A stretch of 64,000 nucleotides of DNA from an uncultured Prolixibacteraceae bacterium (GTDB taxonomy: Bacteria; Bacteroidota; Bacteroidia; Bacteroidales; FEN-979), in contig CAYSAU010000004.1 in NCBI GenBank assembly GCA_964429135.1, positions 127,028 to 191,027 of the forward strand. The letters are read 5' to 3'. Each line of letters begins with the position of its first letter. Position 1 is the stretch's first letter. Of the stretch, positions 1 to 64,000 are shown in pieces. The position numbers and the translations under genes are program-made. The notes under the pieces are model-generated. The model worked only from the letters and a program-made list of their open reading frames with translations. It had not been told where the DNA came from and did no database searches.

Positions 1-43
1 TTTATTGCTGCCTTTCAGGGATGGAATTATGATTGTAAGGAAG

Positions 44-547
44 TTATAACTTATACTCGTATTTTATTTCTGATAGTTCCTCATTGGCTTTAATAATTTT
101 CATTTTTAATTCATCCTTGAACAGTATCATTTTTTGATGTAGGGATTCATCGCCAGTGGCTAAAATCTCTGCCGCAAGAATAGCGGCATTTTGGGCGCCA
201 TTGATGGCCACTGTAGCCACCGGGATACCCGGAGGCATCTGAAGAATGGCCAGGGCAGCATCCAGTCCTTCTAAAGAGGCTTTGATGGGAACTCCGATGA
301 CCGGAATGGTGGTCATCGCGGCAATGACACCTGGAAGGTGAGCGGCCATGCCTGCCGCGGCGATGATCACCCTGATCCCGCGGGAATAAGCTTTTTTTGC
401 AAATTCTTCCACTTTTTCAGGGGTCCGGTGTGCTGATAAAGCATTCATCTCAAACGGAATCTGCATTTCATTGAGGAATTTTGCAGCAGCTTCCATGACC
501 GGAAGATCCGAAGTACTGCCCATGATGATACTGACTTTTGGGTTCAT
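44..547 (-). CDS. purE: N5-carboxyaminoimidazole ribonucleotide mutase (PurE)
   Basis: ORF 44..616 has PurE-type motifs GSTSDLPVM, SAHRTP and AAGMAAHLPGV. I moved the start to the internal ATG (MNPKVSII) at 547, because the 23 aa upstream extension would run into the hpt start region. Confidence 0.9.
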   Translation of the reverse strand: MNPKVSIIMGSTSDLPVMEAAAKFLNEMQIPFEMNALSAHRTPEKVEEFAKKAYSRGIRVIIAAAGMAAHLPGVIAAMTTIPVIGVPIKASLEGLDAALAILQMPPGIPVATVAINGAQNAAILAAEILATGDESLHQKMILFKDELKMKIIKANEELSEIKYEYKL

Positions 548-573
548 ATCGTTTTCGTTTTCAGGGATTGACA

Positions 574-581
574 CAAAAGTA
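574..581 (-). promoter_or_regulatory. putative Bacteroidota -7 box (TACTTTTG) for purE
   Basis: The plus strand reads CAAAAGTA, which is TACTTTTG on the minus strand. This matches the TAnnTTTG consensus and lies 27 nt upstream of the purE ATG at 547. It is a motif match only. Confidence 0.3.
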
Positions 582-594
582 GTGATAATTTGAC

Positions 595-602
595 TAAATT
601 TG
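595..602 (+). promoter_or_regulatory. putative Bacteroidota -7 box (TAAATTTG) for hpt
   Basis: TAAATTTG matches TAnnTTTG and lies 22 nt upstream of the hpt ATG at 624, in the 76-bp divergent purE/hpt intergenic region. It is a motif match only. Confidence 0.3.
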
Positions 603-623
603 CATTCATTAACCAAGCTGACT

Positions 624-1160
624 ATGGGAAAAATCCAGGTTCAAGATAAATTTTTTGAAAAATTCATTTCTACGGATGAAATTAATGCAGCTGTTCAGAG
701 GGTAGCCGAAGGTATCAATCGTGATTATGCCGGGAAAAATCCTCTTTTTTTGGCTATGCTGAACGGGGCATTTGTTTTTGCAGCCGACCTGCTGAGAAAA
801 ATCACTATCCCCTGTGAAATTTCGTTTGTGAAATATACTTCCTATTCGGGAACTCAGACCACCGAAACAATAAATGAATTGATCGGACTTACTGAAGATC
901 TGATGGGCAGGCATGTCATCATTTTGGAGGATATTGTGGATACCGGGATCACCATGAATAAACTGCTTCAGGATATACAGAAAAAAAATCCGGAGGATGT
1001 TAAAGTCGCCTGTTTCTGTTTCAAACCTGAAGCGTTCAGACATTTTTTCTCCATTGATTATCTTGGAATGAGTATCCCCAATGCTTTTATCGTAGGCTAT
1101 GGTCTTGATTATGACGGACAGGGAAGAAATTTACCGGATATATACAAGATTTCAGAATAA
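624..1160 (+). CDS. hpt: hypoxanthine phosphoribosyltransferase
   Basis: ORF 600..1160 has the PRPP-binding loop VIILEDIVDTGITM and GYGLDYDGQGRNLPDIY, typical of Hpt. The start is placed at MGKIQV (624). Confidence 0.88.
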   Translation: MGKIQVQDKFFEKFISTDEINAAVQRVAEGINRDYAGKNPLFLAMLNGAFVFAADLLRKITIPCEISFVKYTSYSGTQTTETINELIGLTEDLMGRHVIILEDIVDTGITMNKLLQDIQKKNPEDVKVACFCFKPEAFRHFFSIDYLGMSIPNAFIVGYGLDYDGQGRNLPDIYKISE

Positions 1161-1213
1161 TATTCAGATGATTTTTTAATGTTACGCGTTTTTTTTCTTT
1201 ATAGATCTGTTGT

Positions 1214-1780
1214 ATGTTTAATCTGATTTTGTTTGGACCCCCGGGAGCAGGCAAAGGCACACAGGCCGGGAAACTTGCCGGAAAATTTGGATGGAAGCAT
1301 ATTTCTACTGGTGATATCCTGAGGGAAGAAATCAAACGGGGTACTGCCTTGGGATTAGAAGTTAAATCGGCAATGGATTGCGGACAGCTGGTTCCTGATG
1401 AATTGCTGATTGAAATCATGGAATCAGTTTTTTTGACTGACAATTTGACAAAAGGCTATGTTCTGGATGGTTTCCCACGTACTATTCATCAGGCTGAGGA
1501 ATTGGATAAAATGCTGAATAAGTATGGTCAGAAAGTTTCCCAGGTCATTTCCCTGGAAGTCAATGAGGAAGAGCTTGTTCATCGCTTGCTGAAAAGAGCC
1601 CTGGAACAAGGCCGGAAAGATGATACAGAGGAAGTGATTAAGAACAGGTTGCTGCAATACCATCGACACACCAAACCACTGATCGAATATTACAAGGCAC
1701 AGAAAGTTTTCAATGAAGTTCATGGCCTAGGGACCATTGATGATATATTTAAATCCATTTGCAGCATTATTGTTGTTTGA
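1214..1780 (+). CDS. adk: adenylate kinase (short form without a zinc lid)
   Basis: It has the P-loop GPPGAGKGTQ, then ISTGDILR and DGFPRT. The length is 188 aa. Confidence 0.92.
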   Translation: MFNLILFGPPGAGKGTQAGKLAGKFGWKHISTGDILREEIKRGTALGLEVKSAMDCGQLVPDELLIEIMESVFLTDNLTKGYVLDGFPRTIHQAEELDKMLNKYGQKVSQVISLEVNEEELVHRLLKRALEQGRKDDTEEVIKNRLLQYHRHTKPLIEYYKAQKVFNEVHGLGTIDDIFKSICSIIVV

Positions 1781-1817
1781 ATCTTGTCATTCGTTTTTTC
1801 CAACACAATATTTAGCC

Positions 1818-2807
1818 ATGACTGAATCCAATTTTATTGATTATGTTAAAATTTTTTGTGCTTCGGGAAATGGAGGTGCCGGGTCCAAGCATTTTCTCCG
1901 TACCCGCACCAGTAATAAAGGGGGACCGGATGGTGGAGATGGGGGAAGGGGAGGCCATATCATGCTTAAGGGGAACAGGCAGTTTTGGACCTTGCTGCAT
2001 CTGAAATTCACCCGACATTTCCGGGCTGAGAACGGGGGCGACGGTGCCCGGCAGCTTCGTCATGGCGCAAACGGAGGGGATGTGGTCATCGAGGTTCCTC
2101 TTGGAACCATTGCCAGGGATGCGGAAAGCGGTAAATTTGAATGTGAGATCACAGAAGATGGACAGATCCATGTTTTAATTCCGGGAGGCAGAGGGGGATT
2201 AGGGAATGACCATTTTAAGAATGCTGTTCGACAAGCTCCGAAATTTGCACAGCCTGGTGAGGAAGGAAAGGAAGCATGGAAAATCCTGGAATTGAAATTA
2301 CTTGCAGATGTTGGACTGGTGGGATTTCCCAATGCCGGAAAGTCGACCCTTCTCTCGGTGATTTCCGCCGCCAAACCTCAGATTGCTGATTATCCATTCA
2401 CTACACTGGTCCCCCACTTGGGGATGGTGAGTGTTTTTGATAAAAGATCCTTTGTCATGGCTGATATCCCGGGGATTATTGAAGGGGCTCATGAAGGGAA
2501 AGGGATAGGGCTGAGGTTTCTCAGGCATATTGAACGGAATTCTGTTCTCCTGTTCATGATAGCGGTGGATTCCCCGGATATTCGGAAGGAATATCAGGTA
2601 TTGTTGCATGAATTGGAACAATTTAATCCCGAGTTGCTGGATAAGATAAGGGTTCTCGCGATCACCAAAGTTGATTTGGCAGATCAGGAAATCATTGAAG
2701 CCCTGAAACAGGATCTTCCCGATATTCCCTGTATATTTATTTCATCTCACCGAAATACCGGGCTAGATAGACTGAAAGAAATACTATGGCAGAAACTGAA
2801 TTCATAA
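1818..2807 (+). CDS. obg: GTPase Obg/CgtA
   Basis: It has the Gly-rich Obg fold GGDGGRGG, the G1 motif GFPNAGKST and the G3 motif DIPGIIEGA. The start is moved to the ATG at 1818 (MTESNFIDYV); the ORF-track start at 1737 overlaps the adk 3' end. Confidence 0.92.
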   Translation: MTESNFIDYVKIFCASGNGGAGSKHFLRTRTSNKGGPDGGDGGRGGHIMLKGNRQFWTLLHLKFTRHFRAENGGDGARQLRHGANGGDVVIEVPLGTIARDAESGKFECEITEDGQIHVLIPGGRGGLGNDHFKNAVRQAPKFAQPGEEGKEAWKILELKLLADVGLVGFPNAGKSTLLSVISAAKPQIADYPFTTLVPHLGMVSVFDKRSFVMADIPGIIEGAHEGKGIGLRFLRHIERNSVLLFMIAVDSPDIRKEYQVLLHELEQFNPELLDKIRVLAITKVDLADQEIIEALKQDLPDIPCIFISSHRNTGLDRLKEILWQKLNS

Positions 2808-2811
2808 AACC

Positions 2812-3369
2812 GTGTTAGCATCTCTTGCCCATATCGACCGTTCCTTGTTTCTTTTCCTGAATGGATTGCATGGTGAGTTTTTTGATCCCATTATGTTCTG
2901 GGCTAGTAAAACATTGATCTGGTTTCCCCTGTTTGTTTTTCTTTTTTATTTAGTCATCCGTTCTTTCCGATGGAAAACCATCATCATTGTTTTATCTGTA
3001 GCTATCCTGGTCACGGTTTCTGACCAGTTATGCAATCTTTCAAAAAATGGATTTAAACGCCTTAGGCCTTCGCATGAATCCAGCCTTTCTTCAGAAATTC
3101 ATACAGTAAATGACTACAAGGGAGGAGCTTACGGGTTTTATTCGGCCCATGCAAGCAATACTTTTGCCATTGCTGTTTTTCTCCTGGTATTATTCAGGAA
3201 GAAGTATCGCTTTCTTCCCTTCTTAATGATTTGCTGGGCCTTGTTTTTTTCCTATACCCGAATTTATCTCGGGGTACATTACCCGGGGGATATCCTGGCC
3301 GGGATACTGATCGGAAGTTTGTTGGGATATCTTTGTGGGAAATTTATTTCTTACAGGCTGATCAAGTAA
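2812..3369 (+). CDS. PAP2 family phosphatase (membrane, undecaprenyl-diphosphatase-like)
   Basis: It carries the three PAP2 motifs KRLRPSH, SAHASN and TRIYLGVHYPGD, has several hydrophobic segments, and starts with GTG. Confidence 0.8.
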   Translation: MLASLAHIDRSLFLFLNGLHGEFFDPIMFWASKTLIWFPLFVFLFYLVIRSFRWKTIIIVLSVAILVTVSDQLCNLSKNGFKRLRPSHESSLSSEIHTVNDYKGGAYGFYSAHASNTFAIAVFLLVLFRKKYRFLPFLMICWALFFSYTRIYLGVHYPGDILAGILIGSLLGYLCGKFISYRLIK

Positions 3370-3497
3370 TGATGTGGTAAGTGCCTTTCCTTTTAGACTA
3401 TCTTGAAGGTTTTCTTTCAGTGTACTACCATGGTTAATGGATCCGGGTGATTCCCCCAAAAATCACCGCCCCAAAACAAATTTCCCGGGATGGTTTT

Positions 3498-4451
3498 TCA
3501 TGGCCGGAGTGAAGCAAGTTTCTGGAAGAGGTTGAATTCTTCTGTTGTCAGATTTTGGGGAAGATCAACGATGATTTTCAAGTAAAGATCTCCGAAAATC
3601 CCTTTTTTCTGGTAAACAGGCATTCCCATCCCTTTCATACGAAGCACTTTTCCATTTTGGGTTTCTTTGGGAATTTTCATATTGAAAGTTCCCTTCCAGG
3701 TCTGGACAGCAACGTTTCCTCCAAGGATCGCCTTGTAAAGTGAAACCTGAAGATCCATGTATAAGTCATTCTCTTTTCGGTCGAAACGATCATCCGGCAA
3801 CATTTCAACCTGAAGCATGAGATTCCCGCTTTCAGCTCCACGACCTCCTTTTCCACCTTTGCCCCTGACCCTTAAAATCTGTCCGTTTTTCACTCCAGGC
3901 GGAATACTGATATTGATTTTTTCACCATTGATATTAAGCAAACGCTGACTTCCGCGAAAAGCCTCTTCAAGAGTTATTTCGAGCCGTGCTTCAAAATCCT
4001 GTCCTTTCCTAGGTATTTCCTGAGAGCGGGTGGAGCGTCTTCCTCCGCCGGAACTGAATAAATCTGAAAACCCGCTACCACTTCCCCCGAAGAAAACATT
4101 GAAAAAGTCAGAAAAATCAGTCCCTCCAAAATCCTCTGAGGAATAGGTACGTGAGTACTGTTTCCCTCCTCCCTGCCTGGCCCATTGTGAAAAATCTGCT
4201 CCTCCGGACTGGGATGATTGTGCATACTGCTTCCAGTTTGATCCAAGTTGGTCATATTTTTTCCTTTTTTCAGGATCGTTTAACACCTCATAGGCTTCTC
4301 CAAGATCTTTAAATTTTTCTTCAGCCTGTTTATTTCCGGGATTTTTATCCGGATGATATTTTACGGCAAGTTTCCGGTATTGTTTTTTGATTTCAGCCTG
4401 AGTGGCCGTTTTCGAAACACCCAGCACCTTGTAATAATCCTTGTATTCCAT
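3498..4451 (-). CDS. cbpA: DnaJ-class co-chaperone, CbpA-like (J domain plus C-terminal substrate-binding domains, no zinc finger)
   Basis: It has the J domain DYYKVLGV...YHPDKNPG, a Gly-rich linker, and no CxxCxGxG repeats. Confidence 0.8.
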
Positions 4452-4466
4452 AAGAATAAAAAAATT

Positions 4467-4928
4467 TTAATATCCGTAGGTTCGGCCTTCAAACTTCTCC
4501 ACTTTTACCTGCATCACTTTCACTTCCCGTATGGAAGGAGGGTTAAACTTGAATTCTCCTGTTGAATATTGCGACATGATTACATGAAGCGCTTCTGTTT
4601 TTCTGATGTCCTCTTCAATGAATTTCACCTTGCCGTAAGCCAGGACAGATCGGTATTTCATGCTCCAGGAACAGGCGACATTTTCATTTTGATAGCGAAG
4701 CAGGTGATCGGTACTGAAGTGGATACAAACTTCAGGATGATTATTCAGGATGGTGATTTTTTTTCCTGATCCGGAGCCATGGAGAAAAATAATATCTTCC
4801 CGGAACCCGAAATTCATGGGAATGACATAAGGATGGTGATCGTCATCCACCATGGCAACATGACACCATTGACAACGCCGGATGATGTCGTGGATAGCCT
4901 TTTTATCCGTAAGGGCTTTGTTTTTCAT
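4467..4928 (-). CDS. pyridoxamine 5'-phosphate oxidase family (FMN-binding split-barrel) protein
   Basis: At 153 aa, the pattern HVAMVDDDHHPYVIPMNFGF...IFLHGSGSGKK is typical of the Pyridox_ox_2-type family. This is recognition by eye only. Confidence 0.6.
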   Translation of the reverse strand: MKNKALTDKKAIHDIIRRCQWCHVAMVDDDHHPYVIPMNFGFREDIIFLHGSGSGKKITILNNHPEVCIHFSTDHLLRYQNENVACSWSMKYRSVLAYGKVKFIEEDIRKTEALHVIMSQYSTGEFKFNPPSIREVKVMQVKVEKFEGRTYGY

Positions 4929-4939
4929 AATAAGATGAA

Positions 4940-6307
4940 TTATCCGAAAAGTTTTCTGTACACTTCTTCGATTTTTCCCGCCATGATGATGTTGATGGAA
5001 AAACGTTTAAGGTCTATTCCTTTCGCATTATGTTTTGAAATATAAATACGTTCGAAACCTAATTTTTCTGCTTCGGTGATCCTGATTTCCACACGGTTAA
5101 CAGGACGGATTTCGCCGCTCAGTCCTACCTCCGCGGCAAAGCATGTTTTATGGTCGATTGGCAAATCCTGGTTGGAGGAGAGGATGGCCGCGACAACAGC
5201 CAGATCAATGGCTGGATCTTCAACTTTGAGTCCACCCGCGATATTCAAAAATACGTCTTTATGTCCAAGCCTGAAACCGCTACGTTTTTCCAATACAGCA
5301 AGCAGCATATTAAGACGCCGGGGATCGAATCCCGTGGTGGAACGCTGTGGGGTCCCGTAAACGGCTGAGCTGACCAGGGACTGGGTTTCAATAAGCATGG
5401 GGCGCAATCCTTCTACCATGGCCGCGACAGCAATCCCGCTGACCGGCTCATCCCTTTGACTGAGCAGAACCTCTGAGGGATTGGATACTTCACGGAGACC
5501 ATGGTCATTCATTTCATAAATCCCCAACTCGGAGGTTGAACCAAAGCGATTTTTTAATGATCTTAGGATACGGTAACCGTAATTGCGGTCACCCTCAAAC
5601 TGCAATACTGTATCCACCATATGCTCCAGTATCTTTGGACCAGCCAGACTCCCGTCTTTAGTAATATGTCCGATCAGAAAAACCGGAACATGAGTGGTCT
5701 TGGAATATTTCTGAAGTTCTGTAGCACATTCCCTGATCTGTGAGATACTTCCTGCTGAGGATTCTATGATATCAGTCTGAAGGGTCTGAATGGAATCGAT
5801 GATGATAATGTCGGGCTGGAGGGCTTCGAGTTGTTGGAAAATCGCCTGGGTATTGGTCTCTGTAAGGATATAACAGGATTCATTATGAACGCCTACCCTT
5901 TCGGCCCTCATTCTGAGTTGCTGGTCACTTTCTTCCCCGCTGATGTATAAAATTTTTTGTCCCTTACACTTTAATGCAATCTGAAGCATCAGGGTTGATT
6001 TTCCGATACCCGGCTCTCCTCCGATCAGCACAAGGGAACCCGGGACGAGTCCTCCTCCCAGAACCCGGTTCAGCTCCTGGTTATGGGTGTTAATACGGGA
6101 TTCATTCTTGTAATTGATCTCCAGAATTTTTACAGGAGATCCGGATCGCCGATCGCCGGTTGCAGAACGCATTGCACTTTTTTCTTCCCGCTGGATTACT
6201 TCTTCCACCAAGGTATTCCATTCCCCGCAGTAAGGGCATTTCCCCATCCATTTTGGAGACTGTGAGCCACAATGCTGGCAAAAGAAAGCTGTTTTCACTT
6301 TTGCCAT
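4940..6307 (-). CDS. radA: DNA repair protein RadA/Sms
   Basis: It has the N-terminal zinc finger CQHCGSQSPKWMGKCPYCGEWNT, Walker A GEPGIGKST, the RadA-specific KNRFG motif and a Lon-like C-terminal domain. Confidence 0.95.
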   Translation of the reverse strand: MAKVKTAFFCQHCGSQSPKWMGKCPYCGEWNTLVEEVIQREEKSAMRSATGDRRSGSPVKILEINYKNESRINTHNQELNRVLGGGLVPGSLVLIGGEPGIGKSTLMLQIALKCKGQKILYISGEESDQQLRMRAERVGVHNESCYILTETNTQAIFQQLEALQPDIIIIDSIQTLQTDIIESSAGSISQIRECATELQKYSKTTHVPVFLIGHITKDGSLAGPKILEHMVDTVLQFEGDRNYGYRILRSLKNRFGSTSELGIYEMNDHGLREVSNPSEVLLSQRDEPVSGIAVAAMVEGLRPMLIETQSLVSSAVYGTPQRSTTGFDPRRLNMLLAVLEKRSGFRLGHKDVFLNIAGGLKVEDPAIDLAVVAAILSSNQDLPIDHKTCFAAEVGLSGEIRPVNRVEIRITEAEKLGFERIYISKHNAKGIDLKRFSINIIMAGKIEEVYRKLFG

Positions 6308-6318
6308 AGACTTAGTAT

Positions 6319-6816
6319 TTATTTAAATGAGTTATAAAGTTTTTCAACGATATGGCTGGTAGAATAATCCTTGACCAGATCAAGGGTCACTATTTTTCCT
6401 CCTTTGGCGTTGACAATATCAAAACCAGATATCTCCTCTTCTTTATAGTCTTTGCCTTTTACAAGAATATCCGGCTGAATCATTTGGATCAGCTTATAGG
6501 GTGTTTCATCTTCAAAAACGGTAACGGCATCGACAAAAAAAAGTGATGCCAGCGTCATGGCCCTTGCATGCTGGATATTCAGGGGCCGATGTGGCCCTTT
6601 CAATTTTCTGACGGACTCATCGGAATTCAGGCCGATGATCAGAATATGCCCCAGATCTTTTGCCTGGGCAAGGTAAGTGATATGACCCAGGTGTAAAATA
6701 TCGAAGCAACCATTCGTGAATACTATCTTCTGGCCTTTAAATCGCCAGATCGCCAGTTGTTTTTCAAGTTGCTCCCAGCTAAAAATTTTAGATTCAATAA
6801 AAGCCTTATTTTTCAT
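6319..6816 (-). CDS. D-glycero-beta-D-manno-heptose 1-phosphate adenylyltransferase-like cytidylyltransferase (RfaE domain II type)
   Basis: The pattern FTNGCFDILHLGHITYL...IIGLNSDESVRKLKGPHRP...KGKDY matches RfaE domain II over the full 165 aa. Confidence 0.8.
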   Translation of the reverse strand: MKNKAFIESKIFSWEQLEKQLAIWRFKGQKIVFTNGCFDILHLGHITYLAQAKDLGHILIIGLNSDESVRKLKGPHRPLNIQHARAMTLASLFFVDAVTVFEDETPYKLIQMIQPDILVKGKDYKEEEISGFDIVNAKGGKIVTLDLVKDYSTSHIVEKLYNSFK

Positions 6817-7909
6817 CTGGATTTCTATTGAAAGATAAAAGTAATAAAGATAATCCCCCCACCATGGCGATCATGACGGTCTGTGCAGTCCAGGCAATCC
6901 ATCCGATAGCAAGGCCTGTTGGTTTTGCCACAGCATACAGCAATAGAGTTTCCTGAATAATAGCGGGATAAAGACCGATCCCGCCAGGCGTGATCATAAT
7001 CCCGACGCTACCCAGCACGAGAGAAGATAAACCCGCGCCAAAACTTAAACCGCTCGTCTCGGTAAAACAATAAAAGATAAAATATAACATGAAAAAATAA
7101 AGAGTCCAGATTGCCAGAGAATAGAAAATAAATAACCATGGCTTTTTGATCAGGACAAGCGATTGTAATCCCTCCCAGAAACCAAGAACAAGTCTTTTAA
7201 TTTTCTGAAAAAAACGTAAGGACCTAAGTTTCTTCCTGAAAAGATAAAACAGAAAAACTAAGCAAGCTATAAAAACACCAACAAGGGATAATAATAACAG
7301 GGAATAGTGGAGATCTCCGAATTTCGCTGCCATCTGGGGATAAAGGTTCACCTTCAAATATCCGCTTATGGTGCCGATCTGGGTAAAGAACATTAAAACA
7401 AACAATAAAAAGAAAAGGATCATATCGATAGCCCTTTCGGTGATCACAGTTCCCAGGGCTTTATTAAAGGGGATCTTCTCGTACTGGTTCATCAAACCGC
7501 AACGGGTTACTTCTCCCAGGCGGGGAAAAGCAAGATTTGCAAAATATCCCACCATGACGGCATAGAAAGTGTTTTTAAATGACGGTTTGAATCCCATGGG
7601 AGTAAAAAACAGCATCCAGCGAAGAGAACGCAACACATGGCTGAGAATTCCCAGAAGGATGGAAAGCAGTACCCACCAGTAGTTTGCTGTCTGAAAGGAA
7701 TTGATAATTTGTGATTTTTCAAGTGAGGTGAGATTTCTGAGCGAGAGCCAAATAACTAGTAATCCCAATCCGAGAAAGAAAATGAACTTGAAGATAGTGA
7801 CAATTTTATTTCTTTTTTCCACGGGGGAGTTTATTTCCTTGATCGGGAAATGCGATGGCAGGTTTGAAATTTTTCGCGGTTTCAAAGTCCATGCTGGCAT
7901 AAGAAACAA
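6806..7909 (-). CDS. UPF0104 / lysylphosphatidylglycerol-synthase-TM-region family membrane protein
   Basis: It is a polytopic membrane protein with [10 protein letters not shown] and the [11 protein letters not shown] motif of the flippase-like LPG_synthase_TM family. The ORF-track start at 7909 overlaps panD by 104 nt. An in-frame GTG at 7822 (VEKRNKIV) is the more likely start. Confidence 0.65.
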
Positions 7910-8171
7910 TGATTACCATATCGCCGGGTAAAAATTTACGGGCAGCAGCGCCGTTCAGGCAAATCACTCCACTACCTTTTTCCCCTTTGATCGCGTAGGT
8001 CTCAATTCGTTCTCCATTGTTGATATTCAATACCTGAACCTGTTCGAATTCAATTAGGTTAGCGGCTTTCATCAGGATTTCATCAATGGTAATACTCCCA
8101 ACATAATTAATATTGGCTTCTGTAACGGTAGCACGGTGTATCTTCGATTTTAAAACCTGAATCTGCATCAT
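7806..8171 (-). CDS. panD: aspartate 1-decarboxylase
   Basis: It has [23 protein letters not shown] (the self-processing Gly-Ser site) and is 121 aa long. Confidence 0.93.
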
Positions 8172-8183
8172 GCTGCAAAATTA

Positions 8184-9032
8184 CTAAAAAAGTTCAATAT
8201 TATCGATGAGGCGTATATCCCCCAGGAAAACAGCTGTCAATGCCACAAACTGGTCTTTATGTGACCAAGTTTCCACAGGCATCAGGGTGTTCTTTTCGGC
8301 AATTTCGAAATATTCCACTTTTAATTCAGGATTTTCCTGTATTTTTTTAATCGCCCATTCTTTTAATTTCCTTATCGGCATTTTGCCTTTCTTCTCCCTG
8401 ACTTCTGTAAGCACCTTGTAAATTTTTGGAGCAAGGTTGCGCTCGGCTATGGTCAGTCTTATATTTCGGGAACTCATGGCCAGGCCATCGGTTTCTCTTA
8501 CTGTTTCGCAGGGAATGATGTCAATGGGTAACATCAGCGTATTGACGAGCTGTCTGATAATGGCAAGCTGTTGGTAGTCTTTTTTCCCAAAATATGCTCT
8601 GGATGGTTCTATGATCCCGAATAATTTTTTTACCACAATGGCTACTCCTTTAAAATGACCTGGTCTGAATTTTCCTTCCATGATCTTGTCGAGCATACCA
8701 AAATCGACATCTATGGAAATCATTTCGTTTTCAGGGTACATTTCTGTCACCGAAGGGGCAAATAAAATATCACAACCTTCTTTGGCAAGCATTTCAGCAT
8801 CGCGGTCGATAGAACGTGGGTATTTTTCAAGGTCATTCGGGTTATTGAACTGGATGGGATTGATAAAAATACTGCAAACGGTGACATTGTTTTCCTTAAC
8901 CGATTTCCTCACCAGTTCCAGATGGCCTTCATGCAAGGCCCCCATGGTGGGAACAAAGCCAATGGACAAGCCTTGCTCCCTCAATTTCCGGACTTCGGTT
9001 TTTGTTTTTCTGATTGTTTCTATCAGTTTCAT
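8184..9032 (-). CDS. panC: pantoate--beta-alanine ligase
   Basis: It has the PTMGALHEGH and FGKKDYQQ motifs and is 282 aa long. Confidence 0.93.
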   Translation of the reverse strand: MKLIETIRKTKTEVRKLREQGLSIGFVPTMGALHEGHLELVRKSVKENNVTVCSIFINPIQFNNPNDLEKYPRSIDRDAEMLAKEGCDILFAPSVTEMYPENEMISIDVDFGMLDKIMEGKFRPGHFKGVAIVVKKLFGIIEPSRAYFGKKDYQQLAIIRQLVNTLMLPIDIIPCETVRETDGLAMSSRNIRLTIAERNLAPKIYKVLTEVREKKGKMPIRKLKEWAIKKIQENPELKVEYFEIAEKNTLMPVETWSHKDQFVALTAVFLGDIRLIDNIELF

Positions 9033-9046
9033 TTTTTCTGAAGAGA

Positions 9047-9703
9047 TTACATCTTTATAATTTTATACTGGATGGCAATTTTGACCATCTCAACAGAGGA
9101 TTTACACCCGAGTTTTTTCATGATATGGTTTTTGTGTGTTTCAACCGTCCGGATACTGATGCCCAAACTTTCCTGAATTTCTTTATTGACAAATCCTTCT
9201 GCGATAAGCTTTAAAATTTCAAGTTCACGCTTTGATAAAGAGGATAATTTTGTGTCCTCGTGACCGGGATCCTTCGCCTGACGGATATAACTATTGACCA
9301 GGATTTTCGAGATCAAATCTCCAAAAAACTCTTCTCCTTTATAAACAGCATAGATGGCTTTGACCAGCTCATCACGGGTAGTGTTCTTAGGGAGATAGCC
9401 TTTTGCCCCTGCATTCAGGGCATTGACCACAAAATCTTCATGGGTGTACATAGACAGGATAAGAACCCTGATATGCGGAAACTCTGCAGAAATCCTTTTG
9501 GTGATCTCGATGCCGGAAATATCCGGAAGTGAAATGTCTAAAACCAAAACATCCGGTTGGGTGGTTTCCAATTTTTCAAACAGGCTTTTTCCTGAATTTG
9601 CCTCTCCAATGATAATGATATCTGGAATTCCGGAAAGCAATGCCTTAATGCCATCCCGGACCAGATCATGATCCTCGGTCAGAAATATGCTGATCTTCTC
9701 CAT
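9047..9703 (-). CDS. NarL/LuxR-family response regulator
   Basis: It has a receiver domain (DVLVLDISLPDISG) and a C-terminal LuxR HTH (LSKRELEILKLIAEGFVNKEI...RTVETHKNHIMKKLG). The TAATG overlap with the kinase stop at 9703 suggests translational coupling. Confidence 0.9.
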   Translation of the reverse strand: MEKISIFLTEDHDLVRDGIKALLSGIPDIIIIGEANSGKSLFEKLETTQPDVLVLDISLPDISGIEITKRISAEFPHIRVLILSMYTHEDFVVNALNAGAKGYLPKNTTRDELVKAIYAVYKGEEFFGDLISKILVNSYIRQAKDPGHEDTKLSSLSKRELEILKLIAEGFVNKEIQESLGISIRTVETHKNHIMKKLGCKSSVEMVKIAIQYKIIKM

Positions 9704-10368
9704 TATTGATTCAGTGGTATTTTGATTTGTATTAAGGTTCCCTTCCCAGGGGCGGACTTGATATCTATGTTGCCATTTAATAAATTTACCCTTTCAGCGA
9801 TATTATGTAAGCCGTGACCTCCATGTTTTCCGGGTACTTTTGGACGGAATCCGATCCCATCGTCCTGAATACTCAGGTATATATCTTCACCGGCACTGGT
9901 CAGTCTCAGATAACCTTGTCTGGCACCGGAATGTTTGACGATATTATGGATGGCTTCCTGAAAAATCCGGTAAAGATGAGTCTGGATTTTTTTATTCCAA
10001 AGATCAGTCCTGACGCGATGTTCAAATTTGATTTTTATCCCGGAAGCCCTGCTCGAATCCTCACAGAGGTTAAAGAGGGCAATGACCAGCCCGAATTCAT
10101 CCAATACGGGAGGCATCAGGTCAGTAGTTATCCTCCTGATCTCATCAATGATATGATCAAACTGAATTTTGATGCCTTCGAGATTCTCTTTGATATCTTT
10201 TTCTTCCATATAGGTCAGGCTGTCCAGTTTCATTTTGATGGCGATCAGTGATTGTCCGATGCCATCATGCAGTTCTCTGGAAAGCCTTTGTCGCTCGAGT
10301 TCCTGTCCGTCAATCACGGAAACGATGTTCGGGCTAGTGCTTTTTTTACTACTTTTGATCGTTGCCAT
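9703..10368 (-). CDS. histidine kinase core only (HisKA_3 plus HATPase_c), with no sensor or TM domain
   Basis: It has the H-box RLSRELHDGIGQSL, the N-box IFQEAIHNIVKHS and the G-boxes DDGIGF and GHGLHNIAERV. Only about 30 aa precede the H-box, and the ORF cannot be extended upstream. Confidence 0.85.
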   Translation of the reverse strand: MATIKSSKKSTSPNIVSVIDGQELERQRLSRELHDGIGQSLIAIKMKLDSLTYMEEKDIKENLEGIKIQFDHIIDEIRRITTDLMPPVLDEFGLVIALFNLCEDSSRASGIKIKFEHRVRTDLWNKKIQTHLYRIFQEAIHNIVKHSGARQGYLRLTSAGEDIYLSIQDDGIGFRPKVPGKHGGHGLHNIAERVNLLNGNIDIKSAPGKGTLIQIKIPLNQ

Positions 10369-10415
10369 AAGGCCGGTAACAGTAAAGTTGAGACAAACAT
10401 ACTAATTTTCGGGTT

Positions 10416-12752
10416 ATGGAATTTCTTAAACTGCGTATTCACTGTATTTTCCTTTTTTCTCTTGTATGTTTTTTTTCTTTCAGTCAGACGAAAACCGTCA
10501 CTTATTATGCTGACCCCGCTTCCCTTCCCCCTGAGTTAACCGTGGAATTGAAACACCTGAACGCCCATGTCCGGTTTAATCCGGGAGAGAACGAGGTCAT
10601 TGCTACAGCCGAATTTACTATCCTTCCCAATCGTTTTTTTACTGATTCCATTGTACTTTATGCTCCTGACTTCACTATAAAAACAGTAGAAATTAACCAT
10701 CGGAAAGTCAGTTATAAGATATCCGGAAAGAACCTGGTCATTTATCCGGAAGATATCTCTCATCCTGTCTCATCTTATCCTGAGCTTAAAAAGGGTGTAC
10801 CTGCTAAATTATTTATTAATTATAATGCAAAACCTTTGGCTGGAGCAATTTATTTTATAGGATGGAAGCCGGAGGAAGAAGGAAAAAGACAGGAAATCTG
10901 GGCACATCGTCCCCATGGCTGGTTGCCTTATGCCGACGCGAGGATCACCACTGATTTTTATATCACTTTTAATCAAAATTTCAAGGTTTTTTCGAATGGA
11001 GAGAGGTTGGAAGTAAAGAATAATGAGGATGGTACACTCACCTGGCATTATGCCATGAGGAAAGATCACCCTTATTTTTCGACAGCCCTTGTCATCGGAG
11101 ATTATCAATATGAAGAATCCGTAACCTCTCGTGGAATTCCTCTTGAATTCTGGTATTATACTGGTTTTTTCGACCGGGTTTCCACTACCTATAAATATAC
11201 GGAACAAATGTTCAGCTTCCTTGAAGAAGAAACGGGGGTTCCTTATCCTTATCCGGTTTACCGCGAAGCACCGGTGATCGATTATATGTACGGAGCCATG
11301 GAAACAACCACCAGTACTATTTTTGGCGATTATATGCAGATCACTCCACGGTCCTGGTGGCAACGCAATTATGTGAATGTGAATGCCCATGAACTTGCGC
11401 ACCAGTGGTTCGGAAATTATGTCACCCATTTTGTCAACCGTGATGTCTGGCTCACGGAAAGTTTCGGGACCTATTATGCCAAACTGTTCGAAAAAAGTAT
11501 TTATGGTGAGGACTATTACCAGAACATCAGAAATGAAGAAATGCTCCAAGCCATGGAAGCCTCAAAAAAAAATGATTTTCCGGTTGGCGGGACCCAGGGA
11601 GGGAATCAGCGTATCTATCAGAAAGGATCCCTTGTCCTCGATATGTTAAGATATATCATGGGAGAAAATGAATTTAAGCATGCCATTCAGCACTATCTGA
11701 ACAAGTTTGGCTTTAATTATGCTGAAACCAATGATTTCATCCGTTGTGTTTATGAAGCAGGCGGGAAACCATTCCATTGGTTCTTTGATGAATGGGTTTT
11801 AAGGGGTGGCGAACCCCATTATCAGGTTGACTATTCAGTTGTCGCGGATAGTTTGAATAACCAAACGGTTCAAATTCATGTTCAACAATTGCAGGAAGTG
11901 ACGAATTTAAAAGGTCTTTTCAAAATGCCTGTGAAGTTCGAAGTTTATTATACAGATGGAAGCCTTGACAGTACCCTTGTCTGGATTGAAAAAAGGGAAG
12001 AAAGCATCTCAATCCCCAGCAAGGCAGGAAAAAAAATCGCCTTTCTTTTATTTGATCCTGGCCGAAAAATCCTGAAAAAACTTACTTTTAAACGCAATTA
12101 TGATGAACTTTCAGCCCAGCTTCTCGGTGCGAAAGAAATGATTGACCGTTATGATGCTTTGCTTGAATTACGTTCTTTCTCACCGAAGGAAAAGAGAGCG
12201 CTTTTGCAGAAGGCTTATATAGGAGAACACTTTCATCTGATCAAATCAGAGATCTTGAGTCAATTAGCAGATTGTAAGCAGCATGACATAATGGAACTTT
12301 TCCGTTCTGCCCTGAATGATCCAGATGCTAATGTCAGAAAGACTGCTTTGCTACTTTGTAGTCCTCTACCACTTTCTTTGAAGAAAGACGCGGAGAATTG
12401 TTTGAAGGATTCTTCCTTCTTGAATGTCGAAATTGCATTGGACAATCTTGCCCGGTCTTTTCCACAGAGCATACCGGATTATCTTGAACAAACCGCGTTT
12501 GAGGAGGGATGGAGGGGAAAAAATATCCGAATGAAGTGGCTGGAAATTGCCATCCTGAACGGACAAAAGGAGAGTCTGAACGAACTGATTAGTTATTCGG
12601 GGCCGAAATATGAGTTTGAAACCCGAATGAATGCATTTAATCTGTTAAAGAAAATTAAATATTCTGACGAACAAACTATGAATAATGCCCGTTCTGCCAG
12701 CCAACACTGGAATAATAAACTAAGTGCCGCGGCAAAGGAATATTTAAAATAA
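10416..12752 (+). CDS. M1 family zinc aminopeptidase with a HEAT-like C-terminal region
   Basis: It has an N-terminal signal peptide, the exopeptidase motif GAMETT (a GAMEN variant), and HELAHQWFGN followed 18 residues later by E (WLTESF). Confidence 0.88.
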   Translation: MEFLKLRIHCIFLFSLVCFFSFSQTKTVTYYADPASLPPELTVELKHLNAHVRFNPGENEVIATAEFTILPNRFFTDSIVLYAPDFTIKTVEINHRKVSYKISGKNLVIYPEDISHPVSSYPELKKGVPAKLFINYNAKPLAGAIYFIGWKPEEEGKRQEIWAHRPHGWLPYADARITTDFYITFNQNFKVFSNGERLEVKNNEDGTLTWHYAMRKDHPYFSTALVIGDYQYEESVTSRGIPLEFWYYTGFFDRVSTTYKYTEQMFSFLEEETGVPYPYPVYREAPVIDYMYGAMETTTSTIFGDYMQITPRSWWQRNYVNVNAHELAHQWFGNYVTHFVNRDVWLTESFGTYYAKLFEKSIYGEDYYQNIRNEEMLQAMEASKKNDFPVGGTQGGNQRIYQKGSLVLDMLRYIMGENEFKHAIQHYLNKFGFNYAETNDFIRCVYEAGGKPFHWFFDEWVLRGGEPHYQVDYSVVADSLNNQTVQIHVQQLQEVTNLKGLFKMPVKFEVYYTDGSLDSTLVWIEKREESISIPSKAGKKIAFLLFDPGRKILKKLTFKRNYDELSAQLLGAKEMIDRYDALLELRSFSPKEKRALLQKAYIGEHFHLIKSEILSQLADCKQHDIMELFRSALNDPDANVRKTALLLCSPLPLSLKKDAENCLKDSSFLNVEIALDNLARSFPQSIPDYLEQTAFEEGWRGKNIRMKWLEIAILNGQKESLNELISYSGPKYEFETRMNAFNLLKKIKYSDEQTMNNARSASQHWNNKLSAAAKEYLK

Positions 12753-12765
12753 TTTCTGGTTTACG

Positions 12766-13974
12766 ATGATGGTTAAAAAACAAAAAATCCTTACCCGTAC
12801 CATTCTGCTGGTCTCCTTTGTTAGCCTGTTTACCGATATCGCCAGCGAGATGTTATATCCTGTCATGCCGGTTTACCTCCGGTCTATAGGATTTTCGGTA
12901 ATGCTGATCGGAATACTTGAAGGAGTCGCTGAAGCTACGGCCGGGTTATCCAAAGGATATTTTGGTCAGCTTTCTGATAAAAATCAAAAAAGGGTACCTT
13001 TTATCCGGACAGGATACATCATGAGCGCCTTTTCAAAACCGCTGATGGCCTTTTTTACGTTTCCTTTATGGGTTTTCATTATCCGCACCCTTGACCGTTT
13101 CGGTAAAGGCGTACGCACTTCGGCAAGGGATGCTATGCTAAGCGATGAAACCACGCCTGAACACAAGGGAAAAGTATTTGGGTTTCACCGTTCCATGGAT
13201 ACACTGGGGGCAGCTATCGGTCCCATATTTGCCCTGATTTTCCTGTTTTTTTACCCGGAAAAGTATTTCTGGCTTTTTTTTATTGCCTTTTTACCCGGTT
13301 TGGTAGCCATTGCATTGACCTTTTTACTGAAAGATAAAGAACCCCCCTCACCTGCTTACCCCCTCACCCGCTCATCTGCTCCCATAAGCTTCTTTTCCTA
13401 CCTCCGTTATTGGAAAAAAGCAGGCCGGGTTTATCGTCTGCTGATCATTGGCTTATTGGCCTTCACGCTTTTTAACAGTTCTGATGCGTTTTTATTGCTG
13501 GCGCTAAAAGAACAGAAATTTTCTGATAGCCAGATGATCGGTTTTTATATTTTTTTCAACCTGATCTATGCATTGTTTTCCTATCCAGCTGGCGTCCTGG
13601 CTGATAAAATTGGATTAAAAAGAATGCTCATCATGGGTTTTTTGATATTTTCAGCCGTATATTTTTTCATGGGGTATGCTACCGGCGTTCTCGCGTTTGG
13701 AATTCTGTTTTTATGCTATGGAATATATGCCGCATCTACCGAAGGGATAAGCAAGGCTCTTCTCTCCAACTTGGCAGAACAAGAACATGTGGCTACTGCC
13801 ATTGGATTTTATAATAGTCTATCGAGTATTTTTACCCTTTTGGCCAGCAGTATTGCAGGTCTCATCTGGTTTGCCTTTGGAGCGAAAATTATGTTCATGA
13901 TTTCTGGAATGGGAGTGTTTATCGTTGTTTGTTACCTGTTGATTGTATTTCGTCACAAAGGCTTGCAACATTGA
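12766..13974 (+). CDS. MFS transporter
   Basis: It has about 12 predicted TM segments and an MFS-like loop motif DRFGKGVRTSARDAM between TM2 and TM3. Confidence 0.8.
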   Translation: MMVKKQKILTRTILLVSFVSLFTDIASEMLYPVMPVYLRSIGFSVMLIGILEGVAEATAGLSKGYFGQLSDKNQKRVPFIRTGYIMSAFSKPLMAFFTFPLWVFIIRTLDRFGKGVRTSARDAMLSDETTPEHKGKVFGFHRSMDTLGAAIGPIFALIFLFFYPEKYFWLFFIAFLPGLVAIALTFLLKDKEPPSPAYPLTRSSAPISFFSYLRYWKKAGRVYRLLIIGLLAFTLFNSSDAFLLLALKEQKFSDSQMIGFYIFFNLIYALFSYPAGVLADKIGLKRMLIMGFLIFSAVYFFMGYATGVLAFGILFLCYGIYAASTEGISKALLSNLAEQEHVATAIGFYNSLSSIFTLLASSIAGLIWFAFGAKIMFMISGMGVFIVVCYLLIVFRHKGLQH

Positions 13975-14009
13975 AAAAAAATCCCCGGCATCGCTGCACG
14001 GGGATTTTT
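13975..14009. terminator. bidirectional rho-independent terminator between the convergent MFS and LruC genes
   Basis: AAAAATCCCCG (13977-13987) pairs with CGGGGATTTTT (13999-14009) across an 11-nt loop. An A-run on one side and a T-run on the other allow it to work on both strands. Confidence 0.75.
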
Positions 14010-14030
14010 AATCTCAGAAAGCAAAAATCA

Positions 14031-17000
14031 TTAATAAATATTCGCCTGGTTTCTATATCCGGGTTTATTCATATACCAATCCGGATATTCTGAACCCGAA
14101 GATTGTGCCCAGGCGGCAAAATGCAGATAAGTTTGCACTATGTCGGCTTTTTCAACCGGGTAATCAAAATCAACCGGTATTTCCATGCCCCAGGGGAGCC
14201 CGGAAGCAGAGCGATAATACATGTTAAGGGCAGGATCGGAAGCATCGTCAAGGGTTGCGAAAAATACCGGATTGGCCAGCACCGTGGGTGGCTGATCTTT
14301 CAGATGTACTTCTTTCGACCTGTCTTGATTGATAAAAATAAACGGATTGTAAGGAGGGGTTCCGATACTGGTTTGGGGAGTCGACAAATGCATGGTAACA
14401 ATCTGCTCTTCTGTCTGAACTGTATATCCCCCATGAACAGTATTCACCAGGGCTCCGCCCAGGATATTGTTCACGGCATCAAAGGGAATAATCACCGTAT
14501 TGATGGTATGCCCTGATTCATATCCTTTAGGATCAATGTTAACTGAACTGCCCATTTTAATACAGCCGGTTACGCTTTCAACATTAGATGGGGCTGTGTT
14601 GAAGGCAATGCCGAAGCCGTTATTGTAAGAAGCGCCTGCTGCTTTGATTTTAAATCTGGCAATCAGATCAACCACTTTATTCTGGGCGTTGGTTACAATT
14701 TTATAGTTGAAGTTTACCACGAGGTCATTGAAATCATAATCCCCATAAGCCGGCCAGAGATCCTCAAAAGCATAAGAAGCATAATCGGTTTCATTGGGAT
14801 AATAAGAATTGAAAGCCCTTGTCGGATCCAATGGGTAGGCATCCTGACTGTCGGGAACACCATCCCCATCCGTATCAATAACCGAAGGATTGACGATGGT
14901 GATTACCAGGGTTTTATTGTCTGTACCGGCAGCATTGGTAGCTGTGAGCGGTACGTTGGTTACTCCGGCTGATGTCGGCACGCCTGAAATAATTTGGGTT
15001 ACAGGATCAAAACTCAGCCCTGCCGGAAGGTTGGTGGCATTATAAGTAATGGGTTGTGTGCCGCTTGCCGTCACGGTATAGCTGAAGGCTTGATTTTTTG
15101 TTCCGGTAGCGATCAGGGAACTGTTGATTTCCGGTGGCTGTGGGCCTTCAATAATCGTGATTACCAGAATTTTGGTGTCATTTCCGTAGGCATTGGATGC
15201 CGTCAGGGTAACATCGGTCACTCCGGCCTGGGTCGGACTTCCGTTAATGGTATGGGTATTCGGATCAAAACTCAAACCCGGAGGAAGATTGGTGGCATTA
15301 TATGTGATGGGTGATGACCCTGTTGCTGTAAGGGTGTAAGTGGAAAATTGCTGACCTGTCACCCCTGTTGCCGTCAATGCGCTGGTAATGGAAGGAGGCG
15401 TACCGACAGTAAGCACAAGTGTTTTATTATCGCTCCCGGCATTGTTGGTGGCCGTCAGCGAAATATTATAGACCCCCGCATTGGTCGGCGATCCGGTGAT
15501 TTGATTGGTGAATGGGTCGAACGACAATCCTGACGGGAGATTGGTGGCGTTTAAAGTAATGGGTTCTGTGCCGGTGGCTTCAACAGTGTAGGTAAAGGAC
15601 TGGTTCACAGGTGTACTGGCTGTTAGCGGACTGGTAATTACCGGAGGTGTTCCTGGAGATACAACCGTGAAGACAAGGATTTTTGTATCTGTTCCCACCA
15701 GGTTATCGGCTGTGAGGACAATGTTTGTTGTACCCGCTGCAGTCGGTGTGCCGGAAATGGTATGCGTGCTGGCATCATAAGAGAGTCCGGAGGGAAGGTT
15801 AGTCGCCGTATAAGTGATGGGATCAGTGCCATTAGCCGTGATCACATAAGGCGTAATGGCCTGGTTAAGCATCCCGGCAGCAGTGAGCGAACTGGTGATC
15901 ACCGGAGGCTGAGGTGCATTGCAATCCTGCGCATAAATCGTATAACCAGGATTATGCCAGGTAATGTTCGGACCAAAACTGCCATTTTTTGGATTGATGC
16001 TGGTTGCCCAGAAATCGATATATCCGGTCAAAGTGCCTCCGGCGACCTTGGAAGTACCGTTAAGGCCATGAACCTGGGAACCCTGGGAGGCAGGACCGTA
16101 AACAAATCCCTGAATGTCGAAATTTCCTGTCTCAACAAGGCTCTGCAGTTCGAGACGGGCATAACCCTGACCGCTGACACTGAATTCTCCAATGACTTTC
16201 AGAAAAGCATTGGGGCCGTTGACAAATCCCGGTTGTGCGGAAGAACCTGTGACAACCTGCATGGCCGTAGACTTGGTACTATTGACAAACATCTGGCAAT
16301 AATTAAGAATCCTGCCATCATCCTGGGTTTGTAAATCTTCAATTACGGTAAAATGATAATAATTCGTCAGGATTCCTTTTACATTCAGTTTGTTGGAAAC
16401 CGTAAAGGTGCCCCAGTTGGAGAAAGCTCCGCCTTCTTTGAGGTTGAAGGTCTTGTTGTTTCCCGGTAAGGCAAAGTTGGCCGTTCCGTAGTTTTCGATG
16501 GTGGCATAAATATTTGCAACAGGCATGGTGAGCAAACCTGAAGGTGAAACAATGACAGTGCCGCTGCCGGTTAAAGCAGTTATATGGGCCGTTCCGCAAA
16601 TCCTTAGCGAACCTCCGGCATTGATCGTTAAACTGAGGTTAACGGAAACGCCTTGCTGAACTACATAAATTCCTCCCGAGTTAATGGTGTAAGTGCCGGA
16701 GGTCGTAATGGGTGTTCCGGTATTACAATCATTGGACTCCAGGTTATTTCCTGTTTTTACAACGCTTTGTCCGAAGGTATAGCTGAAATTCTTTCCTGAG
16801 ATCGGAACTGCAACATATTCGGTAAGCCCCAGAGGGGTAACTTTCCCAACCCAGAGTTCCTTCATTCGCGAAGGAACCCTTAAATTGGTTTTATACTGCA
16901 GGGTATTGTCGGTACCCCCACTCATGATCAGTTTGCCGCCCTGGGCCGGGTTGTCCTGAAAGATCTGGATCAGGAAAAAATTATCCTGACCGGGATTGGC

Positions 17001-17195
17001 AACGCCGATGCTGACCTCAAGATCAAGAAAACTATCGAATCTGAATCCCGGCTGGATTTTAAGATCAGTGAATTTTTTGGGCTGGGTAGGCGTGTCAGGA
17101 TCGAAATGTTTCCTGCAAGCTGTCTGGAAAATCATGGATACTGCAAAAACCAGCAGTAGGATGGTGGATGCGGAAAAACGATAAATCTTTTTCAT
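14031..17195 (-). CDS. LruC (DUF4842) domain lipoprotein with four He_PIG-type Ig repeats
   Basis: The start is placed at M21 (MKKIYRF...MIFQTAC lipobox). It has an N-terminal Asn/Gly/Thr-rich region, four ~85 aa repeats, the TSP3-like Ca-binding motif DTDGDGVPDSQD, then YAFEDLWPAYGDYDFNDLVV, which is characteristic of the LruC domain. Confidence 0.8.
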   Translation of the reverse strand: MKKIYRFSASTILLLVFAVSMIFQTACRKHFDPDTPTQPKKFTDLKIQPGFRFDSFLDLEVSIGVANPGQDNFFLIQIFQDNPAQGGKLIMSGGTDNTLQYKTNLRVPSRMKELWVGKVTPLGLTEYVAVPISGKNFSYTFGQSVVKTGNNLESNDCNTGTPITTSGTYTINSGGIYVVQQGVSVNLSLTINAGGSLRICGTAHITALTGSGTVIVSPSGLLTMPVANIYATIENYGTANFALPGNNKTFNLKEGGAFSNWGTFTVSNKLNVKGILTNYYHFTVIEDLQTQDDGRILNYCQMFVNSTKSTAMQVVTGSSAQPGFVNGPNAFLKVIGEFSVSGQGYARLELQSLVETGNFDIQGFVYGPASQGSQVHGLNGTSKVAGGTLTGYIDFWATSINPKNGSFGPNITWHNPGYTIYAQDCNAPQPPVITSSLTAAGMLNQAITPYVITANGTDPITYTATNLPSGLSYDASTHTISGTPTAAGTTNIVLTADNLVGTDTKILVFTVVSPGTPPVITSPLTASTPVNQSFTYTVEATGTEPITLNATNLPSGLSFDPFTNQITGSPTNAGVYNISLTATNNAGSDNKTLVLTVGTPPSITSALTATGVTGQQFSTYTLTATGSSPITYNATNLPPGLSFDPNTHTINGSPTQAGVTDVTLTASNAYGNDTKILVITIIEGPQPPEINSSLIATGTKNQAFSYTVTASGTQPITYNATNLPAGLSFDPVTQIISGVPTSAGVTNVPLTATNAAGTDNKTLVITIVNPSVIDTDGDGVPDSQDAYPLDPTRAFNSYYPNETDYASYAFEDLWPAYGDYDFNDLVVNFNYKIVTNAQNKVVDLIARFKIKAAGASYNNGFGIAFNTAPSNVESVTGCIKMGSSVNIDPKGYESGHTINTVIIPFDAVNNILGGALVNTVHGGYTVQTEEQIVTMHLSTPQTSIGTPPYNPFIFINQDRSKEVHLKDQPPTVLANPVFFATLDDASDPALNMYYRSASGLPWGMEIPVDFDYPVEKADIVQTYLHFAAWAQSSGSEYPDWYMNKPGYRNQANIY
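14893..15915 (-). repeat. four tandem ~85 aa (~255 nt) Ig-like repeats (putative Ig / He_PIG type) inside the LruC gene
   Basis: The four units align visibly and share PPVITS.LTA....Q.F.YT..A.G..PITYNATNLP.GLSFD..T..I.G.PT.AG......TA.N..G.D.K.LV.T. Boundaries are approximate. Confidence 0.75.
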
Positions 17196-17364
17196 ACCAG
17201 AGATATTTGTTTTCTGAATGGATGTAAAACTAATGCCTTTGCAAGAGGTTTTCAAGGATTAACTCGTATCTGTCGATCATTGATTAAAAACCGTTAAGCT
17301 TAATTTTGTTTCCGTAACTTAGATAAAAATGTAAATATAGTTTATTAAAATATTGAAAACAAGT

Positions 17365-19653
17365 TTATTCCGGTATTCTGTAAATTTGAGCCGGGTCTCT
17401 GTATCCAGACAGGTTTTTATACCAGTCGGGGTATTGAACGCCGCCGGATTCTGCCCAGCTACCGAATTTAAGGTGGCCGTATACGATCTGGATCATTTCC
17501 CAGGTGTAATCAAATTTCACCGGAATGTTGATGGCCCAGGGAAGATTCCTGCTGGTTTTGTAATACCTTCCGGCAAGGGGATCGGAATCATCATCAATCG
17601 TGCCGAAAAACGAAGCATCAGCCAGGGAAGTAGGGGGTTTATCAGGCAGGTGAATTTCCATACCCCTCGCCATGTTCTTGATCAGGAAGGGGTTGTAGGG
17701 AGGTGTTCCCACTGCGGTCTGTTCCTGAGGAATGGCAAAATGCAGGTTGATCTTCAGGCTGTCTGAAATTCCGTACAATCCGTTGTTTTCTGTGTTAAAA
17801 AAGGCACCCCCGACCCTGTGAATTACATTTTCAGCATTATCGAATACGATGACAACCGCTTTTTCCTGGCCGTTTTCCACACCGTTGTTCCCCAGGGTGA
17901 TATAACCCTTTTGGAGGCTGTAGCCGGTCACGGATTCAACAGCAGCGGGAAGAACCCCGTCGAATTGCCATCCGAAACCATTTTGTAAGAAAGCGCCAAC
18001 CGCCCTGACGTAAAAGGTGGGTTTTACATCTACGACTTTATTCTGGGCATTGGTGACGTACCAGTAGTTATAATCCACCACGAGGTCGTTCAGGTCATAG
18101 TCGCCTTTGGCAGGCCAGAGATCTTCAAAGGCAAGGGATCCAAACACATCTTTGGCCGGATAATAATTATTGAAAGCTCGGGTCGGGTCCAGGGGATAAT
18201 CGTCAAGACTGTCGGGAACCCCATCTCCGTCGGTATCGGTAGGCTGAGGGTTATCACCTATCCCTTCCGGATTGCAATCCGTCACTGGAATGAAGTTTTG
18301 AATATTCGCCCAGCTTACCAGGGTGGCGCCATTGGTAAATTTTGAAGCATTCCAGTTGCTCATGCTTCCGCTTTGGGTGGCAAATTCAATGGCTCCATTC
18401 ACCGTGGCTGAATTAATGGTGGCCGTGGTCACCTTGATGGAGTTCAGGCTGCCTGAGCCAAAAGCTCCATTGGAATTAAGCGTCATGCTTCCGGCGGAGA
18501 CCTGGGATTGATTGGTCAGGTTCATGGCGCCGCTGTTTATATTAATGCTTCCATCGACTTTCAGATAGCCATTGTTCATGTTTAAAGTAGTTGGATTTAG
18601 GCTAAGATTGCCATGAATGATCCATTTACAATCATTCTGGATGACGCTGCCGGCATTGAGGCTGACATTGCCCTGTACCTCCATGGACCCGGTATTGGTC
18701 ACATTCTTATTGGCTTCAAAAGAACCACTGGTATAAAAAGTGCCATTATTGGTCAGACTGCTGCCGCTATTAAGGGTGAAATTTCCGTTGATGATCATAC
18801 TCCCATAATTGATTACCGGTCCGTTTGGGGCAAATGACTGACCAATGGTAAAATCGTTGGCATAATTCGTCAGGCTGGTTGTGCTTTGGTTCATGTTTAT
18901 CCCTCCGTTGAAATGAGCATGCGCTGTTGGATAAATGGTGATCCCGGAGCTGCCGTTCATGGCAAAGGAACCGCTGGTGGTAAGGGTACCCCCTGCCGTG
19001 ACAAGGATGGCGCAATTCGTCCCCCCCATGTTATTGATGCTACTGATATTAGCAGTGGAACAAATTTTCAAAGTGCCTCCCCCGTTCCAGAACTCAAAAT
19101 TCACTGTCCCTGTAAAAGGAGAAGTAATGCAATAGGTTTTTCCGTTTTTAATGGTCACCGAATTGCCGGTAACCGTAATGTCACAACCAGTATTGCAATC
19201 GGGTTCGCCTACCACGAATCCTTCTTTCAAAACGCTCTCCGAGGAAAAAGTATAATTAATTTCATCAGCAACATTGACAAGTGCAAGCTGAACATTTCCA
19301 TCCCCGAAATCCAGCTTGAAGTAAAGTTGGGTCAGTGCTGTCGGGATCCGGAGTTTGGTGACAAAGGGAAAATTGTATCCTGTTGAACCGGTCAGTAAAA
19401 TTTGTCCCTGTTCTGCAGGATTCCCGTTATACAATGAAACCCGGGCAAGTTTTCCCACATATTCAGGGAAAACGGAAGCAATGGTAATATTGACTTCACG
19501 GGAAGATTCCCAATTGAAATTAGAAGCTACCTTCAGGTCCTCCATTTTCTTAGGTTTCCCGGAATTATCATCAGATATGGATTTCCGACATGCGGAAATG
19601 GAAATAAAAAACAATCCTGCTAATATTGCAAGCATTAATTTCTGAGATTTCAT
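17365..19653 (-). CDS. LruC (DUF4842) domain lipoprotein, paralogue without Ig repeats
   Basis: It has the lipobox FFISISAC, a long Asn/Gly/Ser/Thr-rich beta-helix-like region, DTDGDGVPDSLDDYPLDPTRAF and LAFEDLWPAKGDYDLNDLVV. The C-terminal ~290 aa are collinear with the neighbouring gene. Confidence 0.8.
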   Translation of the reverse strand: MKSQKLMLAILAGLFFISISACRKSISDDNSGKPKKMEDLKVASNFNWESSREVNITIASVFPEYVGKLARVSLYNGNPAEQGQILLTGSTGYNFPFVTKLRIPTALTQLYFKLDFGDGNVQLALVNVADEINYTFSSESVLKEGFVVGEPDCNTGCDITVTGNSVTIKNGKTYCITSPFTGTVNFEFWNGGGTLKICSTANISSINNMGGTNCAILVTAGGTLTTSGSFAMNGSSGITIYPTAHAHFNGGINMNQSTTSLTNYANDFTIGQSFAPNGPVINYGSMIINGNFTLNSGSSLTNNGTFYTSGSFEANKNVTNTGSMEVQGNVSLNAGSVIQNDCKWIIHGNLSLNPTTLNMNNGYLKVDGSININSGAMNLTNQSQVSAGSMTLNSNGAFGSGSLNSIKVTTATINSATVNGAIEFATQSGSMSNWNASKFTNGATLVSWANIQNFIPVTDCNPEGIGDNPQPTDTDGDGVPDSLDDYPLDPTRAFNNYYPAKDVFGSLAFEDLWPAKGDYDLNDLVVDYNYWYVTNAQNKVVDVKPTFYVRAVGAFLQNGFGWQFDGVLPAAVESVTGYSLQKGYITLGNNGVENGQEKAVVIVFDNAENVIHRVGGAFFNTENNGLYGISDSLKINLHFAIPQEQTAVGTPPYNPFLIKNMARGMEIHLPDKPPTSLADASFFGTIDDDSDPLAGRYYKTSRNLPWAINIPVKFDYTWEMIQIVYGHLKFGSWAESGGVQYPDWYKNLSGYRDPAQIYRIPE

Positions 19654-19675
19654 AAGAATATTTTTTTACAACATA

Positions 19676-19695
19676 CAAAAATATACACAAATATA
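19676..19695 (-). promoter_or_regulatory. two tandem -7-like boxes (TATTTTTG / TATATTTG) upstream of the second LruC gene
   Basis: The plus strand carries CAAAAATA (19676-19683) and CAAATATA (19688-19695). Both are TAnnTTTG on the minus strand, 23 and 35 nt upstream of the ATG at 19653. They are generated by a tandem 10-mer AAATATACAC x2 (19679-19698). Confidence 0.3.
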
Positions 19696-19837
19696 CACTA
19701 CTCCAAGTTCCAATTCGCAAATGACAGTAAATATCAGGTAAGTGGAAACTTTAATTGAGTATTTGTGTCTTTTAACTTGGTGCTTTGCTATCAAGATATG
19801 AAAGACGGGATGCAAATAATAAGTAAATTTGCGTTTC

Positions 19838-20932
19838 ATGAATAAAGCTTTTAAGAATAAACTAAGTGTAATAGTCGGTTTAAGTGGCGGGGTTGACTCT
19901 TCTATGGCAGCCTACTTGCTTAAGCAGCAAGGGTTTGACGTTATTGGAGTTACTATGGCACTATGGGATGGACAATATTACAAAACGGGAAAACATGCTT
20001 GCTATGGCTCCGATGAACAGCAGGAAATCAAGGAAGCCAGGTCGATGGCGGATAAATTGAAAATTCCCCATTATATATTTAATTGTGCCTTGGAATATAA
20101 GGATTCTGTATTACGGTATTTCCGGACTGAGTATCTTTCCGGACGTACACCGAATCCCTGTATTCAGTGTAATCAACTCATTAAATTCGGTCTTTTACCA
20201 GCTTTGGCTGAAAAAGAAGGCCTTGCCTTTGATTTTTTTGCTACCGGTCATTATGCAAAATGCTGGTGGGATGAAGCAAGACAAAGGTTTTTATTATCGA
20301 AAGCGGCAGATCCCAATAAGGATCAGACCTATTTCTTATATCGGCTGAGCCAGGAACAACTTTCAAAAGTCATGTTCCCTCTTGGGGATTATGAAAAGCC
20401 TGCCATTAAAGCCCTTGCGCATGAGGTCGGGATCACGGCAGTGGATTTGGAGGAAAGCCAGGATTTTTATGGAGGTGATTATAAAGAACTTCTCGGTACT
20501 GAAGAACATCCGGGTCATATCGTGAATTTAAAAGGGAAAGTCCTGGGACAGCATAAGGGGATTTGGAATTATACTATCGGACAGCGTAAAGGACTGGGAA
20601 TCGCTCATTCTGAACCTCTGTATGTGATTGCTTTTGATAAAGACAAAAATCATGTTATTGTCGGAACCAGGGAGGAAACTTACCATTCTTCTTTTATGGT
20701 ATCTGACCTGAACTGGATTTCATTGGAGAAACTCAAAAAACCCATGGAAGTCCTTTGCAAAACTCGTTCTGCTCAAAAAGAAAAGGAAGCACTGCTTGAG
20801 CCTATGGGAAAGGATGAGGTACTGGTAACTTTTTTTCATCCCAGCGACAGCATTGCCCCAGGACAATCGGCGGTGTTTTATGAGGGAGATGTTGTCGTCG
20901 GAGGTGGAATCATTAAATCAATCAGGAATTAA
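19838..20932 (+). CDS. mnmA: tRNA 2-thiouridine(34) synthase MnmA
   Basis: It has the PP-loop GLSGGVDSS, then RTPNPCIQCNQLIKF and DQTYFLY. The start is placed at the ATG at 19838 (MNKAFKN); the ORF-track start is a TTG at 19829. Confidence 0.92.
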   Translation: MNKAFKNKLSVIVGLSGGVDSSMAAYLLKQQGFDVIGVTMALWDGQYYKTGKHACYGSDEQQEIKEARSMADKLKIPHYIFNCALEYKDSVLRYFRTEYLSGRTPNPCIQCNQLIKFGLLPALAEKEGLAFDFFATGHYAKCWWDEARQRFLLSKAADPNKDQTYFLYRLSQEQLSKVMFPLGDYEKPAIKALAHEVGITAVDLEESQDFYGGDYKELLGTEEHPGHIVNLKGKVLGQHKGIWNYTIGQRKGLGIAHSEPLYVIAFDKDKNHVIVGTREETYHSSFMVSDLNWISLEKLKKPMEVLCKTRSAQKEKEALLEPMGKDEVLVTFFHPSDSIAPGQSAVFYEGDVVVGGGIIKSIRN

Positions 20933-20935
20933 GAG

Positions 20936-20953
20936 TGAGGAATTAGGAATTAA
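20936..20953 (+). promoter_or_regulatory. 18-nt element TGAGGAATTAGGAATTAA, copy 1 (11 nt upstream of the M28 peptidase ATG)
   Basis: It is an exact match to the reverse complement of 26409..26426. It starts 3 nt after the mnmA stop and is built of AGGAATT heptamers. Confidence 0.5.
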
Positions 20954-20964
20954 AAACAGCAGTG

Positions 20965-22749
20965 ATGAGATTTCTTAAGGTTTATACCATTTTTTTCTTG
21001 TATGGGGTTTCTTTGTCGCTTTTTGCTCAGAAGGGTGAGGTTACAACTCAGGAGCTTCATGATTTCGTGCAATTTCTGGCTTCTGATTCGTTGAAAGGAA
21101 GAAAACCCGGGAGCCCTGAGATCAATGTCGCTGCCCGTTTTATTCTTGATCATTTTAAGTCGATAGGGTTAAAACCTTTAGCGGATGACGGATATCAAAA
21201 TTTTGATATCGTTACGGATATCCAATTGGGTGAAGGGAATAGATTTGGTTTTGATGGTTTTCAGGGAGAACTGAAAAAGGATTTTATTCCCCTTGCTTTT
21301 TCTTCAAGCGGGGAAATTAATGCCCCCGTGGTTTTTGCCGGTTATGGGTTTGATCTTTCGCTCGATAGCTTGGAGCGGAATGATTATTCAGGGCTAGAGG
21401 TTAAAGGGAAATGGGTGATGGTCTTTCGTGCAGATCCTGAACTTGAAAATCCCGACAGTAGATTTATCCCTTTCAGTGATGTACGAAGCAAAATTCTGAC
21501 GGCCAAAGATAAAGGCGCTGCAGGCGTTTTATTGGTGACATCAAAAGGACTTGAAAAAGAAGATAAGCTGATGTCACTGGTCGTGGAAAACAATGAAATG
21601 ACGAGTGGGATCCCGGTGATCAATATAAAACGACAACTGGCTGATCAAATCCTGAAAAAGACCGGATGGAGGATTGACAGTCTTGAACAGGGTATGGTTG
21701 CCGGGAAGACTTCCATAGGTCTCGAGATTCCATTATACGTGTCAGCCCGGGTTGAAGTGATTCAGCAGACAGAGAAAACAGCCAATGTCGTCGCCTGCCT
21801 GGAAGGAAATGATCCCCAGTTGAAGGAGGAGTACCTTGTGGTTGGCGCTCATTATGATCATCTGGGTTTCGGAGGTCAGGGAAGCGGATCGCGGATGCCC
21901 GATTCAGTAGTCATTCATAACGGGGCTGATGACAATGCTTCAGGTACGGCCATGATCATGGCGCTGGCGGGAAAGCTTGCCGCAGAAAAGAAAAAGCTGA
22001 AGAGAAGTATCCTCTTTGTTGCATTCAGTGCAGAGGAAATCGGACTGATAGGATCAAAATATTTTACCAGTCATCCTGTGGTGGATTTAAAGAAGATTAA
22101 AACTATGTTTAACTTCGATATGGTAGGTCGTTTTGATAAGGAAAAGAACTCTATATCAGTGAGCGGAACTGCTTCCTCTATGGAAGCAGATTCAATACTC
22201 CACCAACTTGAAACCGGTCTGTCCTTTAAGGTCGTACATTCTCCGGATGGCTATGGTCCTTCAGACCATGCTTCTTTCTTTGCTGCTGATATTCCGGTTT
22301 TCTATGTCAGTACCGGTGTTCATACAGATTATCATACTCCTTATGATGATACGGAAAAACTTGATTTTCAGGGTATGAAAAAAGTTGCAGATTATGCTGC
22401 GACACTGATTCTAACCATTGATACCCTTACCAGTGCTTTAACTTTCAAAGCTGGTGGAAAAAAGGGTATAACTGGCCGTAGTGGTCGTCGCCTGAAGGTG
22501 ACCCTTGGGATCATGCCGGATTTTGCAGGCAGCGAAAAAAAGGGGCTCAGGGTGGATGGAGTGACCAAAGATGGCCCAGCGGATAAAGGAGGGTTGAGGA
22601 AAGGCGATATCATCGTGGGTTTGAATGGCATGAGCGTAGGTGATATTTATGAATATATGTCGCGTCTTTCAAAGCTGAAACATGGTATGACCGTCAACGT
22701 GGAAATAATCCGCGATGACAGACATGAAGTTTTAATCATGCAATTGTAG
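20965..22749 (+). CDS. M28 family zinc peptidase with a PA-like insert and a C-terminal PDZ domain
   Basis: It has a signal peptide, the M28 metal ligands HYDH, GADDNASG, EE(IG) and NFDMVG, and the PDZ segment GLRVDGVTKDGPADKGGLRKGDIIVGLNG. Confidence 0.85.
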   Translation: MRFLKVYTIFFLYGVSLSLFAQKGEVTTQELHDFVQFLASDSLKGRKPGSPEINVAARFILDHFKSIGLKPLADDGYQNFDIVTDIQLGEGNRFGFDGFQGELKKDFIPLAFSSSGEINAPVVFAGYGFDLSLDSLERNDYSGLEVKGKWVMVFRADPELENPDSRFIPFSDVRSKILTAKDKGAAGVLLVTSKGLEKEDKLMSLVVENNEMTSGIPVINIKRQLADQILKKTGWRIDSLEQGMVAGKTSIGLEIPLYVSARVEVIQQTEKTANVVACLEGNDPQLKEEYLVVGAHYDHLGFGGQGSGSRMPDSVVIHNGADDNASGTAMIMALAGKLAAEKKKLKRSILFVAFSAEEIGLIGSKYFTSHPVVDLKKIKTMFNFDMVGRFDKEKNSISVSGTASSMEADSILHQLETGLSFKVVHSPDGYGPSDHASFFAADIPVFYVSTGVHTDYHTPYDDTEKLDFQGMKKVADYAATLILTIDTLTSALTFKAGGKKGITGRSGRRLKVTLGIMPDFAGSEKKGLRVDGVTKDGPADKGGLRKGDIIVGLNGMSVGDIYEYMSRLSKLKHGMTVNVEIIRDDRHEVLIMQL

Positions 22750-22786
22750 ATCATTCATTTATCACTTGTTTATTGTAATTCTGGTT

Positions 22787-23188
22787 ATGGATCTTCAATC
22801 TTTCTTCAACGATGCCTTTTTACTGAAATTTATCAAATTCAGCCTGGTTGGTTTTTCAGGTGTTCTGGTGGATTTCGGGATTACCTTTATATGTAAAGAA
22901 TTTCTTAGGATTCAGAAATATTTTGCCAATGCCATAGGTTTTACATTGGCTGCTACTACCAATTACATGCTGAATCGTATCTGGACTTTTCATAGCCATA
23001 ATCCGAACATTACCCTTGAATTCACACGTTTTTTTATCATAGCCCTGATCGGGTTAGGAATCAACCTCCTCATCATATGGGCGATGTCGGGTAAATTTAA
23101 AGTGAATTTTTACCTGTCCAAACTGGTGGCCACCATCATCGTAATGGCCTGGAATTTTCTGATCAATGCGTATTATACGTTTGCCTGA
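22787..23188 (+). CDS. GtrA family membrane protein
   Basis: It has four TM segments. The pattern FIKFSLVGFSGVLVDFG...NYMLNRIWTF is typical of GtrA. The start is placed at the ATG at 22787. Confidence 0.75.
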   Translation: MDLQSFFNDAFLLKFIKFSLVGFSGVLVDFGITFICKEFLRIQKYFANAIGFTLAATTNYMLNRIWTFHSHNPNITLEFTRFFIIALIGLGINLLIIWAMSGKFKVNFYLSKLVATIIVMAWNFLINAYYTFA

Positions 23189-23265
23189 AAAGGATTGCAC
23201 TGAAAGAAATAATCTATCCGGCAAATCTCAGATTATTCCCTATGATTTTTATCTAGGCTACCTTG

Positions 23266-24156
23266 CTATTGAGTTTTTGTCATGGTGGCGGGAATGCAGA
23301 TAATAAAATCAGCTTTCCCGAAGTGTTCTTCCTCCAGCTTTGTCATGTTGTCCTGTTCCACACAACTGATGGTCAGGATTTTCACGGGAACAGTATTTTT
23401 CCGGATGTAGTCTTTGACATACCATACGACACCTTCATGGTTATCGCTGTGATAGGCGCCATTGAAATGGAGGAAACACATCCCGGTTCCCGGCCCGCCT
23501 TTCATGATGAATTGTGCCATGGTGGCATCTTTCAGCGCTTGAGCCTGACCGAGGTTTTGGGTCAGATGGGCTGGCATTCCGGCACCAACAACTTTCGCGA
23601 TGGAGCGATAACACTCCAGGGTGGTGTCGTATTTAATGGGGAGGGTAGCCATTAATCCACGCTGAGCCGCATTGAGGCTGTCGAGTCCTTCAAAGCCTTT
23701 CTGGTTGACCAGGGCTGCATATCTCCGGGGGACATTGGTGGCCACGAACGTTAACCCTTTTTCCCTGGCGAAGTCGAGCAGGGGAGCATAATCGGTCTTA
23801 TAATTTGCCCAAAGTTTGGCTTCCGCTTCAAAATCCTTTTTCCGGATTTGCTTGGAGATATATTCACTGACAAGCAACTGATTATCCCTTTCAAACATTT
23901 CTGCTCCCATCATCAGATGGTCTGTTTTTTCTTCATACAGGTCGCGCATCAGCTCATATTCCAGCCAATGACAGATAGGATTATCATGTAATTCGCCGAA
24001 AAAGATAAGATCGGATGATTTTGCCGCTTTCAGAAGAGCTGTATAATCAAATGATTTTCCCTGGGAGGAAAAGATCACGTAAGCAGGTTTGTCGCTTTTA
24101 AAAGCAGTAAGAATAAAAAAACCAAGCAGTATCAAGAGGGTGGAATATTTTTTCAT
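23266..24156 (-). CDS. ChaN-like (DUF399 / haem-binding uptake family) secreted protein
   Basis: It has a signal peptide and IFFGELHDNPICHWLEYELMRDL, the hallmark of the ChaN/Cofac_haem_bdg family. This is recognition by eye. Confidence 0.6.
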   Translation of the reverse strand: MKKYSTLLILLGFFILTAFKSDKPAYVIFSSQGKSFDYTALLKAAKSSDLIFFGELHDNPICHWLEYELMRDLYEEKTDHLMMGAEMFERDNQLLVSEYISKQIRKKDFEAEAKLWANYKTDYAPLLDFAREKGLTFVATNVPRRYAALVNQKGFEGLDSLNAAQRGLMATLPIKYDTTLECYRSIAKVVGAGMPAHLTQNLGQAQALKDATMAQFIMKGGPGTGMCFLHFNGAYHSDNHEGVVWYVKDYIRKNTVPVKILTISCVEQDNMTKLEEEHFGKADFIICIPATMTKTQ

Positions 24157-24164
24157 AGGAAGAA

Positions 24165-24662
24165 TTATTTGGGATCTTTCATCAGGTTTGTTTCCATAAA
24201 GGCCAGGGGCAGCAAAGTCTGCATCCCCTCTATCACATAAATTGATCCGCTTTGCCCGCCCAGGATCAGTCTGATTTTTTGTCGAAATTTTATTTCATAT
24301 TCAACGATGGCCTGGCGACATAAGCCACAGGGAGGAACGGGTTCATTCACCCGGAAAGAATCCGCGCTGGCTGTAATGGCAAGGGCTTTGATCGGGATAC
24401 CGGGATACTGTGATACAGCAGCATAAACGGCTACGCGTTCAGCACATAAGCCGGAAGGAAAGGCCATGTTTTCCTGGTTGCTCCCGCTGATAACAATACC
24501 GTTTTCCAGCATTGCTGCCGCCCCGACATGGTAATTAGAATAGGGAGCATAGGAGGAGATCAGTGCCTTTTTGGCAGCATCAAGCAACCCACGGTCTTCC
24601 CCGCACAATTCCTTGTCGGAATCAAAAATCTGGTAATCGAATGAATGTGTGCAATGTTTCAT
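24165..24662 (-). CDS. cdd: cytidine deaminase
   Basis: It has the zinc ligands CAERVAV and PCGLCRQ. The start is moved to M15 (24662) so that it does not overlap the upstream peptidase stop at 24673. Confidence 0.88.
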   Translation of the reverse strand: MKHCTHSFDYQIFDSDKELCGEDRGLLDAAKKALISSYAPYSNYHVGAAAMLENGIVISGSNQENMAFPSGLCAERVAVYAAVSQYPGIPIKALAITASADSFRVNEPVPPCGLCRQAIVEYEIKFRQKIRLILGGQSGSIYVIEGMQTLLPLAFMETNLMKDPK

Positions 24663-24672
24663 GGGAGAGGGT

Positions 24673-26397
24673 TTAATCCAGCAAATTATCATCCTCCTCC
24701 TCAACGGCCGGATTTAAGGTATCCGGTTTGGGCGGAATATATTTCCCGCTCAGAATGCCGGTATATTTTTCTGGATCTTTAAGGGTAGAGATGGCCAGTG
24801 TAATTTCCGGATCCTTGTTCAGTGAAGATTCGATTTTTCCTTTTTGATAGTAATACCGGGTGACGATTTCCATTTTCAGCAGCTCACGTATCTGGCTTTC
24901 ATATTTTTTAAGGTCCTCTTTTTTATCACTTTCTATTTTTGCTTTCAGATGATCGTATTCTTCCTGTATGGCGCTGAGATAATTTTCCTTTTCCGCTTCT
25001 TTTTTCAACCGTTCGAGTGCCTGTTCGCTGCTGGTAGTATAGGAATAGTTTTTATCGGCTAAATAATTCAGGAAATCCTGGTAAGTATCTTCATCGAGTT
25101 CGAAATTGGATGCAGGGGGAATGGTTTTATTGAGTCTGGCAAATCGTGTGGCATAATCGAAGATCAGAAACTTTCGGTAAAGGGTGGTGGCCAGAGTGCT
25201 GAATTTCCGCGGAGGTAAAATCAGATCAGGACTGATACCACCTCCGTCGTAGACACTTCTTCCATTTTTGGTTTTAAATTCCCGGATCAGAGAATCAGGT
25301 ATTTTTCCGAAAGCGCCTTCCTTGTTTTTATGGGAATAGTCGATGGCCTGGATACAGCGCCCGCTTGGAATATAATATTTAGCAACGGTTATTTTTAGCT
25401 GAGCATTGTAGCTCAGGGGAACCACATTCTGAACCAGTCCTTTACCGAAGGTTCTTTGGCCGATAATGACTCCACGGTCGAGGTCCTGAATAGATCCGGC
25501 AAGGATCTCGCTGGCTGAAGCGCTCTGACGGTCAACCATAATGGCAAGGGGTATTTTAAGATCAAGTGGGGGGTTCATGGTGAGGTGGGTCCGGTTTTTA
25601 TCAGCTTTTTTGCCTTTGGTACTGACGATTTCCTGTCCGCGTTCCACAAATAAATTCGCGATGTCAACGGCTTCATTAAGTAATCCGCCTCCATTACCCC
25701 TTAGATCTAAAATAATCCCTTTTAATTCGCGGGATTCTTTAAGTTTCAGAAAAGCCTGCTTCACCTCTTTTGCTGCATTTTGAGTGAAACCGGAAATCTT
25801 CACATATCCGATTTGGGAATCAACCATTCCCGCATACGGGATGTTGTCGATTTTTATAATTTCACGGGTAATGTTCAATTCAATTGGAGCAGTTTCACCC
25901 TCCCGTTCAATCACCAGATCAATCTTAGTTCCGGGTTGTCCTTTGAGTATGGCACTGACCTGATCGTAAGTCTTGTTTTTAGCAGACTGATGGTTGACCT
26001 CAATGATTTTATCCCCGGCTTTTAATCCGGCTTTCCAGGCTGGTGAACCCTCGTAAGGTTCTGAAATAATCACGTAATCGCCCTGTTGATGGATCAGCGA
26101 TCCTATCCCGCCATACTGACCGGTTGTAATGAATTTATAGTCTTCCACCTGTGATTCGGGAATAAAATTAGTATAGGGGTCAAGGGATTCAAGCATGGCG
26201 TTAATACCAGTCTGGGTAATTTCACCGGGTTTAATGACATCTACATATTCTGTGCTTAATTCCTTGATCAAGGTGGAATAAATATCCAGGTTTTTTAAAA
26301 TTTCAAAACCATCCTCTCCAGTTGCCTGAGCAAACAGAGAATGACTGTTAAAAAGAATAACCCAGGCAAATAACCCTATAACAACAATACGCTTCAT
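24673..26397 (-). CDS. S41 family C-terminal processing peptidase (Ctp/Tsp-like) with a PDZ domain
   Basis: It has a signal peptide, a PDZ domain (PAWKAGLKAGDKIIEVN), the catalytic region DRQSASASEILAG and TFGKGLVQ. Confidence 0.88.
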   Translation of the reverse strand: MKRIVVIGLFAWVILFNSHSLFAQATGEDGFEILKNLDIYSTLIKELSTEYVDVIKPGEITQTGINAMLESLDPYTNFIPESQVEDYKFITTGQYGGIGSLIHQQGDYVIISEPYEGSPAWKAGLKAGDKIIEVNHQSAKNKTYDQVSAILKGQPGTKIDLVIEREGETAPIELNITREIIKIDNIPYAGMVDSQIGYVKISGFTQNAAKEVKQAFLKLKESRELKGIILDLRGNGGGLLNEAVDIANLFVERGQEIVSTKGKKADKNRTHLTMNPPLDLKIPLAIMVDRQSASASEILAGSIQDLDRGVIIGQRTFGKGLVQNVVPLSYNAQLKITVAKYYIPSGRCIQAIDYSHKNKEGAFGKIPDSLIREFKTKNGRSVYDGGGISPDLILPPRKFSTLATTLYRKFLIFDYATRFARLNKTIPPASNFELDEDTYQDFLNYLADKNYSYTTSSEQALERLKKEAEKENYLSAIQEEYDHLKAKIESDKKEDLKKYESQIRELLKMEIVTRYYYQKGKIESSLNKDPEITLAISTLKDPEKYTGILSGKYIPPKPDTLNPAVEEEDDNLLD

Positions 26398-26408
26398 GTA
26401 TCTAATTC

Positions 26409-26426
26409 TTAATTCCTAATTCCTCA
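26409..26426 (-). promoter_or_regulatory. 18-nt element TGAGGAATTAGGAATTAA, copy 2 (11 nt upstream of the S41 peptidase ATG)
   Basis: The minus strand reads TAA-ATAA-TGAGGAATTAGGAATTAA-GAATTAGATAC-ATG. It is identical to 20936..20953 and has the same 11-nt spacer length to the start codon. Confidence 0.5.
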
Positions 26427-26430
26427 TTAT

Positions 26431-26652
26431 TTATGGTACCGGATCAAATCCTTTTCCTCCCCAGGGGTGGCAACGGCTTAATCGTTTTAATACCAGCCAT
26501 CCTCCTTTCCACGCTCCGTGCTTTTGAATAGCCTCAATGCCGTATTGAGAGCAACTTGGCGTAAACCGGCAGGAAGGCATGAAATAAGGCGAAATGGCTG
26601 CCTGATAAAATCGTATCAATAAAATAAAAAATTTACCGGGTAAGTTTTTCAT
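26431..26652 (-). CDS. yidD: membrane protein insertion efficiency factor YidD
   Basis: It has the signature [31 protein letters not shown] and is 73 aa long. Confidence 0.92.
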
Positions 26653-27049
26653 TTACCTCTGTTAAACGCCGTAAAAGTAAGATTATTTTAGTTTGAATTT
26701 CGGTGAAAGGGAGTATTTCTTTAGCGATATAAGTGATACAAATCAGCAAGGAGGATGTTTTAGAGTGTAAAGATGGATTCAGGTGTTGCTTATTCAGCCG
26801 GTAGCTTTCCTTCATTCTTCTCCGGATGAGGTTTCTATCAACCGCTGAATGAAAATGATGCCTAGGTACGCTGAACATCACCTGGGGAAGAGGATTATCA
26901 AAGGTTTCCACGATAAGCCAGGTCATTCGAAAAGCTGGAACATGCAGCGTTGAACCTTCCCTGAATAGCTTACGAATAAGTTGAAAACGGCTCAGCCTTT
27001 CATTTTTTTTAAAGGGTTGCTTCACAAAGCTAAGATTTTGAATAAGCAA
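26633..27049 (-). CDS. rnpA: ribonuclease P protein component
   Basis: It is a basic ~138 aa protein with [19 protein letters not shown] and [13 protein letters not shown], located immediately upstream of yidD. The start is a TTG and its exact position is uncertain. Confidence 0.75.
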
Positions 27050-27802
27050 CTATTTCTTCTTACATTCCTGTAAGAGGAAATGTTCCATAGCCATAGTCAT
27101 GGAAGGAGCAGTTGGAGTGGGGGCCTCAAGGTTGAGATTCAGTCCGGCATCCTTCACGGCTTTTGCAGTGGCCGAACCAAAAGCAGCGATGATCGTATCC
27201 TGTTGTTGAAAATCAGGGAAATTCTTAAGCAGTGATTTGATCCCAGAGGGACTGAAGAAAACCAGCATATCATATTTCCTGATATCAATATCGGAAAGGT
27301 CGCTGGCTAAGGTTCTGTATATTATCGCTTTTTTATAAATGATCTTATGTTCATCAAGCATTTTCGGAATTTCCAGCTTGTGAATATCTGAACAAGGCAA
27401 TAAGAATTTTTCAGTCCTGTGCTTTTTTATATGTTCCATCAGGTTGGAGAAATTTTCCTTACTGTGGAATATTTTTCTTTTCCTGAACTGAACATACTTC
27501 TGAAGATAATATGCAGTGGATTCAGAAATGGTAAAGTATTTCATGGATTCAGGAACCTCTATCCTCATTTCTTTACACATCCTGAAATAATGATCAACGG
27601 CATTCCTCGAGGTAAAAATAACCGCCGAATAATCCAGGATGTTTATTCTTTCTTGCCGGAATTCTTTAGCCGTTAAGCCTTCAATTAAGAAGAACTTCCG
27701 GAAATGAATGTTAACATTGAACTTTTTTGCAATTTCCCCGTAAGGGGATTTCTCAAAATCGCTTGGTTTGTGTTGGGAAACGAGTATATTTTTTATTTTC
27801 AA
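27050..27802 (-). CDS. uroporphyrinogen-III synthase (HemD) family protein
   Basis: At 250 aa it has HemD-like two-lobe repeats (AVIFTSRNAV, LVFFSPSGIKS and AFGSATAKA). The start is a TTG. No other haem biosynthesis gene is nearby. Confidence 0.65.
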   Translation of the reverse strand: MKIKNILVSQHKPSDFEKSPYGEIAKKFNVNIHFRKFFLIEGLTAKEFRQERINILDYSAVIFTSRNAVDHYFRMCKEMRIEVPESMKYFTISESTAYYLQKYVQFRKRKIFHSKENFSNLMEHIKKHRTEKFLLPCSDIHKLEIPKMLDEHKIIYKKAIIYRTLASDLSDIDIRKYDMLVFFSPSGIKSLLKNFPDFQQQDTIIAAFGSATAKAVKDAGLNLNLEAPTPTAPSMTMAMEHFLLQECKKK

Positions 27803-27854
27803 GGCCTTTTTGTATTTCGCTAAATGAGTTCCTAATACCTTAAAAATCCCGTGG

Positions 27855-28634
27855 TTACGTGTAAATCAAGAAAAGTTTAACGATTACCATCAGGGGTAAA
27901 AATTCGAGGCTGCAAAGATATATAAATAAAAACAAATAAGAAAATTTTGTCATCGACAAGCCGATGAAAAAACCTCTCATAACCCTAAAAAGGAAGAGTA
28001 AGGTGAAGATGATCAAACAGATCCAGAGCAGTAAGATCGATTTCAGATAAAGGACCATAATTAGCAATGGGAGTAGCAAGATCCCAGAAATTAGACAGAA
28101 AATCAGCAGATTAAGCAAATATGCCCTTGTGGTTTCGCGGGTATTGAAAACCACAGAAAGAAATTGAATCAATATGATTTTCAATCCCCAGAAAACGGAG
28201 ATGCCCAGTATAATCATGATAAATATCCCCCAGGGAGGGATTTGAAAAAAAGAAAAATGAAGCAGGCTTTCATTGCACTGGAATAACAGAAGAGACAATG
28301 ATATAAGGTATAGGATTCCAAGGGCAATTGAAACCCTTTCCCTGAATAGATTCCCATCCCGGGATAACTGGTTGATAAACCTTTTTGAAAAAGGGGCTAA
28401 GCATATCTGTCGAATCCGCCTGTGGTAATGTACCTGAGCCCAGGCCAGCAAAACTAATCCAAAAAGCAGTATCCCCGTGATCCAGTCAGGTTGAAAGGGA
28501 CGGTATTCCCTGTTATGAAAATGAGAGGGACGAAGTTCATGGGTCAGAAAAGGAGAAACAGTGAACAGTTGTTCTTCGTGAGGATTGCTTTCCATGTTCA
28601 GGGTGGTATCCGGTGATTGATGGAGTGGGCTCAT
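27855..28634 (-). CDS. DUF4271-like polytopic membrane protein
   Basis: It has about 6 TM segments and its position upstream of the HemD-like gene is typical of Bacteroidota DUF4271. The start is placed at 28634, where an ATGA overlap with the upstream stop suggests coupling. Confidence 0.55.
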   Translation of the reverse strand: MSPLHQSPDTTLNMESNPHEEQLFTVSPFLTHELRPSHFHNREYRPFQPDWITGILLFGLVLLAWAQVHYHRRIRQICLAPFSKRFINQLSRDGNLFRERVSIALGILYLISLSLLLFQCNESLLHFSFFQIPPWGIFIMIILGISVFWGLKIILIQFLSVVFNTRETTRAYLLNLLIFCLISGILLLPLLIMVLYLKSILLLWICLIIFTLLFLFRVMRGFFIGLSMTKFSYLFLFIYLCSLEFLPLMVIVKLFLIYT

Positions 28635-29323
28635 CGTCCGGAAAAATAATCCCATAAAACATCGGATGGGGGAGGGGCAATGATTTTGATCGCTTCCTTT
28701 TTCACCGGATGGATGAATTCAAGAGAACGGGAATGAAGGTGGATGGAAGCATCGGGATTTGATCTTGGATATCCATATTTCAGATCACCCTTGATCGGAC
28801 ATCCGATGGCTGCAAGCTGAGCACGGATCTGGTGATGGCGTCCGGTAAGTAATTCCACTTCGAGCAGGTGATATCCTTTGCTGGAGTCAATCAGCGTATA
28901 ATTTAAGATGGCTTTTTTTGTGCCTGGTGAGGGAAAGCGGGTGATAAAACTTTTGTTTTTCACCTGATCCCGGCTAAGGTAGCCGACAAGTTGTTCCTTT
29001 ATTACGGGGGGATGCTGTTTGACAACTGCCCAGTATGTTTTATGAATGTTTCCCTGTTTCAACATTTCATTTAGCCGGGAAAGGGCTTTGGATGTCCGTG
29101 CAAAGATTATGGCACCGCTCACCGGCCGGTCAAGACGGTGAACCACACCCAGAAAAACCTCAGCGGGTTTTTGATATCTGACCTTAAGATAGGATTTTAC
29201 TTTCTCACTCAGGGGTTCATCCTTGGTTTTATCTCCCTGTACAATGGCCGAAGGGGGTTTGTTCAGGATGATCAGGTGGTTGTCTTCGTAAAGGATTTCA
29301 AGATCAGTACTGTTCTTTTTCAT
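28631..29323 (-). CDS. RluA family pseudouridine synthase
   Basis: It has the catalytic motif [10 protein letters not shown] plus [14 protein letters not shown] and HLHS. Confidence 0.88.
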
Positions 29324-30128
29324 TGGGGAAATCCAGTGATTTCACATCATTGATATAAGTGTTGACTGCTCCCCTGACCTCTTCCGATAAGTTATGGTAA
29401 CGACGAAGAAAACGAGGAGAAAATTCCAGTGTGATTCCAAGCATGTCATGAAGAACCAGAACCTGACCGTCCACTTTTTGTCCCGCCCCTATTCCGATGA
29501 TGGGTATTTTAAGTTCGGAAGTCACTTCAGCTCCTAATTTGGCCGGGATTTTCTCCAGTACGATGGCAAAACAACCTGCCTTTTCAAGCAGATGGGCATC
29601 ACTGATCAATTTGGTTGCTTCTTCTTCGGTAGTGGCACGTACCACATAAGTTCCGAATTTGTGAATCGACTGAGGGGTCAATCCGAGGTGTCCCATCACG
29701 GGTATTCCGGCCGAGAGAATGCGATCCACCGATTCGAGGATCTCTTTTCCACCCTCCATCTTGACAGCATCTGCACCACTTTCTTTCATAATTCTGATGG
29801 AAGAATTCAGTGCCTCGATGGAATTACCCTGATAGGTACCGAATGGCAGATCCACGACTACCAGCGCTCTTTTTACCGCCCTGACAACGGATGAGGCATG
29901 ATAAATCATTTCATTCAGGGTGATGGGGAGGGTTGAAGTATGTCCGGCCATCACGTTGGAAGCAGAATCACCTACCAGAATCACATCAATGCCTGTGGAA
30001 TCCAAAATCCTTGCAAAGGAATAATCGTAGGCAGTGAGCATGGTAATTTTTTCTCCTTTCAGCTTCATTTCCTGAAGGATGTGGGTCGTGACTTTCGTCA
30101 CATTCCGGAATGAAAACGCTGTAGCCAT
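29304..30128 (-). CDS. panB: 3-methyl-2-oxobutanoate hydroxymethyltransferase
   Basis: The motifs [26 protein letters not shown] and GHLGLTPQS are collinear with PanB. Confidence 0.92.
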
Positions 30129-30197
30129 ATTTTATATATTATCATGCAAAGCTACAATATTTTTATGTACATTTGCCTTCCGGAAATCTCTCACTTC

Positions 30198-31193
30198 ATG
30201 CAATATCTTAAATTGTTTTTCCTGTCACTCTTACTATTAGCCGTAGTTCCGGGATGCAATAAAGAACTTAATGTGAATGCTGACTGGAAAGACATCACCG
30301 TGGTGTATGCCTTACTTGACCAAGCCAGGGATACGACTTTTATTAAAATTACCAAGGCTTTTTTGGGACCTGGTGATGCTCTGCAGTTTGCCAAAATTTC
30401 AGACTCTAGTAATTATCCCGACAAAATGGATGTCAGACTGGAAGAATGGGATGCTAGCACGTATAAAAACACATTTTTCTTAGATACCCTGACCATTCAT
30501 AACAAAGTGGCTGGGGATTCTGTATTTTATTACCCTGATCAGCTGATGTATTTTACCACGGTGAAGCTGAACGAGAATTACCAGTATAAACTGTACATTA
30601 CAAATAAAATCAGCGGTAAGGAAGTGACCGCGGAATCAGGTCTTGTTCATGATTTTTCAATCGAAAAACCATTGCCTTATTTTAAAATGGATTTCAGACC
30701 GGAGTACAACAATGAAGTGAAGTGGTACACGGCCAAAGCAGGTCGCCGCTATCAGTTGAATATCCGTTTTCATTATCAGGAGTCATTAAAGTCCGATACA
30801 TCGGTGAAGGTAACAAAATACATAGACTGGATTGTTTTCAGTAATGTCAAGTCCATCGATCTCCAGGGAGGACAGGAGATTTCGCAATATTATTCCTGCA
30901 ATGGTTTTTATAATGTCATTGGCGCTAACATCCCGGTCAATCCTAATGTCAACCGTAAAGCGCTTTTCGTAGACCTGATTTTTTCTGTTGCCGCAGAGGA
31001 TTTGAACACCTATATGGAAGTGACAGAACCTTCCTATACCATCATCCAGGAAAGGCCCTCATTTACCAATATCGTTAACGGGATAGGCCTTTTTTCGAGC
31101 CGGTTTACAAAAGCGCTGGATTCCATGCAACTGAGTGCCTATACCCTGAATGAACTCAAGGTTAACGAGAAAACAAAATCCCTAGGTTTTTGA
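30198..31193 (+). CDS. hypothetical lipoprotein
   Basis: The start is placed at MQYLKLFF...AVVPGC (lipobox). I recognise no family. Confidence 0.55.
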   Translation: MQYLKLFFLSLLLLAVVPGCNKELNVNADWKDITVVYALLDQARDTTFIKITKAFLGPGDALQFAKISDSSNYPDKMDVRLEEWDASTYKNTFFLDTLTIHNKVAGDSVFYYPDQLMYFTTVKLNENYQYKLYITNKISGKEVTAESGLVHDFSIEKPLPYFKMDFRPEYNNEVKWYTAKAGRRYQLNIRFHYQESLKSDTSVKVTKYIDWIVFSNVKSIDLQGGQEISQYYSCNGFYNVIGANIPVNPNVNRKALFVDLIFSVAAEDLNTYMEVTEPSYTIIQERPSFTNIVNGIGLFSSRFTKALDSMQLSAYTLNELKVNEKTKSLGF

Positions 31194-31323
31194 TTTTTAT
31201 TCCCTGAATTTCTGTCTTTTTGTCACCTCTATGACATAAAACCCTGCTTTGGCACAATGATTGACAGGTGCTATGACAATGATTCACATAAACTGAGTTT
31301 ACTACGAAAGGAGAAATTATAAC

Positions 31324-33258
31324 ATGGGAAAAATTATTGGTATTGATCTGGGCACCACGAATTCATGTGTGGCCGTTATGGAAGGGAATGAACCTGTAGT
31401 CATTCCGAACAGCGAGGGAAGAAGGACTACACCCTCTGTTGTAGGTTTTATTGACAACGGAGAGCGTAAGGTTGGCGATCCGGCCAAACGTCAGGCCATC
31501 ACCAACCCGACCAATACGGTTTCTTCAATAAAAAGGTTCATGGGGGAAACCTATGATCAGATGGATAAGGAAATCAAAAGAGTACCTTACAAAGTGGAGC
31601 GAGGAGAAAACAATACACCCCGCGTAAGCATCAGTGGGAAATTGTACTCACCTCAGGAAATTTCTGCCATGGTCCTTCAGAAGATGAAAAAAACAGCGGA
31701 AGACTACTTGGGCACTGAGGTAAAGGAAGCTGTCATTACCGTTCCGGCGTATTTCAGCGATTCCCAGCGTCAGGCTACCAAAGAAGCCGGGGAAATTGCT
31801 GGTCTTACCGTGAAAAGGATAATCAATGAACCTACTGCTGCTGCTTTGGCCTATGGGCTTGATAAAAAACATAAAGATATTAAAGTCGCTGTCTTCGATC
31901 TTGGTGGCGGGACATTTGATATTTCCATCCTCGAGCTGGGTGATGGCGTTTTTGAAGTCAAATCAACCAATGGGAATACCCATCTTGGGGGAGATGATTT
32001 TGATCAGATTCTGATAGATTGGCTGGCCGATGAATTCAAGAAAGATGAAGGCCTGGATTTGCGTAAGGATCCCATGGCCCTCCAACGGTTGAAAGAGGCT
32101 GCAGAAAAAGCCAAAATAGAATTGTCCAGTTCCATGGAAACGGAAATCAACCTTCCTTATATTATGCCGGTTGATGGTGTTCCTAAACACCTGGTCAAGA
32201 AGCTGACAAGGGCTAAATTTGAGCAACTTATCGACAGCCTGATGCAATCCACCATTCCTCCCTGCCAGCAGGCATTGAAAGATGCAGGTATGAGCGCATC
32301 AGAAGTCAATGAAGTGATCCTCGTCGGAGGTTCCACCAGAATTCCCGCTGTCCAGAAACTGGTCAGGGATTTTTTTGGAAAAGAACCTTCCAAAGGTGTC
32401 AATCCTGATGAAGTTGTCGCCATAGGCGCAGCCATTCAGGGCGGGGTGCTTACCGGAGAAGTTAAAGATGTTTTATTACTTGATGTTACTCCGCTGTCTT
32501 TGGGCATTGAGACTTTGGGTGGCGTGATGACCCGGCTGATCGAATCCAATACTACCATTCCGACACGTAAATCGGAGGTGTTTTCAACGGCTGCCGATAG
32601 TCAGACTTCCGTGGAGATTCACGTATTACAGGGAGAACGTCCGATGGCTAACCAGAATAAGAGCATCGGCAGGTTCCATCTGGATGGTATTCCGCCTGCA
32701 CCAAGAGGAATTCCTCAAATTGAAGTGACTTTTGACATTGATGCCAATGGCATTCTTCATGTCACGGCAAAAGATAAAGCCACGGGAAAATCACAGCAGA
32801 TCAGAATTGAAGCTTCCTCCGGGCTTTCGGAAACAGAAATCAACCGGATGAAAGAAGAAGCTCAACGTAATGCGGATGCCGATAAACGAATGAAGGAAGA
32901 AGTGGATAAGCTGAATCAAGCTGATTCATTGGTTTTCCAGACAGAAAAGCAACTTAAGGAATTCGGCGATAAATTACCGGCTGATAAAAAAGCCAATATT
33001 GAGAAAGCTGCCGAAGAACTTAAAACTGCCCATAAAAACCATGATCTTCCCGGGATTGATAGGGCTATGGCCAACCTAAACGCCCTTTGGCAGACCGCCA
33101 GCGAAGAAATGTATAAAAACGCTTCTCAGGCCGGACCCCAAGGAGATGCTCAAGCAGGAGGAGGTCAATCTCAAGCCGATACAGACGACAGAGGCCCCAA
33201 AGGATCTGGAAATGATGAAGTGACAGACGTCGACTTTGAGGAAGTCAAGGATAAATAA
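31324..33258 (+). CDS. dnaK: molecular chaperone DnaK (Hsp70)
   Basis: It has [18 protein letters not shown] and [11 protein letters not shown] and is 644 aa long. AAGGAG lies 13 nt upstream of the ATG. Confidence 0.97.
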
Positions 33259-33281
33259 ACTAATTTTTTCGGTTTCTATAT

Positions 33282-33315
33282 ACGGGGATGGGTTAAAAAC
33301 CCATCCCCGTTTTTA
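33282..33315 (+). terminator. rho-independent terminator of dnaK
   Basis: A perfect 13-bp stem forms between ACGGGGATGGGTT (33282-33294) and AACCCATCCCCGT (33298-33310) across an AAA loop, followed by TTTT. Confidence 0.85.
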
Positions 33316-33440
33316 TTAACGGAATGTTAATAAATCGTTGAAGAATTTTCAGGAATTATATGGATATTTGTATTTCTAATAGAATACGCTTCGATTATTC
33401 TTTTGAATTTTATGATCTGAAAAAAATTAAATACGGTTTT

Positions 33441-36400
33441 ATGAAAAAAATATTAATACTCTTGGTTTTCATCTTTGGATTAAGTTATCTGGGATGGCCG
33501 CAATTATTATTGGTAGATGACTTTACCGGGTTGACGGTTGGAGCTAATTTAGCCGGACAATCAGGCTGGACAAAAGGTGGAAGTGGCCCTGATGCAACAA
33601 TTGGAAATGCAACTGTGCTCACCTATGCCAATTATAATGGAGGAGGCGGGGAAAATGTTATTATGCCAAATCCAACCGTAACCGCAAGCCGGGTATATAA
33701 AGCATTGACATCATCTCCGGCTCCCGGGACCAATACTTTTTATTTTTCTTTTCTCCTGCGGCTTACTGCTACAACTGCTGCTTCAGGAAATTATTTTATG
33801 TCATTAGGTGATCCGGGTACAGGAACCGTTTATTTTGCCAGAATATTTGCTCAGACAAGTGGCGCAGGTTTTAATCTGGGGATAGGGAAATTAACCAATA
33901 CGGCTACATACGGAACTACTGTTTTTAACCTGAATCAGACATATCTGGTGGTTGTCAGGTATGATTTTGTGACCGGATCATCCAACGATCCCATGTACCT
34001 TTATGTTAATCCTGTTCTTACAGCAGAACCATCAACAGCTAGTGCTGAAATTTCGGTTACCTCTGGTAATGACGGGAATCCAACCACAGTGGGTAATTTT
34101 CACTGGCATAACCGGGGTGTTGCCAACCCTGTCGGGATATTTGATGCAGTAAGGGTGGCTTACGGTGCAAGTAGTGCCGCTGCCTGGACCAGCCTTGACG
34201 CCTATTTACCAAGCGGAACCCCAACGATTACGGTTGCTCCTGCTGCACTTACAGATTTTAATTACCTGGTAGGAGCCGGTCCATCATCTTCTCAAACCTA
34301 TACTCTTTCTGCAGCCAATCTCACTCCTCTTGCCGGGAATATTACAATAACCCCCTCAACAAATTATGAGGTTTCTCTCGATAATACTACATTTTTCTCT
34401 GTCGCCATTACAAAAAACTATACCGGTGGCACCTTGGCGGCTACCCCAGTATATGTCAGATTGAAAGCAGGATTGGCTCTGGGAAATTATAACCTTGAAA
34501 ACATTGTCAATTCCGGTGGAGGGGCTACCGCCGTTAATGTAGTATGTTCTGGTAGTGTAGTCAAGCCTGAACCTTCCAATCATGTGACGGCCTTTGCGGC
34601 CGCCACAGGTGTTCCATCATACAGTACCATCAATACAACTTGGAGCGATGCTGCAGGCGGAACATTACCGGATGGCTATCTTGTAAAAGCCGCCACGGGT
34701 GGTTATGCTTCTATTACAGATCCAGTGGACGGAACGCCTGAACCCGATGCTCTGCTGGTGAAAAATATCAACCAGGGGGTTCAGACGGCCGCGTTTACAG
34801 GTCTGACAGACAACACTCAATACTATTTTAAAATTTTCCCTTATACAAATTCAGGCACTGCCATCAATTACAAAACCTCAGTTACGGTCCCTCAAGCTAC
34901 TGCCACTACTACACTCAGCCCTTCCATTACCTATACCTGGATAGGTGCTGATGGTGCAGCCTGGAATGTTGCTGCTAACTGGTCGCCTGTGCGGACCTCT
35001 CCCAATATCAATGACATCCTGATCTTTAGTGGAGGAGGAACCAAAACGGTCACTGCAGTCCCAACCGAAACAGTCGGAAAAATTGTCTTGTCAGGGAATA
35101 CAATCATAAACCTTCAAAGCAATGCCGCTTCAGTACTGAGCATTTCCGGAGTGACAGGCGCTGATCTTGATATTCCTGTCGGTTGTGCCCTGAATCTGAA
35201 TGCAATTAACGCCATCACTATTTCCCTTTTGACTTCTGCTACTGCCAGCATCAGTGGAAACATGACTTTTTCAGCCACCGCGAATACAGCACATCGGCTG
35301 ACTGCCGCCGATGCCAATGCCATTACTTTTAATTCCGGGGCTAACTTCACGGCAGGATTGTATTTCCAGGGAAATGCCTTTGGTGCCACCTCGCTTGGTT
35401 CCGTGATATTTGCCAGCGGGTCGACTTATAACCACCAGGCAGGAAGCAATCCTTTCGGAGCCAGCCAGCCCAATAGCGTGGTTGTCTTTCAAACCGGAAG
35501 TCTTTACAAAGTTATTGCTAATGCTTCACCTGCTTTTTCGGGAAGGAATTATGCAAATTTTGAGCTTGATGCAAGCAGCGCTTCCATTACCACAACCGGA
35601 GCCAGCGCGGTGACCATGGATAACTTAACCATCACTAACGGTACCCTGAACTTCAATATGACTGGGACACCGGGACATTCCATCAAAGGAAATATTTTTG
35701 TCGCCAGCGGAGGTACCCTGAATTTCAACCCTGCCTCTGCAGGAACAGTCGCCCTGAATGGTAGTACGGAACAAAGCATTTCCGGACCAGGACTCATTAC
35801 CACGGGAACAAACTCCACTTTCGACATTTCTAATGTTGCTGGAGTTAGTCTTGGAACTTCTATTGCCATGAATGGGAAGCTGAAGCTTACCTCCGGATTA
35901 TTGACCCTTGGGTCAAGCGATCTGTTGCTGGGAACAACCTCTGTTATTCTTGGAACCCCTTCTTCAACCAATATGATTGTAGCCACCGGCAGCGGACAGC
36001 TACAAAAAAAGTTTGCCAGCGGGTTTACAGGGAGCTTTGAATTTCCGGTTGGTGACAATAACCCTCCCGCCGAATATTCCCCCGTGACACTGAACTTCAT
36101 TTCCGGAACTTTTGGAACCGGCAGCTATGCTGGCGTTAACCTGGTTAATGCCAAATATCCAGACGATCCGAATACCGGGAATTATCTCAATCGTTACTGG
36201 GCTGTTACACAAAATGGTATTACCGGATTTAACTGCAATGCTACTTTTCAGTACCTGCCCGAAGATGTTCATGGAACTGAAAGCCAGATCTATTGTCTCA
36301 GGGTTCTTCCATTGCCGTTTACCACCTTTAATATAGCCAATACCACCCTTCATCAATTGTCGGCCAATGGTTTGAATACATTCGGCACTTTTACCGGTTC

Positions 36401-37997
36401 CCAACCCCAGTTGCCCCAGGTAATCACTTCACCGGTAATAGATGTTACCTATAATTCAGCCACGGCAGGGGGTGATGTCACCAGTGATGGGGGATCTTCC
36501 ATCAATGCACGCGGTGTTTGTTATGCCACCACCCATAATCCATCCCTGACAGGACCCCACACCACAGAAAGCGGTGGAACTGGTGCATTCACCAGCAATC
36601 TGACCGGTTTGCTACCCCAAACCACCTACTACGTGAGGGCCTATGCTACAAACATGGTCGGTACGACATATGGTGGTGAGGTTTCCTTTACTACCCTGTG
36701 TGAACCTTATCCCCCTGCAATTGATTTTTATGCAGATCATATCAATATTAATGTGGGAGACAGCATTAACTTCTTCGATGCCTCATTGTATTGCCCGACA
36801 TACTGGAAGTGGTCTTTTGTCGGAGGAGAACCTTATGAAAGTTTTGCTCAAAATCCGACCTGGATCCATTATAACTATCCCGGTGTCTTTACGGTTTGCC
36901 TTGATGAAAGCAACAACTATGGCTATTCTTCCATTTGCAAGGAAGCCTATATTACGGTCACGGCACCTCCCGTTCCCTCGGATGCTAAACTCGTGATTAC
37001 CGAGATTATGTATAATCCACCTGAATCCGGTGTCGATACCCTTGAATTTATAGAAGTATATAATAATGATGCAGCCCCTTTAAACATCAAGGATTTTTAT
37101 TTCGATAAAGGGGTAGTATATACTTTTCCGGATACAACCCTGCAACCTTATTCCTATCTGATTGTGTCAAAAAGTGCAGCAGCCATGTTTAATACTTTTG
37201 GTATAAATGTTTTGCAATGGATTGATGGATCGCTCAACAATGGGGGAGAACCGATTGTGATCTATGACAATCAGGGATTTTTAGTGGATTCTGTTTACTT
37301 TGACGATGTTCCGCCCTGGGATACCCTTGCCGATGGCTGGGGACCTTCCCTGGAGCTCTGTGATCCCAATTCAGACAACACCAACCCGTTGAACTGGAGG
37401 GCCGCTATTGAATTTGCTGCCATTAACCCTGCCGGAGATTCAATCTGGGCCACACCCATGACAGGATGCTCCTATCTCCCTTTGGCAAACTTCGAAGCCA
37501 GCGATACTGCCATAACGCAATACCAGTATGTAACATTTACTGATCTGTCATCTTCCGATGCAGTTAACTGGTTCTGGACTTTTGAAGGAGGAATCCCTGA
37601 TGCATTTGAAGGGAAATCGCCGCCTCCTGTACAATATCCGTTTATGGGCGCTTTTGATGTAAGCCTGACAGTAGTTAATGTTGTAGGACAAAACACCCTG
37701 CTCAAATCGGAATATATTGAAGTTGGCCCTTCAGGTATTCCTGCTCCTGCCATGGATGAAGGAATACAGATTTATCCAAATCCCGGAAAAGGTCCTTTTA
37801 CATTGCAGCTTAACGCTCACCTTGTCCCGTCTGTTGTTACCATTATCAATCAACTGGGAAAAGTAGTTTTTGAAGTTGAAATCAAGCAACAAACAAATAT
37901 CATTAATCCGGCAAGACTTACACCGGGAATATATTTCCTAAAGGTTGTGACAGAAAATCCGGGAGTAACCAAATTAAGTAAATTAATCATTCATTAA
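33441..37997 (+). CDS. large T9SS-secreted multidomain protein (type A CTD) with a lamin-tail domain (LTD), PKD-like domains and a beta-helix-like core
   Basis: The start is placed at MKKILILLVFIFG (33441). It has a LamG-like N-terminus and an FN3-like module ending YFKIFPYTNSGTAINYKT. It also has a TYTWIGADGAAWNVAANW-type beta-helix region and an LTD (KLVITEIMYNPPESGVDTLEFIEVYNN). The C-terminus IYPNPGKGPFTL...GIYFLKVVTE...KLIIH is a Por_Secre_tail. Confidence 0.8.
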   Translation: MKKILILLVFIFGLSYLGWPQLLLVDDFTGLTVGANLAGQSGWTKGGSGPDATIGNATVLTYANYNGGGGENVIMPNPTVTASRVYKALTSSPAPGTNTFYFSFLLRLTATTAASGNYFMSLGDPGTGTVYFARIFAQTSGAGFNLGIGKLTNTATYGTTVFNLNQTYLVVVRYDFVTGSSNDPMYLYVNPVLTAEPSTASAEISVTSGNDGNPTTVGNFHWHNRGVANPVGIFDAVRVAYGASSAAAWTSLDAYLPSGTPTITVAPAALTDFNYLVGAGPSSSQTYTLSAANLTPLAGNITITPSTNYEVSLDNTTFFSVAITKNYTGGTLAATPVYVRLKAGLALGNYNLENIVNSGGGATAVNVVCSGSVVKPEPSNHVTAFAAATGVPSYSTINTTWSDAAGGTLPDGYLVKAATGGYASITDPVDGTPEPDALLVKNINQGVQTAAFTGLTDNTQYYFKIFPYTNSGTAINYKTSVTVPQATATTTLSPSITYTWIGADGAAWNVAANWSPVRTSPNINDILIFSGGGTKTVTAVPTETVGKIVLSGNTIINLQSNAASVLSISGVTGADLDIPVGCALNLNAINAITISLLTSATASISGNMTFSATANTAHRLTAADANAITFNSGANFTAGLYFQGNAFGATSLGSVIFASGSTYNHQAGSNPFGASQPNSVVVFQTGSLYKVIANASPAFSGRNYANFELDASSASITTTGASAVTMDNLTITNGTLNFNMTGTPGHSIKGNIFVASGGTLNFNPASAGTVALNGSTEQSISGPGLITTGTNSTFDISNVAGVSLGTSIAMNGKLKLTSGLLTLGSSDLLLGTTSVILGTPSSTNMIVATGSGQLQKKFASGFTGSFEFPVGDNNPPAEYSPVTLNFISGTFGTGSYAGVNLVNAKYPDDPNTGNYLNRYWAVTQNGITGFNCNATFQYLPEDVHGTESQIYCLRVLPLPFTTFNIANTTLHQLSANGLNTFGTFTGSQPQLPQVITSPVIDVTYNSATAGGDVTSDGGSSINARGVCYATTHNPSLTGPHTTESGGTGAFTSNLTGLLPQTTYYVRAYATNMVGTTYGGEVSFTTLCEPYPPAIDFYADHININVGDSINFFDASLYCPTYWKWSFVGGEPYESFAQNPTWIHYNYPGVFTVCLDESNNYGYSSICKEAYITVTAPPVPSDAKLVITEIMYNPPESGVDTLEFIEVYNNDAAPLNIKDFYFDKGVVYTFPDTTLQPYSYLIVSKSAAAMFNTFGINVLQWIDGSLNNGGEPIVIYDNQGFLVDSVYFDDVPPWDTLADGWGPSLELCDPNSDNTNPLNWRAAIEFAAINPAGDSIWATPMTGCSYLPLANFEASDTAITQYQYVTFTDLSSSDAVNWFWTFEGGIPDAFEGKSPPPVQYPFMGAFDVSLTVVNVVGQNTLLKSEYIEVGPSGIPAPAMDEGIQIYPNPGKGPFTLQLNAHLVPSVVTIINQLGKVVFEVEIKQQTNIINPARLTPGIYFLKVVTENPGVTKLSKLIIH

Positions 37998-37998
37998 C

Positions 37999-39636
37999 AT
38001 GAAAACCATGAAAAAGTTATTATCAGTATTGTTTTTATTGATCCTGCTTTCCTCTTCCGTGACTTTCGGACAGGGACTGGAAAATTTCAACAATTATGTT
38101 GGTACATCTGGCACTTATTCTGACGGCACGTTTACGGGTCAGGATGGATCTGTCTGGTCCTATACTCAGTGCCGTAGTGATAGGGCCATCGTAGCTCCTT
38201 CTCCTTGTTTGGGTAAAAACCGCACCCCTGCAGCCAACGTTTACTCCGGTGCCATTCATAATGGTTGCGGCGTTATCAGTTTTGATTATAAACAGGGATT
38301 TTCTTCAGCTGTTAATCTGAATATCCTCATCAATGGTCTGGTTGTCGGCAACGTAACAAGTCCAGGGGGAACAGCGGATACCAGTGTGGTGCATAATTCC
38401 GGACCGATCACGGTCAATGTATCCGGTGATTTTGAGATCAGATTTGAACAAGCTAATAATTCTTCCTCCGGACAGGTTACGGTGGATAATGTTACCTGGA
38501 CCTCATACGGAGGTGGCCCCTTGCCTGAACCCACCAACTATCCTACTGCTTTCACTGCAACTCCTTCTCCTTTTACCATTAACCTGAGCTGGGTAGATGC
38601 TATTGGAGACCAAGTGCCGACTGCTTACCTGATCCTGGGCAGCGAGGAAGACAATATTGATCTCCCCATCGACGGAATTCCGGAACCCAATGACCCGGAT
38701 CTGTCTGATGGAACCGGCGCCCTCAATGTTTTACCCGGTGTTCAGTCCTGCCAGTTTACAGGATTACAAAGCAACAAGCAATTTTTCTTCAAGATCTTCC
38801 CCTATACCAATACCGGTACGGCCATCAATTATAAAACAAATGGTGTTCCACCCAGCGCCAATGCCACCACCCCCAATGTTGCCATTATCAATTATGAAAA
38901 TTTCAATTCCGGCACTTTTGGGTCATGGTCTCAAAAAAGTATCCTTGGCGATACCACCTGGTCCATTGATATGACTCATGGTGTCGGAGGTACTCCCTGT
39001 GCAAAAGTCAGTGGCTATTATGGTGGATCATCTCATCAGAATGAAGACTGGCTGATCTCTCCCGCGATGAATTTCAACCAGTACACCAATGAAGAGCTCA
39101 CTTTCCAGACGGCAAAGAATTATACAGGACCGGATTTGGAACCCCTGATATCAAATGATTACAACGGAACAGGCGATCCCAATGATTTTACCTGGTCTCC
39201 CCTTGCAGGAACGCTTTCAGCCGGAAGCTGGGTATGGACGCCTTCGGGTATCATCAGCGTTGCGGGAACGGCCGGGAGTGCTGTTTATATTGCCTTTAAA
39301 TTCACCAGTACAGATACGGAATCTGCTACCTGGGAAGTGGATGAAATCCTTACCACAGGTATCCGCATTGTCGGTGTTCCGGAAACGGAATCAAGTCTGA
39401 CCAGTTTCAGCATAACACCAAATCCTTCCAATGGACAATTTACTCTTTATTTTAAGGATAATTCCGAAAAAGAAATAAGGATTACTTCCCTGGTTGGAAA
39501 AGAAATCTATGTTGTTAACACCAACCAGATCAATCTTGGAATTAAACTTCCCGATCTTTCTGCAGGGATTTATTTCGTTCAGGTTAAACAGGCCGGAAAT
39601 ACCAAGGCTGATGTCAAAAAACTTATTGTACGCTAA
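37999..39636 (+). CDS. T9SS-secreted protein (type A CTD) with an FN3-like module and a choice-of-anchor-J-like domain
   Basis: It has a signal peptide and shares the module ...FFFKIFPYTNTGTAINYKT with the upstream gene. NEDWLISPAMNF is typical of choice-of-anchor J domains. The C-terminus is ITPNPSNGQFTLYF...GIYFVQVKQ...KKLIVR. Confidence 0.75.
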   Translation: MKTMKKLLSVLFLLILLSSSVTFGQGLENFNNYVGTSGTYSDGTFTGQDGSVWSYTQCRSDRAIVAPSPCLGKNRTPAANVYSGAIHNGCGVISFDYKQGFSSAVNLNILINGLVVGNVTSPGGTADTSVVHNSGPITVNVSGDFEIRFEQANNSSSGQVTVDNVTWTSYGGGPLPEPTNYPTAFTATPSPFTINLSWVDAIGDQVPTAYLILGSEEDNIDLPIDGIPEPNDPDLSDGTGALNVLPGVQSCQFTGLQSNKQFFFKIFPYTNTGTAINYKTNGVPPSANATTPNVAIINYENFNSGTFGSWSQKSILGDTTWSIDMTHGVGGTPCAKVSGYYGGSSHQNEDWLISPAMNFNQYTNEELTFQTAKNYTGPDLEPLISNDYNGTGDPNDFTWSPLAGTLSAGSWVWTPSGIISVAGTAGSAVYIAFKFTSTDTESATWEVDEILTTGIRIVGVPETESSLTSFSITPNPSNGQFTLYFKDNSEKEIRITSLVGKEIYVVNTNQINLGIKLPDLSAGIYFVQVKQAGNTKADVKKLIVR

Positions 39637-39660
39637 AGAGGTATTGCATAAAAAGTAAGA

Positions 39661-39699
39661 CAAGGTTGCCTTATTATAAGGCAACCTTGGTCTTTTTTT
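39661..39699 (+). terminator. rho-independent terminator after the 545 aa T9SS gene
   Basis: A perfect 13-bp stem forms between CAAGGTTGCCTTA (39661-39673) and TAAGGCAACCTTG (39677-39689) across a TTA loop, followed by GTCTTTTTTT. Confidence 0.8.
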
Positions 39700-41210
39700 G
39701 CTTACTTCCTTACTTTTTTGGTTCATCACAAGAGGTGAAAACGGAAAAGCCTTCCGACCCACCTTTACGCATTGAAATACCGGTCAAATCAGATAAAGAA
39801 ACATACCGGCTTACTTCTTGTGATTCAAACGGAGTTATGCTTTTTTTTAAAAGCATTGAATCCATGGAAGAATCCAGGATAAAATGGTATTTTTCCTTCT
39901 ATGACCGGAATTTACAAGTTGTCTGGACGAAAACGATTCCGTTGGATGAACACATGGAATACCGCTTTTCGGCATATCACCAGGACACCCTGGTGATGCT
40001 GTTTTCCCTGTCAGGAAAGAAAAAAGGGAATGCGGCCGATTATCAAATACTACGAATACTCCTGAATAAATCCGTTTTTATTATCAACCAGGGCATGTTG
40101 CCTGTTAACTCAGAAGTGGCTTTCTTCAGTCATGCCCATCAACAGGTATGGCTGGGCATAAAATCAAAAGCAATTCCGGATCAATTGCTACATGTGAACC
40201 TTGGAAGCGGTAATCAACACTTATTTCCCCTCGGAGAAGGTAGTCAGATCAGCCTTCGCTGGATGGCTTCCGATACTTCAGGCCAATTTATCAGGGCCGT
40301 GGTTACCCGTCAGGTCTCAAAAAAGTCCTGGGAGCATTATCTGGTGAACTATGATACTACGGGAAAAATCAGAAATGAAAAACTGATTGGGAACATGAGC
40401 ACGGATCTTAATTTTACAGGATTTCAAGTGTATTCCTCCGGCGATGGAAAAGATATGGTACTGGGAACTTATGGAATAAACAGTGAAAAGGAATCCTCAG
40501 GGTTTTTCTCCAAATTCTTTGCCGCCGGAACTCAGAATATGACGAATTTTTATCATTTTTTGGAACTCCATCATGCAAAGGATTTATTAAGTGAAAAAGA
40601 TATTCTGGGACTTAAAAAGAAAGCCCTGAAAAAAAACCGCAAACCTGGGGAATATCCTCTTGATTTTAATCTTCTTCTCCACACAATATTTTTCAGGGAG
40701 GGTGAATACATTTTATGCGGAGAGATATTTTCCCCTCAATATCATACAGAAAGTTTTACTGATTTTGATTTTTATGGAAGACCTTATTCAAACAGTTATT
40801 CAGTCTTTGATGGCTATCGCTTTACCCATGCACTGATTGCCGGGTTTGGTCATGACGGCCAATTAAAATGGGATAATGCGCTGAATATTAGAAATGTAGT
40901 TTCTTATGAACTTAGTAGCAAAGTGAATTTTTTCCCGTCCGGGGAAAATATGGTTTTGTGTTACCTTGGTGATGGCAGGATAGGGTATAAAATGATCCGC
41001 GCAAATGAGGAAGTGGAAAAAACCGAATATATACCGATTGAAATGCTGCATCCCGGGGATAAATTACTGACTGAAACCCGTTCCAGGATGATCCCCTGGT
41101 ATGGTTCTTATTTTCTGTGTTCCGGGTATCAGGAAATAAAAAATGTTTCCCTTGACAATAACAACAAAAGATTGGTTTTTTATTATACCAAAATACGTTT
41201 TGAGGAGTAG
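39666..41210 (+). CDS. hypothetical protein (orphan, possibly secreted)
   Basis: This 514 aa ORF matches no family I recognise. The ORF-track TTG start at 39666 lies inside the upstream terminator hairpin but would give a signal-peptide-like N-terminus (KATLVFFCLLPYFFGSSQ). Alternative starts are the TTG at 39687 and the GTG at 39735. Confidence 0.5.
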   Translation: MPYYKATLVFFCLLPYFFGSSQEVKTEKPSDPPLRIEIPVKSDKETYRLTSCDSNGVMLFFKSIESMEESRIKWYFSFYDRNLQVVWTKTIPLDEHMEYRFSAYHQDTLVMLFSLSGKKKGNAADYQILRILLNKSVFIINQGMLPVNSEVAFFSHAHQQVWLGIKSKAIPDQLLHVNLGSGNQHLFPLGEGSQISLRWMASDTSGQFIRAVVTRQVSKKSWEHYLVNYDTTGKIRNEKLIGNMSTDLNFTGFQVYSSGDGKDMVLGTYGINSEKESSGFFSKFFAAGTQNMTNFYHFLELHHAKDLLSEKDILGLKKKALKKNRKPGEYPLDFNLLLHTIFFREGEYILCGEIFSPQYHTESFTDFDFYGRPYSNSYSVFDGYRFTHALIAGFGHDGQLKWDNALNIRNVVSYELSSKVNFFPSGENMVLCYLGDGRIGYKMIRANEEVEKTEYIPIEMLHPGDKLLTETRSRMIPWYGSYFLCSGYQEIKNVSLDNNNKRLVFYYTKIRFEE

Positions 41211-41224
41211 GTGGAAAAACGCTG

Positions 41225-41545
41225 TCAGGGCTGTTTGACCACAAATAATTTGTTGTCACAGGGTAGAATCATCATGGTGGTATCAAAATAATACCTCGGT
41301 CCTGTGATTTTTATCTGATAAGGGTTGTTGCCTGTCAGATCGAACCTTTGGGTATAATCTTTATTTACGGTAACGGTATTATGGATTTGGACCACAGTGA
41401 CTGATATGGCTGAATCCATCTTGTTTTCCAGCCAAAGTATCCCTTTGCCTCCGCAAGGATCTTCTTCGGTTTTCTTTGAACAGCTTGCCATGGCGAAAAA
41501 TATTGCCATCAGGAAAAGGGTGACTGTAATGATATTTTTTTTCAT
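41225..41545 (-). CDS. small hypothetical lipoprotein
   Basis: The start is placed at MKKNIITVTLFLMAIFFAMASC (lipobox), giving about 106 aa. I recognise no family. Confidence 0.5.
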   Translation of the reverse strand: MKKNIITVTLFLMAIFFAMASCSKKTEEDPCGGKGILWLENKMDSAISVTVVQIHNTVTVNKDYTQRFDLTGNNPYQIKITGPRYYFDTTMMILPCDNKLFVVKQP

Positions 41546-41680
41546 AAAGAGGGAATTGACCAATGCAAAAATAACAGCTTTCTTTGAATAACAAAATTCT
41601 TTATTGTAAATTGTAGCCTATCAGAAAATATTTTGTTAGGGTTATACGTTCATTTTTGTAAAAGGTTATCAGATTATTAC

Positions 41681-41688
41681 TATTTTTG
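41681..41688 (+). promoter_or_regulatory. putative -7 box (TATTTTTG) upstream of the giant PKD gene
   Basis: It matches TAnnTTTG inside a 259-bp AT-rich non-coding region. A second ATTTTTGTA copy lies 30 nt upstream (41653-41661). It is a motif match only. Confidence 0.25.
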
Positions 41689-41804
41689 TATCTTATCGAG
41701 TTCAGAATAATATTTTCATCCTTTAAATACAACCCATTTGTTGTAACTTTAGTCTAATTTTCAAGTATAACATAAATCGGAATAATTTATCAAAACCCAA
41801 TCAT

Positions 41805-44800
41805 ATGTTCCATCGATTTATACGCTTTGCACTCCTCGCTACCTTGCTCACCACATCGATGTTCAGAATTGCTGCTCAACCTTGTGCAGATACAGAACCA
41901 AGGATCACCGGACCTGATGTGGTTTGTGCGAGCCTCACCAACACGATTACCTATATTACACCGGCAATAAGCGGGCATAATTATTCCTGGACGATAACCC
42001 GTACGAGTACCGGTAGCGGAGGATGGAGTGTGGTGGGTTCAACCACGACCAATCAACTGGATATTCGCTGGACTGCTCCCGGAAATTACCTGTTGACCCT
42101 TACTGAAGGCGTGAGCGCATCGCCTTGTACTCCCGTGCAAACCACGCTGAGTGTTACTGTTCAACCATATCTGGTAGCTTATTTTACGTATGTGGCAACC
42201 TCTGAATGCTTTAACAATATTGTTGATTTTCAGGGTGACAGATCCAGCCCCCCTTCGGGAGACCCCACTCTTACATATAATTGGACATTTACCGATGGAA
42301 GTTGGACCACTACTTCCAATATTGCCAATCCTCAGATCTCTTTCCCGTCTACTCCTGGAGTCACTTATGAAGCTACCCTCAGGGTTTCAAAAACAGATGC
42401 CTTTGGAAGAGTTTGGGAAGATGCCATCACCGATTATATTTATGTTGATCCGAACAAATATAAACCTATCGCATTATTTACTGCCACTCCAGTGGGATGC
42501 CTATATGATGGTATTCGCTTCGATGCCAGCGCCAGCCAGCCGACCCATGTGATTACCAGTGAAAGTATTCTTCACTTTACCTGGGATTTTGGCGATGGAA
42601 ATGTTGTAACCTATCCCGGCACACAGCCCATAGTCGTTCATAATTACACCACTTATGGCAATTATACAGTTCTGCTTACAGTGACCAATACAAAATACTG
42701 CACCGAGACTACAACCCCTTATATATTGAATGTTGCAAATACCATTCCTCTCTCACAATTCACCTTATCACCTGCCTGTTTAAATGAACAAACGGTATTC
42801 GATCCCCGGAACTCCATAACTCCGACCGGTACGATTACAGATCTTTTCTGGACTTTTGGTGATGGCTCAGTAGCCACAACCCATGATGTAAATGAATTGG
42901 TTAACCATACTTATACCGAACTTGATATTCCCCAACCAGCAACATTAAGGGTCAGGAACTCGTTAAATTGTCTATCTGAAATTTATCAGCTCCCCGTGAC
43001 TGTTAACCGCTCCCCAAGGGCTGTTTTTACTCATGGGAATGCCTGTGCCGGGAATCCGGTGACGTTTACGAATACCAGTCAGCCAGAAGGGGGATCCAGT
43101 ATCGTTTTACATGAATGGGATTTTGGAGACGGAAATACAAGCAACGAGGTGAACCCCATCCATCTTTATACAGGAACTGGAACATTTCCCGTCACCCTCA
43201 CAGTGACCAATAATGATGGATGCAGGAACATTACTTCCGATGTGATCACGGTCAGTCCGAGGCCCGATGTTGAGTTTACTGCAACCCTGGGAAGTTCTCC
43301 TTTCGTGATGAACTTCCAGGAAGTACTGAATTCTACACAATTTGTCGGTAACAATCTGGTATGGGATTTCGGCGATGGCAGCGGTACCACCGGTCCCACC
43401 CCCGTCCATTCCTATCCGGGCCCTGGAACTTTTCTGGTCACCCTTACCGGAACTGACATGATGACCCAATGCCCTAATACCGTCCAGCATTCTGTTACTC
43501 TGGGGGCAATTCCCTCCGCTTATTTTTCAGCCATCCCGGATGAACAGTGTCAGGGTAGCACCATTTCCTTTGTTCCGCAAATTCCTCCCGGAGGTTTTAT
43601 TCAGGATGAAGACTGGTATTTCAATGACGGATCTTTACCCAACCCGGTTCACTATGATTTTCCAAATACCCCGGCTTTTCCGGTTCATACCTTCAACAGT
43701 TCCGGTACTTATCTGGTGGAGCGTTATGTTAACCGTGGTACCGCCAACGAGGCATACCATAGTTTATATGTCACTATTCATCAGTTGCCGACCGCCATGT
43801 TTACCTGGTTCAGCGATCCTTCCTGGACGCATCAGTTATTTGCCTGCAGTGGGCAGCCGGTTTATTTCCACGACCTTTCCAATTCGGAAGAACCCCCTGG
43901 GGTGATATATAAATGGTATTGGGATTTCGATGATCCGGCATCCGGCCCTGACCAGTTTTCGACGCTGAAGGATCCCATTCATACTTTTATCGGAGCAGGC
44001 CCATTTAATGTTTCACTCACGGTTACCGATAACCTCAGGGATTGTAAAAGCACCGTGACCCATCAGGTTATAATAAATCCTCCTATTCCGGTTGAGTTTA
44101 CCTATACCAATAATAACTGTGTCAACCAACTGGCCTATTTTACTCCTAATCCGGCTTTGATTCCATCCGATTACACCTGGTTATGGAATTTTGGTGATGG
44201 TTTTTCAATCAATACTCCGGGGTCAGTTTCACATTTATATTCCGCTGTAGGCGTTTATCCTGTTACTTTGACCCTGACGGATCAATATGGATGTACCAAA
44301 TCAATCACTCACGATATTACAATCATTCCAGGACCAATTGCAAATTTCACCTTTACCTCCCCGACTTGTCATGGTCAGCCCATTCAGTTTACTGACCTGT
44401 CTTATGTACCTAATCCCTATCCCGATATTATTACTGCCTGGGCCTGGGATTTTGGCGATGGAGTGGGCACTTCCACCCTTAAGGACCCGGTTTATACTTA
44501 TCCCACTTTCAATCCCGGGGGTTATTATGTCAGCTTAACCGTTACCACCAACCGTGGTTGTACGGCTACCCGGACTTATCTTGTTCAACCTATTCCTTCT
44601 CCGGCAGCTGACTTTAAGATCGTACCCCTCACGCCTGCCTGTGCGGGTCAGACCGCTCAGTTCCAGGATGACTCCCAAACCAACGGTGTGGACATTGCTA
44701 GCTGGTCTTGGGATTTCGGAGATCCGGGCTCAGGTACGGGCAATTACTCGACAGCTCAAAATCCGATACATTTGTTCAGCGCTCCCGGAACTTATATGGT

Positions 44801-47800
44801 TTCCTTGACCGTGAAAAACGTTAACAACTGCAGTAATACAAGAATCAAACCCATTACCATCAATACCCCACCTACGGCTGACTTTTCGGCCACTGAAGCC
44901 TGCCAGGGAACGAATACGGTTTTCACAGATAATTCTACCACACCCGCAGGTACAAATATTACCACTTATACTTGGGACTTCGGTGATGGCTTCGGAGGTA
45001 CAGGCCCTAACCCTCAACATGCTTATGCTACTTATGGAACCTACTATGTCAGACTGACGATTTTAAATACCGACCTCTGTATCAATGAAACCGTTAAACC
45101 GGTTTTTGTTCATCCTAACCCCTTGCCTGATTTTTCATTTTCGCCTTCCACCTGTATCGGAAATCCGGTTTCCTTTACGAATCTGTCCACCATGCCTCCG
45201 GGAAATGGTTTTTCAGACAGACCGGATATCTGGACATGGGATTTCGGCGATGGCTCTCTTCCTGTTACCATCAATTACCCGGATAACCCAAATATTGTTC
45301 ATACTTTCCTGGGTACTGCCCCATCTCATATTGTTACCTTGACCGTTACCTCAAATACAGGGTGCGTGGCATCCATACAAAAAACGGTTAACAGTGTTCC
45401 ATCCCCGGATGCAAATTTCTCTTATTCAGGAAGCCAATGTGCTGATCAGGCTATTCAATTTACAGATCAGACTTCGGAAGCCGGAGGAGGAGCTATCCAG
45501 TCCTGGTACTGGACTTTTGGTGACCCTCTTTCAGGTGCCAGCAATACTTCCACTTTACGCAATCCCATTCATACTTTCATAGGTGGACCGGGAACCTATA
45601 CCGTTACGCTTTTAGTCACCAATACCAATGGATGTACCAGTACCAGATCGTATGATGTGATCATTAATATGAAACCTGTGTCGAATTTCACAGCCACCAC
45701 CCCCTGTGAAAACAGTCCGACTATCTTTACCAATACTTCTACCCCCAATGCCGCTGCCATTGTTTCCTCCTTCTGGGAATTCGGCGATGGAGGTACTTCT
45801 AACCAATCTTCTCCTACTTATACCTATCTGACTTACGGAATCAAGAATGTCAAACTTACCGTCACCAATTCCAATGGATGTATTCATGATACTACCAAGC
45901 AGGTTTCAGTCTATCCTAAACCAACAGCATCATTCACCTATTCAGCCAATGCCTGTATAGGAAATCCGGTGAACTTTGTCAATCATTCAACCGTTCCCGG
46001 CTCCATGTCGAGTTATATCAATACCTGGGTTTGGGATTTCAATGATGGTTCACCGGTACAAACCATAACCTACCCTGATAATCCTGATGTGACCCATACC
46101 TTTCTCGGTACTGCCACCTCCTTTACCGTGCGACTTACCGTGACGACTACTGCTGGGTGCACCAATTTCATTGATCAAACCGTAAATCTTGTTCCATCTC
46201 CCGTTGCAAACTTCTCTTATTCTTCCACCAATTGTATTTATCAATCTGTACAATTCACAGATCAAACGCAAACTGCCGGAGGAAGCAATATTCAATTCTG
46301 GAGCTGGAATTTTGACGATCCGGGATCAGGATCAAATAACTTCTCACAGTTACAAAACCCTGTTCATATTTTTCAATCCAGCGGAACCAAGACGATCACC
46401 CTGATCGTAACCAGTATGAACGGGTGTAAGGATACTGTGACCAAAGACCTGACCATCAATGCCCGTCCGGTTTCACAGTTCTCTGCCACCACTGCCTGTT
46501 TGGGGTCGGTAACAACTTTTACAGATGAGTCAACCCCCCCGTCAGGTGCTAGCATTGTCAGTCATTTCTGGGAATTCGGGGATGGAGGTACTTCTTCGAT
46601 TGCCAATCCGACATATACCTATTTGTTGGCAGGCAATCATAATGTCACACTTACCGTAACCACCAATCAGGGTTGTACAAAAGACACCACCATACAGGTA
46701 ACTGTGCTGGGTAAACCTATATCAAGCTTTACTTACACTTCTCCGAATTGCTCGACTGATTCCGTGTATTTCACCGATCATTCTTCCACACCTCATGGTT
46801 CAATCACCAAATGGGAATGGAACTTTCAGGATGGATCTCCGGTAGTCACACGCAATTATCCGGAATCACCCAATGTGGCGCATAAGTTTCCCAATGGAGG
46901 CACCTTCAATGTGAAACTGACGATTACGACATCGGATGATTGTGTGTCGGAAAAAACCCTTCCGGTACAGGTTGAATTTGCACCCCTGGCTAATTTCAGT
47001 TTTGCCGCCAATGCCTGTGCGCTTTCTCCTATTCAGTTCACAGATAATTCCCAGCCCAATGGAGGGGCTCCGGTGGTGAACTGGAACTGGAATTTCGGAG
47101 ATCCCGGCTCAGGATCCAATAATACTTCCATAGTTCAAAATCCCACCCATGCCTTTACGGCAGGAGGCACATACGATGTTTATCTGATTGTGACCAATGT
47201 TAACGGATGTAGGGATACCATTCAAAAATCCATTACCGTCAACAATGCCCCGGTAGCTATATTTACTGCTGATACTTCCTGCTTGACAAGTCCGACTCAG
47301 TTCATCGACCAGTCCACCACCTCTCCTGGAAATATCATTGCATGGGCCTGGAATTTTGGGGATCCGGCATCAGGTACGAACAATACCTCGACCTTGCAGA
47401 ATCCAACGCATATATATAATTCCCCGGGAACATATACCGTATTGCTGACGGTGACCAATACAGCTACCTGTACAAAAGACACTTCAATGCAGGTGACAGT
47501 GAACCCGAAACCAGTGGCTTTATTCAGTTATTCAGCAAGCTGTGTGGGAGATTCCACACAATTTACGGATTTATCCATCGCTCCGGGAAGCTCAGTGACT
47601 TCCTGGTTGTGGGATTTTAATGATGGTTCCCCAACGGTTAACCAGCAGAACCCTATGCATGCGTTCATGACTTCCGGAACTTTCCAGGTAAAACTGGTGG
47701 TGACTAACTTGAGTAATTGCAAGGATTCCGTGATCATACCCGTTGTAACACGTCCCACCCCGACAGCCGCTTTTCAGTATGTCAATTTCTTCTGTCCGGC

Positions 47801-49889
47801 AGGTCAGGTGAATTTCCAGGATCAATCCACAGGAGCTGGTTCTGCCATCACAGATCATTACTGGATCTTTGAACCAGGTTATACCTCCACCCTGGTCAAC
47901 CCGACTCATGTATTTCCGGTAACCAATATGAAATACTTTGTTCAACTGATCGTCACCGATAATTTCGGATGTAAGGATACCATCGGTGACAGTGTGTTTG
48001 TGAAACCCGGGTTCAGTTTTACCTTTACCAATGATACGGTTTGTCTGGGTTATCCGACCCATTTCAATCCCATCAACAATGCTGAAGGGGATAGCCTTTA
48101 CTCTGTGGCCTGGAATTTCGGAGATCCGAATTCAGGACCGGCAAATATTTCATACCAGTACAGACCTCAGCATATTTTCACCCAACCCGGATTATATTCC
48201 GTGAAAATGAAAGCATGGAATTCCGATAACTGTGTGGATAGCATTTACAGGGATATACAGGTATTTGCGCCGCCCAAAGCTGCTTTTGCCTTCCAGAACC
48301 CGCCCTGCGACAGTACGGTATATTTCCATGATTCCACGATGATTACAGGTAACGGGACCATTGCCAGCTGGGAGTGGAGATTCGGTGACGGAACACCTCC
48401 TCTGATTATTCCAGCTCCCGGTCCGGGAAGCACTTCTCATTTATATGTTAACGCGGGCTATTATCCAGTGACGCTGATCATTACCAATACAAGTGGATGT
48501 GTTGACAGTCTGACAAAGATCGTACAAAGATTCCCATGCATCAAAGCAGTATTTGAATATCCAGACACCCTGCGATGTGCCCGTTATCAGATCTCATTCT
48601 CTGACAGCTCACTGCCGGTTTCCATGATCACTCAATGGCATTGGAAATGGGGTGACGGAAAGGATACTACCTATACCAGTCATGGGTCACCGATTACTCA
48701 TATCTATGCAGATTCGGGAAGATATGCGGTTACTCTGGCCATACGGGCTTTGCTTGATGGGGTCACGATCAAGGACAGCATGACAAGATTTGTCACTGTT
48801 CATCCGACACCCTACTCCCTCTTTTCAAATATGGGCGTCTGTCTGAATCAACCGACCATCTTCCTGGATACTTCCAGAACATTCGGAGAACCTATTAAAC
48901 AATGGAACTGGGAATTCGGGGAACCAACATCCGGTGTTAATGACACTTCCACAAAACAGAATCCTGTTCATAAATATATGAATAAAGGTCTTTATGATGT
49001 AGAACTTCTGGTCATGAACCGTTTCGGTTGTAAAGATTCACTGACCAAAACCACCCGGGTTTATGGTTTGCCTGAAGCCCATTTTGCCAGTTCGGTAGCT
49101 TGTACCGGAGATCCAACTTATTTCACCGATAATTCGATCCTGTCAGATACCATAGCGGGTTTCTGGGCATGGAATTTTGGCGAGCTAAATTCTCAGAAAG
49201 ATACCTCCAACCTCCAGAATCCTGAATACAGATATAGAACGGAAGGTGATTACCTGGTTCGGTTTATTGTGAAAGATTACTATGGTTGCAAGGACACCAT
49301 TGATTCTACCATCAGGGTGAACATTACTCCGACCAGCGCCTTTACTTTTACAGAGAATTTTGACGGACGCCAGGGTAAAGTGAAGCTGAATAACCATTCG
49401 GATGGAGCCACGGTTTACAATTGGGATTTTGGCAACGGAATGACTTCTACTGAGGATAATCCCATTGTGAGTTATACGGAAGATGGAACATACATCATCA
49501 AACTGATTGCCTTGAACCAGTTTGATTGTTCTGACACCACTTTCTTCGAGTACAAATTGTTGTTTAAAGGACTATATGTACCTAATGCCTTCTCACCAAC
49601 CAGTACCATTCTTGCAGTGAGGCTGTTCCAACCTGTTGGCATGAATCTGAAGCAGTATCATATTACAGTGTTTGACAGTTGGGGTCATCTGATGTGGGAA
49701 TCCACCAAACTTGACGATAAAGGAAGACCGGCTGAAGGATGGGATGGTACCTATAACGGGAATATCATGCCTCAGGGGAATTATATGTGGAAAATCAAAG
49801 CCCTTTTTGTTGATGATTCTCCATGGAACGGCTCTGATATCGGTGTAGGCGAATATAGTACCATGGGCTCTGTGACATTAATCAGATAA
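41805..49889 (+). CDS. giant cell-surface protein with about 28 PKD repeats and a T9SS type B (gliding-motility-associated, CHU_C-type) C-terminal domain
   Basis: It is 2694 aa with a signal peptide. I counted about 28 occurrences of the W-x-F-G-D-G/P PKD core motif, each in an ~85-90 aa unit with paired Cys. The C-terminus YVPNAFSPTS...VFDSWGHLMWES...GWDGTYNGNIMPQGNYMWKIKA matches the type B sorting domain. Confidence 0.88.
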   Translation: MFHRFIRFALLATLLTTSMFRIAAQPCADTEPRITGPDVVCASLTNTITYITPAISGHNYSWTITRTSTGSGGWSVVGSTTTNQLDIRWTAPGNYLLTLTEGVSASPCTPVQTTLSVTVQPYLVAYFTYVATSECFNNIVDFQGDRSSPPSGDPTLTYNWTFTDGSWTTTSNIANPQISFPSTPGVTYEATLRVSKTDAFGRVWEDAITDYIYVDPNKYKPIALFTATPVGCLYDGIRFDASASQPTHVITSESILHFTWDFGDGNVVTYPGTQPIVVHNYTTYGNYTVLLTVTNTKYCTETTTPYILNVANTIPLSQFTLSPACLNEQTVFDPRNSITPTGTITDLFWTFGDGSVATTHDVNELVNHTYTELDIPQPATLRVRNSLNCLSEIYQLPVTVNRSPRAVFTHGNACAGNPVTFTNTSQPEGGSSIVLHEWDFGDGNTSNEVNPIHLYTGTGTFPVTLTVTNNDGCRNITSDVITVSPRPDVEFTATLGSSPFVMNFQEVLNSTQFVGNNLVWDFGDGSGTTGPTPVHSYPGPGTFLVTLTGTDMMTQCPNTVQHSVTLGAIPSAYFSAIPDEQCQGSTISFVPQIPPGGFIQDEDWYFNDGSLPNPVHYDFPNTPAFPVHTFNSSGTYLVERYVNRGTANEAYHSLYVTIHQLPTAMFTWFSDPSWTHQLFACSGQPVYFHDLSNSEEPPGVIYKWYWDFDDPASGPDQFSTLKDPIHTFIGAGPFNVSLTVTDNLRDCKSTVTHQVIINPPIPVEFTYTNNNCVNQLAYFTPNPALIPSDYTWLWNFGDGFSINTPGSVSHLYSAVGVYPVTLTLTDQYGCTKSITHDITIIPGPIANFTFTSPTCHGQPIQFTDLSYVPNPYPDIITAWAWDFGDGVGTSTLKDPVYTYPTFNPGGYYVSLTVTTNRGCTATRTYLVQPIPSPAADFKIVPLTPACAGQTAQFQDDSQTNGVDIASWSWDFGDPGSGTGNYSTAQNPIHLFSAPGTYMVSLTVKNVNNCSNTRIKPITINTPPTADFSATEACQGTNTVFTDNSTTPAGTNITTYTWDFGDGFGGTGPNPQHAYATYGTYYVRLTILNTDLCINETVKPVFVHPNPLPDFSFSPSTCIGNPVSFTNLSTMPPGNGFSDRPDIWTWDFGDGSLPVTINYPDNPNIVHTFLGTAPSHIVTLTVTSNTGCVASIQKTVNSVPSPDANFSYSGSQCADQAIQFTDQTSEAGGGAIQSWYWTFGDPLSGASNTSTLRNPIHTFIGGPGTYTVTLLVTNTNGCTSTRSYDVIINMKPVSNFTATTPCENSPTIFTNTSTPNAAAIVSSFWEFGDGGTSNQSSPTYTYLTYGIKNVKLTVTNSNGCIHDTTKQVSVYPKPTASFTYSANACIGNPVNFVNHSTVPGSMSSYINTWVWDFNDGSPVQTITYPDNPDVTHTFLGTATSFTVRLTVTTTAGCTNFIDQTVNLVPSPVANFSYSSTNCIYQSVQFTDQTQTAGGSNIQFWSWNFDDPGSGSNNFSQLQNPVHIFQSSGTKTITLIVTSMNGCKDTVTKDLTINARPVSQFSATTACLGSVTTFTDESTPPSGASIVSHFWEFGDGGTSSIANPTYTYLLAGNHNVTLTVTTNQGCTKDTTIQVTVLGKPISSFTYTSPNCSTDSVYFTDHSSTPHGSITKWEWNFQDGSPVVTRNYPESPNVAHKFPNGGTFNVKLTITTSDDCVSEKTLPVQVEFAPLANFSFAANACALSPIQFTDNSQPNGGAPVVNWNWNFGDPGSGSNNTSIVQNPTHAFTAGGTYDVYLIVTNVNGCRDTIQKSITVNNAPVAIFTADTSCLTSPTQFIDQSTTSPGNIIAWAWNFGDPASGTNNTSTLQNPTHIYNSPGTYTVLLTVTNTATCTKDTSMQVTVNPKPVALFSYSASCVGDSTQFTDLSIAPGSSVTSWLWDFNDGSPTVNQQNPMHAFMTSGTFQVKLVVTNLSNCKDSVIIPVVTRPTPTAAFQYVNFFCPAGQVNFQDQSTGAGSAITDHYWIFEPGYTSTLVNPTHVFPVTNMKYFVQLIVTDNFGCKDTIGDSVFVKPGFSFTFTNDTVCLGYPTHFNPINNAEGDSLYSVAWNFGDPNSGPANISYQYRPQHIFTQPGLYSVKMKAWNSDNCVDSIYRDIQVFAPPKAAFAFQNPPCDSTVYFHDSTMITGNGTIASWEWRFGDGTPPLIIPAPGPGSTSHLYVNAGYYPVTLIITNTSGCVDSLTKIVQRFPCIKAVFEYPDTLRCARYQISFSDSSLPVSMITQWHWKWGDGKDTTYTSHGSPITHIYADSGRYAVTLAIRALLDGVTIKDSMTRFVTVHPTPYSLFSNMGVCLNQPTIFLDTSRTFGEPIKQWNWEFGEPTSGVNDTSTKQNPVHKYMNKGLYDVELLVMNRFGCKDSLTKTTRVYGLPEAHFASSVACTGDPTYFTDNSILSDTIAGFWAWNFGELNSQKDTSNLQNPEYRYRTEGDYLVRFIVKDYYGCKDTIDSTIRVNITPTSAFTFTENFDGRQGKVKLNNHSDGATVYNWDFGNGMTSTEDNPIVSYTEDGTYIIKLIALNQFDCSDTTFFEYKLLFKGLYVPNAFSPTSTILAVRLFQPVGMNLKQYHITVFDSWGHLMWESTKLDDKGRPAEGWDGTYNGNIMPQGNYMWKIKALFVDDSPWNGSDIGVGEYSTMGSVTLIR
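45111..47505 (+). repeat. three tandem copies of a ~800-nt super-repeat, each encoding three PKD domains
   Basis: Units start at about 45111, 45914 and 46710. Within each unit the PKD cores follow the same order: F(G/N/Q)DGS(P/L) with YP(D/E)(N/S)P, then F(G/D)DP.SG..N.S, then a third PKD. The third is EFGDGGTS in units 1-2 and a second GDP-type core in unit 3. Boundaries are approximate. Confidence 0.7.
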
Positions 49890-49908
49890 CGCTAAAATAT
49901 TTCTCGTA

Positions 49909-51018
49909 ATGAAAAGAAGCATTATATATCCATTCCTGTTGTTATTGGGATCACTTTTTCTCAATCTGGCGGCCCATGGGCAGGACATGAACTACTCCCA
50001 GTATTTCAGCACACCTATCTATTATAATCCGGCTTTTACCGGTCTGAATACCGGTTTAAGGGCAAGGTTTTTATTCAGGGATCAATGGCCAAGTTTACCC
50101 ATTGATTATAAGTCTTATTATTTTTCGGCAGACTTGGGTGATCGTAACCTGCCCGGATCAGGTGGGTTGGGAATAACCATCAATTCGGATACGCCTGGTA
50201 TTGGGTTGATCAATAACCTTTCTGCCGCCCTGAATATCGGCGTCCGCATTCCTATCACTGCTTTTCTGGTGGCCCAGGTTGGGATCAAAGCGGCTGTAAT
50301 GCAGAGAAAAATTAACTGGGAGAAACTGGTGTTTGCTGATAACCTGGATCCACGCTATGGCAATATTTATCAGACTTCTTTTGTTGCACCTGATGCCAAT
50401 AAACGGGTGGTTCCTGATTTCGGCGCTGGAGGTATCCTTCAGTTCATGAGTCCGAATTCTAATATTTCAGGGAATGTGGGATTTGCTGTGGATCATATTT
50501 TCAGACCGGATGTCGGATTTCTTTCCACCGGCGCTTCTCCTTATCCCCGCAAATGGGTTGGGCATGCCGATATCGTTATTTCAGCCGGTTCACCCGGCTC
50601 TACCTCAACTCAATATCGTGGTTCTGATGAACCGTTGAAGATAAATATCGGGGCTTTATATCAGAATCAGGCCGATCTGAATTCACTGCAGGTGGGTTTA
50701 AATCTGTTAAAATTTAATATCTATTTGGGAGGATGGTATAAAACCACCATGACTGGTCTTCCAAACAGTATTCTTGCATTGGTAGCCGGGTACCGATATA
50801 TGTTCCAGGATAACATGAGCATTAAATTCATGTATTCCTATGACCTTCAGATTTCCGGTGCGCTCCAGGGTACTGGGGGGGCTCATGAAATCAGTCTCGT
50901 TCTGGAGTTTGATAAATTATCTTTATTTGGCGGAGGTGGAAGTGGGGGTGGATACCTCCCCGGTGGTGGCGGACGTTCACGTAACGGCGGAGCCATGGAA
51001 TGTCCTTCCTTCTATTAA
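49909..51018 (+). CDS. PorP/SprF family type IX secretion system membrane protein
   Basis: It has a signal peptide, then QDMNYSQYFSTPIYYNPAFTG, which is the family hallmark. It has a beta-barrel-like alternating pattern and a Gly-rich tail ending ECPSFY. It lies immediately downstream of a type B CTD gene. Confidence 0.85.
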   Translation: MKRSIIYPFLLLLGSLFLNLAAHGQDMNYSQYFSTPIYYNPAFTGLNTGLRARFLFRDQWPSLPIDYKSYYFSADLGDRNLPGSGGLGITINSDTPGIGLINNLSAALNIGVRIPITAFLVAQVGIKAAVMQRKINWEKLVFADNLDPRYGNIYQTSFVAPDANKRVVPDFGAGGILQFMSPNSNISGNVGFAVDHIFRPDVGFLSTGASPYPRKWVGHADIVISAGSPGSTSTQYRGSDEPLKINIGALYQNQADLNSLQVGLNLLKFNIYLGGWYKTTMTGLPNSILALVAGYRYMFQDNMSIKFMYSYDLQISGALQGTGGAHEISLVLEFDKLSLFGGGGSGGGYLPGGGGRSRNGGAMECPSFY

Positions 51019-51031
51019 TATCACCTACAGA

Positions 51032-53014
51032 ATGGATTTTCCTTTCATTCTTGTATTGCTGATTCTAACTATTTTCATCCTCATCCTGCCTTCCAGGGTT
51101 CGTTTTTTCTATACTCTTTTTGTGACAGGACTGATCATTGTGATCACCTCCATACCCGCTGTTGATACCCTGTTTCATGGGTCAAGGTCTTCTTTGGTTT
51201 TTTATGACCAGGAATTGCTGGGTACGGTGACTTTTACACTCGATGGTCTTAGCGCATTTTTTATCCTGCTGACCAACTTCTCCGTCTTCATGGGCCTGCT
51301 TTATTCAAATGGGTATCTGAAGTCATATCAGAAAAATAAAACCAGGGCCAGCTTGTCTTTGCATTATTTTAGCTATTGCTGGTTGCACCTTTCCATGCTG
51401 GCTGTGCTGATGCTTCGCGACGGACTTGCTTTTTTGATTGCCTGGGAATTGATGGCTGTATCCTCCTTTATGCTGATTCTTTTTGACGCTGAAATCAGAA
51501 CAAACCTGAAAATAGCTGTAAATTATCTGATACAGATGCATATTGGATTGGTATTGTTAGTCATAGCCTTTCTTATGGAAGGAATAGATACTGGCCATTT
51601 TGGTTTTGACGGGCTGACGACTTATTTTTCCAGGCATCCCAATGCACCCTTATGTTTTCTTTTCTTTGCCGGATTCGCGATTAAGGCTGGCTTTATTCCC
51701 TTCCATACCTGGCTTCCGGAAGCACATCCAGCAGCTCCTTCTCATGTTTCAGGGGTCATGTCAGGAGTGATGATTAAAATGGGAATATATGGTATCGTCC
51801 GGGTGCTTACTTATGTTCAGTCTGATTTTATAACCATTGGAATGACTTTGCTGATCATTTCTGCTCTGACTGGCTTATATGGGGTGATGATGGCAATTGT
51901 TCAGCATGACCTGAAAAAGCTACTGGCCTATCACAGTATTGAAAACATTGGCATCATAGGGATTGGTTTGGGATTGGGATTACTGGGATTGGGATTACAT
52001 CGACCACCCCTCGTAATACTAGGATTTGCAGGCAGTTTGTTACATGTGCTTAACCATTCTTTGTTTAAGCCCTTATTGTTTTTCAGCGCAGGTTCCGTTT
52101 ACAAGGCTTATCATACAAGAAATATAGAACAGCTTGGTGGTGTGATTCATAAAATGCCCAAAACCTCGGGTTTATTTATGATAGGCGCATTATCCATTTG
52201 CGGACTTCCGCCTCTGAATGGATTCATCTCAGAGTTCCTTATCTATTATGGTTTGATTATTGGAATGTCAGCAACAGTGGTTTATTATTCCATCTCCTTT
52301 CTCCTGACCATCATTGCTTTAACGCTCATCGGTGGACTGGCTATTTTCTGTTTTACCAAAGCCTCGGGTATAGTTTTCCTCGGATCTGGCAGAACGCGTA
52401 TTGATCATGAAATAAAGGAAGTTGAAACTGGGATGTTAATCCCCCAGTATCTGATCTCCTTCATGATCATTCTCATCGGATTTATTCCCATACTATTTAT
52501 TAATCCTCTTTTGGGCATAGTTTCTTCTGTTTTTCAAGTTCCTACGGGAGAACTTGCGACAACGCTATTACCGGTTCTTGATAAGATTGTTTTGCTGAGC
52601 GTTGTCCTGATTCTTTTCGTTATTGTTTTATTGTGGGTAAGGAAGCGGAAGCTGAATTCAGCCAATGTATTCACTGCGGATACTTGGGGATGCGGATATA
52701 CTGCCGCGACAACACGTCAGCAATATTCGGCTACTTCCTATGCTGCCAATTATGCCGAATTGGCTCATCCGGTTTTACAGGAAAAAACGGACTACGCTGA
52801 AATTCATGAAGAGGATATTTTTCCTGGTAAACGTTCATTTGCCTTTCATCCATTGGATATATTCAAATCGATTCTGAATAAGATCACAGACTATTCCATG
52901 TTGGTGTTAAAAAAAATCGCCCGCCTGCAAACTGGTAACATTCAGCATTATATTCTCTATGCCTTCATTTTTATTCTGGTTATTTTTGTTTTGCTTTACC
53001 TGGAACTGATATAA
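51032..53014 (+). CDS. antiporter-like membrane subunit (HyfB / NuoL-like; EhrA-like)
   Basis: The start is placed at the ATG at 51032 (MDFPFILV); the ORF-track start at 50840 lies inside porP/sprF. It has IAWELMAVSSF (TM5 Glu), AIKAGFIPFHTWLPEAHPAAPSHVS (TM7 Lys), SIENIG and HSLFKPLLFFSAGS (TM12 Lys). Confidence 0.85.
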   Translation: MDFPFILVLLILTIFILILPSRVRFFYTLFVTGLIIVITSIPAVDTLFHGSRSSLVFYDQELLGTVTFTLDGLSAFFILLTNFSVFMGLLYSNGYLKSYQKNKTRASLSLHYFSYCWLHLSMLAVLMLRDGLAFLIAWELMAVSSFMLILFDAEIRTNLKIAVNYLIQMHIGLVLLVIAFLMEGIDTGHFGFDGLTTYFSRHPNAPLCFLFFAGFAIKAGFIPFHTWLPEAHPAAPSHVSGVMSGVMIKMGIYGIVRVLTYVQSDFITIGMTLLIISALTGLYGVMMAIVQHDLKKLLAYHSIENIGIIGIGLGLGLLGLGLHRPPLVILGFAGSLLHVLNHSLFKPLLFFSAGSVYKAYHTRNIEQLGGVIHKMPKTSGLFMIGALSICGLPPLNGFISEFLIYYGLIIGMSATVVYYSISFLLTIIALTLIGGLAIFCFTKASGIVFLGSGRTRIDHEIKEVETGMLIPQYLISFMIILIGFIPILFINPLLGIVSSVFQVPTGELATTLLPVLDKIVLLSVVLILFVIVLLWVRKRKLNSANVFTADTWGCGYTAATTRQQYSATSYAANYAELAHPVLQEKTDYAEIHEEDIFPGKRSFAFHPLDIFKSILNKITDYSMLVLKKIARLQTGNIQHYILYAFIFILVIFVLLYLELI

Positions 53015-53925
53015 TGGGATGTCTGCTTGCTATCGTCACTGCCCTGTTTTTTCCCGGGATCATCCTCCGGATGAAAAGTTTGTCAAGCGGTCGGAAAGGG
53101 CCAAAGATAATGCAGCCCTGGAGAGACATAATGGTATTGTTACAAAAAGGAAGCGTTTTTAGCAGGGTGTCGAGTTATGTCTTTCGCATCGCTCCGGTAA
53201 TTTATTTATCCACCATTTTTTGTGCACTGCTGTTGTTGCCCTTTCCCGGGCTTCCATCAGTCTTTGGTTTTGATGGTGATTTTGTGCTTTTTGCCTATAT
53301 GCTTGCCCTGGGAAAGTTTTTATTTATCCTATCAGCGCTTGATACCGGAAGCAGTTTTGAAGGAATGGGGGCAAACCGTGAAGCCTTGTACAGTATGCTA
53401 ACCGAACCTGCTTTTTTCATTCTATTTGGGACCTTGTCATTGCTTACTGGTTATACATCCATGCAGCAGATCTTCGAATCCTTCCAGTTTGTAGGGCATA
53501 ACTCATTTATAATCGGGTTTATTGCGGTTTACCTCCTGATTCAGATCGCCATGATTGAGAATAGCCGTATGCCGGTGGATGATCCAAAGACACACTTGGA
53601 GCTGACCATGGTTCACGAAGTGATGATTCTTGACCATAGCGGATTCGACCTGGCCTTGATCCATATCGGAACAGCATTGAAATTTGCCATGTACGGGTCG
53701 CTGGTGGCAAACTTCCTGATCCCTGTCGAATGGGCGCTGTCAGCAAGAATAGCCCTATTTTTTGCCATACAATTGACATTTGCCGCTATGATAGGGGTGA
53801 TGGAGTCATTCCGCGCACGGAAAAAGCTGGCCAATAATCCGCAATTCATAGTCACCCTGAGCGTCATTGCACTGGTCGCTTTTATTCTGGTTTTATTGAT
53901 CACTTTCAATATGATCGCATCATGA
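53014..53925 (+). CDS. NuoH-like membrane subunit (HyfC / HycD-like; EhrB-like)
   Basis: It is a 303 aa polytopic protein with DTGSSFEGMGANREALYSMLTEPAFF and MPVDDPKTHLELTMVHEVM, typical of HycD/HyfC. An ATGA-type overlap joins it to the previous gene. Confidence 0.8.
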   Translation: MGCLLAIVTALFFPGIILRMKSLSSGRKGPKIMQPWRDIMVLLQKGSVFSRVSSYVFRIAPVIYLSTIFCALLLLPFPGLPSVFGFDGDFVLFAYMLALGKFLFILSALDTGSSFEGMGANREALYSMLTEPAFFILFGTLSLLTGYTSMQQIFESFQFVGHNSFIIGFIAVYLLIQIAMIENSRMPVDDPKTHLELTMVHEVMILDHSGFDLALIHIGTALKFAMYGSLVANFLIPVEWALSARIALFFAIQLTFAAMIGVMESFRARKKLANNPQFIVTLSVIALVAFILVLLITFNMIAS

Positions 53926-54539
53926 CCGTAATGCTCGTTATCGTTTTTGCAATTACCCTGATTTACCTGAGTATGACAAAACGTTTTCTCATCTTTACCG
54001 GACTCATCGGGTTTCAGGGAGTTTTGCTGTTTGTCCTTTCACTGCTTGAACTTCATTCCATTACCCTGGGAACCCTGCTGTTTGTGGCCATTGAAACTTT
54101 GGTTTTCAAAGTGATCGTAGTTCCCTACCTGCTCTTCCGGATCATTGATAAGACGGGTGAAGCCCGCGTACACGATAAAGCGCTTCCTGGTTTTTACAGT
54201 CTTTTATTTATAAGCCTTGGCCTGATACTTAGTATTGTGGTTTCTTTTTCCATGAATTCCAGACCATCCACGATGTTATATTTTATTGTCGCCTTCTTTG
54301 CAGTATATACAGGGCTGTTTATCATTATCTCCCATAGAAAAATATTCTCTCATCTCGTTGGTTTTTTGGTCATTGAGAATGCTGTGTTGCTGCTTTCCCT
54401 TGCCATAGGAAGTGAAATGCCTATGCTGATCAACATTGGCATTCTCCTCGATATTTTTGTCAGTGTATTAATCCTGGGAATTTTCGTGATGAAACTTAAG
54501 CAAACAACGCATGAATTAACAATGTTGAAAGATGATTAA
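53922..54539 (+). CDS. NuoK-like membrane subunit (HyfE-like; EhrC-like)
   Basis: It is 205 aa with about 6 TM segments and membrane-embedded Glu residues in FVAIETLVF and LVIENAVLLLSLA. It overlaps the previous gene by 4 nt. Confidence 0.75.
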   Translation: MTVMLVIVFAITLIYLSMTKRFLIFTGLIGFQGVLLFVLSLLELHSITLGTLLFVAIETLVFKVIVVPYLLFRIIDKTGEARVHDKALPGFYSLLFISLGLILSIVVSFSMNSRPSTMLYFIVAFFAVYTGLFIIISHRKIFSHLVGFLVIENAVLLLSLAIGSEMPMLINIGILLDIFVSVLILGIFVMKLKQTTHELTMLKDD

Positions 54540-54594
54540 TGCAATGTTTGAAGAATGTTATAATAAAAAGACAACTCTTAATCGTAACCGGTAA

Positions 54595-56034
54595 ATGTCA
54601 TCAGTCGGATATATTTTGATGGTTTTTTTCGCGGTTTTTCTCCTGCTGACGATTATCGTGGGATTATTGCACAGTAAAGTGATTGCCAGAGGGTTGACGA
54701 TCCTTTTTGTGATCATTCATCTGCTTTTCACTGTTTATTGCTGGATGCATCTGGGTGAAACGGTTCTCGAGTATTTTACTTTCGATCCGCTGGGTGTATT
54801 GTTATTGTCTGTCCTTTCATTACTCACGATAACCACAGTTTATCATGGTTTTATTTATGTAAAGGAAGATTCTCCGCGTATCTATGCCATCTATCATGCT
54901 GCATTAATGGCGTTAATTATCGCCATGTCGGGGGCTTATCTTGCCAATGGCATGACTACGGTTTGGATCTTTGTTGAGGCCACGACCCTCGCAGTGGCTG
55001 CGCTGATCTATCATGACCGGTCATCCATCGCCCTTGAGGCAACCTGGAAATATGTTTTTGTCTGTTCAGTCGGAATTGCCCTAGCTTATCTCGGGATACT
55101 TTTCCTCGGATTTACGGTGCATGATGGTCGGTTGCTTCATCTTTCTTTCAGCAACATCATTGAAATTGCCCGCATGGCCAACCCGCTTTACCTGAAAATT
55201 GCTTTTGTGTTTGTCCTGGTGGGATACAGCACCAAAATGGGATTATTTCCCATGCATACGGTTACTGTGGATGCTCATACTGTGGCGCCTCCGCCGATCA
55301 GCGCTTTTATTTCTACTACCCTTATGAACGTCGGATTCCTAGCTATTTTTCGCATCTATGCGCTTTTCTCGGCTACTACCATTCTTCCATTCATGAACCA
55401 TGTTTTGATTTTGTCAGGCGTGTTATCCTTGCTTGTTTCAGCAGGATATATGCTCAAAGCAAAACACAATAAAAGGATGCTCGCTTATTCAAGCCTTGAA
55501 AATATGGGCATAGTCGCCATTGCACTGGGAATTGGAGGCATCGGTTATTATGCCGCCATCCTTCATATCGTCCTTCATTCTTTTACAAAAGCAGGATTGT
55601 TCTACCAGATCGGTCAATCTTACAAGGTTATGGGTACCTATAAACTCGATGAATCAGGGAATTATATGACGCTATATCCTGCCGGAGCCGTTGCCCTTCT
55701 GCTTGGTTTTCTATGCATCACTGCTATTCCCCCTTCCGGAATGTTCATTTCGGAATTATATTTGATGAAAGCCATGATTATTTCCGGAAACTGGGTATTG
55801 CTGGCACTGACGGCTATTTTGCTTTGCTTTGTCTTATATGCCTTACTCACCCGTGTTCTTCATATTGTTTATTCCCAGCCAAGGGAAAAGCCATTGCATG
55901 AACCCAGAAAAGTGAATCCCTGGCAATCGGTCAGTCAATATATCCTCTTTGGCCTGGTCATTTTAATCTGTTTTATGCAACCTGAGCCATTGCGCCATCT
56001 GATTGAATCCATCATCAATGCCTTACCAAAATAA
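54595..56034 (+). CDS. antiporter-like membrane subunit (HyfF / NuoN/M-like; EhrD-like)
   Basis: It has FVEATTLAVAAL (Glu), STKMGLFPMHTVTVDAHTVAPPPISAF (Lys), SSLENMG and HSFTKAGLFYQIG (Lys). Confidence 0.82.
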   Translation: MSSVGYILMVFFAVFLLLTIIVGLLHSKVIARGLTILFVIIHLLFTVYCWMHLGETVLEYFTFDPLGVLLLSVLSLLTITTVYHGFIYVKEDSPRIYAIYHAALMALIIAMSGAYLANGMTTVWIFVEATTLAVAALIYHDRSSIALEATWKYVFVCSVGIALAYLGILFLGFTVHDGRLLHLSFSNIIEIARMANPLYLKIAFVFVLVGYSTKMGLFPMHTVTVDAHTVAPPPISAFISTTLMNVGFLAIFRIYALFSATTILPFMNHVLILSGVLSLLVSAGYMLKAKHNKRMLAYSSLENMGIVAIALGIGGIGYYAAILHIVLHSFTKAGLFYQIGQSYKVMGTYKLDESGNYMTLYPAGAVALLLGFLCITAIPPSGMFISELYLMKAMIISGNWVLLALTAILLCFVLYALLTRVLHIVYSQPREKPLHEPRKVNPWQSVSQYILFGLVILICFMQPEPLRHLIESIINALPK

Positions 56035-57587
56035 TGAAGGAAACCCGATATATCGAGCTGTTTTCTAATCCCGGGAGTGTTCTCCTCGAGGAGATACCCA
56101 TCATGGGATATGATGATTTTTTGTCCTTTACCAATTTGTTGATGGGTGAAGAAGGAACCCATTGCGCAGCCTACTTCGTCTTGCCTCAGAGAGACAAATT
56201 CCGGTTTATTTGCTGTATGGCTGCCGATGAAAATCACGCCCTTGTGATCTATTCTCATGAACAGGAAATCAGCCCCCTCCCATCACTACCCTCCATATCA
56301 GAGAAGCATTTTCAATTTCATGTCTTTGAAAGGGAAATCCATGAACAGTATGGCATCGGGTTTACCGGTCATCCCTGGCTGAAACCCATCCGATATCCTT
56401 ATAACAGGGCAGATCAGTCGGCCATCATGGATTGTTATCCCTTCTATTCCATTGAAGGGGAGGAGCTTCATGAAGTGGGTGTTGGCCCGGTTCATGCCGG
56501 GATCATTGAACCAGGGCATTTTCGCTTTATTGGTAATGGTGAAAAGGTTCTTCATCTGGAGATACACCTCGGATATCAGCACAGGGGTTTGGAACGACTG
56601 ATGGTTGAAAAGCAGGATATTCTTGCCCGGACTTTACTTGCTGAAAGCATCGCCGGTGATACCGTAGTGGGTCACACAATGGCTTATTCAGGCTTGATGG
56701 AATCACTTTCGGGTAAAACTATTTCTTCCCGCCTGTCAGTAGAAAGGATCATTGCCCTGGAACTCGAACGTATAGGGATTCATATTGGCGATACGGCTGC
56801 AATATGTACGGATATTGCTTATCAGTTCGGACAGGTCGTAAATGAGGCACTCCGGACCATCATTATCAATACTACCCAGTTATGGTGCGGGAATCGTTTT
56901 GGCAAAGGACTTATTCGTCCGGGAAGAACGCATTATCCCCTGCAGGAACCCCTTGCTAAAACCATTATGAAAAATCTGGATGAGGTGGAAGAACGTTATC
57001 TTCATATGGCCGACAGAATTTTCTCCCTGCCAAGCGTATTGGGACGTTTTGAAAGTATCGGGAAACTTTCCACCATGCAGGCCACCCTGATCGGAGCCGT
57101 GGGTATGACGGCAAGAACCAGCGGTATGCACCGCGATGTTCGCTGGTCTCATCCTTTCGGCGCTTATGTTAATCATCCTTATAACCCCGTGATTCTGAAA
57201 AAAGGAGATGTCTGGTCAAGGGCCATGCTTCGTAAAATGGAAGTGGTAAAATCTATTGAAATTATCAGGCAACTGTTGAAGGAGTTAAAGACAAATGATG
57301 TACACCTTGCGAATCCCGGAATCGCTGATTCAAAATATGGTAGCGAAAACCCAAAGTATTTCCTTGCCCCTTCTTCATTTGCTGTTTCCCTTGTTGAAGG
57401 CTGGCGTGGAGAAATTTGTCATATCGCGGTGACCGATGACGATGGCAAGATCATTTCTTATAAGATAAAAGATCCCTCGTTTCATAACTGGCAGGCATTA
57501 GCATTGGCAGTCAGAAACCAGGAAATCTCGGATTTCCCATTATGTAATAAGAGCTTTAATCTTTCATATTGTGGACATGACCTTTGA
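56034..57587 (+). CDS. HycE/HyfG-like large subunit (NuoC-NuoD fusion) lacking NiFe-binding cysteines (EhrL-like)
   Basis: It has a NuoC-like N-terminus (FEREIHEQYGIGFTGHP) and the NuoD/HycE-like motifs VGPVHAGIIEPGHFRF and GYQHRGLERL. The L1 position reads SIAGDTVVGH instead of R-x-C-G-x-C-x-x-x-H. The C-terminus reads NLSYCGHDL-stop instead of DPCxxCxxR plus extension. There is no CxxC anywhere in the 517 aa. Confidence 0.82.
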   Translation: MKETRYIELFSNPGSVLLEEIPIMGYDDFLSFTNLLMGEEGTHCAAYFVLPQRDKFRFICCMAADENHALVIYSHEQEISPLPSLPSISEKHFQFHVFEREIHEQYGIGFTGHPWLKPIRYPYNRADQSAIMDCYPFYSIEGEELHEVGVGPVHAGIIEPGHFRFIGNGEKVLHLEIHLGYQHRGLERLMVEKQDILARTLLAESIAGDTVVGHTMAYSGLMESLSGKTISSRLSVERIIALELERIGIHIGDTAAICTDIAYQFGQVVNEALRTIIINTTQLWCGNRFGKGLIRPGRTHYPLQEPLAKTIMKNLDEVEERYLHMADRIFSLPSVLGRFESIGKLSTMQATLIGAVGMTARTSGMHRDVRWSHPFGAYVNHPYNPVILKKGDVWSRAMLRKMEVVKSIEIIRQLLKELKTNDVHLANPGIADSKYGSENPKYFLAPSSFAVSLVEGWRGEICHIAVTDDDGKIISYKIKDPSFHNWQALALAVRNQEISDFPLCNKSFNLSYCGHDL

Positions 57588-57712
57588 AACGGAATTCAAT
57601 AATGTATCGTTACGTCAAAATATCCATGCAAGAATAATGGATCATGATGGTTCCAATCCCTGCATCTGCCTGATAATTTTTTTGCTTAGCAACGATCAAA
57701 GCACTATCCAAA

Positions 57713-58462
57713 ATGCGTGAATTTAAAATTTTCAGGAGTCATGGGAAGCAGTTTATTCCCGATTTGCGGAATGCCGAATTGCCCGGAATCTTTCGCGGAA
57801 GACCGGTAATCAGCGAGGATATAGTTCCAGATGAAGCCAGCAAACTCTCAAAAATTTGTCCTGTTGGCGCGATCCAGGCCGCCCCCTTTTCCCTTGATCT
57901 CGGCCGATGTGTTTTTTGCGGGGAGTGTGAGTTTTTCTTGCCGGGCAAGGTTTGTTTTACCAATGATTATCGCCTGGCTGCCAACAGGAGGGAAGACCTG
58001 ATCATTAAAGCTGGAGAAAATCAATCGCTTCGATTGTTTGAACCAGCGGTAAACCCTGAAATACGGAAAGTTTTCAAACATTCTCTAAAATTGCGACAGG
58101 TTTCTGCCGGTGGGGATAATTCCTGTGAAATGGAGTTGAATGCTGCCGGCAATGTCAATTTCGATATGGGAAGATACGGAATACAGTTTGTTGCATCACC
58201 CCGTCATGCGGATGGGATGGTCTTAACAGGACCCCTTACGCGAAACATGTCAGAAGCGATCAAACTCACCTGGGAAGCAATCCCTTCGCCGAAAATCTTA
58301 ATTCTGGTTGGATCTGATGCCATCAGCGGAGGGTTGTTTTTAGAAAGTCAGGCAATTAACCGCCAATTTTTGGAAGATCATCCCGCAGATTTATATCTGC
58401 CCGGAAATCCGACCCACCCCCTGACCTTCATCAATGGGATCATGGATCTGCTTGGGATTTAA
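57713..58462 (+). CDS. fusion of a degenerate ferredoxin (HycF/HyfH-like) and a NuoB/HycG-like small subunit lacking most FeS ligands (EhrS-like)
   Basis: The N-terminal half has FRGRP...SKICPVGAI...CVFCGECEFFLP, which leaves one complete 4Fe-4S ligand set. The C-terminal half has FVASPRHADGMVLTGPLTR, the NuoB/HycG hallmark. The cluster-ligand positions read GGDNSCEME, GSDAISGG and PGNPTHP. Confidence 0.8.
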   Translation: MREFKIFRSHGKQFIPDLRNAELPGIFRGRPVISEDIVPDEASKLSKICPVGAIQAAPFSLDLGRCVFCGECEFFLPGKVCFTNDYRLAANRREDLIIKAGENQSLRLFEPAVNPEIRKVFKHSLKLRQVSAGGDNSCEMELNAAGNVNFDMGRYGIQFVASPRHADGMVLTGPLTRNMSEAIKLTWEAIPSPKILILVGSDAISGGLFLESQAINRQFLEDHPADLYLPGNPTHPLTFINGIMDLLGI

Positions 58463-59076
58463 TATACTCCGTTTTTTCTGATGTCTGACAATATGGTCAC
58501 AATGGGGGAGCACCAGTGCTTAATTCCCATTCCTGCAGCTTTTGCCGTATATTTTCGGGTACGGATTACCGTTTTTGTGTTAGGATCGAAATAAGTCACC
58601 CAGACATTGGCCAGCTCGGTGGTTTTATCAAAGCTCTCAACGATGATCACGAGACCTATCCCGTCTTTTTCAGCGGGAGTATATTTTTTAACCATTTTTT
58701 CCACCTTATCCTCGGTAAACTGGGGTTTTTCCTTGTCGTTGTTGCCAAAGAGATCGGAAATGTCGATATTGGAATTACGTTCACCAACAACCGATAAGTC
58801 GATGAATACATAGTTCATGCCAAGCAATTTTTTCAAATCCATGGGGAAAGTGGTGAACCTGCCTTCTGCAAAAGCGGTATTCCAGGCTGGAATATCAAAG
58901 GAGAGCATCTTCTCGCGATCCATAAATGGGCCATAAAATCGTGCCTGGGAAAAATCAAGCCCAAACCATATCAACGAGCGTGCATTTCTGACATCCCCAA
59001 GGGTATATTTCGATTGAGAAAGCCCTGTCTGGGAGAAAATTGCCAGGAGCAAGGACAGGATAAATAATTTTTTCAT
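58459..59076 (-). CDS. hypothetical secreted protein
   Basis: It has a signal peptide (MKKLFILSLLLAIFSQTGLSQ) and is 205 aa long. I recognise no family. Its stop overlaps the convergent small-subunit stop in a TTAA. Confidence 0.5.
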   Translation of the reverse strand: MKKLFILSLLLAIFSQTGLSQSKYTLGDVRNARSLIWFGLDFSQARFYGPFMDREKMLSFDIPAWNTAFAEGRFTTFPMDLKKLLGMNYVFIDLSVVGERNSNIDISDLFGNNDKEKPQFTEDKVEKMVKKYTPAEKDGIGLVIIVESFDKTTELANVWVTYFDPNTKTVIRTRKYTAKAAGMGIKHWCSPIVTILSDIRKNGVY

Positions 59077-59115
59077 AGCTTCTCTTTTTAAGATATAGTC
59101 AAATATACAAAAATT

Positions 59116-59925
59116 TTATAATACTTCTTTTCCTGGGTACAATTTTTTCATGTATTGGCTGACCATTAATGCTGAGCATGATCGGGGAAGTATCCGGGTA
59201 AGAAAGAAATAATTTAAACGGTTTTTCCACCCCGGGATATGAATAGCTTTCCTTCCCAGGTTTTGTAATGAAGATATGGCGACTTTTTCTGCTTTCATGG
59301 CATTTTTAACCTGGTTTTTTTTCTCTCCCAGGCTTGTCAGATAGGTTGGGGTGAGTGTAATCCCGGCACAGCATGCCTGAATGTCAATCTTCTTCTCCTT
59401 AAATTCATGGTATAAGGCTTCTGCCAGGATGATGTTAAAAGCTTTTGTTGCAGCATAGGGTGCAACATACCTAGGACCAACCAATCCTGCCAGAGATGAC
59501 ATCAGAATAATTCCACCGGAACCCTTGTTCCCGATCATTTCAGCAAAATCATGAACCAGCAATAAGGGGGTCATACTGTTCAAATGGACGAAACGTTTCA
59601 GTTCGTTTGTGTTGTTGGAAAGAAATGGACGGACTTTACTGAAGGCCGCAACATAAATCATAAGCCGGCAGTCTATTTTCCGGATTGCTTCCATACATAA
59701 ATGGACGGAATGCTCATCTTCAAGGTCATGGGTAATACACAGGGTTTGAACTCCGTAGGTGGTTTCGATTTGACGAGACAGGTTGTGTAATGCTTCTTTG
59801 TGAATATCCACCATCACCAGATGTTGTCCTTTTTCGGCAAGGAGCATCGAAAAAGCTTTCCCTATCCCTTCGGCAGCACCGGCTATCAGCGCCCATCCTC
59901 CATATCTTACCAGATGGTTCTTCAT
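59116..59925 (-). CDS. SDR family oxidoreductase
   Basis: It has the Rossmann motif ALIAGAAEGIGKA, the catalytic motif YAATKAF (YxxxK), and is 269 aa long. Confidence 0.8.
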   Translation of the reverse strand: MKNHLVRYGGWALIAGAAEGIGKAFSMLLAEKGQHLVMVDIHKEALHNLSRQIETTYGVQTLCITHDLEDEHSVHLCMEAIRKIDCRLMIYVAAFSKVRPFLSNNTNELKRFVHLNSMTPLLLVHDFAEMIGNKGSGGIILMSSLAGLVGPRYVAPYAATKAFNIILAEALYHEFKEKKIDIQACCAGITLTPTYLTSLGEKKNQVKNAMKAEKVAISSLQNLGRKAIHIPGWKNRLNYFFLTRILPRSCSALMVSQYMKKLYPGKEVL

Positions 59926-59987
59926 GTTTTTTTTTATCTTTGCGATCTTTGCTTTTGCTGGTGCAATGATACTTATTTCTTATCAGA

Positions 59988-61172
59988 ATGAGGAGCTTGC
60001 TTTTTTTATTTTTAAGGTGTTTAAAATTTTTTCAATCGCTAAGCCGTAAAATATCCGGCTATTCCCTGAATGACATTCATGCCCAAAGGGTGGTCTCGGG
60101 AAAAGCGTGGGAGGATTTCTGTAATCAACTGAAACTGGCCGGAGCTTCCCTGATGTACCCTGGCACTCCACATGATGCTTTTCAACAGGCAGAAGGCTTA
60201 CGTTATCTCACCCGTTTAACCCGGGGAGGACTGGAAGCCTTTGTGGAATTCAACGATCCTGCCTTTCCGGTATTAAGAAGAACTGCCCATGAAACCATCA
60301 AGCTAGGAGCCGATAATCCCGACAACCTTTATTTCAATGCCCAGATCTCGGGAGATTTTGAATACCGTCTGAAAGGGAAAAGAAATACCATCCACTATTT
60401 GGGATTTTTCACTCAAAACGGCAATTATGGCACAACCGGGGGATTATCCCCCTGTGGGTCGCTTGAACATACCGAAATGAAACTTGAACCCGACGGAAGT
60501 TTTGAAATCATTTTAAGCGAAATTCCCAAAGGGAAAAACTGGCTGAAAATCTCCAGGGAAACCAGCCTGGTCATGGTTCGACAGACTTTTCTCGACCGAA
60601 ATAAGGAAATTCCGGCCGAACTTAGCATTGAAAACCTTGATGGACGGAAATCTCCCGAACCCATTACCCCGGCCATGATCGACGAAGGCCTGAAGACCGC
60701 CTCCCTGTTTGTGGCTGGCGCCTCACTGCTCTTTTCGAAATGGGCTAAGGGATTCAAGGAGCACGTTAACCAATTGCCTTTGTTTGACCCTGATGTTTCC
60801 AATGCGGCAGGAGGCGATGCCAATATTATTTATTACCACAGCTACTGGAAACTTGACCCCGACGAAGCGCTCTTGATCGAAGTTAAACCTCCTGATTGCG
60901 ATTCCTGGAATTTTCAGCTTAACAATTATTGGATGGAATCCCTCGATTATCGTTATTTCAATATATGTGTCAACAAGGCCGGAGCCCATTATGAACAGGA
61001 TGGAAGCGTGAAAATAATTATTGCCCACCAGGACCCTGCTCTGCCTAACTGGATCAATACCTGCGGGCATACGGAAGGAACGATGCTCTGGCGATGGTAC
61101 CGGCTAAAACCAGGGGAACAGGCTGTACAACCGACCTGTAAGCTGATCAAGAAACCTCAAAGCATACTATGA
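59988..61172 (+). CDS. hypothetical protein, DUF1214-like
   Basis: AEGLRYLTRLTRGGLEAFVEFNDPAFP...KLGADNPDNLY resembles DUF1214-type proteins from memory. The start is uncertain: the ATG at 59988 gives an odd N-terminus, and a TATCTTTG -7-like box lies at 59935-59942. Confidence 0.4.
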   Translation: MRSLLFLFLRCLKFFQSLSRKISGYSLNDIHAQRVVSGKAWEDFCNQLKLAGASLMYPGTPHDAFQQAEGLRYLTRLTRGGLEAFVEFNDPAFPVLRRTAHETIKLGADNPDNLYFNAQISGDFEYRLKGKRNTIHYLGFFTQNGNYGTTGGLSPCGSLEHTEMKLEPDGSFEIILSEIPKGKNWLKISRETSLVMVRQTFLDRNKEIPAELSIENLDGRKSPEPITPAMIDEGLKTASLFVAGASLLFSKWAKGFKEHVNQLPLFDPDVSNAAGGDANIIYYHSYWKLDPDEALLIEVKPPDCDSWNFQLNNYWMESLDYRYFNICVNKAGAHYEQDGSVKIIIAHQDPALPNWINTCGHTEGTMLWRWYRLKPGEQAVQPTCKLIKKPQSIL

Positions 61173-61258
61173 AATACACCAGGGGCGCTAAAACATACTT
61201 CGTGAACTTTGTGCATCCATTGTGACCATTGTGGTAAAATAATGAATTAATGTAAAGA

Positions 61259-62584
61259 ATGACAAAAAATACTATGACAGATTCCCGGGTTTTTGATCGC
61301 CGACCTTTGCTTTTTCGAATGCTGAATGCTGCCTGGGGAAGCAGTTATGTGCTGGGAACAAAAATAAAACTGGATAAGGATGACCTGATCAGAACAGCGA
61401 GAAAAAAAACCGGATTGTATGATCTTGGAAAGGAATTTCGCGAAGAACCACTGGAGCGCCTTCTGAAATCTGTCAATGAAGAAGCAGAATTGCATCCCAT
61501 CGGGCGTTTCATTGCCCGTGAACGTTTTGTCAGCCTGCTCAGTATCCGCCTCAGGGCTGAATGTCTGTTTAAGAAGTATCCCTGGATCCTCGACCAGGAA
61601 TTATATCCCGCTTGGATTATCCTGGGATTGCAAAGAACGGGGACCACAAAACTTCACCGTTTGCTTTCCGTTGATCCCGATCATCGCTTTATCCCAAGCT
61701 GGGAAGTCATTAATCCCTTACCATTGGATCAAAGCTTATATACCCACCCACCCGATAATTCACCCACCAGCCATTTCACCGGATTACCAACTGACGTGCA
61801 CGACAAACGTCTGAACATTGCCCGCACCTCAGCACGGGCGGTGAAACTCATGTTGCCGGGATTTTATGCCATACACCCAATAGAAATCTTTGAGCCCGAA
61901 GAAGATATTTTATTGCTCGATGTCAGCTTTCTATCGACCACCCCTGAAGCCATGATGCATGTGCCTTCATACGCAGCCTGGCTGGAAAATACAGATCAAT
62001 CGGAAGCCTACGCGTATGCGGCAAAATTGCTGAAGTTACTACAATGGTTCAGACCTGCTAAACGATGGATATTGAAAACCCCGCATCACCTTGAATTTCC
62101 TGATCTGATTGAAAGATATTTCGGTGAAGTTCATTATCTGTGGCCCCATAGGAATATTTATGAATCCGTCCCTTCCTTTCTTAGTATGGTTACCTATACC
62201 CATATGATGTTCTCAGATACCGTGGAGGAAAGCCGTATTGCACGCCATTGGGTAAAGAAAACCGGTTATATGCTCCAAAAGGCGCTGAATTATAGATTAC
62301 AGCAAAATCATGAATCGAAATTTACAGATATTTTATACCAGGATTTTATCAAGGACTCCATCTCTGAATTGTCCCGCATATATCAATTAAATGGGGGTTT
62401 GACCCCAGAACTCTCCGGGAAATTTAGACAGCATGAATTAAGCCACCCGCACAGAAAATATGGAACCCATCAGTATTCCTTGGCTGATTTTGATCTTACT
62501 GAAGCTGATATTGATCTGCATACCGGTCAGTATCAATCATTTTTAAAGCAATTATATGTCCGAAAACAAACAAGCTCAGTATAA
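61259..62584 (+). CDS. sulfotransferase family protein (Sulfotransfer_3-like)
   Basis: It has the 5'-PSB P-loop-like motif GLQRTGTTKLHRLL and a later RWILKTPHH segment, and is 441 aa long. Confidence 0.7.
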   Translation: MTKNTMTDSRVFDRRPLLFRMLNAAWGSSYVLGTKIKLDKDDLIRTARKKTGLYDLGKEFREEPLERLLKSVNEEAELHPIGRFIARERFVSLLSIRLRAECLFKKYPWILDQELYPAWIILGLQRTGTTKLHRLLSVDPDHRFIPSWEVINPLPLDQSLYTHPPDNSPTSHFTGLPTDVHDKRLNIARTSARAVKLMLPGFYAIHPIEIFEPEEDILLLDVSFLSTTPEAMMHVPSYAAWLENTDQSEAYAYAAKLLKLLQWFRPAKRWILKTPHHLEFPDLIERYFGEVHYLWPHRNIYESVPSFLSMVTYTHMMFSDTVEESRIARHWVKKTGYMLQKALNYRLQQNHESKFTDILYQDFIKDSISELSRIYQLNGGLTPELSGKFRQHELSHPHRKYGTHQYSLADFDLTEADIDLHTGQYQSFLKQLYVRKQTSSV

Positions 62585-63578
62585 CAATCCCGTTCTCGCA
62601 GTTTTCACGGGAATCCGTGACCTTTTCCGTAAACAGATCCCTTCCGGTGAACTTCGGGAAAATGATCGGTTGGATGGAAAAACCGTGCTGGTTGATGGCT
62701 CAAGCTCAGGCCTGGGTTTTGCCATCGCCCTGGATTGTGCCAGACGGGGTGCAACCATCATCATGGCTTGCCGAAGCGGTATCCCGGGTAAAGGAGAACA
62801 AGTGAAACAATTATCCAGGAACCCGAATGTTCATATGCTCCCGGTTGATTTTTCCGATTACAACAGTATTCTACATCTTGCTTACAGTATCCGGGATCAG
62901 TTTGCTCCTATCGACATCTACATCTGCAATGCCGGTATTGTACCTAAGAAAAGCAGGACTACCCCCCAGGGACTCGAAGAAATGTTCATGGTCAACTATT
63001 TCTCAAAATTTATTTTTGTCAATTTATTAGTAGAGAATAATTGCTTTTCTGATCCCGCATCTCGAATCCCCCGTATCATTTTTATCGCTTCCGAATCCCA
63101 TCGTAATCCTAAACAATTTGAATGGGAAAAATTCGGGATTTATGAACCCTATTCCATAGGGAAAAGTATGGAACTTTACGGTTATTACAAATTACTTCTG
63201 ACTACATACGCCAGGGAACTTTCCCGGCGTTTAAATCCAGTTTCACAAACCCGTTTTTCCATATTCGCACTCTGTCCCGGTCCGGTTAATTCAAATATTG
63301 CAAGAGAAGCCCCGAAAATTTTCCATCCACTGATTAAACTGGTTTTCGGGATTTTTTTTAAATCACCGCAAAAAGCCGCGATCCCTGCAGTTTATCTGGC
63401 CGCATCCGGGGATCAGGAAGGCAAAGCATGGGATTACTTTTTTCTGATGAGCAGGAAAGAAGCCGATGAAAAAGCAAACGACCCGGCCAATGGCCAAAAA
63501 GTTTGGCAATTGTCAGAGACAATGCAGAAAAAATTAATGGCAGATCATTCCCCTTTTGACAAAAAGTTCAATCCTTGA
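62556..63578 (+). CDS. SDR family oxidoreductase (long form)
   Basis: It has VLVDGSSSGLGFAIA (TGxxxGxG type), NAG and YGYYK (YxxxK). It overlaps the sulfotransferase 3' end by 29 nt. Confidence 0.78.
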   Translation: MSENKQAQYNNPVLAVFTGIRDLFRKQIPSGELRENDRLDGKTVLVDGSSSGLGFAIALDCARRGATIIMACRSGIPGKGEQVKQLSRNPNVHMLPVDFSDYNSILHLAYSIRDQFAPIDIYICNAGIVPKKSRTTPQGLEEMFMVNYFSKFIFVNLLVENNCFSDPASRIPRIIFIASESHRNPKQFEWEKFGIYEPYSIGKSMELYGYYKLLLTTYARELSRRLNPVSQTRFSIFALCPGPVNSNIAREAPKIFHPLIKLVFGIFFKSPQKAAIPAVYLAASGDQEGKAWDYFFLMSRKEADEKANDPANGQKVWQLSETMQKKLMADHSPFDKKFNP

Positions 63579-63661
63579 AGTATTTCTTTGATTTCGGGTG
63601 ATATTTCGTTATCTTTACTGTTTTCGAAAAGGACTGAAACCGAAATGTTATTTATACTGTC

Positions 63662-64000
63662 ATGAAAAAATATCCGATTCTGTTCTGGTTGATCTTTATT
63701 ACCACTGTAATGAAGGTAAGTGGCCAAAGTCAAGGTGAAAAATTGCAGTCTGCCTGGCCGGGTGCTGAAATTATTCTGAATTCAGTATGGTCAGTATCTC
63801 CATCCCTGATATGGAAATGGGATACCATTCTTTGTTATAATGACCAGAATGTCACACTCGAACGACTGACCCAGTCGTTTAATGCGAATGGAGATGTCCT
63901 GGTTCAAAAGGTCGAGAAATACCAGTCAGGGAACTGGGTCGACCTGATGCGAACTACTTATGTCAACGATATCCACGGACGTCCTGTAACTGCTACCACT
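63662..64000 (+). CDS. hypothetical secreted protein (5' partial, runs off the window)
   Basis: I translated it by hand from the ATG at 63662: MKKYPILFWLIFITTVMKVSGQSQGEK.... It has a signal-peptide-like N-terminus and is open for all 113 codons to the window end. It is not in the ORF track because no stop is present. Confidence 0.5.
   Translation, partial: MKKYPILFWLIFITTVMKVSGQSQGEKLQSAWPGAEIILNSVWSVSPSLIWKWDTILCYNDQNVTLERLTQSFNANGDVLVQKVEKYQSGNWVDLMRTTYVNDIHGRPVTATT

Follow-up and report, generated by a model that had tools for sequence, protein, structure and literature searches.

What function could be left to a protein built like the electron-carrying small subunit of a hydrogenase or of complex I, when it has kept the ligands of a single [4Fe-4S] cluster? 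The question is raised by an open reading frame of 249 codons with an ATG start, in a window of 64,000 nucleotides from an uncultured Prolixibacteraceae bacterium. The original prediction for this frame was that one composite ferredoxin ligand set survives, that neither the other ferredoxin set nor the NuoB set has been preserved, and that so selective a loss argues for function over decay. The strings on which it was based (DEASKLSKICPVGAI, RCVFCGECEFFLPGK, GGDNSCEME, GSDAISGG and PGNPTHP) are all present in the translation.

The frame is the sixth and last gene of an Ehr (energy-converting-hydrogenase-related) operon, whose order (HyfB-, NuoH-, HyfE-, HyfF-, NuoCD- and ferredoxin-NuoB-like) is syntenic in other contigs. 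The six-gene set recurs in 70 to 80 species-level loci, and its carriers include MAGs assigned to Paludibacter, Maribellus and Tangfeifania. In the window, its genes are:

51032..53014, + strand: EhrA, HyfB/HycC/NuoL-like antiporter-like subunit, 660 aa (NCBIfam hydrogenase 4 subunit B, E 1e-145)
53014..53925, + strand: EhrB, NuoH/HycD-like, 303 aa (Pfam NADHdh, E 2.5e-23)
53922..54539, + strand: EhrC, HyfE-like membrane subunit, 205 aa (NCBIfam hydrogenase 4 membrane subunit, E 2.6e-11; dN/dS 0.02)
54595..56034, + strand: EhrD, HyfF/NuoN-like antiporter-like subunit, 479 aa (Pfam and NCBIfam matches)
56034..57587, + strand: EhrL, NuoC-NuoD/HycE-like large subunit, 517 aa (Pfam; the four NiFe Cys are absent)
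57713..58462, + strand: EhrS-type small subunit, 249 aa, with a NuoI/HycF-like ferredoxin half joined to a NuoB/HycG-like half (Pfam, NCBIfam and PDB sequence alignments)

The start of EhrA is probably 51032 rather than the longest-ORF start at 50840, given the 660-aa gene calls in syntenic contigs. The product of the last gene is the small subunit (EhrS type) of the six-gene Ehr complex, in the variant typical of Bacteroidota. Its AF2 model (pLDDT 84) matches HycG, MbhJ and NuoB in Foldseek, the matches including chains 7Z0T_G and 6CFW_J. The fusion of ferredoxin and NuoB halves is not peculiar to this gene; small subunits are built this way throughout the family, members with 12 Cys included.

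Passages of PMC7894505, PMC3569383 and PMC6349859, citing Coppi 2005 and Marreiros et al. 2013, describe Ehr as a hydrogenase-related complex without NiFe ligands, first named for a Geobacteraceae cluster. Orthology with the Geobacteraceae was judged on the locus of Geomonas limicola in place of G. sulfurreducens GSU0739-45, and it belongs to the same family: its EhrS is 46% identical to that of the window, and its EhrL shares the same signature. The Ehr literature examined discusses the NiFe Cys of the large subunit only, and we found no description of cluster loss in the small subunit in the Ehr literature searched, the founding accounts (Coppi 2005, Marreiros et al. 2013) lying outside that search.

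The large subunit has no metal site of the hydrogenase kind. Aligned to HycE, MbhL and Nqo4, the four NiFe Cys positions of EhrL read A, T, S and G; relative to HycE and MbhL, CGIC has become AGDT and DPCxxC has become NLSYCG, so that no ligand position is Cys. EhrL instead carries the Ehr signature, E-x-I-A-G-D-T...H and KSFNLSYCGHDL, which in the form AGD[TS]...H / KSFNLSY[CSA]G.DL is common to 70 loci, that of Geomonas limicola included. The Tyr/His residues of the quinone site are missing as well. A true hydrogenase or complex I is ruled out, since the complex has neither the NiFe Cys nor the N2 Cys nor the quinone-site Tyr, and the annotations 'Ni,Fe-hydrogenase III small subunit' and 'NADH:ubiquinone oxidoreductase' given to such proteins overstate their capability, with modest practical consequence.

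The membrane arm keeps much of its transport machinery. EhrD retains the TM5 Glu, TM7 Lys and TM12 Lys of MbhH, the TM8 Lys being replaced by Asn, and EhrA retains the TM7, TM8 and TM12 Lys of HycC. These residues are consistent with ongoing ion translocation, which would be driven or gated by something besides electron flow along the Fe-S wire. In the surroundings of 40 loci without the NuoB cluster set and of 37 loci with it intact (CCCC type), no redox partner or regulator gene is conserved beside the operon; only the six operon genes recur.

Which clusters can the small subunit still bind? In the ferredoxin half, the features below were located by alignment to NuoI, and their conservation was read from 121 close homologues (62 to 100% identity):

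57716..57805, + strand: N-terminal helix (residues 2-9) and motif F27-R28-G29-R30-P31, like the NuoI/HycF N-terminal extension (E. coli NuoI YRGR; NuoI alignment, AF2 helix)
57827..57856, + strand: lost first CxxCxxC, residues 39-48 (PDEASKLSKI), Cys-free, aligned to NuoI CVACNLCAVA; helix 39-48 in the AF2 model
57857..57862, + strand: C49-P50, the kept Cys-Pro of motif 1 and fourth ligand of the surviving set; invariant (121/121)
57908..57928, + strand: C66-x-x-C69-x-x-C72, the kept CxxCxxC of motif 2, aligned to NuoI CIFCGLC; invariant (121/121)
57938..57943, + strand: L76-P77, where the eighth ferredoxin Cys is Leu and the Pro is kept (NuoI alignment, homologue counts)

The Fer4 and NuoI/HycF matches of this half are weak and cover residues 23 to 116 or so. 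With phmmer, E. coli NuoI is matched at E 3.5e-5 over residues 23-116, FRGRP being aligned to YRGRI, and the Pfam Fer4 match at residues 62-73 reaches 19.2 bits against a curated cut-off of 21.1. The NuoI/HycF N-terminal extension is nevertheless recognizable by its short helix, its RGR motif and its homology to NuoI; H10, G29, R30 and P31 are invariant in the homologue alignment, and an N-terminal helix is reported for all NuoI homologues of the complex I superfamily (PMC9474812).

A ferredoxin of the 2x[4Fe-4S] type has two CxxCxxCxxxCP motifs. In EhrS, motif 1 is reduced to its Cys-Pro, and motif 2 has Leu-Pro in place of Cys-Pro. Motif 1 of E. coli NuoI (CVACNLCAVACP) aligns with the Cys-free stretch and then with the retained C49-P50; among the top residues listed for the 121 homologues at positions 39-48, the only Cys is a single one at position 48. 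Motif 2 (CIFCGLCEEACP) aligns with C66-V-F-C69-G-E-C72-E-F-F-L76-P77. Position 76 is Leu in 79 of the 121 sequences, Cys in 22 and another residue in 20, while P77 is found in 118; C81, a non-ligand, is not Cys in the other sequences. C49 together with C66, C69 and C72 makes a complete composite set, in an order (Cys-Pro first, CxxCxxC second) that is permuted relative to classical monocluster ferredoxins, and the ferredoxin half is predicted from these positions to bind a single [4Fe-4S] cluster. The putative distal ferredoxin cluster site, as the alignments show, is gone in the Bacteroidota form.

The NuoB half can be read in the same way:

58082..58453, + strand: NuoB/HycG-like (Oxidored_q6) half, residues 124 to 247 approximately (Pfam, MbhJ, HycG, Foldseek)
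58115..58126, + strand: D135-N-S-C138, where the proximal-cluster site had its CxxC; Asp has taken the place of the first Cys, and C138 is present and unconserved
58316..58318, + strand: D202, in place of the third proximal-cluster Cys; Asp in 119/121, and a column that discriminates the group without the cluster from the CCCC group
58406..58408, + strand: N232, in place of the fourth proximal-cluster Cys (PGCP to PGNP); Asn in 121/121, also a discriminating column

Its affiliation is clear (Pfam Oxidored_q6 PF01058 at residues 136-246, E 8e-19; best matches MbhJ, E 4e-23, and HycG, E 8e-21; Foldseek TM-score, target-normalised, up to 0.77). The segments SCNGCDIE of MbhJ and GCNGCEIE of HycG align with GDNSCEME of EhrS, placing D135 at the first Cys and C138 at the second, in a region (residues 134-149) of low pLDDT in the isolated model; GACxxxG aligns with GSDAISG and PGCPP with PGNPT, placing D202 and N232 at the other two. 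The replacement of the first Cys by Asp is absent from the original prediction. Instead of the four Cys of a proximal [4Fe-4S] cluster (N2) there are thus D135, C138, D202 and N232, and the protein falls well short of every NCBIfam NuoB cut-off. It is unlikely that a proximal cluster persists on Asp ligands, as the last Cys, C138, gives way to Ala, Val, Thr, Ser or Gly in about one third of orthologues (C in 78 of the 121 homologues, A in 37, others in 6). The space left by the cubane is probably taken up by the Asp/Asp/Asn triad; how the triad does so is a matter of speculation, either by mimicking the negative charge of the cluster or by binding a cation. The alignments to NuoI, MbhJ and HycG therefore agree with the ligand inventory first proposed.

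Selection on these positions is strong. C49, P50, C66, C69, C72, D135 and N232 are invariant in the 121 close homologues. The dN/dS of EhrS against a 92%-identical orthologue is 0.20, within the range of 0.02 to 0.20 covered by the six operon genes. Together with conservation across thousands of homologues, this value excludes decay, and a pseudogene is ruled out; purifying selection and the conservation of the retained positions bear out the view that the loss was selective and functional. The original prediction had also staked itself on the retained Cys being conserved in orthologues. They are: among 252 distinct full-length family members, the C49/C66/C69/C72 set is complete in 246 (the six exceptions appear to be fragments or misalignments), as against 46 for the other ferredoxin set and 68 for the NuoB set. 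All combinations of the other two sets are seen, always in the presence of the C49 set.

These combinations follow lineages. Classical Ehr (Geomonas, Ignavibacteria, Planctomycetota, Verrucomicrobiota, Acidobacteriota) has all 12 Cys, eight in the ferredoxin half and four in the NuoB half. Melainabacteria and at least seven other clades have exactly the C49-type set and an intact NuoB CCCC, nothing more, only the distal-like set having been lost. A tree built with the ligand columns masked places loss of the distal set in many separate clades. The converse situation is found in a clade of Isosphaeraceae, where the eight ferredoxin Cys are kept and the NuoB ligands are lost, again with Asp at the first position; positions 2-4 drift there (C/D/A/S and N/D/S/F/W). 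As these proteins are closer to the CCCC-type Planctomycetia (68% identity) than to the EhrS of the window (46%), the loss of the NuoB set was independent in that clade. Judged by its ligand positions, the Bacteroidota form is the one that has lost both the distal-like and the NuoB sets, where Melainabacteria and Isosphaeraceae have lost one each. Since most Ehr lineages keep all 12 Cys, the ancestral function was probably redox-driven; this tells against a non-redox role in Bacteroidota, which would require the function to have shifted.

Little else in the complex distinguishes the variants. The group without the proximal cluster is separated from the CCCC group by three ligand columns only in EhrS and by four columns in EhrL. 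The latter (H/R43, G/A149, K/R291, P/D302) are the sole candidates for compensatory changes in the large subunit; they are mild, and none is obviously informative.

The position of the surviving cluster in the wire bears on its possible role. We infer that it is the medial, N6b-like cluster, adjoining the NuoB cluster site: the two-cluster wire of the forms with the C49 set and CCCC would work only if the retained cluster is a neighbour of the NuoB cluster. The ligands of N6b in T. thermophilus Nqo9, which we take to be Cys63, 98, 101 and 104, form the same composite set as that retained in EhrS. A residue-level assignment of N6a and N6b for NuoI/Nqo9 or MbhN/MbsN was not found in the literature examined.

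In MBH, FHL, complex I and classical Ehr, a three-cluster wire feeds the pocket of the large subunit. In the Bacteroidota form, this wire would be cut at both ends, and the orphan middle cluster could not pass electrons to the EhrL pocket. We lean towards the explanation that this orphan medial cluster is kept as a structural keystone, perhaps also as a redox reporter. It would keep the ferredoxin-like fold intact and docked onto EhrS/EhrL, and it may report the cellular redox state, for which off-pathway clusters such as N7 offer a precedent. Two observations fit this explanation poorly. D135, D202 and N232 hardly vary in most Bacteroidota, which suggests that the site plays an active part, and a structural model does not account for this. 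Moreover, since the Isosphaeraceae kept both ferredoxin clusters after losing that of NuoB, a redox purpose without the NuoB cluster is possible, for example the reduction of an acceptor in or near the vacated site, and a purely structural reading is weakened.

Alternatively, the retained cluster may still be an electron-transfer centre, taking electrons from a soluble donor (ferredoxin or flavodoxin) and passing them to an acceptor (metal ion, flavin, quinone or substrate) in or beside the vacated NuoB cavity, where D135, D202 and N232 would bind or protonate it; the complex would then be a redox-driven ion pump with new chemistry. We regard this as unlikely, although several facts speak for it. 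The constancy of the triad in the 121 homologues is tighter than expected of mere filler, the first ligand position is again Asp after the independent loss in the Isosphaeraceae, which keep both ferredoxin clusters without that of NuoB, and the pocket signature of EhrL does not vary between lineages that have the wire and lineages that lack it. MBS, in which a proximal cluster on three Cys acts as the catalyst, is a precedent for a shift of chemistry to the proximal site (PMC7684303). However, profile searches with Pfam and NCBIfam found no cofactor-binding motif, and no partner oxidoreductase gene is conserved nearby. The free drift of positions 2-4 in the Isosphaeraceae looks more like relaxed constraint than like a defined site, members from Rikenellaceae and Alistipes read D-x-E/D-A at the NuoB site, and loss of the distal cluster leaves a donor no evident cluster to dock on.

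A second alternative, which we hold to be improbable, is that the [4Fe-4S] cluster is a redox or oxygen sensor gating the assembly or activity of a non-redox cation or proton translocator, the peripheral arm capping an Mrp-like membrane arm as its regulator, as in sensing Fe-S regulators. The Isosphaeraceae and Saprospiraceae include aerobes, and both are among the lineages that lost the proximal cluster. A sensor would also agree with a cluster orphaned from both neighbours yet never lost, and with membrane subunits that keep their transport residues; in FHL, a redox-regulatory role has been proposed for an off-pathway four-Cys metal site of HycF, tentatively iron (PMC9474812). The proposal is nevertheless purely inferential, as sequence does not tell a sensing cluster from a structural one, and a cluster held by four Cys and buried between domains does not at once suggest a sensor. 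That there is no Fe-S cluster at all, the four Cys holding structural Zn or forming disulfides, or the protein being a decaying remnant, would fit the sub-threshold Fer4 score but is very improbable, because the four Cys stand exactly where NuoI/HycF-type ferredoxins ligate one cubane, beside flanking Pro, Gly and Phe that are conserved too, relatives with 12 Cys conserve these four positions as well, disulfides are unlikely in the cytoplasm, and the dN/dS and the thousands of conserved homologues exclude decay.

If the orphan medial cluster is indeed structural or regulatory, a broader and more doubtful proposition can be put forward tentatively: Bacteroidota would carry a widespread, conserved complex-I-like machine with its Fe-S wire interrupted before and after the middle cluster, an orphan [4Fe-4S] as structural or regulatory keystone and a selected Asp/Asp/Asn triad at the vacated N2 site (charge mimic or cation site), in which ions are moved without delivery of electrons to the pocket. 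This would be a natural case of a complex-I-type coupling machine repurposed from redox chemistry. Taken with the independent proximal loss in the Isosphaeraceae, it would mean that the Ehr pocket and membrane arm serve a purpose independent of the canonical electron relay. The family offers in any event a natural series of wires (all three clusters; medial and proximal; distal and medial; medial only) in a complex that is otherwise essentially unchanged, hence a comparative handle on the purpose of the Fe-S relay in the superfamily. The putative medial cluster appears as the sole element that is never dispensable, and the Cys to Asp, Asp and Asn changes illustrate how a cubane site may be replaced in evolution.

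Among known systems, the closest is the classical, Geobacteraceae-type EhrS, which shares with that of the window the six-gene operon, the ferredoxin-NuoB fusion and a large-subunit signature without NiFe Cys. It has 12 Cys and three clusters, whereas the EhrS of the window has four ferredoxin Cys and D/C/D/N at the NuoB site. HycF and HycG of E. coli formate hydrogenlyase and MbhN and MbhJ of P. furiosus MBH (PDB 7Z0S, 6CFW) come next: they provide the best sequence and fold matches of the NuoB half, in which the first two ligand positions keep the hydrogenase-like CxxC spacing (CNGC to DNSC), and the ferredoxin half aligns to HycF and NuoI. In those enzymes, two proteins hold three [4Fe-4S] clusters that feed a NiFe site, in contrast to one polypeptide with one ligand set, and a partner without NiFe site, in the complex encoded in the window. 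NuoI and NuoB (Nqo9 and Nqo6) of complex I, with N6a, N6b and N2, have homologous folds, and NuoI shares its N-terminal helix and RGR motif with EhrS, which has neither the tandem-Cys N2 site nor an N6a-like site.

As for a cluster retained off the pathway, N7 of the NuoG subunit of bacterial complex I is said, in work by Pohl et al. 2007 (Biochemistry), to be isolated from electron transfer yet kept, and reportedly needed for stability. The analogy with the EhrS cluster is one of role only, N7 lying in a different subunit and fold; N7 is also mentioned as off-pathway in PMC9474812. MbsJ, of the sulfane-sulfur reductase MBS of P. furiosus, likewise has an altered proximal ligation after loss of the NiFe ligands, but its proximal cluster is held by three Cys and is catalytic (PMC7684303), while in EhrS a single, non-conserved Cys is left and no proximal cluster is expected. 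Finally, the EhrS of the Melainabacteria and Isosphaeraceae types belong to the same family and operon, and in both the set equivalent to C49/C66/C69/C72 is always kept.

The ORF at 57713-58462 (+) is genuine: in the translation of the window it encodes 249 aa from an ATG start and contains each of the motif strings quoted in the original prediction. It is the last gene of a six-gene operon (51032-58462), ordered HyfB/HycC/NuoL-like, NuoH-like, HyfE-like, HyfF/NuoN-like, NuoC-NuoD/HycE-like large subunit and ferredoxin-NuoB fusion, and the six genes are syntenic in further contigs. For gene 1, the longest ORF begins at 50840 and shares 179 nt with the PorP/SprF gene before it (49909-51018); the product in syntenic contigs is 660 aa, a length that fits a start at ATG 51032. 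The aligned large subunit, EhrL, has none of the four NiFe cysteines (CGIC is replaced by AGDT, DPCxxC by NLSYCG), nor a Tyr at the position aligned to the complex I quinone-site Tyr. With all four NiFe Cys absent, the operon fits the definition of the Ehr (energy-converting or Ech hydrogenase-related) complexes, every defining feature tested being present. The name was coined in Geobacter and the later survey is that of Marreiros et al. (as cited in PMC7894505, PMC3569383 and PMC6349859); Ehr function is given as unknown in the literature to date. The ferredoxin-NuoB fusion is family-wide in Ehr and no peculiarity of this protein, hereafter EhrS.

In Pfam, Oxidored_q6 (NuoB) covers EhrS residues 136-246 (E 8e-19), and Fer4 matches residues 62-73 below its threshold; in NCBIfam, both the NuoB-family matches and weak NuoI, HycF and HyfH matches (residues ~53-111) lie much under the curated cut-offs. 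Among solved chains, the NuoB half aligns with P. furiosus MbhJ (E 4e-23) and E. coli HycG (E 8e-21), whose proximal ligands C-N-G-C, GxC and PGCP become D135-N-S-C138, G-S-D202 and P-G-N232-P. The ferredoxin half aligns with E. coli NuoI (E 3.5e-5, residues 23-116): motif 1, CVACNLCAVACP, corresponds to a Cys-free stretch with C49-P50 at its end, and motif 2, CIFCGLCEEACP, to C66-VF-C69-GE-C72-EFF-L76-P77. In the clostridial 2x[4Fe-4S] fold, each cubane is held by three Cys from one motif, to which the second motif adds its Cys-Pro, so that exactly one ferredoxin set is left (C49 with C66, C69 and C72, the C49-type set), as had been predicted, and the other site keeps 0/4 ligands. Membership of the functional hydrogenase small-subunit/NuoB class and of the functional 2x[4Fe-4S] NuoI/HycF class was rejected, since the proximal set defining the former and the full sets defining the latter are not present. 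An AF2 model from 36 homologues is confident (pLDDT 84, pTM 0.84), only loop 134-149, bearing D135 and C138, being poorly defined; Foldseek with this model returns HycG, MbhJ and NuoB.

In 121 close homologues (62-100% identity, mean column identity ~64%), C49, P50, C66, C69, C72, D135 and N232 are invariant and position 202 is D in 119. Position 138 is Cys in 78/121 and Ala in 37/121, position 76 has Leu 79 times and Cys 22 times, and C81 is found in the query alone. Against one syntenic orthologue locus (proteins 92-99% identical), dN/dS for the six operon genes in order is 0.12, 0.12, 0.02, 0.05, 0.17 and 0.20. The prediction of selective cluster loss rather than random decay is borne out by the conserved ligand columns and these ratios of 0.02-0.20, by which the pattern is neither chance nor decay.

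A scan of species-representative genomes gave at least 600 matches, the best 80 of which include Bacteroidales, Prolixibacteraceae, Lentimicrobiaceae, Saprospiraceae, Rikenellaceae, Ignavibacteria, Melainabacteria, Planctomycetota, Verrucomicrobiota, Spirochaetota, Acidobacteriota and Geomonas limicola (Geobacteraceae). The signatures GPxHAGxIEPGHFRF, E-x-[IVL]-[AC]-G-D-[TS]..H and KSFNLSY[CSA]G.DL are common to 70/70 recovered EhrL and constant regardless of small-subunit type. Four groups result from a ligand table of Ehr loci and 50%-identity representatives. Three clusters (8 ferredoxin Cys and 4 NuoB Cys, CCCC) occur in Geomonas, Stygiobacter, Planctomycetota, Verrucomicrobiota and others; the C49-type set with NuoB CCCC only, in Melainabacteria/Gastranaerophilales (loci L044, L046, L047, L051, L054, L056 and L057) and several other clades; the C49-type set only, with D-x-D-N at the NuoB site, in Bacteroidota; and 8 ferredoxin Cys with D-S-D-N in one Isosphaeraceae locus. 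The check on conservation of the retained Cys in orthologues came out in favour of the prediction, the C49-type set being complete in 246/252 distinct full-length members (the 6 exceptions are fragment-like). The other, distal-type set is complete in 46 of the 252 and the NuoB set in 68, and these two occur in all combinations. In a neighbour-joining tree for which the ligand columns were masked, the D-x-D-N sequences of Bacteroidota form a single clade and the distal-type set was lost repeatedly, in many separate clades; the parsimony counts are rough, the tree being a neighbour-joining one and some sequences partial. Cluster-less and CCCC groups are discriminated in EhrS by columns 135, 202 and 232 only, and in EhrL by only four, mildly.

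A Rikenellaceae/Alistipes branch (L032, Alistipes sp. MAG; L039, Rikenellaceae MAG; protein P0188) keeps the four ferredoxin Cys with a degenerate triad (D-V-E-A, D-T-D-A, H-R-E-A), so that Asn232 is not universal in Bacteroidota. Six 50%-identity representatives of 230-274 aa (P0175, P0219, P0231, P0233, P0246, P0250) keep the four-Cys set CP...CxxCxxC...FP and have gaps or unrelated residues at the aligned NuoB ligand positions.

The question arises as to which cluster is retained. Most likely it is the medial one, equivalent to N6b of complex I, because clades with only the C49-type and NuoB sets would have a working relay only if both clusters adjoin; the Melainabacteria/Gastranaerophilales state, as an intermediate one, supports this assignment. 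The ligands of N6b in Thermus Nqo9, which we take to be Cys63, 98, 101 and 104, agree with the C49-type set.

The Isosphaeraceae case was followed in a further protein set:

L067 (Isosphaeraceae MAG locus), 9001-9732: EhrS; relatives are proteins P0271-P0390

This EhrS (NuoB site GGDNSSE, GADAISGG, PGNPPHP) shares 68% identity with a CCCC-type Planctomycetia protein but no more than 46% with the query; for its EhrL the values are 70% and 39%, respectively. Since both are closer to CCCC-type Planctomycetia, these identities indicate that the proximal cluster was lost on a large scale at least twice, with Asp at position 1 both times. Among the 120 closest clusters (72-96% identity), all except one, N-terminally truncated, have the 8 ferredoxin Cys; NuoB position 1 is nearly invariant Asp, position 2 S/A/T/G, position 3 C/D/A/S/P and position 4 N/D/S/F/W (for example, DSACN, DSSDN, DAACN, DSAAD). 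The replacement triad is thus nearly fixed in Bacteroidota, whereas it drifts in Isosphaeraceae.

The query's complex lacks the NiFe site as well as the distal entry and proximal cluster sites, and for this reason the remaining cluster could not relay electrons to the EhrL pocket. Most simply, the ferredoxin-like domain, and the contact it makes with the NuoB-like half and EhrL, would need this cluster for folding and assembly; it may also serve as a redox reporter. A precedent is N7 of complex I, an off-pathway cluster reportedly kept for stability. The FHL structure paper proposes that a metal site of HycF lying off the pathway is regulatory (PMC9474812). The main alternative, which we consider rather improbable, is that electrons still flow from the cluster to some acceptor located at the vacated NuoB site; tight conservation of the Asp/Asp/Asn triad speaks for it, as do the Isosphaeraceae, which retain both ferredoxin clusters without the NuoB cluster. 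No redox-partner gene conserved beside the Ehr operon was found in the neighbourhoods of 40 cluster-less and 37 CCCC-type loci. The triad might, speculatively, mimic the charge of cubane plus thiolates (~-2) or bind a cation. In alignments, the antiporter-like EhrA retains the TM7, TM8 and TM12 Lys. EhrD (54595-56034) retains the TM7 and TM12 Lys as well as the TM5 Glu, but its TM8 Lys is Asn (LMNVG versus VIKIG when aligned to MbhH, MBS subunit H and NdhB). By these residues, the membrane arm seems competent.

Directly upstream of the operon lie a 2694-aa ORF, rich in PKD repeats in its syntenic copy in the close relative L084, and after it the gene for PorP/SprF, a membrane protein of type IX secretion (together 41805-51018). 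In another relative, L001, aconitase and citrate synthase are found instead, so this neighbourhood is not conserved. A convergent 205-aa ORF (58459-59076, -) overlaps the EhrS stop by 4 nt. Its N-terminus resembles a signal peptide (MKKLFILSLLLAIFSQTGLS), and it gives no Pfam match; L084 and L085, the closest relatives, have this ORF, and L001-L003 lack it. The downstream block at 59116-63578 (SDR, faintly DUF1214-like, Sulfotransfer_3, second SDR) keeps its synteny in both L001 and L084, and nothing evident connects it with the Ehr operon.

In the Ehr literature examined, which lies outside the two founding papers, discussion is confined to the large-subunit NiFe Cys, and no description was found of small-subunit cluster loss, medial-set invariance or D-x-D-N replacement. 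The family is thus already known though uncharacterised, and the cluster-loss form is apparently a new variant within it. The nearest known remodelled proximal site is that of MBS, whose catalytic cluster is held by three Cys (PMC7684303): there the proximal cluster is kept, whereas in the query its site is abolished altogether.
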